From positions 32,001 to 96,000 of the forward strand of contig JACQIB010000001.1 in NCBI GenBank assembly GCA_016198755.1: 64,000 bases of DNA, given 5' to 3'. Origin of the DNA: Candidatus Aenigmatarchaeota archaeon (lineage in GTDB: Archaea; Aenigmatarchaeota; Aenigmatarchaeia; Aenigmatarchaeales; JACQIB01). The notes beneath the pieces were generated by a model, which saw only the letters and a program-made list of their open reading frames with translations, searched no databases and was not told where the DNA came from. Numbering within the stretch: the first letter of the stretch is position 1; each line of letters begins with the position of its first letter. The translations under genes and the position numbers were made by a program. Shown piece after piece: positions 1 through 64,000 of this stretch.

Positions 1-31
1 TGCAGGTGTTCACTGATTAAAGGGGGACGTT

Positions 32-122
32 AGAAAGTGCAGGATAATGCGTGGTGGGTAATTCTTCCTATTTTTGATTTGATTAGTTAGAATTATCTAC
101 CCAAATCTTGGCTTTCCGTGAA
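32..122 (+). other. rRNA intron 1 (about 91 nt hairpin, relaxed BHB), near E. coli 23S position 2576
   Basis: Splits GGACGT/AGCTGGG. Long stem GAAAG/CTTTC, CAGGAT/ATCTTG, GGTGGGTAATTCT/AGAATTATCTACC. Bulges TTA (30-32) and AAA (121-123) flank ACG/CGT. Boundaries +/-1 nt. Confidence 0.8.
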
Positions 123-143
123 AGCTGGGTTCAGTACGTCGTG

Positions 144-508
144 ATCTGACAAGTGGGTAACGCGGGAGGAAAAGGTCTTCTAGTGAAAAATGACTGGAAA
201 ATGTTATCCAAAGATTTCACAAATCTCATGCCTCAGATGAACTATATAGCTTAAGCTTTAGCGCTAGCAATGACTATAGTATACCTGGCATGGAAAATAA
301 TAGATCAAGCTTATAGGGAAAATGAAGTGAACAAAAAGAAGTCACATCTGATTCCCATAAGAAAATTCTCGGGCTATGAATGAACCGTCCCAAAGCACCC
401 GGCAAAATGTGCGTTCGGAGTAGCTAATGAGCCTTGCTATGAGAATTTTTACAAGCTTGGTTTTACTTTTAAGAAGACCATCCTGCATTCCCATTTAACG
501 AACGATAG
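144..508 (+). other. rRNA intron 2 (365 nt) in the helix 93 loop, E. coli position about 2593-2594
   Basis: Removal restores ACGTCGTGAGACAG. BHB core GTCG(138-141)/CGAT(503-506) with bulges TGA and AGA. No ORF of 60 aa or more lies within it. Confidence 0.85.
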
Positions 509-574
509 AGACAGTACGGTTTATATCTTCTGAGGGTGCATAAGTGCCTGACCCGAAGGAGCGGTGAGTACGAA

Positions 575-605
575 ATGCTTACACTTAGCTGTGCGAGCAC
601 GCAAA
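575..605 (+). other. rRNA intron 3 (31 nt) inside the sarcin-ricin loop tetraloop
   Basis: Removal gives AGTAC-GAAA-GGAAC. Stem TGCT/AGCA, core TACG/CGCA (3 of 4 pairs), AAA bulges at 573-575 and 604-606. Confidence 0.75.
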
Positions 606-646
606 AGGAACGCCGCTTCGCGGCCTCTGGTTGACCAGTTGTCGTA

Positions 647-694
647 ACAGCTTTAGCTATGGCGTTAACACGCAGAGAGCTATTGCTGCGATAA
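647..694 (+). other. rRNA intron 4 (48 nt, canonical BHB) in the helix 96 loop
   Basis: GTT-GTCG-TAA-CAGC...GCTG-CGAT-AAA-GGC; cutting after the second base of each bulge gives TGTC-GTAA-GGCA, a GNRA hairpin. Confidence 0.85.
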
Positions 695-1048
695 AGGCAA
701 AGCTGGGCAGCTACGCTGTAGTCTTTAAGGCCTGAAGGCATCTAAGGCCGAAATGATCGGGGAAAAGAGGCATTGGCCACAGGCTAGATAACCTGTTTGA
801 TAGGAGCCGGGTGTAAGCACGAAGCTTCGGCGACGTGTTCAGCCTGGGCTTACTAATAGGCCATTAATTTTGCATAAAGCAAGTTAGCTTGCCAATAGAA
901 ATATTGGCTTGCGAAGCAAGCTTTTGCGAATGGTGTCCAGACCCCCTTAAGTTTCCTCTGTTGGCAGATTTTTGTTCTTTAACAATTTAGCGTTAGCTAT
1001 AAAATCTAAAACAAGAAGGCTTAAAACCTTCTGCTCCAATTCTTTCAC

Positions 1049-1744
1049 ATGCAAAACCCAAGGCTCTCAATAATAATGCCAGCCCATAATGAAGAGAGTG
1101 TTATAGCTGGGGTTATAGAGAAGTTTTGCCCAGCCCTTTCTCAGGCAGAAATTATTGTTGTTTGCAATGGGTGCACAGATAATACTTTTGCTGTTTCATC
1201 CAAACTAAAAGAGAAATACAAAAACTTGGTTGTGCTGGACTTTGGAAGGATTTTCAAGGGAGGGGCAATACTTGAGGGGTTTAAAGTTGCGCGCGGAGAT
1301 ATTGTTGGTTTTGTGGATTCTGACGGAGCCTTTGAGCCTTCTGATGTAATAAAGATTGTTGGAGGTATAAGGGAAGCTGGTGGGGCTATAGCAAGCAAGT
1401 GGACCGGGAAAGGATTTGATAGTCCATTCTCGCAAGAAAGGAAGTTCTCTGCACGCGTATGGAATTTTTTTGTTAGATTATTTTTAGGATTAAAACATCC
1501 AGATACACAGGCAGGTTGCAAGTTCTTTAAGAAAGAAGCTGTAGAAGCAATAGATAAAAATTTTTCAGCGCGCGGTTTTGCCTTTGATATAGAGCTGCTT
1601 TACAAGATTGAAAAAGCAGGGTTCAGAGTGAATGAGGTTTTCTGTGTACCAAAAGAAACAAAAGCAGGAATTTTCAGCCTAAAAAGCACGCCTAAAATGT
1701 TTCTGGATCTTCTGAAAGTCTGGTACAACTCCAAGTTTCATTAG
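1049..1744 (+). CDS. GT2 glycosyltransferase, dolichyl-phosphate hexose synthase-like
   Basis: IIMPAHNEE, GCTDNT, FVDSDG, DTQAGCK, FDIELL. Confidence 0.85.
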   Translation: MQNPRLSIIMPAHNEESVIAGVIEKFCPALSQAEIIVVCNGCTDNTFAVSSKLKEKYKNLVVLDFGRIFKGGAILEGFKVARGDIVGFVDSDGAFEPSDVIKIVGGIREAGGAIASKWTGKGFDSPFSQERKFSARVWNFFVRLFLGLKHPDTQAGCKFFKKEAVEAIDKNFSARGFAFDIELLYKIEKAGFRVNEVFCVPKETKAGIFSLKSTPKMFLDLLKVWYNSKFH

Positions 1745-3940
1745 GCCATAAAACACCAAGAACAGAAGCCCTAAAATAGACAGGATGTTCCCGAGAGTAT
1801 CGTAAATTGTATCAGAATAATAAAGCTTTACATGGCTCTGGGTTGGATAAATTATCATAAATGATGGTGAAGCCAAATAGACTTTATCCGCTCCTTGCAC
1901 ATGCCAGTTTGGATAATAGCTTATCTTGATTAACACAGGCTTTCCAATACAATCTGTATCAAACTCCAGCTCTTCCATGCTAAACTTTTCATTCTTTGTT
2001 TCACAGGTTCCAACAGCCTTTTTAGGTACAGAAACAATTTCTCTGTAGGCTTCTGTTTCATTCTTTCCATTTTCCTGTATTATAGTCTCGAATTTCTTGT
2101 CAGGTCCGGAGAGAACAACAATCGGTCTGTCCATATTATCTAGGTCCTTAAACCATTCGTAGGTAACTTTCTTCCAGTTTTTCCCGATATATCCAACAGG
2201 TTCATAGAGCTGCGGTTCAGTGTATTTGCCAGTATTGTTCAGCCTGAAAACTTCAAATTCATCAAACTCCTTTAGTGGTACAGCATCTGTTTTTCTGAAT
2301 TCCGTCTTTGTTTTATTTGAAGTAGCTACGAAATAATCTATATTAAAGAACTTCAAATACCGCGTGGCATTCTCAGCACTGTAATAGGAACAGCGCCATT
2401 TTGGTATTGGGCATGTTGGCCCTTCAGAATATGAAGCCTGCATATAGAACATATAGGGGCTTGTAAGAGCACCTTCTATAAACAACCCCTCAAGCGTGGA
2501 TTTTCCAGTGAAAAGTGGCATATTTTCCAGCATCCTTGGCGTTCCAAATTTTTCATGCGTTGAAGAATATTCATGTGCTGTACGTCCATATGGCAGGCTC
2601 TTTACAAAAGAAGTCATATTGCTCAGTGTTGGCCAGTATGCTTTTCCCTCATAACCTGAATAGTTCCAGTTTATCCAGCTCTGTATGAATGTTACATTTC
2701 CAGCAGTCCAGAGCACAATAAGTATAACACATAAAATAGCTCCTCCTTCTTTTAGCCCAAAGTTCATTTTTTTGTTTAAAGCAATACCAGCGACAGCAAT
2801 AACTATCATTGCAGCTATAACAGAATTATAATACTGCACTTTTATGATTGTGTGCATTAGTAGTGCAGTTGCAACAGCGCATGCACTGAAAATTGCACCA
2901 GTTTTGAAATCAAACCCAGAAACAATCTTTCCTATGACTATTGAAGAGAAAACAACAGCAAGAAGCTGGAAAATTGGAACAAATCTTATATCCACCAAAC
3001 CAAGAGGATTTGCAGCCAAATACAGAAGCAGTGGTATTATAGAAGCAACCCCAAGATATACAACTCTTTTATCTTTTCTGTAAAGCAGGAACGAGAAAGC
3101 AGCAAGAATTATAAATGGTATTAGTATTTTTGGCAGGACTTCTCCAACAGTTACATTGAAAACATAATCCAACGGAGTTCTCCATCCTAATTTTGCCATT
3201 GCAGGCACAAACCAAAATCCTACTAAAGAACCTCCCAGAACAAATACTTTTGAAATATATTTTGCATTTTCCTTTATTTTTACAAAGTCAGCAAGGAAAA
3301 CCAATGTTATAATGCCCGCGAACAATAAAGTGTAAATATGAGTCAGTCCAATACCAGCCAAAATTATACCGTTCCTTACCCAAGCCTTCTTTTCTGTTAT
3401 TCCATTATACAGCGAGCCAATATAGAGCAAAACCAGACCTATACTGATACTATAGGTAAACTCCCCTGCCAGTGTGGAAGGTATATTTCCTCCCCACATT
3501 GAGTTTGCTTCCATGAAAAGGAATGCAAGTGTTGAAGCAGCTCCTATAGCTGGTACAGGAAATTCAAATTTCATGTACCTAAGAGAAAAATAAGCTGCGA
3601 AAGGCAGGAAAGCAGTTCCAAGAACAGTTACAAGCTTGAAACCAGCATTCAATCCAACAAACAACCCAAAAAAGCTCATTAAAGCAAATGGAGTAGGAAA
3701 ATAATACTGGAACATTGGCATTCCAGCATACCACCAGTCTGTCCAGCCAATCAGCTTTCCATGAGGCAATAAATAATCATGCATATACTGCGCTGGTGTA
3801 ACATGGGAACCAGTGTCTCCCCCATTTGTTAAATTTTGGGAAAGCAAGAGTTCTGGCTTGAAAAAGCTGAAAATAAAAATTAGACAAGCTATCAATACCA
3901 CAGCATCTACGATTAGTTCCTTTTTCATTTCATTACCCAC
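1679..3940 (-). CDS. Multi-pass membrane protein, GT-C-like glycosyltransferase (PTPS-related membrane domain/YfhO-like)
   Basis: GGDTGSH, WYAGMPMFQYY, many TM segments, C-terminal KISYYPNWHV; convergent with the GT2 gene. Confidence 0.7.
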   Translation of the reverse strand: MGNEMKKELIVDAVVLIACLIFIFSFFKPELLLSQNLTNGGDTGSHVTPAQYMHDYLLPHGKLIGWTDWWYAGMPMFQYYFPTPFALMSFFGLFVGLNAGFKLVTVLGTAFLPFAAYFSLRYMKFEFPVPAIGAASTLAFLFMEANSMWGGNIPSTLAGEFTYSISIGLVLLYIGSLYNGITEKKAWVRNGIILAGIGLTHIYTLLFAGIITLVFLADFVKIKENAKYISKVFVLGGSLVGFWFVPAMAKLGWRTPLDYVFNVTVGEVLPKILIPFIILAAFSFLLYRKDKRVVYLGVASIIPLLLYLAANPLGLVDIRFVPIFQLLAVVFSSIVIGKIVSGFDFKTGAIFSACAVATALLMHTIIKVQYYNSVIAAMIVIAVAGIALNKKMNFGLKEGGAILCVILIVLWTAGNVTFIQSWINWNYSGYEGKAYWPTLSNMTSFVKSLPYGRTAHEYSSTHEKFGTPRMLENMPLFTGKSTLEGLFIEGALTSPYMFYMQASYSEGPTCPIPKWRCSYYSAENATRYLKFFNIDYFVATSNKTKTEFRKTDAVPLKEFDEFEVFRLNNTGKYTEPQLYEPVGYIGKNWKKVTYEWFKDLDNMDRPIVVLSGPDKKFETIIQENGKNETEAYREIVSVPKKAVGTCETKNEKFSMEELEFDTDCIGKPVLIKISYYPNWHVQGADKVYLASPSFMIIYPTQSHVKLYYSDTIYDTLGNILSILGLLFLVFYGLMKLGVVPDFQKIQKHFRRAF

Positions 3941-4515
3941 TTCAGTATCTCAACTGCTTTCATTGTATCCATATCTCTCAATATCAAAAGAGTGTCCCTG
4001 TATGTAGATATAACATGCAGGAGGTTTATATTTTCAGCTCCAAGTGAATCGAGCAGATAAGCAACAACTCCCGGAACCTTTTCTATTTCTGCAGGACTTT
4101 TTATTGATATCAAATCAAGTCCATGTTCAGATCGTATAATATCCTTGCCCTTCAGGTTCTTAACAACTGAAGCTTCCATAACAGTAACATATCCGCTTGG
4201 TCCCCTTGACTGTACTAAACAATCAGCTTTAACAGGAGACCTGCTTATTGCTATAGATACCCCAAACTTTATCTCCATGCTGCTGTTCCTTAGTAAATAT
4301 AATATAGTCTTCTCCCTCTCTGATTTTTGTTTTTTCAGGCGGGATGCAATCCTTATCAATGCAATTTTCACAGCAACTTCAGAACCGCCAGTTTCCATTC
4401 TAATGAGCCTTGCAAGTGCAGAATAGTTTACAATACCCTTCTCAAGAGCCTCCTTTACGTGGGGCTTTCTTTTAACATAAATTCCAACCATTTCTGCAAT
4501 AGTCATATTTGTCAC
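3925..4515 (-). CDS. ACT-domain protein with N-terminal helical domain (archaeal family)
   Basis: GIVNYSALAR and C-terminal PGVVAYLLDSLGAENINL..ISTYRDT. Confidence 0.75.
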   Translation of the reverse strand: MTNMTIAEMVGIYVKRKPHVKEALEKGIVNYSALARLIRMETGGSEVAVKIALIRIASRLKKQKSEREKTILYLLRNSSMEIKFGVSIAISRSPVKADCLVQSRGPSGYVTVMEASVVKNLKGKDIIRSEHGLDLISIKSPAEIEKVPGVVAYLLDSLGAENINLLHVISTYRDTLLILRDMDTMKAVEILKWVMK

Positions 4516-4611
4516 ATATGTAACACATTTGTATTATTTGTATATAAATGTAGCTTAGTTTATTAATCCAAATCCCTGCTGAATAGCAGAAGGTGAAACA
4601 AATGGCAATGG

Positions 4612-5382
4612 GTGGATTACAAAGACTCTGTACAGAAAGCTATAGATAGTATAAAATCTGATATACATACTTCCAAGGCTGAGCCGGATGATTTGTCAGA
4701 ACTTCTTTCAGTTGAAAATGCAGCATGGCCGGCTACGGAAGATGATAATGGTGCTATAGTAGCATCAGAAGAAAAATTCAGGCATAGGATAAAAATAGGC
4801 AGTATATTAAAAGCAGAATATACAGGAGAACCTATAACATGGGACGGTATACAATTAACAGAAGGCACAATTCTTGGAATGATAAGTTTTCAGATGTTGC
4901 AGATGCCCATAGACTTTCAAGATGTAATTAAAAAATCTGAACGCGGAGTTGAATGGGGAGAATTAATTTCAATGGGATTCCCAAAAGATTGGTATGAATT
5001 AACAGACGATGGTTTTCTCTATAAAACACATATACCAAATGGTAATGTTGGTTGTTTGGTTGGCGTTGGAGTTCTTCCTTCCATGCGCGGATTCGGTGTA
5101 GTAAATAATTTAATAGGAGGTGTGGTTTCTGACATGAAAAAATCAGGCTTGGAATGGGCAATTGGATATGGACGTGTTCCAGAATATGGAAAACACCCAG
5201 AAGTTCCCCTGCAGCAGTATGTTAAACGCAAACGTTCAGATGGTAAACCAGTCGATTACGGGCTGCGTTTTCATTATAATAACGGAGCGCATATAGTGTG
5301 CGGTATACCTCAATCTATGAGGCCAAAGGATGACTGGGAAAGCCTTGGTAACGGTGCACTAGTTGTGTACCAGTTGAAGTGA
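4612..5382 (+). CDS. GNAT-like acyltransferase
   Basis: VGVLPSMRGFGV acetyl-CoA motif A; GYGRVPEY, LRFHYNNGA. Confidence 0.65.
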   Translation: MDYKDSVQKAIDSIKSDIHTSKAEPDDLSELLSVENAAWPATEDDNGAIVASEEKFRHRIKIGSILKAEYTGEPITWDGIQLTEGTILGMISFQMLQMPIDFQDVIKKSERGVEWGELISMGFPKDWYELTDDGFLYKTHIPNGNVGCLVGVGVLPSMRGFGVVNNLIGGVVSDMKKSGLEWAIGYGRVPEYGKHPEVPLQQYVKRKRSDGKPVDYGLRFHYNNGAHIVCGIPQSMRPKDDWESLGNGALVVYQLK

Positions 5383-5386
5383 TGTT

Positions 5387-6082
5387 ATGGAGAAGTTCAA
5401 AATAACAAAAGTAAAAAACAATATATTCAAGATAGAAGAAATGTTATACAAAGAACATGCAAATCTATACCTTTTTATTTCTGACAACTTCTATCTTTTA
5501 GTGGATTCAGGAACAGGATTTTGGAATCTAAAGGAAAAAATATATAAAACTTTTGGAAACAACACAATTTTACTTATCAACACACATGGACATTATGATC
5601 ACATAGGAGGAAATAAACAATTCAGCTTTTCTGCAATACATGAAAATGACCTGAAATCTTTAACAAACCCAACAAAAGAAAATACGGTTTCTTTCAAATT
5701 CTCTAAATCTGATATGTTAACAAACAATAACGAGAGTATTAAATCCTTAAAATCAGCACCAAATATGATTTTACACGGAGGAGAAAAAATTGCGGTTGGT
5801 AAATTTATTTTCAAAATACTACACACGCCAGGACATTCACCCGGAAGCATATCTCTATATGATGAAAAAAACAAGACTTTAGTTTCTGGTGACATGCTCT
5901 ATAACGGTAAACTATATTATAATCTGCCAAAGTCTGATAAATTTCAATATATAGAATCCCTGAAATCCACAAAGAAGATGAAAGTCCAGACTTTATTAGC
6001 TGGACACAACGAAATTATTCTTGGAGAGGAAAACATCCAAAAACTTATGAATAAAGCCATATTCGAGTTAGAGGAGCACTGA
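5387..6082 (+). CDS. Metallo-beta-lactamase-fold hydrolase
   Basis: THGHYDHIGG, HTPGHSPG, SGD, AGH. Confidence 0.9.
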   Translation: MEKFKITKVKNNIFKIEEMLYKEHANLYLFISDNFYLLVDSGTGFWNLKEKIYKTFGNNTILLINTHGHYDHIGGNKQFSFSAIHENDLKSLTNPTKENTVSFKFSKSDMLTNNNESIKSLKSAPNMILHGGEKIAVGKFIFKILHTPGHSPGSISLYDEKNKTLVSGDMLYNGKLYYNLPKSDKFQYIESLKSTKKMKVQTLLAGHNEIILGEENIQKLMNKAIFELEEH

Positions 6083-6099
6083 TTTTTATTCCATGAAAG

Positions 6100-7782
6100 G
6101 TGAATACAAGCATGAAAGAGCTGCTTTGGCACGGGTTAAAGGAGGCACTGGCACTTGAGATAGGGGTTCCTGTTGGTCTGATAGAAGAGCCAAATAGGGA
6201 GGGTCAGGGAGATTTTGCACTCCCCTGTTTTGAGTTGGCAAAGCAGCAAAAACGCGCTCCACAGGAAATAGCAAAGGAAATTGAAGAAAAACATAAAACT
6301 CCTGCATTCTTTTCTGAAGTGAAAGCACAGGGGCCATATGTTAATTTTTATGTTGATTGGATTGTTTTCGGACAGATACTTTTGGATAAAATAGACAGCA
6401 AGTTTGGAACAAAATTATGTAAAGGAAAAGTGCTTATAGAACATACAAGCATAAACCCGAATGCAAGCCCTCATGTAGGCAGGTCTAGGAATGCTATAAT
6501 CGGAGATACACTTACGAGAATACTCAGATACATGGGCTACAATGTTGAATCCCATTACTATGTGAATGATGTTGGAAAACAGATAGCTCTGATGGTTTAT
6601 TATTCACGCATGAAGAAAATAAAAAAGCTGGACTTTTCCAGTCTGTTAAAGTTGTACATAGAAGCAAATGAGTGGCAGGCTCAAAATCCAGGTGAGGAAG
6701 AAAAGGTCTTTAAACTTCTTTGGAACTATGAATCCGGAAATAAAAAGCTTCAGACTGAGTTTCATAGATTTGTGGATGTAGCATTGAAAGGACAGATAAA
6801 GGTTCTGGGAGAGTTAAACATAAGCTATGATAAGTTTGATTTTGAGAGTGATTATCTTAGGGGCAAAACAATACCAGCCATTCTAAAAAAGTTGGAAAGC
6901 ACAGGCAAACTTTTTGTAGATAGATATGGAAGGAAAGTGCTAGATCTTGCCGGCTTTAACATAGCAATGGAAAGCCCTGTTTTGGTTTTAACAAGAAGAG
7001 ACGGAACATCTCTCTACCAATTAAGAGATATTGCCTATACACTTGATAAAGTAAAGAAAGCAAAGGATTTGAATATACTTATTTTGGGTGAAGATCAGAA
7101 GCTTTATTTTCAGCAGCTTTCTTCTGCCCTGAAAATACTGGGATACGAATCTCCGGCTGTAGTTCACTATTCTTTCATTTTGCTCCCATCAGGCAAAATG
7201 AGCACCCGCACAGGGAATGTTGTTTTATTGGAAGATTTCATGGGCGAAGTCAAAGAAAAGGCAAAGGAGGAAGTCAAACAACGTTATCCGGAACTGAAAG
7301 AAAAAGAGCTAAATCGCAGAGCAAGTGCAATTTCAATTGCTGCTGTGCGTTATTCTATAATAAAGGTAGCTCCGGAAAAAAATGTTCTTTTTAAGCTGGA
7401 TGAAGCCCTAAAGTTCGAAGGAGATACAGGTCCATATATGCTATATACTTATGCGCGCGCAAACAGCGTACTTGAAAAAGCAAAGAAATGGAAGACTTAT
7501 TCTGCCGCAAAATTAGAAGATCCAAGGGAAAGATTTTTATTAAGGCTTCTGGCTCAGTATACATCAGTTCTGGAAAAAAGCAGGGAAGAATTGAGACCTC
7601 ATTATCTGGCTTCCTATACAAGGGAATTAGCAGATGGTTTCAATACTTTTTATCAGGTCCTGCCTGTTCTGAAAGCTGAGAAAGGTTTGAAAGAAGCCCG
7701 CCTACAGCTGGTTAAGGCAGTGAGAGATGTTTTAGGTTCAGCAATGATGCTGTTAGGGTTTACTCTTTTAGATGAAATGTAA
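6100..7782 (+). CDS. argS: Arginyl-tRNA synthetase
   Basis: EHTSINPNASPHVG (HIGH variant), KMSTRTG, GDTGPYMLYTYAR, C-terminal M. Confidence 0.95.
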   Translation: MNTSMKELLWHGLKEALALEIGVPVGLIEEPNREGQGDFALPCFELAKQQKRAPQEIAKEIEEKHKTPAFFSEVKAQGPYVNFYVDWIVFGQILLDKIDSKFGTKLCKGKVLIEHTSINPNASPHVGRSRNAIIGDTLTRILRYMGYNVESHYYVNDVGKQIALMVYYSRMKKIKKLDFSSLLKLYIEANEWQAQNPGEEEKVFKLLWNYESGNKKLQTEFHRFVDVALKGQIKVLGELNISYDKFDFESDYLRGKTIPAILKKLESTGKLFVDRYGRKVLDLAGFNIAMESPVLVLTRRDGTSLYQLRDIAYTLDKVKKAKDLNILILGEDQKLYFQQLSSALKILGYESPAVVHYSFILLPSGKMSTRTGNVVLLEDFMGEVKEKAKEEVKQRYPELKEKELNRRASAISIAAVRYSIIKVAPEKNVLFKLDEALKFEGDTGPYMLYTYARANSVLEKAKKWKTYSAAKLEDPRERFLLRLLAQYTSVLEKSREELRPHYLASYTRELADGFNTFYQVLPVLKAEKGLKEARLQLVKAVRDVLGSAMMLLGFTLLDEM

Positions 7783-8298
7783 TCATCCATATCTGAGAAG
7801 TGACTGCAGCTTTTCTATTGAGGAGTTTGTATTGTTGGGATTTATGCCGAGTATTGGTATCTGGAACCTTTTTTTCCTCATTTCCTCTTCTATTTCCTCT
7901 ATTAAAATTCCTTTACCAGGAACATTTCTGTTTCCCTCCTCTATCTGGTAAACTGCACATGTAGGTGAAAATTCCACTCCAAGAATTCCTACAACCTTGT
8001 AGTTTTTAGAAAGGTAAAGTTCTATTTGTTTAATAACATCCTGTGCCATTTTCTTGCACAAAGTCCTGTAGGATTTTGTATCATAGGAACTTTTAGATCT
8101 CGGCTTTCTATTAAGCCCAGAGCCAAATTCCATTTCAGGGCAACCCATTTGTATAAGTCCAATTCCTGCTTCCCCAAGAATATCCAGAATATCCTTAAAA
8201 ACCCCAGGTTGTTTTGCTTTTCCCATTGCAGCAGCGTTCTGATTTAGTATACAGTGAGAAACAAAAACTATCTTTTTACCTCTTTGCATAAAATTCAC
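7783..8298 (-). CDS. DUF523 / TudS-related (2-thiouracil desulfurase-like) Fe-S protein
   Basis: SHCILNQN, QMGCPE, SPTC. Confidence 0.7.
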   Translation of the reverse strand: MNFMQRGKKIVFVSHCILNQNAAAMGKAKQPGVFKDILDILGEAGIGLIQMGCPEMEFGSGLNRKPRSKSSYDTKSYRTLCKKMAQDVIKQIELYLSKNYKVVGILGVEFSPTCAVYQIEEGNRNVPGKGILIEEIEEEMRKKRFQIPILGINPNNTNSSIEKLQSLLRYG

Positions 8299-8538
8299 TT
8301 AGTATACTTTATAACAGTATATTATTTAAAGCACTATAGTTTTTACTTACATTGAGTGGTAAAGTTCAATTTGCGTACGTTTTTTGTCGTATAGTACTAT
8401 AGGTCAATTTAAAGCTCTTGCAGCTTCTAGTAACCATTGTATAGGAATTGCACAAAACAAAATTAACTCGCTCAGTAGAGTAAGTATTTAAACCTTTATA
8501 GCGAGGGTTTAAGTGCTTAATATTGATTCGGTGAATGT

Positions 8539-9669
8539 ATGCCAGCAAGAAGTATCTTAGAACAGGCACTAAATGCCAGAAAAGGCCAAATGCTTAGCCC
8601 AGAGGATAGATTGGCATTTCAAAGTATGTCTGTAACTGATGTTGCAGCTGCAGGTTATGAAATTTTGCGGGAAAAGGGGCGTTACACAAATGGCAGCCCA
8701 AATGGATACGCACCAAATACTTTGCATACCATTTATAGCGGTCTTAATGAAATGAATCCGGCTGCTTTGCCTTCGCTTGGTATAGATATTTCAACATTTA
8801 GTTTTGGACCTTTTAAAGATAGGGATTTAGGAGTATTCAGCCCAGGTACACAATACAAGACTTTGCCAAGAAAAGTGTTGGAAAGAAATGTTTTTACAAA
8901 AACAAGATTTGCACATCAACTATACGGGAGAGACAGAACAGACCCTCATGGAGTTACATTTTATGTTGGTCAGCTTGGAACAGATTTTGATATTTTAGGA
9001 TCAGCAGAAGTAATACGGCCAAGATATTTGAAAAGCTGCTACAGGGGAATAGGTGAGAGTTTCCTACAAACCATAAGGGCAGTTAGAGCTGCAGGAGGCG
9101 AGGCTACAATATGCATGAATGATGGGGATGATATTGCCCCCAATGCTATACAACTTCTAAAGGCTAGTGCAAGAGTGTTCTCTAGAGAGGGATTACAGGG
9201 GCTTGATGCACAGCAGCGCTTTATAGTTATCGACAGGATGGCAATTTCCCAGGACTGGCGGGAAACATTTGAACAGGCAGCAAGAGCACAACTGTCTCCA
9301 TATACGCCGCAGGAGCTTTCTAGAAAAGTTGGTATAGAAAAATTATCTGAAAGAAGGGCAGATGCTATGATGAAAGAAAAGAAGCCCAGCTATCTGGAAG
9401 GAGTGTCTATAGATGAAGCCCTTAAAACAACTATAGTGAAGAGGAGTCCAAGGGTAGCTTTCATACGGAGGAGAATTTTCACAGGTGACAGGATAATTAG
9501 CAGAGAGCCGCAGATGCACAGGGAAGCCAGATTTACTGTTATGACAGGCTATATAGCACTTGCTGATATGTACAAGGCCCAGCTGCGCTTGATTTCTAAT
9601 ACGCAGCCTGAAATGACTCTTGGAGAAAACGATAGTTTGGTTGTTGGTGGAGCTTTAATGGCTGCTTAA
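8539..9669 (+). CDS. Hypothetical protein, 376 aa
   Basis: Long ORF with GGTGA ribosome-binding site upstream; no motif recognised. Confidence 0.65.
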   Translation: MPARSILEQALNARKGQMLSPEDRLAFQSMSVTDVAAAGYEILREKGRYTNGSPNGYAPNTLHTIYSGLNEMNPAALPSLGIDISTFSFGPFKDRDLGVFSPGTQYKTLPRKVLERNVFTKTRFAHQLYGRDRTDPHGVTFYVGQLGTDFDILGSAEVIRPRYLKSCYRGIGESFLQTIRAVRAAGGEATICMNDGDDIAPNAIQLLKASARVFSREGLQGLDAQQRFIVIDRMAISQDWRETFEQAARAQLSPYTPQELSRKVGIEKLSERRADAMMKEKKPSYLEGVSIDEALKTTIVKRSPRVAFIRRRIFTGDRIISREPQMHREARFTVMTGYIALADMYKAQLRLISNTQPEMTLGENDSLVVGGALMAA

Positions 9670-10529
9670 GCTTCCCTTAATTTATTCCACCAGAATTCAA
9701 AATTTTCTTTCAAAACAGAAACTATTATGGAGTTGTCTAAGAACAGCAATTCGTATACAAACATTTCATCAGAGCCAGCTCCTCCGCTGTCAGGATCTGC
9801 ACCACTTAGTGGAGTTTTATAAATAATAGCTGCTTCTTTTCCATCTGCTATGTTACAGCGCAAATTACCTGTATAGCCTACCCTGACATCCATACCTAAG
9901 TTTTTGGCAATTTCTATATTTTTTTCTGTGGGGTTACCATGTTGATAAGATTTCACAACTGCTCTAATTTTTATACCTTTTTTGATAATCTTCCTAATTA
10001 TTTTTTGGCTTTCTTTAACCCAGGACAAATCTCCAGAAAATACAACAAGTTCATTTTTTGCCTTCTGTTCTATTTCTTCCAGCGTCTTAGTAACATGCCC
10101 CTTCCTTTCTATATACCAAATGTTCCATTTCTCTTCCCTATAAATTTCATTACTCCCAACATTTTGCAGTATGTTTGAAAGGCTTTTTGCAATTTGTTCT
10201 TCTGCTTCAAGTTTCTTTTCAAATTCAGCCTTTCTGGCTTTTATATAATTTACAAGAGAAACTTTTGGATTAACCAGTCTGAATGTTTTTGGTCTACCTT
10301 TGCTTATGAGAACAAGACCCTTTTTCTGCAAATCTTCCAGTGTATCATAGATTCTTGGTAAAGGTATGTTTCCAAGCTTTGATATCTTATCAGCTGAAAG
10401 TGATCCATACTTAACAAGAGCCATAAAAGCCTTCATCTCATATTCTTTTAATCCCAAATCCTTTGACAGGTTCTCTGCATCTCTCAATTCAGCCATATTT
10501 TTCACTCTTTTAACCGTGTAAAAGTTCAA
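9666..10529 (-). CDS. TrmB-family transcriptional regulator (true start probably the internal Met at about 10496)
   Basis: LGLKEYE..IPLPRIYDTLEDLQKKGLV..GRPK winged HTH plus C-terminal effector-binding domain. Confidence 0.9.
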   Translation of the reverse strand: MNFYTVKRVKNMAELRDAENLSKDLGLKEYEMKAFMALVKYGSLSADKISKLGNIPLPRIYDTLEDLQKKGLVLISKGRPKTFRLVNPKVSLVNYIKARKAEFEKKLEAEEQIAKSLSNILQNVGSNEIYREEKWNIWYIERKGHVTKTLEEIEQKAKNELVVFSGDLSWVKESQKIIRKIIKKGIKIRAVVKSYQHGNPTEKNIEIAKNLGMDVRVGYTGNLRCNIADGKEAAIIYKTPLSGADPDSGGAGSDEMFVYELLFLDNSIIVSVLKENFEFWWNKLREA

Positions 10530-10625
10530 AGTTCTTCTTGTGCAGAACTATTTAAACCTTCTGCACATACAGGTCGATTTTTGTTAACGCTTAAATAGTT
10601 CTTTCCCATATTCAGAGCAAAGGAG

Positions 10626-13600
10626 GTGAAAAAAATGGGATATGGATGGGGAAAGGATTTGAAAAAGCCCGAGTTTACAAAAGTCTCGGATGTTATTTGG
10701 GAGATTCCAACAAGCTTTAAGAAAGGAATGAACGTTCCAGCAAGAATATACGCAACAAAGCAGATTCTGGATCAGATGGACCTGATGGTTTTTGACCAGA
10801 TAACAAATGTAGCAACGCTTCCAGGAATTTTGAAATATGCTTACTGTATGCCGGATGGACACAGCGGCTACGGATTTCCAATAGGCGGAGTTGCAGCAAT
10901 GGATGCTGTTGAAGGTGTGATATCACCTGGAGGGATCGGATTTGATATCAACTGCCTCCACCCAGACTCAAAAATTTCTCTTTCCAATGGGACTTGGAAA
11001 AAGGTTTCTGATTTAGAGCATGAATGGGAAAATAAAAGAGTAAAGTTTTTTAATATAGAAAACAAAGCAGTTGAAAATGCCACACCCATTATGTTCATGA
11101 AACGTATGGAGGATAATAGTATTTTTGAAATAGTAACAGAAAGCGGAAGAAAAATAAATGTTACGGCAGAACACCCCATTCTAACTCAAAGAGGGTTTAT
11201 CAGAGCCGATAATCTGAAAGAAACAGATAATGTTTACACTCAGCCATTCAGCGGTGTAGAATACGAGAAGCCATCCGACGAGGTCATAGTTTCCTATGTT
11301 GACATAGAAAGAATTTTGGATGTCATAGGAATAACAAACTCTGGAAACGCAAGAGTTCAAATTTTAAATACACTTAAAAGAGTTGGTTTAAATGAAATAC
11401 GGTACAATTCCACGGCCCTGCCAGCTATTTTGAAAATAATGGGATTTGTTTTTGGAGATGGTTGCATATCTATATTGTCAAAAATAAAAAAAGGGATGAC
11501 AGCCTTTTATGGGAAAAAAGAAGATTTAGAAACTATAAAGGAAGACATAAAAAGTTTAGGGTTTAAAGCACAAAATATTTTTTCAAGGCAACGAAAACAT
11601 AAAATAGAAACTTATTATGGAACAAGCGAATTCGATTTTACAGAGCACTCTCTTTTAAAAAAATCCACAGGATTTGCAGCACTTCTCATAGCACTGGGTA
11701 CGCCACATGGAATTAAAACCTCTCAACCTTACAGGATTCCAAAATGGATAATGAAAGCACCTCTATGGCAGAAAAGACTATTTCTCGCAGCATTTTTTGG
11801 AGCAGAGCTTTCCTCTCCAAAAACTATTAATGCATATAATTTTTATATGCATCAGTTAAATATGAACAAACTAGAAATTCTAAAAGAAAATGGCGAAGAA
11901 TTTTTAAATGATATACGTCTACTGCTTTCTGAATTCTGTATAACATCTACATATCCCACTATAGTAGAAGGTAACCAGTATGTAGGCAAAAAAGGAAAAA
12001 CTATAGGTTTAAGAATTTGTATACATTCAAATCCGGACAATTTGGTCAAGCTCTATGAAAATGTGGGATACGAATATAATAAAGAAAAGTCAAATTTGGC
12101 CTGCCTTGCAGCAAATTACACACGCCTAAAGGAATCCATAAAATCACATAGGAGTGACATACGTACTTTGGCTCTTGAAATGTATAAATCAGGCGAAAGA
12201 CCGCGGGATATTAGAGCCGCTTTACTACAAGAAAACATATCAAAAAATTTTATAAACCATTCTATATGGCCTGATAGGAGCAATAATGTAAGGTTGCCTG
12301 CCGCATCAATTACTTTTGCTTTTGATGAATTCAAGAAAAATCTTATAGGAGATGGCATTGTTATCGACAAAATAAAAAAGATCGAACAACACCCCTATAA
12401 AGGATTTGTATATGATATTACAATTAACAATGAAAACCACAATTTTATAGCCAATAATATTATTTCTCACAATTGTGGAATGAGACTTGTTACTACAAAC
12501 CTTACTCTGAAGGATGTACAGCCTAAGCTGAAAGAACTTGTGGATAAGTTGTTCCAGAAGGTTCCAGCGGGAGTTGGTTCAGAAGGTTTTCTAAAGCTTA
12601 CAAAAGATGAGTTCAGGAAAGTTGTTGAGGAAGGGGCAGAGTGGTGCGTGAAAAAAGGATATGGATGGGAGGAAGATTTGCAGAGGACAGAGCTGTATGG
12701 GAGATGTAAGGATGCTGATGCAAAGAAAATCAGCCAGAAATCTGTGGATAGGGGGTATAGCCAGATAGGAACTTTAGGTTCTGGAAATCATTATTTGGAA
12801 ATACAGCATGTAAAACCAGAGAACATTATTGACAAGGCTACAGCAAAGGCATTCGGAATTTTCCCTGATCAGGTTGTAATAATGTTTCACTGCGGTTCCC
12901 GCGGGTTTGGCCATCAGGTTGCAACAGATTATCTTAACACTTTCCTTTCTGTAATGGAAAGCAAATATAAAATAAAGATTTTAGACAGGGAACTTGCATG
13001 TGCTCCGTTTAATTCTCCGGAAGGACAGGATTACTTTACTGCAATGAAATGCGGAATAAATATGAGCTTTGCAAATAGACAGGTTATTCTGCACAGGATT
13101 CGTGAAGTCTTTTCAGATGTTTTCAAACAGCCAGCAGATAAAATGGGTTTACAAATGGTTTATGATGTTGCCCACAACAGAGGTTCTTTGGAAAAGCATT
13201 TAGTGGATGGTAGCTGGAGGGAAGTTATTGTACACAGAAAGGGGGCTACTGCGTGCTTTGGTCCCAACAGAACTGAAGTGCCAAAAATCTGGCAATCCAC
13301 TGGTCAGCCCGTAATTATTGGTGGTTCAATGGAAACAGGTTCATACCTTTTAGTTGGTACAGATAAGGCAGCAGAAACATTTTTTTCAACTGCCCACGGA
13401 GCAGGCAGAACAATGAGCAGGACAAAAGCAAAGGGATTATGGAGAGGGGAACAACTTGTGAAAGATATGCAGAAGAAGGGAATTTACGTGCGCACAGTAT
13501 CTTTCCCAGGATTAGCTGAAGAGGCTGGTGGAGCTTACAAAGATATAGATTCTGTTATAAATGCTGCAGATTTGGCTGGTATTTCAAAGAAAGTTACAAA

Positions 13601-13631
13601 ACTTGTTCCAATAGGAAACGTAAAAGGTTAG
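10626..13631 (+). CDS. rtcB: RNA-splicing ligase RtcB with intein
   Basis: MPDGHSGYGFPIGG, GFDIN/CG, GTLGSGNHYLE, HCGSRG, HRKGAT, STAHGAGR, YKDID. Confidence 0.97.
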   Translation: MKKMGYGWGKDLKKPEFTKVSDVIWEIPTSFKKGMNVPARIYATKQILDQMDLMVFDQITNVATLPGILKYAYCMPDGHSGYGFPIGGVAAMDAVEGVISPGGIGFDINCLHPDSKISLSNGTWKKVSDLEHEWENKRVKFFNIENKAVENATPIMFMKRMEDNSIFEIVTESGRKINVTAEHPILTQRGFIRADNLKETDNVYTQPFSGVEYEKPSDEVIVSYVDIERILDVIGITNSGNARVQILNTLKRVGLNEIRYNSTALPAILKIMGFVFGDGCISILSKIKKGMTAFYGKKEDLETIKEDIKSLGFKAQNIFSRQRKHKIETYYGTSEFDFTEHSLLKKSTGFAALLIALGTPHGIKTSQPYRIPKWIMKAPLWQKRLFLAAFFGAELSSPKTINAYNFYMHQLNMNKLEILKENGEEFLNDIRLLLSEFCITSTYPTIVEGNQYVGKKGKTIGLRICIHSNPDNLVKLYENVGYEYNKEKSNLACLAANYTRLKESIKSHRSDIRTLALEMYKSGERPRDIRAALLQENISKNFINHSIWPDRSNNVRLPAASITFAFDEFKKNLIGDGIVIDKIKKIEQHPYKGFVYDITINNENHNFIANNIISHNCGMRLVTTNLTLKDVQPKLKELVDKLFQKVPAGVGSEGFLKLTKDEFRKVVEEGAEWCVKKGYGWEEDLQRTELYGRCKDADAKKISQKSVDRGYSQIGTLGSGNHYLEIQHVKPENIIDKATAKAFGIFPDQVVIMFHCGSRGFGHQVATDYLNTFLSVMESKYKIKILDRELACAPFNSPEGQDYFTAMKCGINMSFANRQVILHRIREVFSDVFKQPADKMGLQMVYDVAHNRGSLEKHLVDGSWREVIVHRKGATACFGPNRTEVPKIWQSTGQPVIIGGSMETGSYLLVGTDKAAETFFSTAHGAGRTMSRTKAKGLWRGEQLVKDMQKKGIYVRTVSFPGLAEEAGGAYKDIDSVINAADLAGISKKVTKLVPIGNVKG
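10953..12473 (+). mobile_element. Intein (507 aa) with LAGLIDADG homing endonuclease
   Basis: Starts CLHPD after GFDIN, ends SHN before C; block B TAEHP; MGFVFGDG and LAAFFGAE; more AT-rich than the exteins. Confidence 0.95.
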
Positions 13632-13685
13632 TCTCGCTATCTACTGCCTATTTAAAATAGCCAATCAATTATTTGCTGTGATAGT

Positions 13686-15191
13686 ATGTTCAATCTTAAA
13701 GGTTTTTTACAGCTAAGTAAGGAAGCTAAAATACCAGAGCTAAAGGGCTGGGTAAAGGAAGCAAACGAAACAATACTGAAGAAGGGAGCAGACCTTAAAG
13801 TCTCAAAGCCTTCCAAAATAACGGTAGCAGAAATAAAAAAAGACAGGCTTTATCTTACAATAGAGGGGGAATACCCGCGCCCGCACGATGCTTTGCAGAG
13901 GTTTAGGAAATTTTTTGCTGAGAAGGCTGGAAAAGAGCACAAAATTGGAGTTAGGGGACAGATAGCAGAAGAATACTCAGCTGTTTTTGAGCTGGAGCAG
14001 AAAGCTCTGAAAACTGTTTCAGTGCCGTTTGCTGAGGTTAAAATAGACGGAAAGAAGTGTTCTCTGAAATTCAAGGATTTGACAGAGGATTTCCTGCAGA
14101 AAAACTATATTGACAGGATAATGAATCTTGTAAAAGAAAAAATAAAATACCAGTTTTATGAGGGCAAAGACGAATTTTCACAAACTACATGGACAGGAAA
14201 AGAGAGGCCCACAAAATACAGGTCTGATCCTTCAGAGGATCTGGAAAATAAATTATGGATAAAGCGCACAGCAAGCAAAGGCCAGTGGGTTATAGGCAGA
14301 GAGTTCACTGTTTTTCTAAACTCCCTAAAAACCCTTATGAAAGAGAATGTTTTCAAAAAGCTCGGTTTTCAGGAGATGATTTTTCCTAAGTTTGAATACT
14401 GGGATTATCCAAAAGGATCAGGCCACGCAAATACCATATATCCTAATGCCTATTTTGTAATGGTTCCGAAAAATAGTTCTACAGAGTTCTGGGAACCTGT
14501 TTCAGACCACTATAAAATAACAAAAGAAATAGACAAAAAAGGAATATTGGAGAGGGTAGAGTCTGTTGGTATAATGAGCTATGCTCAGTGCCCGCCATTC
14601 TGGGCTTTACTCCAGCAATCAACAGTGGATGAGAGCTCTTTGCCATTGAAAGTTTTTGACTGGTCAGGTCCAACATACAGGAACGAGGCAGGCGGAACGC
14701 ATGGTTTGGACAGGCTTGAGGAATTCAGGAGGATTGAGATGATTTGGGTTGCCAAAAAAGAGGATGAGATAAAGATTTGGAAGGATATTGTTGAGTCTTT
14801 AAAGAACTTTTATGATAAGGTTCTTGATTTGGAAATAAGAACAGACAGGGTAACACCATGGTGGATGGCTCATGCAGGTATAAGGACTGATAAGGGAACA
14901 GATGAGATGGGAACAATAGATTTCAATGCTTATCTTCCATACAGAGGGGATAGGAAGCAGGAATGGCTGGAAATACAGAATGCAAGTTCTAATGGAATCA
15001 AGTATACTGACGGGTTTGGCGTGAAACTTCCTAAAGGAGAACTATGGTCTGGATGCGCTGGTGCAGGATTAGACAGGATTGCTGTAGCTTTGTTAGCGCA
15101 GAAAGGAGTTAATCCAAAAGACTGGCCTTCTGCCCTGACAGATTTGGTTCTTCCGGATTTGCAAAACATAAATCCGCTCAAGCTGCTGTAA
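13686..15191 (+). CDS. serS: Seryl-tRNA synthetase, methanogen type (SerRS2)
   Basis: PRPHDAL N-domain, YAQCPPF, YRNEAGGTHGLDRLEEFRRIE, WSGCAGAGLDR. Confidence 0.85.
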   Translation: MFNLKGFLQLSKEAKIPELKGWVKEANETILKKGADLKVSKPSKITVAEIKKDRLYLTIEGEYPRPHDALQRFRKFFAEKAGKEHKIGVRGQIAEEYSAVFELEQKALKTVSVPFAEVKIDGKKCSLKFKDLTEDFLQKNYIDRIMNLVKEKIKYQFYEGKDEFSQTTWTGKERPTKYRSDPSEDLENKLWIKRTASKGQWVIGREFTVFLNSLKTLMKENVFKKLGFQEMIFPKFEYWDYPKGSGHANTIYPNAYFVMVPKNSSTEFWEPVSDHYKITKEIDKKGILERVESVGIMSYAQCPPFWALLQQSTVDESSLPLKVFDWSGPTYRNEAGGTHGLDRLEEFRRIEMIWVAKKEDEIKIWKDIVESLKNFYDKVLDLEIRTDRVTPWWMAHAGIRTDKGTDEMGTIDFNAYLPYRGDRKQEWLEIQNASSNGIKYTDGFGVKLPKGELWSGCAGAGLDRIAVALLAQKGVNPKDWPSALTDLVLPDLQNINPLKLL

Positions 15192-15221
15192 GCTTTTAAG
15201 CTATATGTCCATAAACTGGAT

Positions 15222-16109
15222 ATGCAAAAAACTCCAGTTGTTTTAATAACAGGATATTTAGGTTCAGGAAAAACTACTTTACTGCGCAAAGTAATAGAAG
15301 AGATGAAAGGAAGGAAAATAGCAGTTTTAATGAACGAATTTGGTTCCATTGGGATAGACGGTAGGGTTTTGAAAGGGAAAGCCGTGGAAATGGTTGAGCT
15401 GAGCGGGGGTTGTGTTTGCTGCTCTTTAACAGGTGAGTTTGAGGCTGCAGTAAAGGAAATACTTGAGAAAATAAAGCCAGAGTATATTTTTGTTGAAACC
15501 ACTGGATTAGCAGAGCCCGATACAATAGTTGGTCTCTTGCAGGATACTATAGCTGATGTGCGCATAGACAGTATAATTTGCATAGCAGATGCAGATTCTC
15601 TCTTGCGTTTTCCAACCCTTGGACATACAGGACGGGTCCAGATTGAACTGGCTGATATTATTCTGCTGAACAAGATAGATTTAGTTCCTTCAGAAAAATT
15701 GCTGGAAATAGAGCATATGCTTAGGGAACTTAATCCAAAAGCAGAAATAACAAGAACGAACCACTGTTCAGTTTCCATTGTTTACCTATTGGGTTTGTAC
15801 ACCCCGAAAGAAATTGAAACCCATGAAAAAGAAGAGCATATACAAGAGGAGTTTTTTTCCTTCAAAAGCGCTGCAGTTTTCAATAGGGAAAAGTTTGAAA
15901 GCTTTTCTTCAGGCCTCCCAGAGAATATTTTCCGTGCAAAAGGGTTTATTGTTTTTCCAGAAGGTGGATTCCTGTTCAATTTTGTTGCAGGAAGGTTTGA
16001 ACTTGAGCCTTTCCCAACAAAGGCCACGGAGCTTGTTTTTATAGGCGGATGCGCCAATTCAGTTAAAGAAAGTCTGTTTGATAAACTGAAAGAATGTGAA
16101 GAAAAATGA
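15222..16109 (+). CDS. COG0523/CobW-family metallochaperone GTPase
   Basis: GYLGSGKTT, NEFG, GCVCC, ETTG, NKID, RAKG. Confidence 0.92.
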   Translation: MQKTPVVLITGYLGSGKTTLLRKVIEEMKGRKIAVLMNEFGSIGIDGRVLKGKAVEMVELSGGCVCCSLTGEFEAAVKEILEKIKPEYIFVETTGLAEPDTIVGLLQDTIADVRIDSIICIADADSLLRFPTLGHTGRVQIELADIILLNKIDLVPSEKLLEIEHMLRELNPKAEITRTNHCSVSIVYLLGLYTPKEIETHEKEEHIQEEFFSFKSAAVFNREKFESFSSGLPENIFRAKGFIVFPEGGFLFNFVAGRFELEPFPTKATELVFIGGCANSVKESLFDKLKECEEK

Positions 16110-16540
16110 GCTACAAATTTCTAGAAGATATTGCAATAGCTGATGTGGCCTTTGAGGCCGACGGAAAAACAATTGAAAATATGTTTGAACAGGCTGGGCT
16201 TGCTTTGGAAAATACAATGGTTAAGGAACTGGAAACCGTAAAAACAACTGATAAGAGGAAAATAACAGCAGAGGGAAAGGATACGGAAACATTACTGCAC
16301 AATTTCTTGGAGGAACTGGTTTACATAAAGGACGCTGAACTTTTGCTTTTTTCCAAGTTTTCAGGCACAAAAATAGCTGAAAAAAATGGAAAGTGGTTCA
16401 TGGAAACCACTGGATTGGGCGAGCCTTTAAACCAAAAGAAACATGAGCTTTTAGTGGATGTAAAAGCAGTGAGCTGGCATAAGTTTTCTGTATCAAAGGT
16501 TAGAGGGGGCTTCAAATCAACAGTAATTCTGGATATTTAA
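16106..16540 (+). CDS. Archease
   Basis: IADVAFEA, DVKAVSWH, C-terminal LDI. Confidence 0.92.
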   Translation: MSYKFLEDIAIADVAFEADGKTIENMFEQAGLALENTMVKELETVKTTDKRKITAEGKDTETLLHNFLEELVYIKDAELLLFSKFSGTKIAEKNGKWFMETTGLGEPLNQKKHELLVDVKAVSWHKFSVSKVRGGFKSTVILDI

Positions 16541-16899
16541 AAAAATGGCCTGTTCCATGGCTCTTTAGGGAAAATCTTTTGTTGTATATAGAAAATTGAA
16601 ATTCCAACCCCATTAGCTGCAACATCCCAAATATCCATTACCCTATATCCAGTAAACCCCTGTAAAATTTCTATTAAAACTCCATATGCAAAAGCCAAAG
16701 CAAGGCACTTTCCAATATCAAGCTTTTTTGAAAGGAAAAGAGCAAAAAAGAAGTACGCAGCAATATGTATAACTGTTCCCGAAAGGGTTATAGCAGCCAG
16801 CCCGCCGGCAGCTATAGGAGCCAATGAACCTGCAAAAAGGACAGCTGTATAGGTTATAATTAAAACCTTTAGGCTTATCTCACGCATACAAAGATTCAC
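16537..16899 (-). CDS. VanZ-like membrane protein
   Basis: HIAAY, YGVLIEILQ..R..DIWDVAANG. Confidence 0.8.
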   Translation of the reverse strand: MNLCMREISLKVLIITYTAVLFAGSLAPIAAGGLAAITLSGTVIHIAAYFFFALFLSKKLDIGKCLALAFAYGVLIEILQGFTGYRVMDIWDVAANGVGISIFYIQQKIFPKEPWNRPFF

Positions 16900-16940
16900 T
16901 GCTCAGAGCCTTTAAATACTTCTGCTTCTAAAGTTTCCGA

Positions 16941-17225
16941 ATGCCATCAGCTTCAGCCCCTTATACAAGGAAATATGCACATACCCAGAGCAGGGGACAT
17001 GAAGGTTTAGTAACATGCGGATATTGCGGAAGGCAGGTTCCCAGGTACAAAACATTCATCAAACACAGGGGGTTCCGCATAACAGATCCGATAATTTTAC
17101 AGGCTGTAGACAGGAGCCAGATGCACTTTTTCTCGCAAAAAATGTATGTATGCCCCTCTTGTGCCCGTTCCCACAATATAGTAGAGCGCGGCCGTTCTGT
17201 AAGGAAAAAACACCTGAACCGTTAA
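16941..17225 (+). CDS. rps26e: Ribosomal protein eS26-like
   Basis: RGH..V.CGYCGRQVPRYK and KMYVCPSCA zinc-finger pattern; basic. Confidence 0.75.
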   Translation: MPSASAPYTRKYAHTQSRGHEGLVTCGYCGRQVPRYKTFIKHRGFRITDPIILQAVDRSQMHFFSQKMYVCPSCARSHNIVERGRSVRKKHLNR

Positions 17226-17271
17226 AAATAAGCTTTAAAAGGGTTACTGGGCAATTGATTTAGGTGAGTAT

Positions 17272-17598
17272 ATGAAAGTCATTCAATCCAGAGCAATATC
17301 TGCTGCAGAGGCAAGGGATATAGTTGAGACAGCCCAGAAGGACAGGGAACTCGGCTATGAGCAGAATCTGGCAGCAGAGCATTTGAAGAAATTTGTAAAG
17401 CTAAAAACAGAAGATGCCAAAAAACTTGGTGAAGAGCTGGCTTCTGTTATAAGAATGAGCCCTGAAACTCAGGCACAGATAATAAACATTCTTCCCAAAA
17501 CACCGGATGAGCTCAGGCTTATATTTGCAAGGGAAAAATTCAGCCTAAAGGAAGATGAAACAGGAAAAATACTTGAAATAGTTAAAAAATATTCTTAA
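17272..17598 (+). CDS. rpoF: RNA polymerase subunit Rpo4/F
   Basis: ELGYEQ..HLKKF, IINILPKTPDELR; upstream of DUF655 and ksgA. Confidence 0.9.
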   Translation: MKVIQSRAISAAEARDIVETAQKDRELGYEQNLAAEHLKKFVKLKTEDAKKLGEELASVIRMSPETQAQIINILPKTPDELRLIFAREKFSLKEDETGKILEIVKKYS

Positions 17599-17602
17599 TC
17601 TG

Positions 17603-18169
17603 TTGATTGATATGAGGGACGAAAACTTTATTGTACTGGATTTTCTTCCAAAAGGAAGGAACGATGCTCGAAGGCCGGAGCCTGTTGCACAGGTTATTGG
17701 AGAGCGCTTTTTCTCTTTGCTTGAAGTTATAGCAAAAGAGGGGGCTACACTGAAACAGGGGGATAAAGTCTATATTGGAGAGGGTGAAAGAAAGGATATA
17801 GATCACATTAAAAGAAGGCTTTCTGTAAGGGAGTTAACAACATTTGCACGCTCAGAGCTGCCTTTTATGATTGAAAAAATTGTAAATAACAACGAGAGCC
17901 GTTATGTCAGTTTTTTCAACAATGCACAGCCAATTACAACCCGCTTGCACCAGCTTGAGCTTTTACCAGGAGTAGGAAACAAGCATATGTGGGACATTAT
18001 TTCAGAAAGGAAAAAAGGGCAGTTCAAGAGTTTTGAAGATCTTAGAAACAGAGTAAAGCTTTTGCCAGACCCAAAAGGCATGATAATAAAGAGGATAACG
18101 CAGGAGCTTGAAAACGATAATGAACGCTTCCGTTTATTTGTACTTGGTCCACCGCAGCGCCGGTTTTGA
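17603..18169 (+). CDS. DUF655 HhH nucleic-acid-binding protein
   Basis: VLDFLP, FSLLE, RLHQLELLPGVG. Confidence 0.9.
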   Translation: MIDMRDENFIVLDFLPKGRNDARRPEPVAQVIGERFFSLLEVIAKEGATLKQGDKVYIGEGERKDIDHIKRRLSVRELTTFARSELPFMIEKIVNNNESRYVSFFNNAQPITTRLHQLELLPGVGNKHMWDIISERKKGQFKSFEDLRNRVKLLPDPKGMIIKRITQELENDNERFRLFVLGPPQRRF

Positions 18170-18921
18170 ATATGAAGCTGTCACAGAACTTTCTGCTTAG
18201 CAAAACTGTTGCTAAAAGCTTATGCTCTGCAGCCCAGATTTCTAAAAATGATACTGTGCTGGAGATAGGGCCCGGAAAAAGGATAATAACTGAAGAACTT
18301 TCTTTGAGAGCAGGTAAAGTAATAGCAGTTGAAGCTGACAGGGATTTGTGCAAGTTGCTGGAAGGCAAGCTATCAAACAATGTACAGCTTATTAGTGGAG
18401 ATTTTCTTAACGTCATTTTACCAAAATTTAACAAAATAGTTTCCAATTTACCCTTTAAAATATCCTCTCCGGCTCTTTTTCGCTTATTTTCCCTTGACTG
18501 GGAGAAAGCAGTTTTGATCCTGCAGAAGGAGTTTGCCCTGCGGTTGGTAGCAAAGGCTGGAGATAGGAATTATAGCAGGCTTTCTGTTGCCTCCAGCTTT
18601 TATTGCAAAGCAAAAATCCTGCAAACCCTCCCACCTACATTTTTCCGTCCAAAACCTAAAGTTTCTGCTGCAGTTGTTTTGCTTGAAAAAGCAGAACCTC
18701 CCTTTGAGGCTTCAGAAGAATTCTGGGAATTTATAAATAAAATTTTCCAGCACAGAAAAAAGATTCTCCGTGCAGCCCTTAAGTCAGCTAAATTACCAAC
18801 AGAAACTAAATTCGGGAGCAGAAGAGTGTTTACTTTAAATCTTTCTGAGCTGAAACAGGTGTTTGAGGAAATATGTTCTGTTCAAACCATAAAAAATCAG
18901 GTTTCTATAAGGAAACAATAA
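18166..18921 (+). CDS. ksgA: 16S rRNA adenine dimethyltransferase
   Basis: SQNFL, VLEIGPG, VSNLPF, QKEFA, PKPKV. Confidence 0.92.
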   Translation: MNMKLSQNFLLSKTVAKSLCSAAQISKNDTVLEIGPGKRIITEELSLRAGKVIAVEADRDLCKLLEGKLSNNVQLISGDFLNVILPKFNKIVSNLPFKISSPALFRLFSLDWEKAVLILQKEFALRLVAKAGDRNYSRLSVASSFYCKAKILQTLPPTFFRPKPKVSAAVVLLEKAEPPFEASEEFWEFINKIFQHRKKILRAALKSAKLPTETKFGSRRVFTLNLSELKQVFEEICSVQTIKNQVSIRKQ

Positions 18922-19041
18922 AGCAGGCACTTTTAAATTCCCTGAAAGAAATCCCCCGCGGCAAAGTAACTTCTTCTAAAGAACGATAAAACAGACTTGG
19001 ACAGGTACTTATACGGCTTTTGACTATAAGGAACAACAAGC

Positions 19042-19062
19042 TTTATATACTACCTTGTAGTA
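19042..19062 (+). promoter_or_regulatory. TATA box followed directly by palindrome TACTAC-N3-GTAGTA
   Basis: TTTATA-TACTAC-CTT-GTAGTA; same arrangement at 48799-48819 and 52496-52516. Confidence 0.7.
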
Positions 19063-19101
19063 ACTATTATTACCTAATAGTGATATAATAATTGTGATAA
19101 A

Positions 19102-19356
19102 ATGGCACTAAAATCGGGTTCAAAGAGAGTTGGCGTAAGTTCAATCTGTCTGGGCAATGTTATAGCAGATGAAAGCATGATTTACAGCAGGCTGGAGCCA
19201 AAAAGACCAACCGTAGAAAGAACTGGAGATAAGGTTAAGAAATGCTTTTTTTACAAGGGAACAGGGCAGTGTTTAGGAGCAAGATGCTACTGGCCCATGG
19301 TGGGCACATGTTCTACATTTAACAGATTAAAATCAAGGGGGAAGTTCGCAAAGTAA
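19102..19356 (+). CDS. Small basic Cys-rich hypothetical protein
   Basis: GTGAT RBS and TATA upstream; four clustered C-terminal Cys. Confidence 0.6.
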   Translation: MALKSGSKRVGVSSICLGNVIADESMIYSRLEPKRPTVERTGDKVKKCFFYKGTGQCLGARCYWPMVGTCSTFNRLKSRGKFAK

Positions 19357-19410
19357 AGCAGATAGCTGCTTAGAAGAAGCTTCCAAAACTTCCAAGCAGC
19401 CTGCAATTCT

Positions 19411-19641
19411 GTGATGATTATGCAATTACCAGCACCAGAAGGCAAAAGAACACTCAGGACTGGTATACGTCTTATAGGACCAGTATTAGTTAGGGGATAT
19501 TTGCTTGGTGCTCGTGGAGAAATCCAAGTTACATCTAACTGGGACAGGATAGACCAAGCGCCAGGATATTTGATTGCTGACGGACGCATTGAGTTTGGAT
19601 CACTCCCACTTTATACTGCAGGCTTCACGGAAGCTGCATAA
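19411..19641 (+). CDS. Hypothetical protein, 76 aa
   Basis: ORF fills the gap, co-oriented with neighbours. Confidence 0.5.
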   Translation: MMIMQLPAPEGKRTLRTGIRLIGPVLVRGYLLGARGEIQVTSNWDRIDQAPGYLIADGRIEFGSLPLYTAGFTEAA

Positions 19642-19683
19642 ATCAAATCAAGTTTAAATCCTTTACTATCCCACATATTTGTT

Positions 19684-20454
19684 ATGGTAACGGCACTTCC
19701 AATGGAAACTCTAACTGTTCAGCCTGCTGTTTCAGGACGTTTAGACATACTCAAGGGATATAACTTAGAAATGGATCCACGCCTTACAATAACAGGCAAA
19801 AATCTTTACAAGTCTAGAGAACTTGTACCAAAAGACTTTAGAATATCCACAGCAGCTGAAGAGCTTGCTTTGCAGCTTGCTGAGGAGGCAGCTGGCAAAG
19901 ACCCAAGACAAGCTACAGTATTCGATGACCTTTTTGCAAGGAATGAAGGCCAAGTGTATGTATTTCAATGGACAGAAACAGGCCTGCGTGTGCCCAAGGG
20001 AACGCAACCAGAGTATTTCCAGACAGATTCGAATGGCAGCAAGTATTATCCAAGAATTGTTCTTATTGGAGATAAGGAAGTGGGAGAGGTTCTTGTTCCA
20101 GAAGGAGACGGAAGAGTTGTTACAAAATGGGATAAGGTGTTTGGACTGCCAGCAGAAACAGAGAGTATAAAGTTCCCTCACACACCTTACACTACACACT
20201 TTAGGTTTAATTCAAATCCACAAAAAGACCCTGTATCAGGACAACAGGATGTTGCCGTCGGTCGCAGGAGCAACTGGCCTCACTTTGAGAACGAGAGGTG
20301 CCTGAACGTGGATTCGGACTACGAACGCTGGGGTGCGGGTTCGGATGGTGGCTTCCGTCTAGTTCGGGGTTCAGTCCAGGTGATTGAGAGGCGCAGAATT
20401 AGCCTCGAGGCAGATGCTGTACAGAAAGCATTAGCTTCTGTAGGGTCAGGATAA
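19684..20454 (+). CDS. Hypothetical protein, 256 aa
   Basis: Long ORF with TTTAAA promoter; no confident family. Confidence 0.65.
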   Translation: MVTALPMETLTVQPAVSGRLDILKGYNLEMDPRLTITGKNLYKSRELVPKDFRISTAAEELALQLAEEAAGKDPRQATVFDDLFARNEGQVYVFQWTETGLRVPKGTQPEYFQTDSNGSKYYPRIVLIGDKEVGEVLVPEGDGRVVTKWDKVFGLPAETESIKFPHTPYTTHFRFNSNPQKDPVSGQQDVAVGRRSNWPHFENERCLNVDSDYERWGAGSDGGFRLVRGSVQVIERRRISLEADAVQKALASVGSG

Positions 20455-21552
20455 AGAGCGAAGATATATTTTCAGTTCTTTCAATCCCGCAGTTGTCTTT
20501 ATTCCTGTGGGGGAAAAGTGGGTTCTTTCTGCTGCAAAACCTTTCTTCCTTAAGGCTTCAATTATTGTTTCTATGGGTTTCAGTTCCTTCCCCTTGAAAA
20601 TAAAAGAGAGTTCATAATAGAATTGTGGAATTTCAGATTCCTTAATAAGTTTCTCAAGCAGAGCTGTTTCAAACCTTTTATTTTTATATGTGTTTTCGCG
20701 CAAAAAACTTAAAACTGAGGAACAGAAATCTCTATCCTGTATTTTTCCCGTGAAAAGAGGCCCAAATATAACAGTGTTATATTTACAGTTTCCACAAACG
20801 GATTGTTTTGTTGTAGATCGCCACCCGCATTTTTTACAGTAGCTCACAAACTTTATTTCCTTTAGCAGACCCTCTATTTTTCCTGAGTTCTCAATTTTCC
20901 CGAAAACCCTGTAATAGTGTGATTGTGCAAAGCTGAGCAGAGGAACAAATGCTTTGTCATACTTTGCACAAGCCAAAATTATTGCTGTTGCCAATGCTCT
21001 CACTCCAACTTCAGTATAAAAATCTGTTTTTTCCAGCTGCAGCCCATATTTTCTCAGTCCTGCGGGGGGATAAACCCCGTTCAGCGCTCCCGTATCAGTA
21101 GCAGTAACAGCCAACATCCCTTTATGGTAAATGCTGCGCGCAGCAGAGTCCAAAAATTGCATAGGAGATCCAAATGGGTCCAGATCTATAACATTAAACA
21201 CTTTCTTTCTCATCAGCAGATTGGCATCACCTTTGCTGGCTTTGCAGAATTTTCCAAGTCTGTTAAGTGCAATATTCTTTTTTATCAACCCAACAGCCTT
21301 CGGATTATCATCATTCAAAACAGATTTTACACCAATTTCCTTCCCATATCTCAATCCCCTAATACCAGTCCCAGATAAACCATCCAGAACAGTAATTTTC
21401 CCGTTAAAGCCGGAGCTAAAAACAGAAAGTGATGCAACAGAAATATCCCTGTTTATCTCAGCCTCAGGATTATAGAAAACAGCAGAATCCCATGGCCTGC
21501 CTTTAGGTACAATAAGTTTAATGTCCCCTTCACTCACATTTTTAACTTCCAT
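20446..21552 (-). CDS. trm1: tRNA (guanine-26 N2)-dimethyltransferase
   Basis: VFYNP, LSGTGIRGLR, IDLDPFGSP, VTATD, zinc ribbon, RTHFSPTGIKT. Confidence 0.95.
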   Translation of the reverse strand: MEVKNVSEGDIKLIVPKGRPWDSAVFYNPEAEINRDISVASLSVFSSGFNGKITVLDGLSGTGIRGLRYGKEIGVKSVLNDDNPKAVGLIKKNIALNRLGKFCKASKGDANLLMRKKVFNVIDLDPFGSPMQFLDSAARSIYHKGMLAVTATDTGALNGVYPPAGLRKYGLQLEKTDFYTEVGVRALATAIILACAKYDKAFVPLLSFAQSHYYRVFGKIENSGKIEGLLKEIKFVSYCKKCGWRSTTKQSVCGNCKYNTVIFGPLFTGKIQDRDFCSSVLSFLRENTYKNKRFETALLEKLIKESEIPQFYYELSFIFKGKELKPIETIIEALRKKGFAAERTHFSPTGIKTTAGLKELKIYLRSLS

Positions 21553-21603
21553 ATAAACTCTGCTAGAACAGATGTTTATATACTTTGTTTTTCAATCTCG
21601 GGG

Positions 21604-22641
21604 ATGGAGGAAATACAAAAAATACTGGCTGAAATAAAGCCATACATAGACAAGGAAGTTATATCACTTTTGGAAAAAACACAGCCGGAAATCCTGAAGA
21701 AAGCTGCATTTGAGTATTTTGCGCGCGGAGGGAAAAGATTTAGGCCAGCTTTAACGGCTTTATCATGCGAAGCTCTTGGAGGTATATGGCAGGATACAAT
21801 ACCAGCCGGAGCAGCAATAGAGATAATGCATGCTTTCGCCCTTATACATGACGATATAGAAGACTATTCAGAAATCCGCAGGGGAAAGCCAGCACTCCAT
21901 ATACAATATGGCCTTCCGCACGCGATAAACGCTGGAGATTATTTGCATATGAAAATTTTCGAGGCTCTTTTGCGCGGGCAAAAAGCATGGGGGAATGAAA
22001 AATTATTTTCAGTTCTGGAGCAGTTTGTAGAGCTTTTAATAATAACAGCGCAGGGGCAGGCAATGGAAATTGAAATGAGAGACAAGCCTTTAGAGGAGGC
22101 AACAATGGAATGGTATGAAAAGATGGCTGTTGCAAAAACAGGCTATTATTCCGGCGGGGGACCCTGTGCGATAGGTGCAACAATTGCTGGTGGAACAAGA
22201 GAGCAAATAGCAGCGCTGAAAAAGTTTGGGATTGCAATTGGAGTTGCTTTCCAGATACAGGATGATGTTCTTAACTTGACAATGAGCGAATCCGAAGAAA
22301 AATTGACTCCAGAAACAGGCGGGGGAGGTGTTGGAAAGGATTTTGCAGGTGATTTGGAGGAGGGAAAGAGGACTTTGATTTTGATTCACTGCTTACAAAA
22401 ATGTTCTGGGCATGAAAAGGAAAAATTCAGGGTTTTAATTGGCAAAAAAGGCCTGAAAACAGAACAAAAGAAAGAGTTAATTGCAATAATACAAAGCACA
22501 AAATCCATAGAGTTTGCAAAAGAATATGCAAGGGAAATGTTGCAGAATGCTTTACTCCAGCTTAAGGAAAAAATCCCTGAAACAGAAGGAAGAAAGAAAC
22601 TGGAAGCAACAGCGCAGTTTCTTATAGAGAGAAAATATTAG
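21604..22641 (+). CDS. Trans-prenyltransferase (GGPP synthase-like)
   Basis: GGKRFRP, FALIHDDIED, RRG, FQIQDD, DLEEGK. Confidence 0.92.
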   Translation: MEEIQKILAEIKPYIDKEVISLLEKTQPEILKKAAFEYFARGGKRFRPALTALSCEALGGIWQDTIPAGAAIEIMHAFALIHDDIEDYSEIRRGKPALHIQYGLPHAINAGDYLHMKIFEALLRGQKAWGNEKLFSVLEQFVELLIITAQGQAMEIEMRDKPLEEATMEWYEKMAVAKTGYYSGGGPCAIGATIAGGTREQIAALKKFGIAIGVAFQIQDDVLNLTMSESEEKLTPETGGGGVGKDFAGDLEEGKRTLILIHCLQKCSGHEKEKFRVLIGKKGLKTEQKKELIAIIQSTKSIEFAKEYAREMLQNALLQLKEKIPETEGRKKLEATAQFLIERKY

Positions 22642-22719
22642 CCAATTGTCGTAGTCGTCAATAAATCAAATCAACAGAAAAGCTTTTTATTCTTAGTTTA
22701 CCCCTTTAATTGAGATTTT

Positions 22720-24132
22720 ATGCCCAGCAAACCAGTTGGAATAGAAGCAATGTATGTTTACACTCCTCAATTTTGTGTAACTTCTGAAACATTAGCAAAC
22801 GCAAGGGGCGCAAAATTAACACATTTTACAGAAGGAATAGGTATAGGTTCCTTTTCATTCCCCCCACCAAATGAAGATCATGTAAGTATGGCAGCAACAG
22901 CAGCATTAAGGCTGATGAAAGAACAAGATATAGATCCAAGGGATATAGCAAGGATTGATTTGGCAACAGAAAGCAGCAGGGAGGGTTCAAGGGGAGCTCC
23001 TTCTGATGTTGTAGGAGCATTGGAACAGGCTTTTGGTACAAACAGCTTTCGCCACGTAGCTGGTGTAGAATATAAGTTTGCTTGCATTGGTGGCGTAGAA
23101 GCTCTTAGAAATTCATGTGCACTAGCTGCACCAGACTGGCTTCCAGAAGGGAGACATAATATTGTTATAGCAACAGATTTTGCAAGATATCATTTAAGGA
23201 GCGGTGAGGAGCCAACACAGGGAGCTGCAGCAGCAGCATTATTGATAGGCAGGAAACCAAGGCTTTTGGAGATTGTACCCCGTGCTTATGGTTCAGCAAT
23301 GAGATATGAACCCGGAGACTTCAGCAAGCCAGGCGGAAGATCCATAGCGAATGTAAATGGAGGGCTATCTGTAGGTTCCTATTTAAGTGAAATGAGAACA
23401 GCTTGGTCAGGTTTTATAGCTGCTGTTAAAGAAACAGGATTTATAGTACCTTCTTCAGGGATGTGCGTAAGCGACAGTATAGACAAAGGAATTTGGCATA
23501 ATCCTCACCTGAAACAAGTGCAATCTGCTCATGCTTCCCTACTAATGCATGAATGGATCGGCTTGCCTTCAAAGCAGGATATTTTCAGAAACTTAGGCAC
23601 CCCTCCAGAAAGAGGCGAAACTCCGGATCATGTATTTTATGCTAGTCAGCCCTATAAGGATTATAGAAAACGTTTCATGAAAGAGCCAGTGGTTGTAAGG
23701 GATTTCGATAAGAGGATAAAACCCTCTACTGTTGCTCCTTTCGATATAGGCAATTCTTATTCTGCATCAGTTTTTGTTGGTATTGACAGCCTTTTTGAAA
23801 CAGACCCAGAAGACTTGGCAGGCAAAACAGTTGTTTTGGCTGGTTATGGTAGCGGAAGCCATGCTCTGATACAGGCAACCAGAGTTCCAGAAGATTATAT
23901 GCCTGTAGCAAAAAGGCTTGATTTAATGAATAGGCTGAAAAGAAGAGAACACCTCAGCATAGGCGCATATGAAACATGGCATGATTTTCATGATGGCGTA
24001 CAAAGTGGTCTTGTGAAGCCAAGTGATATTAGCTTGCCAAGATCTTTCGCTAGTCCAACGTTCGTTCTCTCTTCAGTTGGTGCCATCAAAAGTCCGACAG
24101 AAGGACAGAGAACCTATGCTTTGGTAGCATAA
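22720..24132 (+). CDS. mvaS: HMG-CoA synthase (bacterial/haloarchaeal-like type)
   Basis: ATES, FACIGG, EPTQGAAA, HNP, GNSYSAS, GYGSGS. Confidence 0.88.
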   Translation: MPSKPVGIEAMYVYTPQFCVTSETLANARGAKLTHFTEGIGIGSFSFPPPNEDHVSMAATAALRLMKEQDIDPRDIARIDLATESSREGSRGAPSDVVGALEQAFGTNSFRHVAGVEYKFACIGGVEALRNSCALAAPDWLPEGRHNIVIATDFARYHLRSGEEPTQGAAAAALLIGRKPRLLEIVPRAYGSAMRYEPGDFSKPGGRSIANVNGGLSVGSYLSEMRTAWSGFIAAVKETGFIVPSSGMCVSDSIDKGIWHNPHLKQVQSAHASLLMHEWIGLPSKQDIFRNLGTPPERGETPDHVFYASQPYKDYRKRFMKEPVVVRDFDKRIKPSTVAPFDIGNSYSASVFVGIDSLFETDPEDLAGKTVVLAGYGSGSHALIQATRVPEDYMPVAKRLDLMNRLKRREHLSIGAYETWHDFHDGVQSGLVKPSDISLPRSFASPTFVLSSVGAIKSPTEGQRTYALVA

Positions 24133-24170
24133 TTTAGAAAGCATTTAAACAGCTGTGATAAATTAGATTC

Positions 24171-24584
24171 ATGTTCAATCCATTCAGGCAGAGGATAATG
24201 GTTACTGCGGTTTTGAAAAATGGAAAAAAATTCCTTTTGCTGCACAGGAAGAAGCTGGGAATACAGGGAGGCAAGTGGCAGTTGCCTGAAGGAGGTCTGC
24301 ATTTTGCTGAAACCCCTGAGCAGGCTTTGATAAGAGAGATGAGAGAAGAAACAGGCCTTTCCCTGCGGGAAGCAAGGCTTTTAGGAGTTCATACTTCCAC
24401 AATGAGTGAGCTTGGAAAACCTCTATACCATGTAATAAGGCTGTTTTACTCCTGCAAAGCCGCAGGAAAAATAAGGCTAAGCAGGGACCACCCAGAGTTT
24501 ATCTGGGTTACGAGAGAGGGTATAAGAAAGCTTAAATTGTTTGAAGGACTAAGGTGGGGGGAAATAAAAAAGTTTTTGCGTTGA
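24171..24584 (+). CDS. Nudix hydrolase
   Basis: GGLHFAETPEQALIREMREETGL. Confidence 0.9.
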   Translation: MFNPFRQRIMVTAVLKNGKKFLLLHRKKLGIQGGKWQLPEGGLHFAETPEQALIREMREETGLSLREARLLGVHTSTMSELGKPLYHVIRLFYSCKAAGKIRLSRDHPEFIWVTREGIRKLKLFEGLRWGEIKKFLR

Positions 24585-24589
24585 TTAAA

Positions 24590-25612
24590 ATGGTGTATAT
24601 TGGAACAGCAGAGGCAAGCCCTAACATGCCTTTTGTAAAATACTGGGGAAAAAGAAATGAAGCTCTAATTTTGCCAATGAACTCAAATATTTCAGCAACC
24701 TTCGACTCCAGTCTGGCAACACGCACAACTGTTTTCTTTTCTGAATCCTTGAAAGCCGATGAACTCTGGATAAACGGAAAGCAGTTTCCTCCTGAAAGTT
24801 TGGATAAAGCAATTCCCCAGCTAAACATAATCAGGGAGTTAGCTGGTATACAGATGTTTGCTAAAATATATTCTATAAGCAAAGTTCCTGTTGCAGCTGG
24901 TCTTTCAAGTTCTTCAGCAGGATTATGTGCTTTGGCTCTGGCGTCTGCTTCAGCGCTCGGGCTTAAACTGCCGGCAGAAGAGCTTTCAATTATCTGCAGG
25001 CGCGGCTCAGGCAGTTCCTGCCGCTCAATCTATGGGGGATTTGTAGAATGGGTAAGAGGGGACAAAACAGATGGTTCAGATTCTTATGGTGTACAGATAG
25101 CAGATGATAAACACTGGCCAGAACTCAGAATGCTTGCAGTTTCCATTGAGGAAACAGAAAAAAAGGTTAAAAGCAGGGCAGGAATGAAACAGACTGTTTT
25201 AACTTCCACACTGTATCAAAAACGATTACAGGATATTGGGAATACACTGGATTCTGTAAGGAATGCTATAAGGAACAAGAACTTCCAATCTTTAGCAGAA
25301 TTAACAATGAAAGAAAGCAATAACATGCACGCAGTTTGTATGGATACATGGCCTCCAATACTTTACCTGAATGACAATTCAAGGACTGTTATACAATCTA
25401 TACATGATTTCAACGAGGGCGGGCTGCGCGCAGCCTATACTTTTGATGCTGGCCCAAACCCCTATATTATAACAGAGGAAAAGAACCTAAAGTCTGTTCT
25501 GGAGCTCTTGAAAAAAATGAGTTTCATAAAACATATTTTTATCTCAAAGATAGGCGGAAACCCAAGAGTTCTGGAAGAACATTTGCTGAACGAAAAAGGG
25601 AAACCCGTATGA
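24590..25612 (+). CDS. mvaD: Diphosphomevalonate decarboxylase (start at MVYIG inferred)
   Basis: VKYWGKR, AAGLSSSSAG, RGSGSSCRS, SRAGM, SNNMHA, YTFDAGPN. Confidence 0.92.
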   Translation: MVYIGTAEASPNMPFVKYWGKRNEALILPMNSNISATFDSSLATRTTVFFSESLKADELWINGKQFPPESLDKAIPQLNIIRELAGIQMFAKIYSISKVPVAAGLSSSSAGLCALALASASALGLKLPAEELSIICRRGSGSSCRSIYGGFVEWVRGDKTDGSDSYGVQIADDKHWPELRMLAVSIEETEKKVKSRAGMKQTVLTSTLYQKRLQDIGNTLDSVRNAIRNKNFQSLAELTMKESNNMHAVCMDTWPPILYLNDNSRTVIQSIHDFNEGGLRAAYTFDAGPNPYIITEEKNLKSVLELLKKMSFIKHIFISKIGGNPRVLEEHLLNEKGKPV

Positions 25613-26061
25613 GCCTTGATAAATCAGTTCATTTGAGCGCGGGAGCTTTAGTTTTCTCAGGGAATAAAGTACTTGCAATAAAAAGGCTGAAAGAACCTTT
25701 CAAGGGAAACTGGTCTGTTGTTGGTGGGCATGTAGAAGAGAAAGAACTTCCTAATGAAGCTGCTGTCAGGGAAGTAAAAGAAGAAACAGGGCTTGATATA
25801 GAGCTTATAGACCCGTACATAGAGATTCCTGTAGAATTCTCAGAAGGCTTAAAGCGCCTGCCCCAGCCAATTCTTGTTTCTCTTCTCCCTGTAAAAGACC
25901 ATTACCACATCTCATTCACTTATGCTGCAAAAGCAAAAAGCACAGAGATAAAAATAAACAACATTGAAGGTCTTGTACAGTGGATAGATACGAACAATAA
26001 AGAAATTTCACCTCACCTGCGTTTAGCAATAGACACATACAAAAGAGTTTTGGGAGCATGA
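25609..26061 (+). CDS. Nudix hydrolase
   Basis: GGHVEEKELPNEAAVREVKEETGL. Confidence 0.9.
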   Translation: MSLDKSVHLSAGALVFSGNKVLAIKRLKEPFKGNWSVVGGHVEEKELPNEAAVREVKEETGLDIELIDPYIEIPVEFSEGLKRLPQPILVSLLPVKDHYHISFTYAAKAKSTEIKINNIEGLVQWIDTNNKEISPHLRLAIDTYKRVLGA

Positions 26062-26113
26062 AAATAAAAAATAAAGGTTTTTATTTGCTTGGAAAAACCA
26101 TGGAGGTTTTCCC

Positions 26114-26857
26114 ATGAAAGCAATAATTTTTGACCTTGAGGGGGTTTTATGCGATACGAGAGAGTGGATGAACCATTCTGTGCGCTCTGCTTTTTTTGAG
26201 CATGGTATAGAGCTCGAATTCTCTGATAAGGAGCTTTACAATATACGCGGCTGCGCAGGCTGCTTGAATTCCCCAGAATGGATACAGGTTCTTTTAGCAT
26301 TCAATGGAAAAAATTATATTAACAAAATATACGAACTGGACAAACCAGAGGAGTTTATAGTCTCTGTACTTGAAAAGGAAAAACCAGACAAGCTTTTAGC
26401 AGGTGAGATAAACAAAACCTACAGGGAAATTTACTATTCCCAGAAAAACCAGTTCCGCACTCCCCTCTCAGGAATTAAAGAAGTTCTTGAAAAGCTCAGG
26501 CCAAATTTTTCTTTTGGTATTTTCTCAAACACAAAGCACGATTCTATTCTAAAATTGTTGGATAACGCAGGCATAAGAGGATATTTTTCTATTGTTGTTG
26601 GGCAGGAGGATGTTTCAAAACAAAAACCAGATCCTGAAGGTTTGTTAAAGGCAATTGCAGAATTAAAATCCACACCGCAGGAAACTATCTATATTGGCGA
26701 TACAGCTTCAGATGTGCAGGCAGCGCGTGCAGCAGGCTGTGTTCCAATTGGTCTGCTGACTGGAATGGGAATTGAGCGCTGGCTGCGCGCAGCAGGTGCT
26801 GTCCATATTTTCCCAACATTGAAAGAATTTATCCAAAGTACGGCAATCGTACAATGA
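26114..26857 (+). CDS. HAD-superfamily hydrolase
   Basis: FDLEGVL, FSN, KPDPE, IGDTASD. Confidence 0.88.
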   Translation: MKAIIFDLEGVLCDTREWMNHSVRSAFFEHGIELEFSDKELYNIRGCAGCLNSPEWIQVLLAFNGKNYINKIYELDKPEEFIVSVLEKEKPDKLLAGEINKTYREIYYSQKNQFRTPLSGIKEVLEKLRPNFSFGIFSNTKHDSILKLLDNAGIRGYFSIVVGQEDVSKQKPDPEGLLKAIAELKSTPQETIYIGDTASDVQAARAAGCVPIGLLTGMGIERWLRAAGAVHIFPTLKEFIQSTAIVQ

Positions 26858-26963
26858 ACGTCAATCTACTCTTCCGGAAGCATAGCCTTTATATACCTTT
26901 TCCCCGAGTTCTGTTTTTTAACTCCTATAAATCCTTTTCAACAATAGGAGTAAAGGGGATTAT

Positions 26964-28025
26964 TTGAGGCTATTGGAAACAGATGCAAAAGAACTCTTAT
27001 CAAAAGCTGGAATTTCTGTCCCAACAGGGAAAAGAGTGAGTACAGCAGCTGAGGCTGAAGCAGTAGCCAGAGAGATAGGAGAAGTTGTATTAAAGGTTCT
27101 GGGGAAGAAGGGAAGGGGAAAGGCAGGAATGATAAAGTTTGCAAACTCTCCTGCAGAAGCATTTGAGGCAGCAAAGGAGCTTTTAGAAAAATCAGATGAG
27201 GGTCTTATAATTGAGAAAAAGCTGGATATTCTGGAGGAGCTCTATGTTGCCTTTGCAGTTGATTTTTCAATAAGCAAGCCTGTTTTGATTGTTAGCAAGA
27301 AGGGAGGTGTGGAAATAGAAAACCAGGCGGATGTTAAAAAAATACCTATAAACATTCTGCGCGGGCTTACAGCAGAGCAGGCAGGCGAGGCTGTTGCCTA
27401 TCTAGGACACGCAGAGCTTTCACCCTTCCTCCAATTACTGTACAAGCAATTTAGGAAAATAGATTCGGAGCTTTTGGAAATAAATCCTTTAGCTATTACA
27501 GCCAATGGAGCTTATGTTGCTGATGCTCTAATTGAAATAAATGATGACAGCCTTTCCCGCCAACCTTTCAGGCAAGAAACGCCAACTGGAGGCATTGAAG
27601 CGGAGATGGCAGGTGCTGGCTGGTCCTACCATGATTTGGGGGGAAGTGTGGGATTAATCTGCTCTGGTGCAGGCTTGTCAATGGCTACACTTGATTTAAT
27701 CCAGATTTTCGGTGGAAAGCCGGCTAATTTTTTGGACATGGCACAAGTGGATGGAGACGGGATATATAGAGGATTGGAAATACTCTCGAAAAAACAAGGA
27801 GTCCGCTCAATTATTATCAGCCTTTTTGCAGGGTTGAACAGGTGCGACAGCATGGCAGAGGGTATTACAAGGTTTGTAAGGGAGAAGGGGCAGAAAGTGC
27901 CAATAATTGTAAGGATGGTTGGGAACAGAGAGGAGGAGGGTTTTGCAATACTGCGTTCTATTGGCTTAGAGCCCTATAAGGAACTGGAAGCAGCCGTAAA
28001 AAAGGCAGTTGAGGTGGCTGTGTAA
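26964..28025 (+). CDS. Succinyl-CoA-synthetase-like acyl-CoA ligase, beta subunit (ATP-grasp), divergent
   Basis: GRGKAG, LEINPL, GAGL.MATLD, PANFLD, RCD; acid-binding motifs differ from SucC. Confidence 0.85.
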   Translation: MRLLETDAKELLSKAGISVPTGKRVSTAAEAEAVAREIGEVVLKVLGKKGRGKAGMIKFANSPAEAFEAAKELLEKSDEGLIIEKKLDILEELYVAFAVDFSISKPVLIVSKKGGVEIENQADVKKIPINILRGLTAEQAGEAVAYLGHAELSPFLQLLYKQFRKIDSELLEINPLAITANGAYVADALIEINDDSLSRQPFRQETPTGGIEAEMAGAGWSYHDLGGSVGLICSGAGLSMATLDLIQIFGGKPANFLDMAQVDGDGIYRGLEILSKKQGVRSIIISLFAGLNRCDSMAEGITRFVREKGQKVPIIVRMVGNREEEGFAILRSIGLEPYKELEAAVKKAVEVAV

Positions 28026-28900
28026 TGGCAATTCTTGTAAATAGTGAAACAAAGGTTTGCGTGCAAGGTATAACAGGGAAAGCAGGAACCCTGCACACTG
28101 GCACAATGCTGGAATATGGAACAAAAATAGTTTCAGGTGTTAGGCCAGGAGCTGAAGGGGAGGAGGTTTTGGGAATACCTGTTTTTAACAGGGTCTCCAC
28201 TGCTGTGGAGGAAACCGGAGCAAACAGTTCCATAATTTTTGTGCCTGCAGCAATGGCTAAAGGTGCTGCACTAGAGGCAATAAATGCCGGAATAAAGCTT
28301 ATTGTAATAATACCTGAGCATGTCCCTTTGCATGATGAGCTTGAGATAATGCAGGCAGCTGAGGACTCGGGAATTGTTGTGGTTGGTCCAAACACTCCAG
28401 GGTTAATAGCCCCCTCACTTAAATGTAAAATTGGCTTTGTACCAAACAAATATTATATACCAGGTTCTGTTGGAGTAATGGCACGCTCAGGAACTTTAAC
28501 TTATGAGATTGTCTCCCGCCTTACTTTGGCTGGAATTGGGCAGAGCACTGCAATTGGAGTAGGTGGTGACCCTGTTATTGGGAGCAGGTTCCCTGACCTG
28601 ATTAAAAAATTTGAGGCAGATCCTGAAACAAAGGTTATTTTGCTTATAGGAGAAGTTGGTGGAACCCAAGAAGAGGAGGCTGCAGCTCTTGTTGCTGATG
28701 GAAAAATAAAAAAGCCTGTTGTAGCCTATATTGCAGGCTTCTCAGCTCCCCCAGGGAAAAGGCTTGGGCATGCAGGTGCGATAATTTCAGGCTCACAGGG
28801 GACCATGGAGTCCAAACTTAAATCCTTTCAAAAAGCAGGAATAGCTGTTGCCAAAACCCCTTCAGAAGTTTTGGATCTTGTGAAACAAAAATTGAGATGA
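28025..28900 (+). CDS. Succinyl-CoA-synthetase-like acyl-CoA ligase, alpha subunit
   Basis: QGITG, GPNTPG, RSGTLTYE, GVGGDP, GEVGG, GHAGA phospho-His. Confidence 0.92.
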   Translation: MAILVNSETKVCVQGITGKAGTLHTGTMLEYGTKIVSGVRPGAEGEEVLGIPVFNRVSTAVEETGANSSIIFVPAAMAKGAALEAINAGIKLIVIIPEHVPLHDELEIMQAAEDSGIVVVGPNTPGLIAPSLKCKIGFVPNKYYIPGSVGVMARSGTLTYEIVSRLTLAGIGQSTAIGVGGDPVIGSRFPDLIKKFEADPETKVILLIGEVGGTQEEEAAALVADGKIKKPVVAYIAGFSAPPGKRLGHAGAIISGSQGTMESKLKSFQKAGIAVAKTPSEVLDLVKQKLR

Positions 28901-28904
28901 TAAA

Positions 28905-30371
28905 ATGGTAGCAGGTATTGAAGATAGAAGAATATTGGAAGACGCGAGAAATGATGTTAGTGGTATAGTAACTAGTATTGCATCCCAATTGCAACATGGT
29001 ATGCATCTTTACAAGGCACCAGAGACTGTTAGAACTTTATACGGGCTTCCACAGACAGATGAAGCCAGTGAGAAAAAGTGCAGAGCCTATGCTGCTGCAG
29101 CTATCAGGAGATTTTTTGCAGAAAAGTATGGAGTGGATACGGTAGCTTTGGCAAGCACTGCCATAGTCCCGCCTCTGGTTAAAAAATCTAAAAAACTTGA
29201 AAATGGAACAACCGTAGATTTATGGGAGTCAAAAATGCCAAATTATATGGGAGGAGGAGTTGGAGGAAGACCTGTATCTGTTGTCGGGCCTGCAACATTA
29301 GAAATAGAAGTTTACGATAATATAAATGGAAAAGGAGAACCAATAAAAGAGAATGTCGTTTACATTCCGCTTGCACCAACAAGATTTGGTGTTGCTGAAG
29401 GTGTTAGCGCAGGATTAAAATATATTGCAGATTCTGGAAAACCAATAAAATTGAAAGTTGAAAGTATAAGCAGGGTAACGAGGTCCCCTGTATTTAAGTT
29501 TCCTACAGAAGCAAGTGCGGAAAGTGCTGCAAACAGTATTGGTGCGGGTGTTAGAAGTCATTTGGAAACAGAAGATAACGGAAACCTATTTGGAGAAATA
29601 AAGGGACTGGCAGACAAACTAATGAAAGGACATAACGGTTCTCTCGAAGGTCTGCACGCTGTTACTCTGGGTCCATACTTATGGGCAAATTTTGTCTATG
29701 AAATGAGCGGGGATAATTATGGGCACGAAGCTGTAACAGCCGTTACCAGAGAAGTGGTAAGAGAGGTGCTTCTAAAAAAATTGCCTCATGCAGAATTAAA
29801 AATGCTTGCAGGAGGGTTGGATGGTGACTTAAGACCTGCAACCAATCGATATGGTCGTATGGGAAACATCAGGGGAAGATGGGTTACTGCTTCAGCAGAG
29901 ATTACACCAGAAACCCTTAAAAAGAGGTTTGGAAATATAAGTCCGGAAGGATTAGCAGAGTTAAATAACTTAAAGCAGAAGGGAAACGAGATTCTAGGTA
30001 CGCATACTTTAGCTGGCATGGGGCCAGAGATTGTTGAAGGAGTGTTTTATGCGCTTGAGCCCCCAACCTCCCCATTCCTCTCCTCTACAATTAGTATGGA
30101 AACAAATGTTAAAGGTGATAGTTTAATACTAAATGCTATATTCCATAATATGGAAGTGGGCACAGTGCGGGAGGGTCCACTTTCAGATATAGCAAGCGAA
30201 TGCAGGGCTATTACAGGGAACATAGATGGGGCAGGAAACCCGATAGGCAGGAATGCGGTAAGAATGGCTGCGCGCATTGCTGCAGCAACTTTAGCTGGGG
30301 AGCTAAACCAATATGCACAAATGGCAACAGGAAGATTAGGAATGGAAGCCTATAGGAATGGAAAGCCATAG
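28905..30371 (+). CDS. Divergent class I HMG-CoA reductase paralogue, catalytic residues replaced
   Basis: Collinear with the neighbouring HMGR: PVSVVGP, YIPLA, TRSPVF, RGRWVTA, EVGTV, AAATLAGELN. Confidence 0.75.
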   Translation: MVAGIEDRRILEDARNDVSGIVTSIASQLQHGMHLYKAPETVRTLYGLPQTDEASEKKCRAYAAAAIRRFFAEKYGVDTVALASTAIVPPLVKKSKKLENGTTVDLWESKMPNYMGGGVGGRPVSVVGPATLEIEVYDNINGKGEPIKENVVYIPLAPTRFGVAEGVSAGLKYIADSGKPIKLKVESISRVTRSPVFKFPTEASAESAANSIGAGVRSHLETEDNGNLFGEIKGLADKLMKGHNGSLEGLHAVTLGPYLWANFVYEMSGDNYGHEAVTAVTREVVREVLLKKLPHAELKMLAGGLDGDLRPATNRYGRMGNIRGRWVTASAEITPETLKKRFGNISPEGLAELNNLKQKGNEILGTHTLAGMGPEIVEGVFYALEPPTSPFLSSTISMETNVKGDSLILNAIFHNMEVGTVREGPLSDIASECRAITGNIDGAGNPIGRNAVRMAARIAAATLAGELNQYAQMATGRLGMEAYRNGKP

Positions 30372-30374
30372 AGA

Positions 30375-31637
30375 GTGAAAAGAATGGAACAAGAGCAGAT
30401 TAATGATTTGGTGGAGAAGCTGGAAAGCGGGGCCGTAAAGCTGCATGAGGTTGAAAACTTTACAGCAAATGATAGCAATGCAGCCACAATTGTACGCAGG
30501 GTTTATCTGGAAAAAAAACTTGGCTTCCCATTAAAGCACATTGGCTCAACTATAGTGGACTTTAATGATTCCATAAGCAGGAATATCGAGAATCCAATAG
30601 GAGCGGTGCAAATCCCGCTGGGGTATGCTGGAGATATGAAAATAAACGGAGACCATGTTTCTGGAACAGTCCCAATTTTAATGGCAACAACAGAAGGCAG
30701 GCTTGTTGCCGGTGTTGCAAGGGGAATAACTGTTGCCAATAGGGCTGGAGGTGTAAATGTTTCTGTTCTAAAAGATGGCATGACAAGGGATGTGCTTGTA
30801 AGGACAGGCGGTGCAAAAGAAAGCGCAACCCTTGCAAAATGGATAATGACAGAGGAAGGGTTTAACTTGCTGAAAGAGGGATTTTCAAAAACCACAAAGC
30901 ACGGTAAGCTGAAAGAAGTCAGGCCATATGTTATTGGAAGGGACACACATTTGAGGTTCAAGGCTGAAACGGGCGCTGCAATGGGCATGAATATGCTTAC
31001 AATAGCTGGGAAAGCCGCTGTGGATTATATTTTGCCTAAACTAAAGGAAAAAGGTATAAATGCTTTTGTTGTTTCAGAATCAGGCAATTTATGCTCAGAT
31101 AAAAAACCGGCTTTCATTAATGTTATTGAAGGGCGCGGAGTAACTCTAACAGCAGACATTGTTGTTCCACCTGAAGTTTTGAAGGAGAGGTTCAGGGTTT
31201 CAGCAGCTGCAATAGCAGATCTCTGCAAATCAAAAAACCTTATAGGATCAGCCCTTGCAGGTTCACATGGCTTTAACGCTCATTTTGCAAATATTTTGGC
31301 TTCCATGTTCATGGCGTTCGGGCAGGATGTTGCTCAGATTGTAGAAGGGTCACAGGGGGTAACTGATGCGGCTGTTCTTGAAGATGGCTCTCTCTATTTC
31401 TCTTGCTATCTGCCTGCGATAGAAGTTGGAACCTATGGAGGAGGAACTAAAAGGGAGACGCAAAAAGAGGCTTTGAAGATAATGGGACTCTATGGGGAGA
31501 ATGATCCTGAAGGTATAACAAGACTGAAACTGGCAGAAATTATTGGAGCAGCCTGCCTTATTGGAGATTTGAATCTGTTAGCAATTCAGGCTGCAGGAGA
31601 ACTTTCTAAAACCCATGGCTCAATCAAGAGGGGGTAA
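30375..31637 (+). CDS. hmgA: HMG-CoA reductase (NADPH), class I
   Basis: ENPIG, MATTEG, AMGMN, SGNLCSDKKP, GQD, VGTYGGGT, C-terminal His. Confidence 0.95.
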   Translation: MKRMEQEQINDLVEKLESGAVKLHEVENFTANDSNAATIVRRVYLEKKLGFPLKHIGSTIVDFNDSISRNIENPIGAVQIPLGYAGDMKINGDHVSGTVPILMATTEGRLVAGVARGITVANRAGGVNVSVLKDGMTRDVLVRTGGAKESATLAKWIMTEEGFNLLKEGFSKTTKHGKLKEVRPYVIGRDTHLRFKAETGAAMGMNMLTIAGKAAVDYILPKLKEKGINAFVVSESGNLCSDKKPAFINVIEGRGVTLTADIVVPPEVLKERFRVSAAAIADLCKSKNLIGSALAGSHGFNAHFANILASMFMAFGQDVAQIVEGSQGVTDAAVLEDGSLYFSCYLPAIEVGTYGGGTKRETQKEALKIMGLYGENDPEGITRLKLAEIIGAACLIGDLNLLAIQAAGELSKTHGSIKRG

Positions 31638-31761
31638 GTACCTTTTCATATTATCTACCTTAAAACAAAATGTTCTGGTTCTTTTAAAAACCATTTTCTA
31701 ACGTCACCTGCCTTTTTGCCATCAGAAAGCTATATAAGTTTAGCAATACCTCAAAAGGCTT

Positions 31762-32775
31762 ATGATAACAGCTTCAGCCCCAGGTAAAATACTGCTTTTT
31801 GGGGAGCATGCAGTTGTATATGATAAGCTTGGAATAGCTGCTGCAATAGACAAAAGAATAGGGGTTTCAGCCTACAAAGGAGGCACAGCTGTAGAACTCC
31901 AGCAGCCTTTTCATTTTCCAACACTTAGAAAAACACAGGATGAAATAGAGGAACTACACGCACAGTTCAGGCTTTTGTTTGAACAAAAGCAGTTTGATAA
32001 AATAAAAGAATTAGGTTTCCATAATGCAATATATGTTATGCTCGGGGAAATATTTTCCAAACATGGCTATTCAAACATTATAGCCCGCGCCCATTTATCA
32101 CATACGTTAAAGGGAATAGGCGCATCAGCAAGTTTGTTTTCTGCACTCTCAGCTGCAACATTAAAAGTCCTTGGTGTTGAAGCAACTCTAAAAGAGATAT
32201 CAGACTTTTCCTATATTGGGGATGTTGTAGCCCATGGAGGCACACCGTCCGGTATAGATAACAGCATTGCAACTTTTGGCGGGTTTTTATCCTTTAGGAA
32301 ATCAGAAGGTCCAAAACCCTTAAAACTTGACTTAAACGCAAAGATAATTGTAGTAGATACAGGTGAAAAGTCTTCTACAGCTGAGCTTGTTTCCAATGTG
32401 CGCAATTTGCGCGAAAAGGAACCTGAAAGAGTAAATAAAATAATGGACGAAATAGATTCTATTTCTAATGAGGCTTTGGTAAAAATAAAGAACAGGGATA
32501 TTGTAGCTCTCGGAAACCTAATGGACAGAAATCACACATTGTTAAAATCCTTAGGTTGCGGCCTTTCCACCGAAAGAATAGAAAAAATAGTGTCTATTGC
32601 AAAGGAAAACGGAGCTTATGGCGCAAAACTGTCTGGAGCAGGTGGTGGAGGGATATGCATTGCTTTGACAGACAATCCAAAAAAGATATTAGACTCACTG
32701 AAAAATGCAGGTTTTTACTGTTTTGAAACAAATCTTGGAGCCCATGGGGTTTCAATAGATGAAACAGGTTTTTGA
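31762..32775 (+). CDS. mvk: Mevalonate kinase
   Basis: APGKILLFGEHAVVY, HGGTPSGID, KLSGAGGGG. Confidence 0.85.
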   Translation: MITASAPGKILLFGEHAVVYDKLGIAAAIDKRIGVSAYKGGTAVELQQPFHFPTLRKTQDEIEELHAQFRLLFEQKQFDKIKELGFHNAIYVMLGEIFSKHGYSNIIARAHLSHTLKGIGASASLFSALSAATLKVLGVEATLKEISDFSYIGDVVAHGGTPSGIDNSIATFGGFLSFRKSEGPKPLKLDLNAKIIVVDTGEKSSTAELVSNVRNLREKEPERVNKIMDEIDSISNEALVKIKNRDIVALGNLMDRNHTLLKSLGCGLSTERIEKIVSIAKENGAYGAKLSGAGGGGICIALTDNPKKILDSLKNAGFYCFETNLGAHGVSIDETGF

Positions 32776-32861
32776 CACATTTTTCAATAAACCATACTTC
32801 GCTTTTTGCCGTATTATTAAAAACTCTTTATAAATTAGCCACATGCTGAATTTACTACGTT

Positions 32862-33821
32862 ATGGTCAAGGTATCAGCCCCAGGAAAGCTCTTGCTCTGC
32901 GGGGATCATGCAGTTGTACATGGAAATCCATGTATTGTAACAGCAGTGGATCACAGAGCTTTTGTTACTGCTAAAAGCACTGGCGGGAACGCTGTTGTTG
33001 TAAAAGCCCCTGATGTTGGCATAACAGAATTCTCATATCCACTACCTTTCAATGGTCTTTCAGTTCCAAAAGGTGCAGCTTTTGTAATACAGGCAGTGAA
33101 AAACTTCTATGGCAAATATGGACTTAGCGATGGACTTGTTATAGAGACAGCTTCTGAGTTTCCATCTTCATTTGGGCTTGGAAGTTCTTCTGCTGTAACA
33201 GTAGCTACCGTAAAAGCACTATCAGATATTTTCTCAATAAAAATGGAACCACGCGAGATTTTTGATCTTTCATATAAAACTGTTTTGGATGTGCAGGGTG
33301 TGGGATCTGGATTTGATGTTGCATCAGCAGCCTATGGAGGAACACTGTTTTATTTTACAGGAGGAAAAATAATCGAACCTCTCACTGTTAAAAAAATTCC
33401 CTTGATTGTAGGCTATACAGGACAGAAAGCTGATACAGCTACAATAGTAAGGAAGGTGGATGAGAAATTAAAAGCCTATCCTGATCATGTTCTTTCAAAT
33501 TTCAATCTTATAGGAAAAATAGTGCTGGATGCAAAAGATACAATAGAGAGAAAAGACTGGAAGAAACTGGGGGATATTTTCAATTTCGACCACGGTCTGC
33601 TTTCAGGTTTAGGAGTTTCCTGCGCAGAGCTTGAAAAGCTTGTATTTGCTGCGCGCAACGCAGGTGCTTACGGTGCAAAACTATCGGGAGCAGGCGGGGG
33701 GGATTGTATGATAGCTGTTTCAGAAGACACAGAGAGCATTGTAACAGCAATAGACAGCGCAGGCGGGAAAGTTATTCCAGTCAGGACAGGCGTTGAAGGA
33801 GTAAGGATAGAGACTGAATAA
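32862..33821 (+). CDS. GHMP kinase, (phospho)mevalonate kinase-like
   Basis: APGKLLLCGDHAVV, FGLGSSSA, QGVGSGFDVA, KLSGAGGGDC. Confidence 0.8.
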   Translation: MVKVSAPGKLLLCGDHAVVHGNPCIVTAVDHRAFVTAKSTGGNAVVVKAPDVGITEFSYPLPFNGLSVPKGAAFVIQAVKNFYGKYGLSDGLVIETASEFPSSFGLGSSSAVTVATVKALSDIFSIKMEPREIFDLSYKTVLDVQGVGSGFDVASAAYGGTLFYFTGGKIIEPLTVKKIPLIVGYTGQKADTATIVRKVDEKLKAYPDHVLSNFNLIGKIVLDAKDTIERKDWKKLGDIFNFDHGLLSGLGVSCAELEKLVFAARNAGAYGAKLSGAGGGDCMIAVSEDTESIVTAIDSAGGKVIPVRTGVEGVRIETE

Positions 33822-33971
33822 AAAGGAGCGCTTAAATTCACTAAAAGCAAACAACCTTTCTATGAAAACAATAGGGTAGATAAGCATGGAAAAATCCTTT
33901 CTTCTGCACTGTTGGAGATGAAATATAGGCAGGAACATGGGTTTAAATAGATTTTTCTTCCTTTAGCTGTT

Positions 33972-35198
33972 ATGAAAGAAACCGTTGTCTCGGCTCCCGG
34001 AAAATTCTTATTGACAGGAGAATATCTAGTAGCATTAGAGTCAGATAGGCCCGCATATTCTGCTGCCATTAACAGAAGAGTATTTTCTTGGATAGGGGAG
34101 CTGGAAGGGAGATCTGTAACAATAAACATGCCCCAGTTTGGAATTGTAGGGAAAATGGATATAGGCGATGGTGGTAAAACAGAAGTATATCCAACAAGCA
34201 AACGGAGGCAGTTCAGATATATTGAGAATGCGGTGGAATTTACGCTCAGATATTTGAAAGAGGCAGGCGTTTCATTAGAGGGAATGCATATAATTACCTT
34301 AAATGAAAGGGATTTTTTCAGAGATTGGGGAATTTCTAAATCAAGGTTTGGAAGCTCTGCTGCAGCTACTGTGGCTACAGTTGGTGCAATATTTTCCTAT
34401 TATCATAGGGATATTTCAAACCCAGAGGAGAGGGAGCGTATATTTAACCTGTCGCAGATGGCTCACCATCATTCACAGGGCGGGTTTGGCAGCGGGTTTG
34501 ATGTGTCAACGTCTCTCAATGGATCTCAAGTTTACACAAGATTCCCAGAAGATAATATACCACCCAAAGCCACTTTAACTAACAAAGTTATTCTTAATCG
34601 TACTGATTCTAAATGGACATATTCGATGCGTTCGCTCGGGCTTCCCGAAGGCGTAGAAACAGCCATAGCAGTGACCAGAGGTTTAGACAATCCCATTGAA
34701 ATGCTGTCTAGAGTGAGGCATATGAAAAGTTCCAGACAAGACATTTACGGTGATGTAATGAACAAACTCGATGTGGCAAACAGGGATTTTGTGAGTCTTC
34801 TTGAAAGAGGCGTCAGAGGAGAAGAAATAGGGCAGGCTCTAACAAGAACCAGATTGCTTACCAGAGAGCTTGGAGAAAAGTCTGGTGTTGTTATAGAGCC
34901 TCCCCACATCAGGGCAGCATTAGACAATGTTGTTTCCATGGGAGGTGCATGGGGGGCAAAACTCCAAGGAGCTGGTGGAGGATACTCTGCAATTGCACTA
35001 TGTTCAATGGAACATTTTTATCACAGTTGTGGAATAATGTCTACGGCAGGCTTTACTCCTCTCTCTGACATGAGAGTAGATAATTCAACTGAAAAACCTA
35101 TTGGAATGAGATTAGAAGACCCCCAGACATTTCATGATCTGGCAAACAGTCTGGGGTTAGCACTTTTTGAACCCGATCATGGATATCATGAAAATTGA
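33972..35198 (+). CDS. Phosphomevalonate kinase-like (ERG8 type), divergent
   Basis: SAPGKFLLTGEYLV, KSRFGSSAA, AHHHSQGGFGSGFDV, YTRF, GAGGG. Confidence 0.75.
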   Translation: MKETVVSAPGKFLLTGEYLVALESDRPAYSAAINRRVFSWIGELEGRSVTINMPQFGIVGKMDIGDGGKTEVYPTSKRRQFRYIENAVEFTLRYLKEAGVSLEGMHIITLNERDFFRDWGISKSRFGSSAAATVATVGAIFSYYHRDISNPEERERIFNLSQMAHHHSQGGFGSGFDVSTSLNGSQVYTRFPEDNIPPKATLTNKVILNRTDSKWTYSMRSLGLPEGVETAIAVTRGLDNPIEMLSRVRHMKSSRQDIYGDVMNKLDVANRDFVSLLERGVRGEEIGQALTRTRLLTRELGEKSGVVIEPPHIRAALDNVVSMGGAWGAKLQGAGGGYSAIALCSMEHFYHSCGIMSTAGFTPLSDMRVDNSTEKPIGMRLEDPQTFHDLANSLGLALFEPDHGYHEN

Positions 35199-35267
35199 TT
35201 TTCAACTGTCGTACAATATACGACAGCTCTAACAACGCTTAAATAGACTTTTCCTTAAACAAAGCCC

Positions 35268-36323
35268 ATGCCAGAGTCTTCCAGAGACTTTACACCCAGC
35301 AGAAAATCAGAGCACATAAGAATAACAACTCAGGAGAATGTGGAAACTGGGAGCACGGGATTTGAGGACGTTTCTTTATTACATAAAGCTGTTCCGGAGC
35401 TGAATTTTGAGAAAGTTTCAACTGAAACAGAGTTTTTCGGAAAGAAATTCTCTCTCCCTCTAATGATAGCAGGAATGACTGGAGGGGCAGTAGAAACAAA
35501 GGAAATTAATTTAGGTTTGGCAAAGGCAGCTGAAGAGGCTGGGATAGGGATGGGGGTTGGTTCACAGAAAGCAATGATTGAACATGAAGAATTAACAGAA
35601 ACCTATTCTGTGCGTTCTATTGCACCTACAATTTTTCTGTGCGGAAATATCGGTTTACCAAAATTAAAAATATACTCTGTGCAGCAGATTGAAAAAATGC
35701 TGCTCTCTATTAAGGCAGATGCTCTCTGTGTCCATTTAAACCCTGCACAAGAACTGTTTCAAAAAGACTCTGAGATAGAGCCAGACTGGACAGGCTGCTT
35801 CTCTGCCTTAAAAACTATTTGCTCTGAGCTAAACTATCCTGTTATAGCAAAGGAAGTTGGAAATGGTATCTCGAAAGAAACAGCTGTCCAGCTAAAAGAA
35901 GCGGGGGTTAAAGCAATCGATGTTGGCGGAGCTGGTGGAACAAGCTGGGTTGTTATAGATGGTATGAGATCTGGAAAGGATACAACAGATTTTAAAAATT
36001 GGGGAATTCCAACTGCAATCTCAATTCTCGAGGCAAGGAAAGCTGGATTACCAATAATTGCAACAGGCGGGCTTCGCTCTGGGCTGGATATTGCAAAAGC
36101 CCTTGTTCTTGGAGCTGATTTGGCTGGAATAGCCCTGCCTTTCCTAAAAGAGTTCAAACGTGGCGGTGTTCCAGCTGTTGAAGCCTATATAGAAAAGCTG
36201 GAAAGAGAGCTGCGCACAGCAATGTTTCTCTCTGGCTGTAAATCAATCTCCGAGCTGAAAAAACTCAAACCAATTATAACAGGCAAAACAAAAGAATGGG
36301 CAGAACAGCGCGGCTTATTTTAG
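35268..36323 (+). CDS. fni: Type 2 isopentenyl-diphosphate isomerase (FMN)
   Basis: RKSEHI, GMTGG, GVGSQ, HLNPAQE, KEVGNG, GAGGTSW, WGIPT. Confidence 0.95.
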   Translation: MPESSRDFTPSRKSEHIRITTQENVETGSTGFEDVSLLHKAVPELNFEKVSTETEFFGKKFSLPLMIAGMTGGAVETKEINLGLAKAAEEAGIGMGVGSQKAMIEHEELTETYSVRSIAPTIFLCGNIGLPKLKIYSVQQIEKMLLSIKADALCVHLNPAQELFQKDSEIEPDWTGCFSALKTICSELNYPVIAKEVGNGISKETAVQLKEAGVKAIDVGGAGGTSWVVIDGMRSGKDTTDFKNWGIPTAISILEARKAGLPIIATGGLRSGLDIAKALVLGADLAGIALPFLKEFKRGGVPAVEAYIEKLERELRTAMFLSGCKSISELKKLKPIITGKTKEWAEQRGLF

Positions 36324-36368
36324 GCAGGTTCATATCACTTTTTAAGTGTAGATTTGTTAACAAAACAT

Positions 36369-37298
36369 ATGGCAAAAATAACGATATTGGGCGCAGGTGC
36401 TATGTCATCTGCCATTTCCATTCCGCTTATAAAAAACAGGAATAAAGTTAATATCTGGGGAACAGAATTCGATAAAGCAATTATAGACAAGCTAAAGTCA
36501 GATCAGCCACACCCCACGTTAAATATGATAATAGATGCAAATTTCTTTTATTCTGATCAGCTCGCGGAAGCCATAGAAGACTCGGAAATTGTGATATTTG
36601 GTGTGGTTTCCTCCGGCGTTAGAAAGATTGCACAAATGGCAAAGAAGTTTTTGAAAAAGCAAATAATAGTAAATGTCGCAAAAGGGTTTGATAACGGCCA
36701 AACAATGGTAGAGGTTTTGGAGCAGGAACTTCCCGATTTACCAAAGGTTGTGGTTGCAGGTCCATCTAACGCAAAAGACGTTTCCCAATCCCAGAATACA
36801 ACAGTTGTTTTTGCATCTTCTGATGTACATGCGGCAGATATATGCAAAAAGGCGTTCCAAACAGAAAACTACAGCATAGAAATTTCCGACGATTCAAACG
36901 GTGCTGAGATATGTTCCTCCCTCAAAAACGTATACGGTATACTTATCCACTCCGCAAAGACAGATAACGAGCGGTCAGTGCTTTTTGTAAAATCCCTTGA
37001 GGAGATTGGCATATTTGCAGAAGCATGCGGAGGCAAGTTAAAAACAGTTTATGGCTTGGCAGGAGCCGGAGACCTTTACCTAACACAATGGGGAAGGAAT
37101 GGCATGCTTGGCAAAATGATAGCAGATGGAAAGAAACCCTCTGCAGCATTGGAAGAACTAAAGGCAAAAAACATTACTGTAGAAGGATATGCTGCAACAA
37201 AGGCTGCAGTTGAGCTTGCAAAATCAAAAAACCTAAACCTGCCTTTGTTGGAATCTGCATATAATCTTCTCTACAGGGACCAGCCCTTCAAAATATAA
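36369..37298 (+). CDS. gpsA: NAD(P)H-dependent glycerol-3-phosphate dehydrogenase (GpsA type)
   Basis: ILGAGAM, AKG, GPSNA, LKNVY, GLAGAGDL.LT..GRN, VEG. Confidence 0.88.
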   Translation: MAKITILGAGAMSSAISIPLIKNRNKVNIWGTEFDKAIIDKLKSDQPHPTLNMIIDANFFYSDQLAEAIEDSEIVIFGVVSSGVRKIAQMAKKFLKKQIIVNVAKGFDNGQTMVEVLEQELPDLPKVVVAGPSNAKDVSQSQNTTVVFASSDVHAADICKKAFQTENYSIEISDDSNGAEICSSLKNVYGILIHSAKTDNERSVLFVKSLEEIGIFAEACGGKLKTVYGLAGAGDLYLTQWGRNGMLGKMIADGKKPSAALEELKAKNITVEGYAATKAAVELAKSKNLNLPLLESAYNLLYRDQPFKI

Positions 37299-37305
37299 AT
37301 ACTGT

Positions 37306-38037
37306 TCAAATCAACATTGATTGAGGGGAAATTCCAGCTCCACCTGCAGCAGAATATGCCATAGCAACAAAAACAATTATTATTCCTGCCAATATCAACA
37401 GTACTATAAGTGGTAAGAGCAGAGCAATTGCAGCAGTGCTTGTCTTAACTTTGTGTGCAATTTTCATAGCTCGAATCTGATATACAATAGATAATAATGC
37501 AAGAATAGCAACACCTAATCCACCCACTGCAAACAAAATCAATCCGATTGTTGCGCTTGTTTTTATCAGAATAGATCCCAGCAATAAAGGCAACATAAAC
37601 AAATACAGTCCAATCCTTATTGGAGCCTGAACTAAAGCAAGCAGGAAGGTCTGTTTTCCATATGTTCCTGTGCCACCCATGTTCTTTGCAAGCAAATAAA
37701 CAATACCAGAGGAAAGCAGTAATGAAACAGCCTCAGTAACTGTGAAGTAAAAGAGTAGATACCCTGTATACACTAAAAGCACCATAAAAACTGCAGCACC
37801 TACAATTCCTGACATTGAAGGCAGGCCCATAGAAGAGGCAAAACTTTCTGAGATTGTCGGTGATAATAAAAATAACATTATAAGTATAATTCCAAACAGG
37901 ATTGAAGATATACCAGACGACAGTACAGTGTGTATAACCCCATCTTCCAAAGTTCCTTTTTTCAGTGTTTTAGCAAAAGTTTCTTTTGGATTTTGCAAAA
38001 CATCTTTCCAAAGCCCTATCCTTTCTTTAAAACTCAA
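37306..38037 (-). CDS. Yip1-family membrane protein
   Basis: VLQNPKETF, LAKNMGGTG, about 5 TM helices. Confidence 0.75.
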   Translation of the reverse strand: MSFKERIGLWKDVLQNPKETFAKTLKKGTLEDGVIHTVLSSGISSILFGIILIMLFLLSPTISESFASSMGLPSMSGIVGAAVFMVLLVYTGYLLFYFTVTEAVSLLLSSGIVYLLAKNMGGTGTYGKQTFLLALVQAPIRIGLYLFMLPLLLGSILIKTSATIGLILFAVGGLGVAILALLSIVYQIRAMKIAHKVKTSTAAIALLLPLIVLLILAGIIIVFVAMAYSAAGGAGISPQSMLI

Positions 38038-38211
38038 TTAAATCCCCAGCAGGAACCTGCCTCCCATAAGGAGGGAAAACTCTAATGCTATAATAACAAC
38101 AGCAAGCTCAACCACATGAATTGGCTTTAGTTTTATCAGAGCATGCTCAGACTCGTAGTATCTAACAAGCCCAGCCATTCCACTTGGAGCCTGCGACTGC
38201 TGCTTTTCCAT
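38038..38211 (-). CDS. secG: Preprotein translocase subunit Sec61beta (57 aa, below the ORF-track cutoff)
   Basis: Manual translation MEKQQSQAPSGMAGLVRYYESEHALIKLKPIHVV... has the AGLVRYY and K..P..V motif plus a TM helix. Confidence 0.88.
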   Translation of the reverse strand: MEKQQSQAPSGMAGLVRYYESEHALIKLKPIHVVELAVVIIALEFSLLMGGRFLLGI

Positions 38212-38273
38212 GCCTCAAAATTGTATAACTACCTATTTAAACCTGTTGAAACCTAAAGAAAAAATAAGAAAAT

Positions 38274-38684
38274 TTAAGCTATTGAAGCCCCGCTCTCAGT
38301 CTTCGCATCCTCTTCCATTCCCAATGGAGGGCGCTGGTCTGTAAGGTTCATCATGTAGGGACCTCTCCTGCTAAAGTAGTTTCCAACCTTTGTAAAATAT
38401 TTGAACGAAACCTCTAAGGTTTTAACTCCCCAGTTAAAGTGCGCTTCCAGTCTATTGGCCAATAGCACGCTTGTGATACCGTTTATTGCACCCAGTATCA
38501 TGCCTACAAACATGTATACCATTACTATTATATAATAAATAAAACTGTATACAGAACCAACAATCATAATCAAAATAATCCAGATTGGCCTTATAATCAA
38601 AGCTTCTAATCTGCTTGCTTTTGAATCATAGTTAAGCTTAGCATTCCTTATCTTGTACTCAACCGGTACATCTGCCATGCGCAA
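38274..38684 (-). CDS. Membrane protein, DUF4389-like
   Basis: SRLEALIIRPI, hydrophobic core, YMMNLTDQRPP. Confidence 0.6.
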   Translation of the reverse strand: MRMADVPVEYKIRNAKLNYDSKASRLEALIIRPIWIILIMIVGSVYSFIYYIIVMVYMFVGMILGAINGITSVLLANRLEAHFNWGVKTLEVSFKYFTKVGNYFSRRGPYMMNLTDQRPPLGMEEDAKTESGASIA

Positions 38685-38762
38685 TTCTATACACTAACTA
38701 GTATATAAATCTATCTCCAACGGCAAACGCCTTACTTTCTATTCTAGAAGAGAAAAAAAGTT

Positions 38763-39070
38763 GTGTGTTGGGGTTAGCCCGCCTTTTGTTCGCCTGCCCG
38801 GTTTCCCGGGCGCGCGGCGCGGCAGCATTTGTCTAAGCAGCCTACCCGCTGCTCTTTATTCATTGCAGCCTACTTGGCCTTGCACCTTGCTGGTTTTGCG
38901 TTCCAGAGACATACTTCACATTTGTTCATCAGGTCCCTTTTTGCGCTTCCTGTCAGTCTCCCAACAGCCTTTTACAAGGCAGCATTTTTCTGGTGGGCGG
39001 AGCTTCCTCCCCGCTAGCCTCCCCCCGAAAGGATCAGCTGAGCAGGGGCAACTGCCTCCCCAACTCACAC
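38763..39070 (-). ncRNA. rnpB: Archaeal RNase P RNA
   Basis: Minus strand GAGGAAGCTCCGCCCAC and GAACAAAAGGCGGGCTA; complementary termini GTGTGAGTTGGG/CCCAACACAC; GC-rich. Confidence 0.92.
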
Positions 39071-39115
39071 TATAAATTTTATCCAGAACACACTTAAAGC
39101 TTTCTGATGCGGCAA

Positions 39116-39547
39116 TCATTTGGCAGGATGCGCAAAAGATTTCAACAATTCAGCAAAGCTTAGGCAATTTATATCTTTCAGTTTCTTAAAGTCCATACCG
39201 TTGCTTACTATTGCATAAACCCCATGATTTATTGAAACAGCTGCATGAATTGCATCTCTAGGTTCCATACCCTTTCTCATAAAATCAAAAGAAAATGCTA
39301 TGTCCTCTCCAGAAACAGGAACTATGTTCAAATTAAATATTTTGAATATAGACTCTCCATAATTTATTGCGGATGCATAGTCCAAATGTCTCTTAAGTAC
39401 AAATATAACCTCGTCCAGAGTGAGAGAAGATGTTATTGCGCTAATTTTGTTTTCTTCAAGCAACTTAAAAATTTCTCTTGCCCGCTCCCCAATATTTCCC
39501 TTATCCAACCTGGCATAAATAAACAAATTAGAATCCAGATAATACAT
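39116..39547 (-). CDS. vapC: VapC PIN-domain toxin
   Basis: YLDSN, LTLDEV, RDAIHAA. Confidence 0.88.
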   Translation of the reverse strand: MYYLDSNLFIYARLDKGNIGERAREIFKLLEENKISAITSSLTLDEVIFVLKRHLDYASAINYGESIFKIFNLNIVPVSGEDIAFSFDFMRKGMEPRDAIHAAVSINHGVYAIVSNGMDFKKLKDINCLSFAELLKSFAHPAK

Positions 39548-39551
39548 TCTA

Positions 39552-39809
39552 TCACTTTGCTTTTTTGAACCTGTTTAAAGCCTCTTCCTCGTGAAGCTTA
39601 TCTAAATCAAGCTTTTCCAAAAATATTCCATCTCTTTTTACCTGTTGTTCCAAGGTTTCGTACAGTTTAACCTTTTCAGGAGTAATAAATATTTTTCCAT
39701 CTTCCAAAGACACAAAAACATGAGACTTCGGCATTATGCCAGTTATTTTTCTAATTTCCTCAGGTATGACTATCTGGCCTTTGGGTCCAACTTTTCGCTC
39801 AATATTCAT
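39552..39809 (-). CDS. vapB: AbrB/MazE-type antitoxin
   Basis: KVGPKGQIVIPEEIR, upstream of the PIN gene; TAGTATAA direct repeats in the promoter (about 39821-39839). Confidence 0.88.
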   Translation of the reverse strand: MNIERKVGPKGQIVIPEEIRKITGIMPKSHVFVSLEDGKIFITPEKVKLYETLEQQVKRDGIFLEKLDLDKLHEEEALNRFKKAK

Positions 39810-39866
39810 TTATACCACATAGTATAACTTAGTATAATCACTATTTAAAACCGTATCCTTAGAATT

Positions 39867-40124
39867 CTATCCTGCAATGTTTATTGGCTTTGCAAGGGCA
39901 TTTGGAGGCAAAGGCATTGAGAATTTTACCCTCAAAGTTCCGGAAGTTCCATGTAATCCTGTAACAAGTCCATTATACTTTCTTCCCTTTGGATCAGTCC
40001 AGATAGCTTTCTTTCCAACCAGTTTCCCAGCATCTTTTTTATTGTTTACAGCAGGTACCCTAACCAAAACCTCCTTTGTGTATGCTATATGGTAATTTAC
40101 TATTACCCCTGTTGGATCTGTCAT
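39867..40124 (-). CDS. rpl35ae: Ribosomal protein eL33 (L35Ae); start at MTDPTG after a GGTGA RBS
   Basis: LVGKKAIW, G.VTGLHGTSG.LRVKF..PLPP. Confidence 0.88.
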   Translation of the reverse strand: MTDPTGVIVNYHIAYTKEVLVRVPAVNNKKDAGKLVGKKAIWTDPKGRKYNGLVTGLHGTSGTLRVKFSMPLPPNALAKPINIAG

Positions 40125-40213
40125 TGTATCACCTATATTATATGCCATAGCTTTCTTACCCGCACCCCAATACTGTACATAACAGACATATATTGCTATC
40201 GGTTCCAGAAAAA

Positions 40214-41569
40214 TCAAGGAGTAACAGTGCTTGTTGAGGTAGCTTGGTTGTTGTTTTCATTACTCTCGCTTATACTGTTAGAAGGGTCCACGATTACTGT
40301 AACATCATAAGTTCCGGGATCTGTCTGAGCACCGGAAACAGCACAGCTCCTAGTTGGCGAGCTTTGGCCTGCATTAAGGGGGGTAAAGCTCACGGAGCAG
40401 CTAGATACAGGATTGCCTCCTTGGGAGAACATAACCTGTATATTCCCGTTTGAGGAATCACCAGTCCCGCTGTTTGTAACAATCATGTTTGTTTGTCTTC
40501 CTTTGTTCTGGAAACCTGTTATGGAAATTGTAAGGTCTGGCTTTACTTGGGTTGTGGTTGTTGTGCTGGTTGTGGTTGTTGGGACCGTTGTAGTGGTTGT
40601 CGTGGTTGTAGTAGTGGTTGTCGTGGTAGTTGTTGGTGGAGATGAACAGAATCCGCCATTCAGGGCATACCATGAACAGCCAGCTGCTGAACATGCAGCT
40701 GATGATGAACAGACGCCGCAGTTGCTAATAGCACATGTTGGAGATGTGGTTGTAGTAGTAGAGGAAGTTGTAGTGGTAGTAGTTGTAGTTCCGCCCACTG
40801 CTGTAGTCGTGGTTCCGCCAGCCGCAGTAGTTGTTGTACCACCTGCAGCCGTTGTAGTTGTGCTGGAACTGGTTGTAGTTGTTGGGGGAGCAGAACAGGA
40901 AGAAATAGTAGAGTTCCAGTTACAGGATGCACCTGTGCACGCAGATTGGATGGAACAGGCACCGCAATTGCTAATAGCGCATGTTGGAGAAGTAGTGGTT
41001 GTTGTGGAACGTGTTGTGCTCGTAGAAGCACCAACAGAACAAATTCTATTTAGGCAATATCCGCTATTGCAGTCATCATGTGAATTACATGCCTCACCGT
41101 CAGCTTTCTTTCCCACATCCACAGCAGTAGTTGTAGTTCCGCCAGCAGTGGTAGTGGTTTGCCCAGCAATTGTTGTGGTAGATCGTTTAGTTGTGCTTGT
41201 TTCAGCTGGTTTTTCAACAGAAACCTGTCCTGAAGCAGATTTTTTAATAGCGCAGATAACCTGCGAATTATCTGCATCTATCCAGACAGTTACTTCTGTT
41301 TCCACTTCCTTTGAACTTAACACAACTTTCTTGTAGTTTTCAGCAGTAAACTTTGCCCCGCAGATTTGCTCTAGTTCAGCTTTCTGCGCTTCTATTTCAG
41401 TGCTTGTAACATTGAAAACCTGTGTACTGGCATCAGGCACAGTTGAAAGGTAGCTGCTTGCTATGCTTGTTTGCTTTGCAAGTTCTATAGGATCTGTAAT
41501 AGCCTGTCCAGTACAGCCCGCAATAAGCACAACTAACCCCAAAACAAGCAGATACCGCATCCAATACAT
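40214..41569 (-). CDS. Secreted/lipid-anchored Thr-rich surface protein with Cys-rich modules and C-terminal CARDB domain
   Basis: Lipobox LIAGC, poly-Thr linkers, two CAISNCG repeats, KPDL..VDPSNSISESNENNN. Confidence 0.85.
   Translation of the reverse strand: MYWMRYLLVLGLVVLIAGCTGQAITDPIELAKQTSIASSYLSTVPDASTQVFNVTSTEIEAQKAELEQICGAKFTAENYKKVVLSSKEVETEVTVWIDADNSQVICAIKKSASGQVSVEKPAETSTTKRSTTTIAGQTTTTAGGTTTTAVDVGKKADGEACNSHDDCNSGYCLNRICSVGASTSTTRSTTTTTSPTCAISNCGACSIQSACTGASCNWNSTISSCSAPPTTTTSSSTTTTAAGGTTTTAAGGTTTTAVGGTTTTTTTTSSTTTTTSPTCAISNCGVCSSSAACSAAGCSWYALNGGFCSSPPTTTTTTTTTTTTTTTTVPTTTTSTTTTTQVKPDLTISITGFQNKGRQTNMIVTNSGTGDSSNGNIQVMFSQGGNPVSSCSVSFTPLNAGQSSPTRSCAVSGAQTDPGTYDVTVIVDPSNSISESNENNNQATSTSTVTP
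40550..41160 (-). repeat. Low-complexity ACN (Thr) codon repeats and AAGGTTTT peptide repeats within the surface protein
   Basis: GTT/GTA/GTG triplet runs on the + strand; duplicated TGCTAATAGC.CATGTTGGAGA segment. Confidence 0.8.
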
Positions 41570-41584
41570 TCCAAAAGCCAGAAT

Positions 41585-42910
41585 TTAAGCCTTTTCCTTT
41601 GCAATCTTCTTTTCTACCTTTTTCAAAGCTTCTGGATTTGCAGGTTCCTGCGGTTCATTAACTTTTGCTTCCGGCAAAGGAGAAGTTTCTTTTGCGGTTT
41701 CAATCAGTGATTTTGCCTCTTCCATTTTCTTTTCAGCCTTTACTCCCACAGTTGTTGCAGTTGGCAGTATTTCATTCAAAAGCTCTGGTTTGTTTTTCTC
41801 TATTATCTTTTTAACATCCAGCACAAACCTGCGCACATACTCCTTACCCATATACACATCCCTGTCAGGTATCTCCAGCAGCTTCTTTTCCTCAAGCAGT
41901 TTCCTCATATCTATAATTCGTTTCAAAATTTCCTCATACTGCGGGCTTACAAGAGAAGGATCAATAAGGTATTTTTTGAAAGCTTCAGGCAGTTTATCTG
42001 GCTCAGGTGGAAGTTTATCAAGGCTTTTCAGAGCCGCTACGCTGGCTTTAATCATAACCTCATAACTCTTCTTAATATCAGCAGCTTTCCTGCTGTTTTC
42101 CAGTTCTGTTAACAGTTTATCAGCCCTGTTTATGAATTTTTCTGCACGTTCAATCCATTTATCCAAATCAGGCCCTGTTATATCTCCAATTTCCTTATGT
42201 TCCACTTTCTTCCTGAAATCCATTACTTCCTCCAAAGTTTTTGCATGTTCCTCCTCTAACAATCCTGTATCCACCAAGTGCCTTCTCACTTCTCTGGCCA
42301 GTGTTTTCGGTGGAGGTGGCCCAACTCCCACAAACATTAGCAAAGCCTGCGCAGCATCCATAAGAGCATACCACAAATCCTCTGCAACCATGTACAGCTT
42401 CACAGATTTTACTCTCGTTATTCTTTTTGGAACAGACTCAAACCTGAGCTCAGCTGCTTCCACTGTAGCAGGGAACTTTCCCCACTCCAGAAGTTTTCTC
42501 ATTGGTATAAAGAAACCAGTGTCATACAGTGCATATCCCTCACGTATAATGTTGTAGAAAAGCGGATGGCAGGCTCTTATCCCATCCCAGAACTCAGTCA
42601 AAGCCAAGGTAGGCTGCGGGTGTAACCTTGGATCTATGCCTGCAGCAAGTTTGAAAACATCCTTATCCACTTTATCTCTAATCTCATCAAACTTTTTCAA
42701 AGGCATTTTTGTATCATCAAAAATTATATACAAATCCACATCGCTTTTCCCTGTATAATCCCCGCGTGTAACCGATCCCCAAACAACAACAGCCTTAATG
42801 TAGTCCTTAAACATTCTAAGAACAGCATTCTTGAATTCGTTAGCAGATTTCAGCCTTGTTTCAAGTGAAAACTGCCTTAATTTTTTCCCCAGCGGCTTTT
42901 CTTCTGCCAT
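41585..42910 (-). CDS. Minimal nucleotidyltransferase fused to HEPN domain(s)
   Basis: WGSVTRGD...SDVD; HEPN Rx4H motif RKKVEH; second HEPN-like helical repeat. Confidence 0.8.
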   Translation of the reverse strand: MAEEKPLGKKLRQFSLETRLKSANEFKNAVLRMFKDYIKAVVVWGSVTRGDYTGKSDVDLYIIFDDTKMPLKKFDEIRDKVDKDVFKLAAGIDPRLHPQPTLALTEFWDGIRACHPLFYNIIREGYALYDTGFFIPMRKLLEWGKFPATVEAAELRFESVPKRITRVKSVKLYMVAEDLWYALMDAAQALLMFVGVGPPPPKTLAREVRRHLVDTGLLEEEHAKTLEEVMDFRKKVEHKEIGDITGPDLDKWIERAEKFINRADKLLTELENSRKAADIKKSYEVMIKASVAALKSLDKLPPEPDKLPEAFKKYLIDPSLVSPQYEEILKRIIDMRKLLEEKKLLEIPDRDVYMGKEYVRRFVLDVKKIIEKNKPELLNEILPTATTVGVKAEKKMEEAKSLIETAKETSPLPEAKVNEPQEPANPEALKKVEKKIAKEKA

Positions 42911-42979
42911 GTTCTCTCCCCTTTCTATTGTTTTCAGCTGTTTATAATCCTTTTCCTATACAGAAGTACAATAAAGTTA

Positions 42980-44632
42980 TTACCTATACTTCTCCTTTCT
43001 CCATTCTTCCTGCTTTCCTTTCTGTATTGCAGCAGTGCTTAGAAATCCATATTCTTCCTCAGGTATTGCTAAAAGCCCCTTCAAAGGCTCTAAATAATGT
43101 TCTTTAATTAGATTTTGCTGTATAGCAACAAGCGGTTGTCCAGGTTCAAATCCAAAGAAGTCTTCTGGCAAAAGATCTGGAGCTACATCCATTTCCAAAT
43201 ATTTCTTGATTTTTCTCATGCTAAGTACAGTTTGTTTAACCATCCCCTCTTCCCCACCCCTTTCAAAAATCATCCATCCATCCTTGAATCCTTTTTTCCT
43301 GATGTCCCAGAGTCTTTCATAAATATAGAATTGCGGTTCTGATCCAAGCGGAACAGGCATGTGCGAAGGATTTAATGGGGAGGGAGTTGTAATGTGCACT
43401 ATTTTCAGGTACTTTCCGGCATCTTGGGGAAGACTATCTATCTCTTCTTTCGGGTTTAAATTATTCCCAAGCATATGTTCCATGTCCATTGTTATTGACA
43501 TCCATTCACTTCTTACATTTTTAATCATATGATAGATGTAAAACAATCTTGACATCCTTGCATGCAGTTCATAACCCGTCATAGCCATTGGAGTTTCAAA
43601 GGAATAGTATAGCTTGTACTTGTCCAGAAGTGGTTTTGGATCCTGAAAAGGTCCTTTTCCCCCAGGGCATGCATCCTGCATAAAATGTCCCCACGCATAG
43701 AACGCAGCCACTGCAGGCACCCACTTTGTTGTAAACTCATCCTTAGGCAGGTCCTCATCATCTATATCTCCCCCAACAATACCCTTCCATATCGGGTGTT
43801 TTGTTTGCATCATATACTTGGCAACAATAAAGTAAGCCACTTTCTCACACCCGTATGAAAGGTCATCCGTTGAGGCAAAGCTTATTATAAATTTCTTTAA
43901 AGAATCATCCAGCTTCCTTTTTGCTTCTTTCTTTTCTTTATCTCCAAATTTTGATTTTATCTCTTCCATTGTAAGTTCTGGAAAACTCATGCCTTGTGCT
44001 ATATGGGCAGCATTTGCCATTTTCCTGAAATTTCTCTCCTCTTCATATATTCTCTGTAGTTCCTCCCTTTCCTGTTCTTCAAGAAGCTTTTTGTAATCAT
44101 GCGTCCTCAAATAACGATGAGCTCCAATTTCAAGCACATACTTCATTGTTATTGCCCAATCTAGCACCCATGGGAATTTTTCCAGGAACTCCTCAAATGG
44201 CCTTCCCCATGGATCAACCAGTCTGGAAGGTTGCAGTTCCCTTCCTAAAACAATGAACGGGTGTGACTCAGAGCTGTGAACAGTCAGGAACTTTGCCTTA
44301 AGCTTTCCTGCATTTTCTATATGCTTTAGCAGCCTCTCATGAGCTCTCCCATAATCTGTATGGAGGGCAGAAGAAAGCGGCATTGTATCCACTCCCTGCA
44401 TTGCATAAGCTTCCCCATGTATTCCAAAATCCATGCCCAGTTCCCGAATCCTTTTTATTTTATATTCTAAATCAGGCTCCTGAAACTCTGTTATAGATTC
44501 CAAGTCAATCTGTGTAAAAGTAACACCAGCAGTAGCAGCCCAGCTTGCTTTCCTGTGCAGTCCCAGCAGTTCTTCAGCTCTTTTAATTGCCCACATTCCA
44601 GAGGAAACTCCAATAACATAGCCGTTGACCAT
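42980..44632 (-). CDS. Xylose-isomerase/AP-endonuclease-2-like metal TIM barrel with large helical insert
   Basis: GIHG, TVHS, FETP, DMEH, IVHI, HMPV, IFERG. Confidence 0.7.
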   Translation of the reverse strand: MVNGYVIGVSSGMWAIKRAEELLGLHRKASWAATAGVTFTQIDLESITEFQEPDLEYKIKRIRELGMDFGIHGEAYAMQGVDTMPLSSALHTDYGRAHERLLKHIENAGKLKAKFLTVHSSESHPFIVLGRELQPSRLVDPWGRPFEEFLEKFPWVLDWAITMKYVLEIGAHRYLRTHDYKKLLEEQEREELQRIYEEERNFRKMANAAHIAQGMSFPELTMEEIKSKFGDKEKKEAKRKLDDSLKKFIISFASTDDLSYGCEKVAYFIVAKYMMQTKHPIWKGIVGGDIDDEDLPKDEFTTKWVPAVAAFYAWGHFMQDACPGGKGPFQDPKPLLDKYKLYYSFETPMAMTGYELHARMSRLFYIYHMIKNVRSEWMSITMDMEHMLGNNLNPKEEIDSLPQDAGKYLKIVHITTPSPLNPSHMPVPLGSEPQFYIYERLWDIRKKGFKDGWMIFERGGEEGMVKQTVLSMRKIKKYLEMDVAPDLLPEDFFGFEPGQPLVAIQQNLIKEHYLEPLKGLLAIPEEEYGFLSTAAIQKGKQEEWRKEKYR

Positions 44633-44670
44633 GTAAAATATTGGTGTTTGCCCAGCTTAAAAGTTTGCCC

Positions 44671-46452
44671 TTAGAAAATCCCAAACTTGCCCTTAAGGAA
44701 TCTGGTTATTTCCCCATATTTTTCCCCAGCCGGAACAAAATATTGTTTTATCTGCCTTTCTTTCAAAATAGTTTCATACGGACCTGTTTTTACCAGCGTA
44801 AATGTTTTCCCTGCGTGCGTTAAAAACTTCAGCGGATATTTTAGATATCCCCCAATTTTCCCCATTGTATCTCCCCAGTCCTTTGCAAAAGCCTGCAGCT
44901 CTGTTGGTGCTGCAGGTATCTTTTTCCCGAAAATCATTGGAAACTCCTCCTTAACAATTTCCGAAACTCCCTTCCCCTCACCAGTCCTTAAACCAACCAT
45001 AGAGTCCACATACCTATCCAGCTCCCTTTCCCTGCAGATTAACTCAAGTATTTTAAGCAAAATAATGTTCTGGCTTACAACCCAGTTCTTTGGTTCAAAA
45101 ATAATATTTTCCAGTTCCCCGCTCTGTGTTCTTACTCCAAGTCTTGTAACCTCAGTTTCAACAAAAAGATAGTAAAGTTCGTTTCTATCTAAGCTCATTT
45201 CATTTTTATTCCATAGCGGCAATATTTCAGTTTCCACTATCTGGTCTGCAACAGTTTTATTTATTACAGAAGCTGCAGATTTGCACTCTTCACATACCTG
45301 CGTTTCAGATGGTTGGTATTTTTTACAATTCTTGCAAAATGGAACAGGATTCCTCAGCCACGGATAATAATCCTTGTTTGCAAGCCCATACTTTTCATTC
45401 AAAATAAGATCCTTTATAAAATTATCATAAGGATGTATAATGAATCCCTTTTCCCCTTCCGAAACTGGTTTGTGAGCTTCCGGAATTTTGAACTTTACCC
45501 AAGACCAAAGGTATATTTTGTTAGAAAATGTAGCCTGTCCAGTTACTTCAGCAAAACTTTTCAGTAAAGCCTTTCTTATATTTGGTCTATCAGCCCCAAC
45601 TTTCATCATCCTAAATCTTGCAATATGCGGCTTTATCCACTCCCTGTATTCATCAATGCTTCTTTTCCTTGCTATAGCCAGTGTGTTCATGTTTTCATAT
45701 CTCTCTTTCACAGCTTCTCCAAACATCCTTTTCCATTCCAGATAGAGGTTATTTTTTGTTTTCAATATAACGGCTTCCGCTCTTGTAATCCCCATACTGT
45801 TCTGTATTTTCGGTACAGTATCATACTCTTCCTTAAGTCCCATAAAATCTGCAATAAGCGTTGGCCAGCGCGGTGCTATAGAACGCATGGAAATTCCTTC
45901 ACCCGTAAACGCATCCACATTATCCACAAACATTGCTTTCAGGCTGTGCTCGGCCTTTTTCATCCCATCTTCTCTCGCGTTCTTGTCTGTAAGCGCTTTT
46001 GCTTTCTCATACTCCTCAAAGTATTTTAAAATCTCTTTATATTTCCTTATATCATGCCTTACAAGCTCATAATCAGCAATAGCTGCAGCAGCGCTTGCCA
46101 ACCCTGTTTTTATTGTTCCTGCCAAAGCCTCTTTATTAGCCAAAGACCTCTCAAAATACTCTCTATGAGTTGCTGAAACTTCAATCCATTCATCCACTTT
46201 TACAACAGTATACCCTCTTTTTCTCAAGAAAAAGGTATATGAAAAATAAACATTTGAGGCATCCCCTGGACCTGTTGTTAAATCCAGCACAGCAAACTGG
46301 TTTGATAGCTCTTCCACGCCAGGTGGATCCACAGCGCCGGCAGCAGTGAACAACCCATTGTACCAGACATCTGAAGCTGTGGCAGGTATGCCAGGTTTTT
46401 CAAATGCACTTCCATGCGCTATAAAAGGAAATAATGGTTTTTCTGCTACCAT
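44671..46452 (-). CDS. Hypothetical 593-aa protein with coiled-coil and zinc ribbon
   Basis: Long ORF, CKNC-x9-CEEC, charged helical stretches. Confidence 0.75.
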   Translation of the reverse strand: MVAEKPLFPFIAHGSAFEKPGIPATASDVWYNGLFTAAGAVDPPGVEELSNQFAVLDLTTGPGDASNVYFSYTFFLRKRGYTVVKVDEWIEVSATHREYFERSLANKEALAGTIKTGLASAAAAIADYELVRHDIRKYKEILKYFEEYEKAKALTDKNAREDGMKKAEHSLKAMFVDNVDAFTGEGISMRSIAPRWPTLIADFMGLKEEYDTVPKIQNSMGITRAEAVILKTKNNLYLEWKRMFGEAVKERYENMNTLAIARKRSIDEYREWIKPHIARFRMMKVGADRPNIRKALLKSFAEVTGQATFSNKIYLWSWVKFKIPEAHKPVSEGEKGFIIHPYDNFIKDLILNEKYGLANKDYYPWLRNPVPFCKNCKKYQPSETQVCEECKSAASVINKTVADQIVETEILPLWNKNEMSLDRNELYYLFVETEVTRLGVRTQSGELENIIFEPKNWVVSQNIILLKILELICRERELDRYVDSMVGLRTGEGKGVSEIVKEEFPMIFGKKIPAAPTELQAFAKDWGDTMGKIGGYLKYPLKFLTHAGKTFTLVKTGPYETILKERQIKQYFVPAGEKYGEITRFLKGKFGIF

Positions 46453-46458
46453 CCATAA

Positions 46459-46719
46459 TCACCCAAAAAGTACTATTGCAGCTCCTATAAGCAACATTAT
46501 TATTCCAATCATTATGCCTGCCTTTGCCATTGAAGGGAGCTGGTGGGTTGTGGCTGCAGGGAAATAAATCATTATAGCAACTCCAATAACCCCCAAAATC
46601 CCTCCCACTATTTTCGGGCTAATACCCCATAAAAAATACATAATAATTGTGAATATTCCAAACCCTAGAAGAACAGCCCCAGCCTCCCCCAATACTTCAA
46701 GCCTTTCTTCAAATCCCAT
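46459..46719 (-). CDS. Small 3-TM membrane protein
   Basis: Three hydrophobic segments; first gene of the minus-strand run. Confidence 0.7.
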   Translation of the reverse strand: MGFEERLEVLGEAGAVLLGFGIFTIIMYFLWGISPKIVGGILGVIGVAIMIYFPAATTHQLPSMAKAGIMIGIIMLLIGAAIVLFG

Positions 46720-46810
46720 ACACTCTTATTCACTTTCAGGGTATAAAAATATTTTTTCAGGCAGTAGAAAGGCTTTTATTACCTGCAAAGACAATTATTC
46801 TGGGATAAGT

Positions 46811-47305
46811 ATGGTTTGGGCGAGAAGCAAAATTACAATACAGGACGACCTATTTCGTCCAAGGCCTAGGGTTACTTTGCACTATACTGGGCCGAATCCT
46901 GAAAAATTTTACTATGATTTTCCCAATATTATAGCAACAATATTCAGAATAAGCCATGAAAACATACAGGAAAGGAACTTTAAGTGGGAAAAGGGAGATC
47001 CCCTGAAATTCAGCGTAAAATGGGAAATGTTTTCTGATATAGACAAATATTCGCATTTCTATGTTTTGGTTTCTTTGGACGGAACCTCAAGCAAAGGCTT
47101 TGGAACAGCCACAGCAACTCTTGAAGCATATTTAAGGACAGAATACCCTCAGGATACTGTCTGGCATCGCAGTATAGTTTACGAGTTTGTCAGGATGTTT
47201 TGGCACTCTAGTTTTTATGCAGCCCGCCGCGAGCATTTGCTTATAGAAGGAAGGAGGCTGGCTGGACTAATGCTGGAAGAAGTAAAAAGGCTAATGCATA
47301 TGTGA
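46811..47305 (+). CDS. Hypothetical protein, paralogue A (start at MVWARS)
   Basis: Aligns by eye with the downstream gene. Confidence 0.75.
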   Translation: MVWARSKITIQDDLFRPRPRVTLHYTGPNPEKFYYDFPNIIATIFRISHENIQERNFKWEKGDPLKFSVKWEMFSDIDKYSHFYVLVSLDGTSSKGFGTATATLEAYLRTEYPQDTVWHRSIVYEFVRMFWHSSFYAARREHLLIEGRRLAGLMLEEVKRLMHM

Positions 47306-47310
47306 TTTTT

Positions 47311-47811
47311 ATGGCAGAATTAAAGGTGGAAATAAAATCAGATTTACTTCCAATAGACGAAGCAAAACTTATAGAATACAAGGGCGATCATCCGTCCAAA
47401 ATGCTTGGACAGATACCAGACTGGATAAGGGAAACACTGAGAGTTACAAGCTCAGACTTTTTTGAGGATGTTATAAAATGGGACCGCGCAGGCCCGACAC
47501 TGGAATTTTATGGTGAATGGAGAGGAAGATTCCCAAAAGATAGATACAGTACTTACTGGCTGTGGATAAGGCTGCATGGCTATCAGTCTGCCAAAGACCT
47601 TACAGGCACAGCGCATATAACAATAAAAGGCTGGCTAATGACAAAAATGACTTTCAATTCAGAACTTGAAAAAATGCTGCGCTGGCCTTTTCTAAAGTAT
47701 TTTTACATGGATCAGAGGAAGGTGTATGAAAGAGAGGGAAAAGAGAGGTTATTAGAATTGGAGAGCAGGTTCCGTTCTTTCCTCGGGCTTCCGGCAACCG
47801 CAGAGTTTTAG
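47311..47811 (+). CDS. Hypothetical protein, paralogue B (start at MAELK)
   Basis: KWD, DRYS, GTA.IT..G.L.T, FY...R....EG shared with paralogue A. Confidence 0.75.
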   Translation: MAELKVEIKSDLLPIDEAKLIEYKGDHPSKMLGQIPDWIRETLRVTSSDFFEDVIKWDRAGPTLEFYGEWRGRFPKDRYSTYWLWIRLHGYQSAKDLTGTAHITIKGWLMTKMTFNSELEKMLRWPFLKYFYMDQRKVYEREGKERLLELESRFRSFLGLPATAEF

Positions 47812-48177
47812 GTGGAACAAATGAGTATAATAGATGCAATAAGGAAAAAAGTAGGTCAGCCTTTGCCTGAACAAACAGAAGAATCAGAAGATAAATCCCT
47901 TCCAGATGATTTAGAACCCTTTAAGCTCCCTCCACCACCAGCTCCAAAACCAGCCGAACCTCTATCAATTCCCGAAGCTCTACCCCCCACTCTCCCGCCT
48001 CCAATCCGCCGCTCTGGAGCAGGAAAAAGCTATATTCCGCCAGAGTACGAATCTCTGGTTTCCGGCCCTTCTAATCAAGAGCCTGCACTAGCAGGAGATA
48101 AAGTAGAATTAATTCTCCAAAAATTGGAAACAATTGACGCACGCTTAAGGTTTATAGAAGAAAGGCTGCGGCGCTAA
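47812..48177 (+). CDS. Pro-rich disordered protein with C-terminal coiled coil
   Basis: PPPPAPKP; VELILQKLETIDARLRFIEERL. Confidence 0.7.
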   Translation: MEQMSIIDAIRKKVGQPLPEQTEESEDKSLPDDLEPFKLPPPPAPKPAEPLSIPEALPPTLPPPIRRSGAGKSYIPPEYESLVSGPSNQEPALAGDKVELILQKLETIDARLRFIEERLRR

Positions 48178-48788
48178 AGAGTAACAGGTTCTAACTGCGG
48201 TGCTGTAACCAACATTTCAGCTTCATGCGCTTGGAAAGCCCCAGGGTTCAATACAACACACATAACTTTGCCACTTACAGTTGCTCGGTCTGCCAATTCA
48301 CCCAAAACCCTTGTTGTAGTGTTCATTCCAATACCAGAATACATAAGCTCAACCACCCCAGGTCCAATAAGCGTATGACGAGGTGATGATGCATTTAGCT
48401 CCTGAACCATATGTGTAGGATTCAGGGCAGAAAGGGCTGCTACTTTTCTCGGCTTAAATGCACTGCCCTTTATAGAATTTCTATCAAATTTTGAATCAAC
48501 AGATCCGCTAATATGGTAGAGATTTGTAATACCTTCAAAAGCTGCTGAATGCTCAGCATGATTATCATCTCTGGGTACAACATTATCCAATAGTTCTATA
48601 GCCACGGAAGGGTTCCTTGTAAGATAAGAAAAATTTAGTTCTTTATGCGGAGTTTGTCTATTATAGAGTAGATTATCTACCCAGCTCAGAAATTTCAACT
48701 GTGCATATCTTGCACCGTCTGGGGTATTGGTCTTTGCAACATACGATCTTGAGGGCTTCAAATCAGGTCCATCAGTAGTGTTAGACAT
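48174..48788 (-). CDS. DUF835-like (inactive RecA/KaiC-fold) protein
   Basis: YLTRNP, GVVELM, VVLNPGAF..HEAEML. Confidence 0.5.
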   Translation of the reverse strand: MSNTTDGPDLKPSRSYVAKTNTPDGARYAQLKFLSWVDNLLYNRQTPHKELNFSYLTRNPSVAIELLDNVVPRDDNHAEHSAAFEGITNLYHISGSVDSKFDRNSIKGSAFKPRKVAALSALNPTHMVQELNASSPRHTLIGPGVVELMYSGIGMNTTTRVLGELADRATVSGKVMCVVLNPGAFQAHEAEMLVTAPQLEPVTL

Positions 48789-48798
48789 ACATAATTAT

Positions 48799-48819
48799 TA
48801 CTACTAAGTAGTATATAAA
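48799..48819 (-). promoter_or_regulatory. TATA box plus TACTAC-N3-GTAGTA palindrome
   Basis: Minus strand TTTATA-TACTAC-TTA-GTAGTA, 10 nt before the ATG. Confidence 0.7.
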
Positions 48820-48820
48820 A

Positions 48821-49474
48821 CTATGCCCTTGCTGCAATGGCAGGAAGCAAAAGCCTCTGGCTTGGATGTTGTTGCCACAATTCTTCTAAATGCCCAACTC
48901 CAACAAACTCTATTTCTGCAGCGCGCGCAGCTAATCTATCCCCATCCCTGTCACCCACGGCAACAATTCTTGCCATCGGAAAATCAGCTACAACCCTTCC
49001 AAACAAATATGCTTTGTACGCTGGTATCTGTTCAGGTAATACATCATCCCTTCCAACCCCTGCAGGCAATGCATCATCCAGAACACTATAAACCTTTTCA
49101 AACTTCCCTTCCAGCTTCGCAGCTTTTAAGTATTCTCCAATAAGGCTGCGCCTAGAAGTTGAAACAAGAACGCTATTTCCTCTTCCAACCCTCCTCAGAG
49201 CAGTTTCTATCCCAGGCATAGCCCTTACATACTTCGGAATTTCTTTCCTCTGAAGCGTTTCCAGAGTTTCCAAAGCCCCTGCTGTTGGAGTAAAATCAGG
49301 CATAAGAACACGCATTCTTGCTATCCAGCCATATCCAGCTTTTTCAATCTGCTCCGGAGTAACTCTTTCAGAATACCCAGCCCCCTCCAGATATCTATTG
49401 AAAGCTGCGGCTCTTGCCACATCAGAGCCTGTAATCAGAGTCCCTTTCAAATCCCATGCAACAACTGTGTCCAT
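48821..49474 (-). CDS. HAD-fold protein with degenerate motif I
   Basis: WDLKGTL, VST, VGDRDGD. Confidence 0.75.
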   Translation of the reverse strand: MDTVVAWDLKGTLITGSDVARAAAFNRYLEGAGYSERVTPEQIEKAGYGWIARMRVLMPDFTPTAGALETLETLQRKEIPKYVRAMPGIETALRRVGRGNSVLVSTSRRSLIGEYLKAAKLEGKFEKVYSVLDDALPAGVGRDDVLPEQIPAYKAYLFGRVVADFPMARIVAVGDRDGDRLAARAAEIEFVGVGHLEELWQQHPSQRLLLPAIAARA

Positions 49475-49533
49475 TTTAATCTTAAGCAGAAAGACTGTTT
49501 ATAAACCTTTAGAACTGCAAATCTGAATCCTGC

Positions 49534-50463
49534 TTAATAATCTTCCCTGACTTTTTTCTCTATTTCTTCCCCTATTCCCAGAGTTTCAACAAGTTCCTTG
49601 AACCTGTTCCTTATTGTAACTTCTGTAACTCCAATAGCATCTGCAATTTCCCTCTGAGTCCTTTTCTCTCCCTCAAGAACAGCAGCAATATACAAAGCTG
49701 CAGCAGCAACTCCTGTAGGCCCCTTACCTGAAGTAACCTCATTTTTTTTAGCCTCTTTCAAAAACTGTATTGCTTTGGCCTGAACTTTATCTGAAAGCCC
49801 AAGCATGCTTGCAAACCTTGGAACATAATGCTGAGGCGGTGCAGGCAAAATCCTTATTTTCAACTCCCTTGATATGTACCTGTATGTCCTTCCTATTTCC
49901 CTCCTTTCTACCCCAGAAGCTTCTGCTATCTCTTCCAGAGTTCTTGGAGATCCAAGTTCCCTACAAACAGCATACAAAAGAGCAGCAATAACAGATTCCA
50001 TTGATCTCCCTCTAACCAACCCTCTGTCAACAGCCTGTTCATACTTTTTAGCAACCTCTTCGTGTATAGACCTCGGCAGTCCAAGGAAAGAAACAAGCCT
50101 CTGTAATTCTGAAAGAGCGAAGGAAAGATTCCTGTCTTTGCTTTCTACAAGCCTTTTCTGCCAGATTTTCAGCCTGTGATACTGGGCTCTTTTGCTTGGA
50201 GCCACACGGAACAATTCTCCCTTACCCCTTCCTATTTCCGTTGCCATTCCCTTGTCATGTTTAGTGTGAGTTAACGGAGCCCCAGCTCTTGTCCTCTTCC
50301 CCCTTTGATCATCATCAAAAGCTCTCCATTCAGGACTTGAATCTATCATTCCCTGCTCCAGAACCATTCCGCACTTCCCGCAAACCCTCTCTCCTCTAGA
50401 ACTGTCATCATAAAAAACTGTGCATTTGCACTCAGGACAAACCTCTGCTTTTTTACCAGCCAT
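49534..50463 (-). CDS. tfb: Transcription initiation factor IIB
   Basis: CPEC..CGKCG zinc ribbon, PEWRAF, RGRS, GVTEVTIRNR. Confidence 0.97.
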   Translation of the reverse strand: MAGKKAEVCPECKCTVFYDDSSRGERVCGKCGMVLEQGMIDSSPEWRAFDDDQRGKRTRAGAPLTHTKHDKGMATEIGRGKGELFRVAPSKRAQYHRLKIWQKRLVESKDRNLSFALSELQRLVSFLGLPRSIHEEVAKKYEQAVDRGLVRGRSMESVIAALLYAVCRELGSPRTLEEIAEASGVERREIGRTYRYISRELKIRILPAPPQHYVPRFASMLGLSDKVQAKAIQFLKEAKKNEVTSGKGPTGVAAAALYIAAVLEGEKRTQREIADAIGVTEVTIRNRFKELVETLGIGEEIEKKVREDY

Positions 50464-50519
50464 TATATCACTTTAAATACTTATCACTTTAATGTAGCAA
50501 TACCAACTCCTACACAAAC

Positions 50520-50786
50520 CTATAAATAGTTTTCTACCCTTTTAAAGGCATCCTTTTTCTCATGCTTCAAAATACCCTTAATTTCCCTTAAAAGCCCTGA
50601 AAGAAACCTTTCATGGAATTTTTCAGGCACCCACCATCTTCCACGATAACAGTTCCCGCAGACTGTCCTGAAAACAATATGATTATGTTCGAAAGTTTTA
50701 AGGGTTCTTATCTCAGAAGTAAAAATAAGTTTCTCACACATATCGCATTTGTGGCTGCGAACATTAAAAACATCCCCTTTTTTCAT
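50520..50786 (-). CDS. Small zinc-finger hypothetical protein
   Basis: CDMC...CGNC. Confidence 0.6.
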   Translation of the reverse strand: MKKGDVFNVRSHKCDMCEKLIFTSEIRTLKTFEHNHIVFRTVCGNCYRGRWWVPEKFHERFLSGLLREIKGILKHEKKDAFKRVENYL

Positions 50787-50873
50787 AAAAATCTCAAAGT
50801 TCTATGCAGAGCTTAAATTTAAGCTTTCTGGCCCAGCTTTAAGTCCTTCCAGAGGAGAAAATCTACGAGCAGA

Positions 50874-51551
50874 ATGATAGATTTTGACAAACTTATAGAC
50901 AACCACCTTTTCAGGGAGCACAGGCCCAAGAAAATAGGCAGTTACTACCCCTCAGAAATAGGCGGATGTTTAAGAAAGCTCTATTATTCTTACAAATATC
51001 CAATACCAATACAGCCTGAGCTTGTAAAGATTTTTGAGGTTGGAAATATTGTGCATAACTTTATAGCAGAAGTGATGAGGTCTGAAAAAAACAATCATGT
51101 TCAGCTGCTGGATTCTGAGCTTCCGTTCAAGATTGAACTGAACGGGTTTGTGATTTCAGGCAGGATAGATGATTTGCTCCTGATAAAAGAATCCGGAAAA
51201 AAATTACTTGTAGAGGTAAAATCCACTTCCAGAGTCGATTCTACAGACGAAGCCCAGCCCCATCATGTAATGCAGCTCCAGCTCTATATGCATGCTATCG
51301 GTGTAAAAGACGGGGCTGTTTTATATGTTGAGAAAAACACACTGAAAACAAGAGCCTTTCCCATAGAGTACCACGAAGGCATAGCAGCTGAGGCTCTGAA
51401 CAGGTTTAATATGCTTCACAATTCATTGAAAGATGAAAAAACCCCCTCTCCTGAAGCAAGAAAAGACCATGAAAAATTATGGATGTGCTCCCACTGCGAT
51501 TACAAAGATCGCTGTTTCAGGGAAACTCCAGACTCTGAGCTGGGTAAGTAG
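50874..51551 (+). CDS. Solo Cas4-like PD-(D/E)XK nuclease with Fe-S cysteines
   Basis: PSEIGGC.RK, GRIDD, EVKS, QLQLY, CSHCDYKDRC. Confidence 0.85.
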   Translation: MIDFDKLIDNHLFREHRPKKIGSYYPSEIGGCLRKLYYSYKYPIPIQPELVKIFEVGNIVHNFIAEVMRSEKNNHVQLLDSELPFKIELNGFVISGRIDDLLLIKESGKKLLVEVKSTSRVDSTDEAQPHHVMQLQLYMHAIGVKDGAVLYVEKNTLKTRAFPIEYHEGIAAEALNRFNMLHNSLKDEKTPSPEARKDHEKLWMCSHCDYKDRCFRETPDSELGK

Positions 51552-51581
51552 CTTTTTATTCAAAGCCAGCAAAGAATTGCT

Positions 51582-51791
51582 ATGGCTATACCTTTGGCAG
51601 CAATAGAGCGCGTTTCAAAGAAAGCTGGTGTACACAGAATTTCTTACCCAGCTTTAAAAGAACTGCAAAGGCTTTTGGATGAACTTGGGCTTGAACTGGC
51701 TTTAGAAGCAGCGCAGGTTGCAAGGCACGCTCACAGGAAAACAATAATGAAGAATGACATAAAACTGGTATCCAGAAAGCCGCAATCTTAG
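51582..51791 (+). CDS. Archaeal histone
   Basis: IPLAAIER..KKAG..RIS, ARHAHRKTI...DI. Confidence 0.92.
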   Translation: MAIPLAAIERVSKKAGVHRISYPALKELQRLLDELGLELALEAAQVARHAHRKTIMKNDIKLVSRKPQS

Positions 51792-52486
51792 AACTCCATT
51801 TCCAATGTAGCTACACCACTGTCAGGAACCCTTTCTTTATACCCTTTCATATAGTGTTCTGCAAATTCCCTGTCAAATGCCAAACCTAGCAAGTCTGTTA
51901 TACCTGCAGGGTTTCCAAGTGCTGGCACAACCTCCCCTGCCAGTTCTCTTGGAAAGAACATAGAAGCTCCAAAAAATGCATTCCTACCTACATCATCTTT
52001 TCCATGAGTTCCAAATACATTTGCATAGCAGGCTGGCTGTTCCAGTCTGGAATCCCTGCTGGGTTTTGCAAAACTTCCCAACTTTCTCTCTGTAGTGCCA
52101 TAAACAGCAAGAATAGGTGCGTTTGGTCTGGGATGTATAAACTCTCCTTCAGGCGTTCTAATTATTGGATAACCCCCTCTGCTTGAAACTATTGCATCAG
52201 AGGTCCCAGCCTGAGTTCTATATGCAGCTTTCTTTTCCCCAGTAATCATCAGTCCAGGAGCATACTTTCCAACTTCAAATATTGAGTGTTCTTCTCTCGC
52301 AACTTCAATCCCAGGTCCAGCTCGTGTAAGTCCTTCCTTACGCGCACAATCATCATTAGAAACAACATATCTGGGAGAAAATGTCAAAGCTTCCTGTATA
52401 GGAGGCATATTAAGCCCAACTGAGTTGTTACTCGGAACAATCCCAACACCTTCAGATTTATTCCTTCGAGACCAAGGGAAGAACAT
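51788..52486 (-). CDS. Hypothetical protein, 232 aa
   Basis: Long ORF with TATA plus palindrome promoter. Confidence 0.65.
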   Translation of the reverse strand: MFFPWSRRNKSEGVGIVPSNNSVGLNMPPIQEALTFSPRYVVSNDDCARKEGLTRAGPGIEVAREEHSIFEVGKYAPGLMITGEKKAAYRTQAGTSDAIVSSRGGYPIIRTPEGEFIHPRPNAPILAVYGTTERKLGSFAKPSRDSRLEQPACYANVFGTHGKDDVGRNAFFGASMFFPRELAGEVVPALGNPAGITDLLGLAFDREFAEHYMKGYKERVPDSGVATLEMEF

Positions 52487-52495
52487 ATATATTAC

Positions 52496-52516
52496 TACTA
52501 CTAAGTAGTATATAAA
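52496..52516 (-). promoter_or_regulatory. TATA box plus TACTAC-N3-GTAGTA palindrome
   Basis: 21-mer identical to 48799-48819. Confidence 0.7.
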
Positions 52517-52556
52517 TCTACCTGCCTATATAAACCAGCCTAGGAAAATTGTTTGT

Positions 52557-53918
52557 ATGCCCCAGAAACTGAAAAAAGAACTCACACTTTTCACAGCCAC
52601 TCTCTACGGAGTAGGCATTATTTTAGGCGCGGGAATTTACGTGCTAATAGGGCAGGGCGCTGCAATTGCAGGAAATGCTGTATGGTTATCATTTATTTTC
52701 TCTGCTATACTTGCCATTTTTACTGGCCTGAGTTATGCAGAACTTTCAGGCATGTTCCAGAAAGATGCAGCAGAGTATGTGTATACAAACAAAGCTTTCA
52801 AAAAACCTCCAATAGCCTTTGCTGTCCAGTGGATAATGCTTTTTGCAATAATAGTCAGTGCAACAGCTGTTGCAGTCGGCTTTGGAAGCTATTTTTCAGC
52901 GTTATTCAACTTCCAATCTGTTAGTATTTTAGGCGCAGAAATACCTGCCAGCATACCTGTTGCAGCAGCCCTGCTTCTTGCAATGTCTATCCTGAACTAT
53001 ATTGGAATAAGGGAATCAACCAAATACAATATAGTTTCAACTCTAATAGAGAGCAGCGGGCTAATAATTATAATAGCTATAGGCGCGCTTTTCTTTGGTA
53101 AAACTAGTATAGATTATTTTTCTTCCCCAGCAGGAATCCCATCAATTCTTTCAGCAGCAGCTTTGATTTTCTTTGCCTATATTGGCTTTGAGGATCTTGT
53201 AAATTTCTCAGAGGAAACAAAGAACGCGAGAAAAACAATACCGCGCGCCCTTGTACTTTCTATAATAATATCCACAATTCTCTATATTCTGGTTTCTATA
53301 GCTTCTATTACTGTAATTGGTTCAGATGCACTTGCCAGTTCAAAAGCCCCGCTCTCTTCTGTAATGGATGCCGCTTTCCCAAACACTGGTTTTATACTCT
53401 CGATAATAGCTCTTTTCGCAACTTCTAACACTGTTTTGGCGCTGTTAATAGTAGCCTCAAGAATGCTGTATGGTCTTGGCTGTAACAAAATATTGCCTAG
53501 TGTATGTGCAAAAGTTGGAAAGAACGGGACACCCTATATTTCTATAATAGTTGTTATGTTCCTTTCCCTTGCAGCCCTTTTACTCGGAGGTATAAAATCA
53601 ATTGCCTCCTTAACAGACATAGGTATTTTCACAGTGTATATTTTCGTGAATTCGGCCCTGATTTTCCTGCGCTACAGGCTTCCAAATGCACCCCGCACTT
53701 TCCGTTCCCCTATAAACATAGGCAAGTTTCCAGTTCTCGCTCTTTTAGGAATATTAAGCTCAATTCTAATGCTATTCCATTTTGAGTTCAGTATAATGGT
53801 TTACGAGATTGTAATAATAGCTGTTGGAATAATATTCTATCTAAGCATGAAAAAGGCCGGAAAAATCAGCAGCTCATTGCACTGGGGTAGAAAGAAAGCA
53901 TTAAAACACATACCCTAA
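52557..53918 (+). CDS. APC-family amino acid permease
   Basis: GIILGAGIY, SYAEL, FAYIGFE, EETKN, about 12 TM. Confidence 0.92.
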   Translation: MPQKLKKELTLFTATLYGVGIILGAGIYVLIGQGAAIAGNAVWLSFIFSAILAIFTGLSYAELSGMFQKDAAEYVYTNKAFKKPPIAFAVQWIMLFAIIVSATAVAVGFGSYFSALFNFQSVSILGAEIPASIPVAAALLLAMSILNYIGIRESTKYNIVSTLIESSGLIIIIAIGALFFGKTSIDYFSSPAGIPSILSAAALIFFAYIGFEDLVNFSEETKNARKTIPRALVLSIIISTILYILVSIASITVIGSDALASSKAPLSSVMDAAFPNTGFILSIIALFATSNTVLALLIVASRMLYGLGCNKILPSVCAKVGKNGTPYISIIVVMFLSLAALLLGGIKSIASLTDIGIFTVYIFVNSALIFLRYRLPNAPRTFRSPINIGKFPVLALLGILSSILMLFHFEFSIMVYEIVIIAVGIIFYLSMKKAGKISSSLHWGRKKALKHIP

Positions 53919-54262
53919 CCGCTGAAATTTGAGCATTCTGTGCATGGAGCCTTTAAACAATTTTCTGCAGCAAATCTGTGTTTTACACCCCATTTCTTAA
54001 ATTCCATAACAATACCCTGCAGTTCTTTGCCCTTTTCTGTCAGAGAATAAACATCGGTTTCTCTGGCTTTTGATAATTTCCTGATAAGTCCGGATTTCTC
54101 AAGTTCCCTAAGCCTCATGGAAAGAATTCTTGGCGTCATATCTTTCGATCTTCCTAAGAACCTGTTAAAACCATCGAATTTACCATATGCAATCTCTTCG
54201 AACACTGGAAGCGACCATTTCTTCCCGAAAATATGTGTAAGTCCTGAAATCATACAACCCAT
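53915..54262 (-). CDS. HxlR-family transcriptional regulator
   Basis: GKKWSL, TPRILSMRLRELE, YSLTEKG; N- and C-terminal Cys. Confidence 0.88.
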   Translation of the reverse strand: MGCMISGLTHIFGKKWSLPVFEEIAYGKFDGFNRFLGRSKDMTPRILSMRLRELEKSGLIRKLSKARETDVYSLTEKGKELQGIVMEFKKWGVKHRFAAENCLKAPCTECSNFSG

Positions 54263-54301
54263 GCAATAACCCTATATAAATGTATACCAACCTCAATTTA
54301 A

Positions 54302-54706
54302 ATGTATTATGGAAGTGTTATAATTATGGCTTTTTACAAGTGGGTTCTGTTAGCAGGAGTTATTGTTATTGCTGTGGCTTCTATAGCCCTTGTTTTCGGC
54401 GGCGTAACACCCACAGCTAACGCATCCCTATATGATGATTTTGCAAAATGTTTGAATGAAAAAGGAGTTAAAATGTACGGGGCATTCTGGTGTTCCCACT
54501 GTAACAACCAAAAAGCACTTTTCGGAAGCAGCTGGAGTTACATGAACTATATAGAATGCTCAAATGCAGACAGCAGCCAGAATAAAGTCTGCTCTGAAGC
54601 AGGCATAACAGGCTATCCAACATGGGAACTTCCAAACGGGCAGAGAATGCAGGGCGAGCTCACACTCGATCAATTGAGCAAGCTTTCCAACTGTACTTTA
54701 AGGTAA
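54302..54706 (+). CDS. Membrane-anchored thioredoxin-fold protein
   Basis: MYGAFWCSHC..QK.LFG, GYPTW. Confidence 0.85.
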   Translation: MYYGSVIIMAFYKWVLLAGVIVIAVASIALVFGGVTPTANASLYDDFAKCLNEKGVKMYGAFWCSHCNNQKALFGSSWSYMNYIECSNADSSQNKVCSEAGITGYPTWELPNGQRMQGELTLDQLSKLSNCTLR

Positions 54707-54710
54707 TGAT

Positions 54711-55316
54711 ATGGAAACCACGAAAATAATTTTTTTATCCATTATTTTTGGCGCTTTAGCTGGCGCTGCTGTAGCTTTCTCTATTTTAAGTTTTCCATCC
54801 CAACCCAGCCAGAATGAGCTGATAAAGGATTTCTATTTAACAGAGAATGCGGCCCATTTTTCCCCCCACTCTCTCAGGAAAATGATGGATAAAGGGGATA
54901 CAGGCTTTATTTTAGTGGATTTGCGCAGCCAAGAGGAGTATGAAAAAGAACACATTATTGGGGCAGTAAGCATACCAGCCTATAAAGATAAGGACACTTC
55001 AGACTATGGTGCAGTGGACAGGATTGTGGGGAATTTTTCATCCCTCCCAAAAAACAAGGATATAATTGTTTATTGTTATAGCATCCCCTGCATGACAGGG
55101 AGGAAGGTTGGAAAAATTCTTGCTGAACATGATATATTTGTAAAGCAGCTGGGAATCGGCTGGAACGAATGGAGGTATGACTGGACTGGCTGGAACCATG
55201 AACACGAATGGAACATAACAAATGTTTCAAATTATGTTTTCTCCGGCCCAGAGCCAGGAATTCCAAAGAAATCCAATAGCACAGCCTGTCCAATAGAAGG
55301 CCAGTTAGGCTGCTAA
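54711..55316 (+). CDS. Exported rhodanese-domain protein
   Basis: VDLRS.EEY..EHIIGA, VYCYS..C, signal anchor. Confidence 0.85.
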   Translation: METTKIIFLSIIFGALAGAAVAFSILSFPSQPSQNELIKDFYLTENAAHFSPHSLRKMMDKGDTGFILVDLRSQEEYEKEHIIGAVSIPAYKDKDTSDYGAVDRIVGNFSSLPKNKDIIVYCYSIPCMTGRKVGKILAEHDIFVKQLGIGWNEWRYDWTGWNHEHEWNITNVSNYVFSGPEPGIPKKSNSTACPIEGQLGC

Positions 55317-55343
55317 AAACCTTTATATCTTCGCTCAGCGTTA

Positions 55344-55742
55344 ATGGTGCGCATGGAAACACGCACTGCAATTAAAACCCTGAAAGAGGGAAAGTATTGT
55401 GTTCTTGACGGGGAGCCCTGCAAAGTTTTAGATGTTACAATTTCTGCTTCAGGTAAGCATGGTGCAGCAAAAGTAAGGCTGGAAGTTATCGGTATTTTTG
55501 ATAATAGAAGGAGATCCATAGTAAAACCTGCTGACACTGAAGTTGAGGTTCCTATAATAGAAAAGAAGACTGGGCAGGTTGTAGCCATAACTCCAGACTC
55601 AGCCCAGATAATGGATCTTGAGAACTATGAAACTTTTGAAAGCCCAATACCCGAAGAATTAAAGGGAAAACTGCAGCAGGGTGGAGAAGTGCAGTATTGG
55701 ATACTTACAGGAAAGAAAATGCTTGTTTCAGCGCGCAATTAA
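55344..55742 (+). CDS. eif5a: Translation factor aIF5A
   Basis: SGKHGAAK hypusine loop, QIMDLENYET. Confidence 0.95.
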   Translation: MVRMETRTAIKTLKEGKYCVLDGEPCKVLDVTISASGKHGAAKVRLEVIGIFDNRRRSIVKPADTEVEVPIIEKKTGQVVAITPDSAQIMDLENYETFESPIPEELKGKLQQGGEVQYWILTGKKMLVSARN

Positions 55743-55983
55743 TTTCTATATTTTTAGAAAAATCCAATTAACATTATAGCTCAACAAAAGCCCACGACAA
55801 ATGCCGTAAGCAGAAAAATTTACTTCTCCCGTATAACCTTGAGCTTCTCAGAGCCGGACTTTATCTCTGAAAATGCCCTATCGTAATCATCTACCATATT
55901 TACTCACTCAGTAGAGTAAATATTACGTCCTATACCTTTATAAAGCTTTCCGCGTTGACAAACCCTATATTATAGTGTCAACT

Positions 55984-56385
55984 CTATTTTAGAATAGAAA
56001 GCCCAGTCCAGAGCTTGTTTGCATCCATGTTCTCTGCTCCGGGAAAGGGCAAAAGGTTCACGAAAATAAGTATAGCAAAAATAACTGAAAATAGTGCAAC
56101 CTCCTCATGTCTTTCTATCCATGGACCAGCAGCAATAAAAAGAAGGAAAATAGTTGGAAGTATTGTTGCCCCAATGATAACAAGCATATCCTGCCCAACA
56201 ATGCCGCCCAAATGCTTAACACCTATGCTCATACCTAAAATGCCGGAGGTTGAAGACTGGCTGCCTATAACAAAACTCGGGCCCAAGTTAAGTGCATATG
56301 CAACAGCATAATGTCCAAATTCATGAAGGAGAACATAACTTGCTGCTGCAAGAAGAATTACAGCAATTTTAATAGCAAACCCCAT
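55984..56385 (-). CDS. Small M50-like membrane metalloprotease
   Basis: LHEFGH and NLLP....MD. Confidence 0.7.
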   Translation of the reverse strand: MGFAIKIAVILLAAASYVLLHEFGHYAVAYALNLGPSFVIGSQSSTSGILGMSIGVKHLGGIVGQDMLVIIGATILPTIFLLFIAAGPWIERHEEVALFSVIFAILIFVNLLPFPGAENMDANKLWTGLSILK

Positions 56386-56459
56386 AGGAAAATTTTGGGG
56401 TCTGAAAGCTTAAATACCCATCCAGAAGGGATTTAAACCCGCAAATCAAAAGTAATGGA

Positions 56460-57053
56460 ATGGACTATAAAATAGAAGAGGAAAAACTTGTCTTTTTCGC
56501 GTTCACTCTTGCTATTATTTTACTGTTTTTCTTCTCTCTAACTCCCCAACCCTTTTCAGCAGCTTCCCCAACCCTGTTTTCAGCCTTATTTTTCCAGTTT
56601 TTCCATTTTTCAGCAACCCACCTACTGGAAAATATTGTCGGGCTTTCAATGGTTGTTATACTCTCAATAGAGATGAAGCTGAAATTTAAAGAGTTTGCTC
56701 TTTTTTATCTGGCAGGAGTTTACATAGCTCTTCCACTTTCCTTTTTCTTTCCGGCAGCAGCAATAGCAGGCTCTTCCACAGGCATTTATGCTGTGCTGGC
56801 CGCAACCTTGGTAAAGGGAAAGAAATACCTCTCATGGAAGATACTTATTCCCTCATTCGCGGTTTTTGCATTCTCGGGAACAATAATCTCTTTTTTTTCC
56901 GGTTCCTTTTCTTTAGCCCTTCCGGATTTGTTCCATTTGGCAGGTTTCCTTGCCGGTGCAGTTTTATTTGAGTTTATTCACCAACGCCTGCCTGAGGCTT
57001 TGCGGCAAGCAGAAAAGCAACTTTTTCAATCAGCTTATGCTCATAAGTTATAA
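56460..57053 (+). CDS. Rhomboid-family intramembrane protease
   Basis: H....HLLEN, GSSTG, HLAGFLAG. Confidence 0.8.
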   Translation: MDYKIEEEKLVFFAFTLAIILLFFFSLTPQPFSAASPTLFSALFFQFFHFSATHLLENIVGLSMVVILSIEMKLKFKEFALFYLAGVYIALPLSFFFPAAAIAGSSTGIYAVLAATLVKGKKYLSWKILIPSFAVFAFSGTIISFFSGSFSLALPDLFHLAGFLAGAVLFEFIHQRLPEALRQAEKQLFQSAYAHKL

Positions 57054-57405
57054 GGTCAGAAGCAGTAACAATTCCAACCAATTCACCCTCCTTTATAACA
57101 GGAAGCTTTTTTATCCTGTATTTTGCCATAACTTCTGCAGCTTCCTCCAAACTTATTCCAGGTTCAATAGCAACTATATCCGTGCTCATTATATCCTTTA
57201 CAAAAACCTCCTCAGCCAGCAAATTTTTCTCTGCAACTCCCTTCAGAACGTCCCTTTCTGTCATAATCCCTGCAACCCTCCCGCTGGGCTCTACAACAAT
57301 CAAACAACCTATACCAAACTTATTCATTATTTTAACAGCTTCCAGAACAGTAGAATCAGGCCTGCAGGTCTTTACATTTTTCTTCATTATATCTTCAATA
57401 ATCAT
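56974..57405 (-). CDS. Tandem CBS-domain protein
   Basis: GIMTERD, KLPV..GELVGIVTASD. Confidence 0.9.
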   Translation of the reverse strand: MIIEDIMKKNVKTCRPDSTVLEAVKIMNKFGIGCLIVVEPSGRVAGIMTERDVLKGVAEKNLLAEEVFVKDIMSTDIVAIEPGISLEEAAEVMAKYRIKKLPVIKEGELVGIVTASDLITYEHKLIEKVAFLLAAKPQAGVGE

Positions 57406-57442
57406 AGAGAAGTCTTATATCAGCCAGAATTTATGCCTTTGC

Positions 57443-58096
57443 TCAGCGCTTTCCCCTAAACTTCTTTGTATAGTCCTTTGCAAGCTCCCCGAAAGAATCC
57501 TTCAATCCAAGCCCGATTGCTATTGCCAATCCCAAGCCTATTGAACCTATTATAACAAGCAAAATGTTGTTCACAAGCTCTGCATTTACACCCAACAGCG
57601 GGAGAGCCAAGGCAATTGAAATGTAAAGGGTTAAAAAGAAAATAACCTTCCCAACCATGTCTGAATAGACTGTCCTTGAGCTTACAATCCTGTCCTTTAT
57701 GTAAGTTGCAACAATATACCCTGCGATTATGAACAATCCAGCTCCTATTGCACTATATACAAATTCTATTACTTTCGTTACAAACACTGTTATGCCTGCG
57801 TTGCCCAAAACAGCAGCAGCTAAAGTTATGAAAAATAAATATACAAGCCAGCGTGCAATAACATCCCCTACAACAGAAAGCTTAATGTTTAGCTTCTCTT
57901 CCTCAGCCAGCCACTTATCCAGCTTTATTCTTCCTATAACATTATAAACAACCCATCCGGCAACCCTTCCAAGAACAAATCCAATACCAAGTGTTATTAT
58001 AGCCCCTATAACAAGTGGGATGGAAGTTGCAGCAGCCTGTAAAATAGCAGAAGGTATCTGAACCAATGAATCAGCAACTATGGTTTCAAGAGCCAC
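57443..58096 (-). CDS. MscS-associated TM-helix repeat (CmpX-like) protein
   Basis: Repeated TM helices, LAIAIGLGLKD. Confidence 0.7.
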   Translation of the reverse strand: MALETIVADSLVQIPSAILQAAATSIPLVIGAIITLGIGFVLGRVAGWVVYNVIGRIKLDKWLAEEEKLNIKLSVVGDVIARWLVYLFFITLAAAVLGNAGITVFVTKVIEFVYSAIGAGLFIIAGYIVATYIKDRIVSSRTVYSDMVGKVIFFLTLYISIALALPLLGVNAELVNNILLVIIGSIGLGLAIAIGLGLKDSFGELAKDYTKKFRGKR

Positions 58097-58141
58097 ATTA
58101 TCACGTGCACTTTATTTATACAGGTCCACTATATAAACCTT

Positions 58142-59521
58142 ATGGCAGTCACCGGAAAAGTCATTAAAGCAGCCCTAAAAAAGGTCGAACCCTCCGAAGT
58201 AGAAAAAAAGGCAATGGAAGCTTTCAAAGCCCGCGCTCTTTCTGCTGCACATAAGTTATCAGGCTTTAAACCGCAGCTTTGCGGTTCTGCTGAGAAAGGG
58301 ACATGGCTTCCAGGGAAGCTTGAAATTGATCTTTTCCTTCTTTTCCCAACCTCACTTGAAAGGAAAGGGCTTGAAAAGCAGGGTCTGGAGGCTGCCAAAA
58401 AGATAATAAAGGCTTTGAAAGGAAAACCCATTGTAGCTTACGCAGAGCACCCATATGCGCGCTCAAGCTTAAACTTTTCAGGCAGAAAGTTTGAGATAGA
58501 TGTTGTTCCAGCTTATGAAATTTCAGATCCTTCAGCAATCCAGTCTGCTGTTGACAGAACACCTCATCATGTAGTTTTTGTAAAGAAAAACCTCTCAAAA
58601 GAACAGGAAGCTGAAGTCAGGCTTTTGAAGCAATTCTGCAAAACAGCAGGCTGCTATGGAGCTGACCTGAAAACACAGGGATTCTCCGGCTATTTGTGCG
58701 AGCTGCTTATAGTAAAATTTGGATCTTTCAGTTCTGTAATAAAGGCTGCTGCCGGCTGGAGTGCTGGCGCAAAAGTTTCCTTATCCAACTCCCAAAAACA
58801 GTTCCATACACCACTTACAATAATAGACCCCGTAGATTCAAACAGGAACGTTGCAGCAGCTGTATCTCCCCAAAGCCTTTATACTTTTTCCAAAGCCTGC
58901 TCAGCCTTCCTTAAAATCCCCTCAATAAAATACTTTTCATCTGATCCTGCAAAACCCTATTCTGTAAAGGAAGTAAAGCGTGCAATTTCTTCCCGCGGAA
59001 CACGCCCCTATCTCTTCCTTTTTCCAAAGCCTAAAAATATTCTGGATGATGTGCTCTATACACAGGGAAGGAAAACACTCAGAAATCTTGAAAAGCTGCT
59101 TTCAGCTGCAGGGTTTTCTTTCCATTCAGGTGACATTTTTGTTTCCCCCACTGATATATCATTTTTCCTTGAAATTTCTGTCTGGTCTGTCCCGCGTATA
59201 ATAAAACATAAAGGTCCAAGCATTTACTCAAAACAGTCTAAAGATTTCCTAAATCACTATTCAAAAAACAGGCTCTGGATAGAGGGGGATGACTGGTTTG
59301 TAGAAACTGAAAGAGCTCATACAGCACCGCTTCCATTTTTCAAATATTTATTTTCTCTTTCACAGGAAAAGCTATCACAAAAGGGAATACCAAGCAACTT
59401 TTCCAAAACCCCAAAAATATTTTCAGGTATAAATATATTAAAACCTCTTGAAAAGAGGGAAGACCTGCGCCTTTTCCTGCGCAATTACTTTGAAACAAAC
59501 TTTAACCCTTATGGTGGTTGA
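58142..59521 (+). CDS. cca: Class I CCA-adding enzyme
   Basis: GSAEKGTWL..EIDLF, YAEHPY, SAVDRTP.H, GFSGYLCEL, DPVD..RNVAAA. Confidence 0.95.
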   Translation: MAVTGKVIKAALKKVEPSEVEKKAMEAFKARALSAAHKLSGFKPQLCGSAEKGTWLPGKLEIDLFLLFPTSLERKGLEKQGLEAAKKIIKALKGKPIVAYAEHPYARSSLNFSGRKFEIDVVPAYEISDPSAIQSAVDRTPHHVVFVKKNLSKEQEAEVRLLKQFCKTAGCYGADLKTQGFSGYLCELLIVKFGSFSSVIKAAAGWSAGAKVSLSNSQKQFHTPLTIIDPVDSNRNVAAAVSPQSLYTFSKACSAFLKIPSIKYFSSDPAKPYSVKEVKRAISSRGTRPYLFLFPKPKNILDDVLYTQGRKTLRNLEKLLSAAGFSFHSGDIFVSPTDISFFLEISVWSVPRIIKHKGPSIYSKQSKDFLNHYSKNRLWIEGDDWFVETERAHTAPLPFFKYLFSLSQEKLSQKGIPSNFSKTPKIFSGINILKPLEKREDLRLFLRNYFETNFNPYGG

Positions 59522-60415
59522 TTGACTCAGATAGATGTTGTTATACTTGGTTCAGGTTCAGCAATTCCCACACCTGAGCGCGGCCACCCGTCAACCCTTC
59601 TTAACCGCTCAGGTGAGCTTTACCTTTTCGACTGCGGTGAAGGAACACAGACAAGAGTAAGGAAAGCAGGTTACAATCCCCAGAAAATAAAATCCATATT
59701 CATTTCCCACTGGCATGCAGATCATTTTTCAGGTCTACTCCCTCTGTTTGAAACATTGAATCTTTTAAACAGAAAAGAACCACTCACAATTTTCGGACCG
59801 CAGGCAGAGAGGTTTGTTTCAGATCTTTTTGATTTAAGCTATTACTCCGTAGGTTTTCCACTCCGCGCAATAAACTGCTCTCTCGAGTCTCCACAAAAAT
59901 TAGTAAGCACATTAGAGTACGATATTTTCTCAGTTCCTGTAAAACATTCTGTCCCAGCAGTTGGCTATTTTTTCAAGGAAAAGGAAAGATGGAACCTTTC
60001 TTCCAAAAAGCTAAAAACTTTTGGCCTGAAACCCTCTCCCCTGCTGCAGGAGCTAAAAGAGAAAGGAAAAATTGTTTTCAATAGCAAAAAAATCCTGCTG
60101 AAACAGGTTGCAGAAAAAACAGAGGGTAGGAGCTTTGCCTATTCAGGCGATACCCAGCCATTCAAGCCATTTTTCAAGTTTATTTCAGGCTGTGATTTGT
60201 TAATCCACGATTCAACTTTCCTGGAACCTGTTCCAACCAAGTCCCACAGCTCAGCAGCTGAAGCAGCCAAGCTTTCAAAGCAATATAAAATAAAAAGGCT
60301 TGTCTTATCCCACTTTAGCCAGCGCTACAAATCAGAAAAGGAATTGCTGCGCGCAGCAAAGAAAGTTTTCCCCAGAACAATAGCAGCCTTTGACGGATTA
60401 AAACTTTTCATATAG
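59522..60415 (+). CDS. rnz: Ribonuclease Z
   Basis: DCGEGTQ, SHWHADH, YSGDT, HDSTF, HFSQRY. Confidence 0.95.
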   Translation: MTQIDVVILGSGSAIPTPERGHPSTLLNRSGELYLFDCGEGTQTRVRKAGYNPQKIKSIFISHWHADHFSGLLPLFETLNLLNRKEPLTIFGPQAERFVSDLFDLSYYSVGFPLRAINCSLESPQKLVSTLEYDIFSVPVKHSVPAVGYFFKEKERWNLSSKKLKTFGLKPSPLLQELKEKGKIVFNSKKILLKQVAEKTEGRSFAYSGDTQPFKPFFKFISGCDLLIHDSTFLEPVPTKSHSSAAEAAKLSKQYKIKRLVLSHFSQRYKSEKELLRAAKKVFPRTIAAFDGLKLFI

Positions 60416-60493
60416 GTTTGCTCCTGCAGTGACAAAAATTCATCCATATTATGGAGGTTTATAAGAGAAAATATTGTCACATCCAGCGTATGG

Positions 60494-60874
60494 TTACTTC
60501 TTGATCAAAACCGCGTTCACAATACCATGCTGGGTTGGTCTGCTTGTTACTTTAGCTAATCCGGCTTCAGTTTCTATAACAGCCCCCATTGTTATAATGT
60601 TCATTCTTACAAAGTGCGGGTTCGCAGGATTTTCTTTTACAGTTATTATTTTGGCTTTCTGTGCTTTTTTTGTCTCCGGATTCAGTACATTTGCAATCTC
60701 AACCTGGTGCAAAGAAAACTTGCTCCCTCCCCCATAGGTTTTCTTTTCAGCTCTCTTCTCCTTCCCTATCTTAACAGGGACAAAATCACTGCCTATATTC
60801 ATCTTCTTCTTTTTGCTCAGTTTTCTGTAAAGCCCTCCTGTAGGCTTCCTGTTAGCCTTCCCATGATACAACAT
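60494..60874 (-). CDS. rps8e: Ribosomal protein eS8
   Basis: RKPTGG, NPANPHFVR.NIIT.GA, VTSRP.QHG. Confidence 0.95.
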   Translation of the reverse strand: MLYHGKANRKPTGGLYRKLSKKKKMNIGSDFVPVKIGKEKRAEKKTYGGGSKFSLHQVEIANVLNPETKKAQKAKIITVKENPANPHFVRMNIITMGAVIETEAGLAKVTSRPTQHGIVNAVLIKK

Positions 60875-60978
60875 ACTCTTTTTCCCTTGTTCAACGTATT
60901 TAAACCTTTCCAGACCCAGCAGGCTTTATATAGAAGTAGGCCAATTCTTAATTAAGGTTTTTTAATTTGGGTGTTTGA

Positions 60979-61215
60979 GTGACAACAGCAAATAACAGCA
61001 GGCCATTGGATGTTCTTGACAAAGCTAAAGGAAACAAAGTTATAATAAAGTTGAAAGGTGGAACAGAAGTTACAGGTCTTCTTCAAGCTTTCGATTTGCA
61101 TTTAAACATCTGGCTGGAAGGAGCAGAAGAAAGAACAGCAGATAAAACAATAAAGCTTGGCTCCACTCTGGTTCGCGGAGATACTATAATTCTGATTTCT
61201 CCTGCCTCTGAGTAA
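60979..61215 (+). CDS. Sm-like (Lsm) protein
   Basis: RPLDVL, FDLHLN, VRGD; upstream of eL37 as usual in archaea. Confidence 0.93.
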   Translation: MTTANNSRPLDVLDKAKGNKVIIKLKGGTEVTGLLQAFDLHLNIWLEGAEERTADKTIKLGSTLVRGDTIILISPASE

Positions 61216-61262
61216 ACCTTTTAATACCTTCTCTCCCTCTATTTAGCCAATAGGTTTTGGTT

Positions 61263-61448
61263 ATGGCAAAGGGAACACCCTCAATGGGAAAAAGGAACAA
61301 GATAACCCATATACGCTGTCGCAGATGCGGACTTCATGGTTATCACATTAGAAAGAAACAGTGCTCCCACTGCGGTTTTCCTTCAGCCCGCTTAAGGAAA
61401 TTTGGTTGGCAATGGAAACAGGTTCTTGGGAGAGCCCGCACCCGTTAA
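61263..61448 (+). CDS. rpl37e: Ribosomal protein eL37
   Basis: KGTPSMGK, HIRCRRCG, CSHCGF. Confidence 0.95.
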   Translation: MAKGTPSMGKRNKITHIRCRRCGLHGYHIRKKQCSHCGFPSARLRKFGWQWKQVLGRARTR

Positions 61449-61459
61449 GGCGTGGTTAA

Positions 61460-62359
61460 ATGGGAATTGATGTTATAGGAATAGGTTCTTTAGCCCTAGA
61501 CTCTGTTAAAACCCCCTTCGGCCAGTTCTCAGAAGGTTTGGGTGGCACAACATCTTATTTTTCCCTAGCTTCCAGTTTCTTTTCAAAAACAGGAATAGTT
61601 TCAACTGTTGGAAAAGACTTCCCTTCTATACATAAAGAATTCCTTCTTTCCAGAGGAGTAGATATTGAAGGAATTTCAGAAGAAACCGGCAAAACCCTGC
61701 GCTGGCATGCTAGCTATGACTATGAGATGAACGAAGCTCACACAGATCTTATTGAGCTGAATGTTTTTGGAAACATGAAAACAACGATTCCAGAATCCTA
61801 CAGGAGTGCAAAGTTTGTTTATTTTGGTCCAATAGATCCTTCCCTTCCAACAAAATTTTTGTCCAACTTTCCTTCAAAACCTTTTACAGTAATGGACACA
61901 AAAAACATATGGCTTAAGAGAAGGGAAGAACTGATGGAGCTTTGCAAAGCAGCTGATATTTTTCTTTTAAACGAGTGGGAAGCCCGCGAACTTTTTCAAA
62001 CTTCCAACCTTGTTATAGCAGCAAAAAAAGCCCTTTCTGCTGGAGCAAAGAATATTATAATTAAAAAAGGGGAGCACGGGGCTTTGCTCTTTTCAAACAG
62101 CAGCTTTTTCTTTGTTCCAGGCTACCCGTTGGAAAATGTTGTAGATCCAACAGGAGCAGGAGACTGCTTTGCAGGTGGCTTGCTTGGATTTTTAGCCAAA
62201 ACAGGAATTACAAAAGAAAATCTGCGCAAAGCAATGGTTTACGGTTCTGTTATTGCCTCTTTCTGCGCTGAAGGATTGGGAATAGAAAGGCTGAAAATTC
62301 TTACAATGGAACAAATAGAAAACCGCTATAAGGAGTTTCAGAGGCTTGTTAAGTTCTAG
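61460..62359 (+). CDS. PfkB-family sugar/nucleoside kinase
   Basis: LGG, NEWEA, KKGEHGA, DPTGAGDCFAGG. Confidence 0.92.
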   Translation: MGIDVIGIGSLALDSVKTPFGQFSEGLGGTTSYFSLASSFFSKTGIVSTVGKDFPSIHKEFLLSRGVDIEGISEETGKTLRWHASYDYEMNEAHTDLIELNVFGNMKTTIPESYRSAKFVYFGPIDPSLPTKFLSNFPSKPFTVMDTKNIWLKRREELMELCKAADIFLLNEWEARELFQTSNLVIAAKKALSAGAKNIIIKKGEHGALLFSNSSFFFVPGYPLENVVDPTGAGDCFAGGLLGFLAKTGITKENLRKAMVYGSVIASFCAEGLGIERLKILTMEQIENRYKEFQRLVKF

Positions 62360-62397
62360 GGAAAGGCTTTTATTGTTGCTGGAGTCAATAAAGGACT

Positions 62398-62567
62398 GGG
62401 CCCGTAGCTCAGTCTGGTAGAGCATTCGGCTCTTAATTCATAAGAGCCATCCTAGCGCTTGCAATGATGGAGAAACCGAAGGGCCGAGGGTTCGAAGCTC
62501 AGGGGGAAGTTTCCCCCTACAGCCCTACCCCCTCAGGTAGGGAGAGAAAATCCCTCCGGGCCCACCA
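62398..62567 (+). tRNA. tRNA-Lys(CUU) with two introns (62436-62474 at 37/38; about 62497-62550 in the T-loop); CCA encoded
   Basis: Acceptor GGGCCCG/CGGGCCC-A-CCA, D arm GCTC/GAGC, anticodon arm TTCGG-CT-CTT-A/A-CCGAA, T arm GAGGG-TTCGA..T-CCCTC. Confidence 0.9.
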
Positions 62568-62568
62568 A

Positions 62569-63270
62569 TCACTTTTTTATCAAAGGGGCTATTATTTCTT
62601 CTGCCTGTTTCAGCCTGTAAGCAACAAACTCAGGCTTGCCCTCTTCCTTGTCAAGAAACTTCATTTTTATCTTAACCTCAGCAACCTTCCACCCATCCTT
62701 AACAATCTTTATTAGTGGTTTATACATTATATCCCAGCCAATACACTTGGAATTTGTAAAATATTTTGCAAGCTCTTTTCTGAACACTCTCGGTCCATAA
62801 GAGAGGTCTGTGCCCTGCGGTATCTTTCTGAGGGCTGTAAGATAGAGAGAATTTATTATTTTTTGCTCTGTGAACTGCTGTATTTTTGGATAGCTCTTTA
62901 TAGAGGGCCCAGTCCTGCCAACAATAACAAGGTCTGCTTTTCCCTGTTCTATAGGTTTCAATATTTTCCTAAAGTTTTTGCTAAATCCATATTTCCCTGA
63001 TTTATCCCCCTCAGAAACAATAATAATATCCCCGTGTTTTGCAGCCTCCCTTATAGAATCTTTAATCCCATCCCCAATTGAGGAATGTTTTTTTCCCAGA
63101 ACCACAGCCCCCAAACCCTTTATAGTTTTTATAAGTTTCTTGGAGGAGCCCCCGTCAGAAACATAAACTTCTAATTCCAATAATCTCCACTCTTTAACTG
63201 TTTCTAGCAGCCGTTTCCACTCTGCTCTTTTCCCCTTATCGTATACAGAGAGAGCGACAACAGCCTTCAT
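62569..63270 (-). CDS. GT2-like glycosyltransferase
   Basis: VSDGGS, SEGD, ADLVIVGR, DLSYGPR. Confidence 0.7.
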   Translation of the reverse strand: MKAVVALSVYDKGKRAEWKRLLETVKEWRLLELEVYVSDGGSSKKLIKTIKGLGAVVLGKKHSSIGDGIKDSIREAAKHGDIIIVSEGDKSGKYGFSKNFRKILKPIEQGKADLVIVGRTGPSIKSYPKIQQFTEQKIINSLYLTALRKIPQGTDLSYGPRVFRKELAKYFTNSKCIGWDIMYKPLIKIVKDGWKVAEVKIKMKFLDKEEGKPEFVAYRLKQAEEIIAPLIKK

Positions 63271-64000
63271 TTTGTTCCCTCTATGTTAGAAACTCTCTCC
63301 AAAATTTTCCTGTGCATTTGTTGCGGCGCAGCAACAAGAGTTTTAGTGTTAACATCAATACTTTTTCCTTTAAAGTCTGTTATTTTAGTTCCAGCTTCCT
63401 CTGCTATCAAAATTCCAGCAGCAATATCCCATGGCTTAGCATAGAAAGAAACAAATCCATCCAGCCTGCCAGCAGCAACATAGCAAAGCTCTAATGCAGC
63501 AGAGCCCATTTTTCTCAGATCCTTTATGTCCATAAAAACTGTGTGCAGTTTAGCAGCCTCCGGATTGTAGATTTTGGTGCAGAAACCCAGAATAGCCATT
63601 CCAAAATCCTCTTTCTTTGTTGCAAAAATCCTTTTCCCGTTCAGAAAAGCTCCCTTCCCTTTTACTGCTGTAAACAGCTCATCTATAATAGGATTATAAA
63701 CAACTCCCATAACAGGCTTCCCCCCCTTTACCAGCCCAATTGAAACATTAAAAAATGGGTTACAAATTGAAAAGTTTGTTGTCCCATCCAGCGGGTCTAC
63801 AATCCATTCCAGTTCAGTTTTTTTATCCTGCAACCCAGTTTCCTCCCCAAGAAAGCTATAATCAAATTTAGAAAGCAGTTTCTTTATAACAATCTCAGAC
63901 TTTTTGTCCACTTCAGTTGCTATCTCTTTCTTTTCTTTCATTTCAATAGCATGCTTCTTTCCAAATCCAATACGTATTATTTTGCCTGCAGCACGCGCAG
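63267..64000 (-). CDS. suhB: Inositol monophosphatase family protein, 5'-truncated by the window edge
   Basis: GEE, WIVDPLDGTTNF, GSAALE, WDIAAG; frame stays open to the window end (AARAAGKII). Confidence 0.9.
   Translation of the reverse strand, partial: ARAAGKIIRIGFGKKHAIEMKEKKEIATEVDKKSEIVIKKLLSKFDYSFLGEETGLQDKKTELEWIVDPLDGTTNFSICNPFFNVSIGLVKGGKPVMGVVYNPIIDELFTAVKGKGAFLNGKRIFATKKEDFGMAILGFCTKIYNPEAAKLHTVFMDIKDLRKMGSAALELCYVAAGRLDGFVSFYAKPWDIAAGILIAEEAGTKITDFKGKSIDVNTKTLVAAPQQMHRKILERVSNIEGTK

Follow-up and report, generated by a model that had tools for sequence, protein, structure and literature searches.

What remains for a protein with the fold of 3-hydroxy-3-methylglutaryl-CoA (HMG-CoA) reductase to do when it has lost the residues of the reductase reaction? 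The question is raised by a 64,000-nt stretch of DNA (the window) from a DPANN archaeon (Aenigmatarchaeota-like) with a genome of 0.89 Mb, 89% complete. Among listed sequencing runs, the sequence occurs in four, all of DNA from a single groundwater study that may be its source, with no RNA run among them. Two HMG-CoA reductase (HMGR)-like genes were found in the whole genome, and they are neighbors: the canonical hmgA and, directly upstream, the paralogue studied here. Both follow the genes of a SucCD-type CoA ligase within a long series of mevalonate-pathway genes (Table 1). The spacers between the beta, alpha, paralogue and hmgA genes are -1, 4 and 3 nt, with the alpha start overlapping the beta stop by 1 nt. 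Two TATA-like boxes, judged against the archaeal TATA consensus, are possible starts of this four-gene unit (CCTTTATATACC) and of the next unit (AAGCTATATAAGT).

Table 1. Features of the paralogue locus, in positions of the window.
Feature	Position	Strand	Evidence
Upstream context, whole block	21604..26857	+	ORF list, Pfam, NCBIfam
Polyprenyl synthase	21604-22641	+	
Divergent HMG-CoA synthase	22720-24132	+	
Nudix	24171-24584	+	
Diphosphomevalonate decarboxylase	24554-25612	+	
Nudix	25609-26061	+	
HAD hydrolase	26114-26857	+	
TATA-like box CCTTTATATACC, in 106-nt spacer 5' of ligase genes	26886..26897	+	Read from sequence
SucC-like beta subunit, ADP-forming CoA ligase, 353 aa	26964..28025	+	Pfam ATP-grasp_2, Ligase_CoA
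SucD-like alpha subunit, 291 aa	28025..28900	+	Pfam CoA_binding, Ligase_CoA
HMGR-fold paralogue, 488 aa	28905..30371	+	ORF, PF00368, alignments, AF2 model
HmgA, canonical class-I HMGR, 420 aa	30375..31637	+	Pfam 340.4 bits
TATA-like box AAGCTATATAAGT, in 124-nt spacer before mevalonate kinase	31727..31739	+	Read from sequence
Downstream context, whole block	31762..36323	+	ORF list, Pfam, NCBIfam
Mevalonate kinase (MK)	31762-32775	+	
Second MK-like GHMP kinase	32862-33821	+	
Phosphomevalonate-kinase-like	33972-35198	+	
Type 2 IPP isomerase	35268-36323	+	

The paralogue has the class-I HMGR fold. Its only match in Pfam and NCBIfam is PF00368 (44.1 bits against a cut-off of 27, residues 141-478), with no other domain family and no known lyase, hydratase or transferase motif, and it does not reach the equivalog-domain cut-off of NCBIfam TIGR00533 (59.8 vs 441.8 bits). 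BLASTP aligns it with HmgA at 30% identity over 182 aa (E 2e-12). The AlphaFold2 model (pLDDT 86.6, pTM 0.88) contains the N, L and S domains, and its top Foldseek matches are the human (1dq8) and Methanothermococcus (6hr7) enzymes (E 1e-24, TM 0.72 by target length); the profile of the paralogue family scores 109.8 bits against 6HR7.

The reductase machinery, on the other hand, is lost. In the paralogue, the column of the catalytic Glu has Arg160 (Arg in 14/14 family members), that of the Lys has Leu309 (10 Leu, 4 Met), that of the Asp has Pro387, where GQD became EPP, and that of the C-terminal His has Ala482 (11 Lys, 2 Ala, 1 Ser). Among 30 canonical HMGRs, the same columns hold Glu in 29, Lys in 29, Asp in 30 and His in 27; these residues correspond to Glu559, Lys691, Asp767 and His866 in human numbering. 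Both NADPH loops have changed, DAMGMN into GDNYGHE with Asn replaced by E275 (Glu in 12/14, Asp in 2/14), and GT.GGGT into GTVREGP with E423 or gaps in the Gly columns. The CoA-contact Arg568, present in 28 of the 30 canonical enzymes, is A169 here (5 Ala, 4 Tyr, 4 Phe and 1 Met in the family). The alignments and the column table agree with the initial annotation, which had read from the sequence the changes ENPIG to PNYMG (IENPIG to MPNYMG in our alignments), ATTEG to APTRF with loss of the catalytic Glu, AMGMN to NYGHE, SGNLCSDKKP to AGGLDGDLRP with loss of the Lys, and GTYGGGT to GTVREGP, in addition to the absence of GQD and of the C-terminal His; the ORF list likewise bears out its unbroken frame of 488 aa. 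It is very probable that the paralogue is a real gene product and not a reductase.

Homologues are rare: one DPANN phylum has them in 2 of 371 genomes and another in 3 of 401 (5 of the 772 searched). A word-indexed homologue search with the family profile returned 5 proteins only, the protein atlas contained only generic HMGR and SucC clusters, and no published description was found in a search of the openly available literature. The 14 family members are 24 to 64% identical to the window protein, share 36 invariant columns and form a separate long-branched clade (SH-aLRT 98), and the frame is unbroken in all of them. Between the loci L015 and L016, the paralogue has a dN/dS (Nei-Gojobori) of 0.078, compared with 0.064 for HMGR, 0.13 for the beta subunit of the ligase and 0.165 for MK; this was the check proposed with the initial annotation, and it indicates purifying selection on the paralogue, as on HMGR. 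A decaying, functionless tandem duplicate of hmgA would explain the rarity of the family and the loss of every catalytic residue, but it is already contradicted by the intact frames, the invariant columns, the dN/dS value and a gene order conserved in two phyla, and can practically be discarded. Intact, stripped of the reductase machinery and yet subject to purifying selection, the gene thus encodes either a pseudoenzyme that was retained or an enzyme that was rebuilt, and is no decaying duplicate.

In the aligned sequences, the constraint on the family is concentrated at the old active site. Over the 377 columns common to both sets, at least 13 of the 14 paralogues conserve 35 and at least 85% of the 30 canonical HMGRs conserve 54; 19 columns are in both conserved sets (odds ratio 10.4, Fisher p 3e-9), and 6 of these carry a new fixed residue (E to R160, R to N262, N to G304, C to D306, N to E375, E to S393). 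The family-specific pocket comprises R160, R193, H274, E275, D306, D308, R323, R325, E375, S393, S394, E417, E423, N468 and Q469. Former catalytic or cofactor positions fixed in at least 13/14 members are R160, H274, D306, D308, R325, E375, S393, S394 and E417, and E423 is Glu in 13/14. A bacterial sister branch (P0015 and P0051) has most of these residues in common with the family. Part of the old pocket is retained, namely the MTR-motif Arg (R193), the cis-loop Asp (D308) and the RG of GRGK. The clamp for the HMG carboxylate (Arg590, Lys692 and Lys735) remains basic, as R193 (14/14), R310 (10 Arg, 3 Ala, 1 Lys) and R325 (14/14), the exchange of Lys for Arg preserving this character. Because the clamp is kept and R160 is added while the NADPH loops and the CoA-contact Arg are lost, we read the paralogue as a candidate non-redox HMG-binding protein. 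That it acts by binding HMG, with no chemistry of its own, is a tentative proposal, held at less than even odds.

The strongest signal about its partner comes from gene order. The order beta, alpha, paralogue is kept in 6/6 loci (the window and L013 to L017), which represent two phyla and one metagenome contig, so that among the roles proposed in the initial annotation the one connected with the ligase gained ground. HMGR is directly downstream of the paralogue in five of them. The exception is in genome G041, where paralogue and ligase are unlinked from HMGR, itself of a different type (40% identical to that of the window), and the ligase still adjoins the paralogue. The pairwise-identity matrix of the paralogue correlates with those of beta (r 0.94), alpha (r 0.88) and HMGR (r 0.65), each based on 15 pairs that are not mutually independent.

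Six further loci have the same type of ligase and no paralogue; in five of them (L095 to L099) the ligase adjoins HMGR, and the sixth (L094) stops at a contig end; two of these paralogue-less operons (L096 and L098) carry an M20-family hydrolase. HMGR is at most two genes from the ligase in 10/12 loci; by gene linkage its conserved partner is HMGR, and not HMG-CoA synthase (HMGS). The paralogue is dispensable for a ligase-HMGR route, because the pair occurs without it, and its own role appears to be the weakest link of the route that we propose below. A precedent lies on contig C3 of the window's genome, where the genes of a citrate-type beta subunit, an alpha subunit and a lyase resembling citrate synthase are found in the same order, so that there too a thiokinase precedes a protein descended from a binder of the same acyl-CoA. 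The six paralogue loci all show the order beta, alpha and then a fold that binds the acyl-CoA product.

Could the paralogue instead be a partner of HmgA? The initial annotation had proposed a hetero-oligomeric regulator; in this reading the paralogue would be a dead regulatory or scaffolding subunit of HmgA that senses, for example, a pathway metabolite. Its position upstream of HMGR in 5/6 loci, the common fold with its probably oligomerizing architecture, and purifying selection despite the absent catalytic residues are consistent with this idea. HmgA, the single canonical class-I HMGR in this genome, scores slightly below the TIGR00533 cut-off (403.1 against 441.8 bits), and all its catalytic residues are present (Glu107, Lys243, Asp318 and His414). 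It shows lineage-specific changes (PIL for YIP, MTRDV, GAAMGMN, ESGN, GRGV, GTYGGGT), and the same changes are found in four genomes without the paralogue (G048, G067 to G069). In G048 and G068, the two genomes whose operon context was inspected, the stand-alone HMGR of the window type lies with AcnX, UbiD/UbiX and IPK-type genes. According to the literature on class I HMGR (PMC7503714), S684, D690, K691, K692, D767 and the NADPH site come from one subunit, and E559, K735, N755 and H866 from the other. We rejected a hybrid site built from complementary losses in HmgA and the paralogue, since the changes of HmgA occur without the paralogue and, by this published division, the paralogue lacks residues on both sides. 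By the same reasoning, a catalytic heterodimer would disable both sites. The regulator became less likely because two dead sites would result, and it also leaves the strict ligase linkage unexplained, including that in G041, where HMGR is elsewhere; we consider it unlikely.

The ligase has the architecture of SucCD and NDP-forming acyl-CoA ligases, with a CoA-binding alpha subunit containing the phosphohistidine motif GHAGA (H249 invariant in the alignment) and a beta subunit with ATP-grasp and CoA-ligase domains. Alpha scores above the NCBIfam SucD cut-off (379.5 bits against 336), whereas beta does not reach that of the SucC equivalog NF001913 (244.7 against 370 bits). The acid-site loops of beta are SGAGL, NFLD.AQ.D (LDMAQVD in the window) and FAGLNRCD, compared with NGAGL, LDVGGGA and FGGI.R.D in solved chains of succinyl-CoA synthetase (SCS) and AGGGGS, AEFSGDP and AIANFTRVD in the genome's own citrate-type beta. 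They represent a third type beside the succinate and citrate enzymes; of 8 betas with such loops, 7 score below the NCBI SucC cut-off. FAGLNR[CA]D was found in 105 of the best 120 database matches to the ligase, several being from bacterial MAGs; searched with the beta subunit, viral contigs yielded no match. So common a type speaks against specificity for HMG, and the substrate may be succinate or another acid. On the other hand, neither a full-length SdhA-type protein nor a 2-oxoacid:ferredoxin oxidoreductase was found in the window's genome, and therefore a housekeeping succinyl-CoA synthetase would have no evident use. A search of the openly available literature found no ATP-driven, ADP-forming HMG-CoA ligase.

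The usual entry enzymes of the pathway tend to be missing where the ligase is present. Comparing HMGR-bearing genomes without and with the ligase, thiolase (PF00108) was found in 28/29 vs 6/11 (p 0.0036), archaeal-type HMGS in 28/29 vs 3/11 (p 1.8e-5) and any HMGS-like gene in 28/29 vs 8/11 (p 0.056), values to be read with the reservation that related genomes are not independent, that the groups come partly from different phyla and that no completeness values are given for the G4xx to G7xx genomes. Searches of the window's genome for the N and C domains of thiolase and for the C domain of KAS-III found none; an HMGS-like gene with visible Cys/His/Glu motifs is present. Neither thiolase nor HMGS was found in G021 (92% complete), and no HMGS-like gene in G592 and G593. 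Three genomes with the ligase and without the paralogue have very divergent HMGS-like genes (536 to 551 aa), and canonical thiolase and HMGS are present beside the full module in three genomes of Micrarchaeota. The module as a strict replacement of both enzymes was rejected, as G041 to G043 have both, and the association is a statistical tendency only.

These distributions also bear on another use of the ligase, in which it would activate a different acid with the assistance of the paralogue, either acetoacetate, giving acetoacetyl-CoA in place of thiolase, or succinate, for CoA transfer to HMG. The HMGS-like gene of the window's genome beside its missing thiolase would fit, as would the lack of detectable thiolase in 5/11 ligase genomes. 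It is nevertheless very unlikely: G021, G592 and G593 show no HMGS-like gene able to use acetoacetyl-CoA, the gene kept near the ligase encodes HMGR and not HMGS, and the loops of the succinate site are altered.

We suggest, with a probability of about 40% for the explanation as a whole, that HMG-CoA is made by the ligase and that the paralogue is an optional, non-redox HMG-binding accessory. The unit would comprise three or four genes (SucC-like beta, SucD-like alpha, paralogue and HmgA) around a core formed by the ligase-reductase pair. The ADP-forming ligase, with its rebuilt acid site, would most likely convert free HMG (3-hydroxy-3-methylglutarate), CoA and ATP into HMG-CoA, which HmgA would reduce to mevalonate, and the pathway could be entered with no need for thiolase or HMGS. 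The paralogue would capture or position the free di-acid for this pair, or retain the product; its R193, R310 and R325 would clamp the HMG carboxylate, and the invariant R160, in place of the former Glu, would lie beside the thioester-bearing carbon of HMG-CoA. HMG as the ligase substrate, the ligand of the paralogue, its physical contacts and any catalysis are all inferred. That the paralogue belongs to a ligase-based HMG-CoA supply route is probable; its part within that route is the more doubtful point. HMG is the methyl analogue of citrate, from which it differs solely by a methyl instead of a carboxyl at C3. No source of free HMG was identified in these genomes, which counts against the supply route; spontaneous hydrolysis of HMG-CoA may be invoked as one.

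The content of the pocket leaves room for more than binding. The invariant H274, E275, D306, D308, E375 and E423 seem to resemble a catalytic or metal site more than a plain binding pocket, and the paralogue could be a new enzyme whose rebuilt pocket, with a His-Glu pair, four Arg and two residues each of Asp and Glu at the old hydride-transfer center, catalyzes a non-redox and possibly metal-dependent step. It might provide the ligase with HMG released from a precursor or a conjugate, convert the CoA-ester product of the ligase into HMG-CoA as a hydratase or transferase, or be a lyase that cleaves or forms HMG-CoA, by analogy with the pair of citryl-CoA synthetase and citryl-CoA lyase. The fixation of residues at former catalytic and cofactor positions, most of them shared with the bacterial sister branch, and the gene order mirroring the citrate system of the same genome argue for such an enzyme, and the M20-family hydrolase of the two paralogue-less operons fits the need for an acid-freeing step. 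It is rather unlikely, however, given that PF00368 is the only family recognized, with no motif of known lyases, hydratases or transferases, that the CoA-contact Arg is lost (A169), and that the ligase-HMGR pair of other lineages dispenses with the paralogue. The stronger combination, an ATP-driven mevalonate entry formed by ligase, paralogue and HmgA in which the paralogue is a true enzyme with new non-redox chemistry (making or freeing HMG, for example, or fixing its stereochemistry), seems improbable.

HMG-CoA reductase is among the best-studied enzymes, and to our knowledge the class I fold has been described in only one other role, that of FcrA, still a reductase. Here we describe a conserved branch of the fold in which the reductase machinery was discarded and the substrate pocket was kept and rebuilt, tied to a CoA ligase that recurs beside HMGR where thiolase and HMGS tend to be missing. 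It offers a clean test case of pseudoenzyme versus neofunctionalized enzyme. Should the ligase produce HMG-CoA from free HMG, a scavenged or recycled six-carbon acid would feed the synthesis of lipid precursors in some DPANN archaea, which bears on the dependence of reduced symbionts on their hosts for lipids. This would be an undescribed side entrance to the archaeal membrane-lipid precursor pathway, and metabolic engineering would gain from it an ATP-driven shortcut to mevalonate-pathway products. Were the paralogue a true enzyme, the HMGR fold would have its first activity other than that of a reductase, and the design of a thiokinase with an acyl-CoA-fold partner a third member, after the citrate and malate systems.

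Compared with known systems, the paralogue shares its fold with class I HMGR (EC 1.1.1.34; Methanothermococcus thermolithotrophicus 6HR7, human 1DQ8) and lacks the four catalytic residues, the DAMGMN and GGGT NADPH loops and the CoA-contact Arg of these enzymes. FcrA is an HMGR-related fatty acyl-CoA reductase, unable to reduce HMG-CoA, which retains Glu, Lys, Asp and His and uses NADPH, according to its description (PMC11948995). Both are class-I HMGR homologues recruited to another job, but only the paralogue is without the NADPH motifs and the four catalytic residues. The locus shares with the citryl-CoA synthetase and citryl-CoA lyase system, and with ATP-citrate lyase, the succession of a SucCD-type thiokinase and a protein derived from an acyl-CoA binder. 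Here, however, the third gene has the HMGR fold and not that of citrate synthase, beta has no Citrate_bind domain, and the context is biosynthetic. The neighboring ligase resembles succinyl-CoA synthetase SucCD in its two-subunit architecture, ATP-grasp domain and phosphohistidine motif, and differs in a beta subunit under the equivalog cut-off and in the three loops distinguishing succinate from citrate enzymes, all of the third type. Free HMG is converted into HMG-CoA by succinate-hydroxymethylglutarate CoA-transferase (SUGCT, EC 2.8.3.13), a type III CoA-transferase of unrelated fold. Pseudoenzyme paralogues that partner active relatives are known from the AdoMetDC prozyme of trypanosomatids and from deoxyhypusine synthase pairs. 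As in these pairs, a dead paralogue is kept by selection beside an active enzyme, and loss of the catalytic residues and purifying selection are both found in it. The difference is that its gene-linked partner is the ligase, and that the old pocket is not drifting but was rebuilt with new invariant residues.

The genome carrying the window (G000; 890,842 bp in six contigs, with the archaeal markers RtcB with an intein, archease, Rpb4, DUF655, TrmB, Trm1, TFIIB and CCA-adding enzyme) contains only two HMGR-like genes, the paralogue and the adjacent HmgA. The initial annotation took the former for an intact but catalytically degenerate HMG-CoA reductase, and alignments and a column table confirmed all the substitutions it listed, the open 488-aa frame and a neighbor of the active type, keeping all four catalytic residues. 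R160, L309, P387 and A482 of the paralogue occupy the columns with Glu, Lys, Asp and His in 29, 29, 30 and 27 of 30 canonical HMGRs, R160 being in the column of Glu559. The paralogue has neither the NADPH loops (DAMGMN, GGGT) nor the CoA-contact Arg, and GMN is replaced by GHE, NAH.AN by GM.PE, and the cis-loop SGN.C.DKKP by AGG.DGDLRP. The HMG-carboxylate clamp (R193, R310, R325) is retained. The protein has a weak but passing match to Pfam PF00368 (44.1 bits) and stays below the cut-off of NCBIfam TIGR00533 (59.8 against 441.8), and its structure, predicted from a 14-sequence alignment, is confidently a class-I HMGR fold (pLDDT 86.6).

HmgA itself belongs to a DPANN HMGR lineage without several residues conserved in other HMGRs, the Lys of GRGK (Val/Thr instead), Asp of GDAMGMN (Ala/Ser instead) and Pro of both YIP and MTRAP. 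This type also occurs in loci L048 and L049, stands alone in G048 and G067-G069, and in G048 and G068 is found in operons with AcnX, UbiD/UbiX and an amino-acid-kinase-family (IPK-like) gene.

The paralogue family is rare. A word-indexed search of 5.8 billion proteins returned 4 matches. In 1.84 billion representatives searched exhaustively with HMMER, 6 proteins reached E <= 1e-30, followed by about five remoter members (84-127 bits) and then the ordinary HMGRs. Among 371 genomes of the window's phylum, it is present in G000 and its relative G021, from the same order, while the 29 other matching genomes contain ordinary HMGRs scoring at most 125.5 bits. One metagenome contig and 3 genomes out of 401 from the phylum holding the Micrarchaeota records also carry it. 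We exclude a decaying duplicate, since 14 members, 24 to 64% identical to the window protein, have 36 invariant columns in common, and the dN/dS suggested as a check by the initial annotation is 0.078, in the range of HMGR (0.064) and below ligase beta (0.13) and MK (0.165), for L015 and L016, the two closest loci with available DNA. From 377 shared columns, 35 are conserved in the paralogue family and 54 in canonical HMGRs, with 19 in common (odds ratio 10.4, p 3e-9), 6 of which have a different fixed residue in the paralogues. This concentration of conservation on the ancestral active site, with replaced fixed residues, indicates a pocket that was rebuilt rather than abandoned. The fixed H274, E275, D306, D308, E375 and E423 at the old hydride-transfer center look catalytic or metal-binding and favor the paralogue being a new enzyme, an alternative that survives our analysis.

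In a 52-row tree, for which only the 32 proteins of 380-480 aa were kept from the database representatives P0012-P0094, the 14 paralogues group in a single clade (SH-aLRT 98). Its sisters, P0015 and P0051, also lack the catalytic residues. The paralogues sit on a long branch away from the 36 canonical sequences, with no visible nesting of the family within the DPANN HMGR clade in this tree. These two HMGR-fold proteins (435 and 451 aa) have D306, D308, L309, RGR, GM..E, VSS and EEG in common with the paralogues and Thr at the R160 position and, unlike them, retain the CoA-contact Arg. A 451-aa protein-atlas cluster, mainly from Thermodesulfobacteriota, may correspond to this group.

The mevalonate pathway genes of the window lie in one row (table below). 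The ligase genes, the paralogue and HMGR are tightly packed (spacers of -1, 4 and 3 nt), and this four-gene unit is bordered by spacers of 106 and 124 nt, each with a TATA-like box as read from the sequence.

Features of the window and of other loci (L) mentioned in the text
Feature	Position	Strand	Remarks
RtcB	10626-13631		intein-interrupted, 1001-aa frame
Polyprenyl synthase		+	first gene of the row
Divergent HMG-CoA synthase, 470 aa	22720-24132	+	after polyprenyl synthase
Nudix		+	between HMG-CoA synthase and diphosphomevalonate decarboxylase
Diphosphomevalonate decarboxylase		+	between the two Nudix genes
Second Nudix, then HAD hydrolase		+	directly before the ligase genes
SucC-like beta	26964-28025	+	
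SucD-like alpha	28025-28900	+	
Paralogue (HMGR fold)	28905-30371	+	
HMGR (HmgA)	30375-31637	+	
Two mevalonate-kinase-like genes	31762-33821	+	after HMGR; tandem GHMP kinases, 216 and 196 bits, both above the TIGR00549 cut-off (163)
Phosphomevalonate-kinase-like gene, then type 2 IPP isomerase		+	end of the row
Bacterial-type NAD-dependent glycerol-3-phosphate dehydrogenase (GpsA family)	36354-37298		directly after IPP isomerase of the archaeal lipid-precursor row
Citrate-type beta	L012:9309-10478	-	ATP-citrate-lyase citrate-binding domain
Citrate-type alpha	L012:8413-9312	-	
Citrate-synthase C-terminal-domain protein, 249 aa	L012:7663-8412	-	
GlmS-like amidotransferase	L012:14744-18001		intein with LAGLIDADG domain, 1085 aa
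HMGR of the HmgA type	L048:9027-10271		
HMGR of the HmgA type	L049:8515-9762		
M20-family peptidase/deacylase	L096:5561-6781		
M20-family peptidase/deacylase	L098:8267-9388		
Ligase beta	L098:4692-6479		N-terminal extension of ~220 aa, no Pfam match
Very divergent HMGS-like protein	L097:1684-3294		Pfam HMG_CoA_synt_C, 38.7 bits
LuxE-like (AMP-binding, 373 aa) and LuxC/aldehyde-dehydrogenase-like (473 aa)	L017:1251-3780		metagenome contig; directly upstream of the ligase-paralogue-HMGR unit, preceded by a FIST-domain gene

The order beta, alpha, paralogue is kept in all 6 loci with available DNA, and HMGR directly follows in 5; in L014 (genome G041) HMGR lies at another site and belongs to a different type, with 40% identity to that of the window. 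Over 15 non-independent pairs, pairwise identities of the paralogue correlate better with the identities of ligase beta (r 0.94) and alpha (r 0.88) than with those of HMGR (r 0.65). A hetero-oligomeric regulator of HmgA, as initially proposed, is thus weakened by the breakable HMGR linkage, and also by the occurrence of HmgA's odd residues in genomes without the paralogue; moreover, going by the subunit split of the site in PMC7503714, both sites would be dead in a catalytic heterodimer. We rank it lowest of the three surviving readings.

The ligase retains the phosphohistidine motif. At the three loops that differ between the succinate enzymes of solved structures and G000's own citrate-type enzyme, its beta subunit has a third kind (SGAGL, NFLD.AQ.D, FAGLNRCD), and 7 of 8 such subunits fall below the NCBI SucC cut-off. 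In the window's phylum, this type was found only in G000 and G021, out of 21 loci in 20 matching genomes (371 searched). The motifs are in 105 of the best 120 database matches, several named from bacterial MAGs, and the type is common worldwide. In the second phylum (401 genomes searched with the ligase beta, 16 with a match), six further genomes have these loops and no paralogue. Three of their loci have the order beta-alpha-HMGR (L095, L096, L099), in L097 HMGR neighbors the ligase in divergent orientation, in L098 an unknown 297-aa protein and an M20-family hydrolase separate the two, and L094 reaches the contig end just after alpha. Taking the six loci with and the six without the paralogue, HMGR is at most two genes from the ligase in 10 of 12. 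Between alpha and HMGR, the paralogue is an optional addition. Two of the ligase-HMGR operons without it have a hydrolase instead, a further point for a new enzyme. The M20-family genes of L096 and L098, each adjoined by an unnamed protein of 275-297 aa, may encode a step freeing the acid substrate of the ligase.

Ligase genomes tend to be without thiolase and archaeal-type HMGS, a tendency that is real in these counts and no rule. Among 29 HMGR-bearing, ligase-less genomes of the window's phylum, thiolase is present in 28 and archaeal-type HMGS (at least 395 bits) in 28, against 6 and 3 of 11 ligase genomes (Fisher p 0.0036 and 1.8e-5), in a comparison of related genomes, partly from different phyla and with completeness figures missing for six. 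The ligase genomes where thiolase was not found are G000, G021, G592, G593 and G421. Besides the three with archaeal-type HMGS, five ligase genomes contain divergent HMGS-like genes (G000, 470 aa; G735, 492-aa frame; G575, G421 and G440, 536-551 aa), and counting any HMGS-like gene gives 28/29 against 8/11 (p 0.056). Three Micrarchaeota genomes with the full module contain both canonical thiolase and HMGS. Very divergent HMGS-like proteins of 536-551 aa (L097, G575:C37, G421:C34) occur in genomes with the ligase and no archaeal-type HMGS.

In G000, 89% complete, we found no thiolase N or C domain, KAS-III C domain, full-length SdhA or 2-oxoacid:ferredoxin oxidoreductase. The HMG-CoA synthase of the window, the only thiolase-superfamily gene found there, stays far under every equivalog cut-off (198 bits at best, against 800). 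On the minus strand of contig C3 (L012:7663-10478), a citrate-type thiokinase with a citrate-synthase-like lyase makes up a split ATP-citrate lyase and is the likely acetyl-CoA source of the cell.

Since an acyl-CoA maker from a dicarboxylic acid adjoins HMGR, which acts on such an acid in CoA-ester form, the ligase is most simply read as HMG-CoA-forming. Its family already performs the same chemistry on the carboxy analogue, from citrate to citryl-CoA. Free HMG would be converted to HMG-CoA beside the HMGR that uses it. Within this route, we tentatively suggest (probability of about 0.4 for route and role together) that the paralogue could be an accessory that binds HMG and has no chemistry itself, as the four-arginine pocket would suit free HMG or another di-anion and the protein has lost the contacts to NADPH and CoA. 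Because HMG is prochiral and HMGR accepts a single thioester isomer, a fold that already distinguishes the two arms would be well suited to help. A ligase-coupled, non-reductase role is the best supported reading, its biochemistry being wholly predicted from sequence.

Our literature search found no paper describing either the paralogue family or an ADP-forming HMG-CoA ligase. The paralogue is within the fold superfamily of HMGR, but fails the catalytic, cofactor and equivalog tests that define this enzyme. It also differs from FcrA, which keeps the HMGR catalytic residues according to PMC11948995. In the way it works, the paralogue is best likened to the third gene of the citryl-CoA synthetase/lyase design or, alternatively, to retained pseudoenzymes, in both cases by likeness and not by membership. 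It is a variant form of a known fold, in a pathway context that is apparently undescribed.
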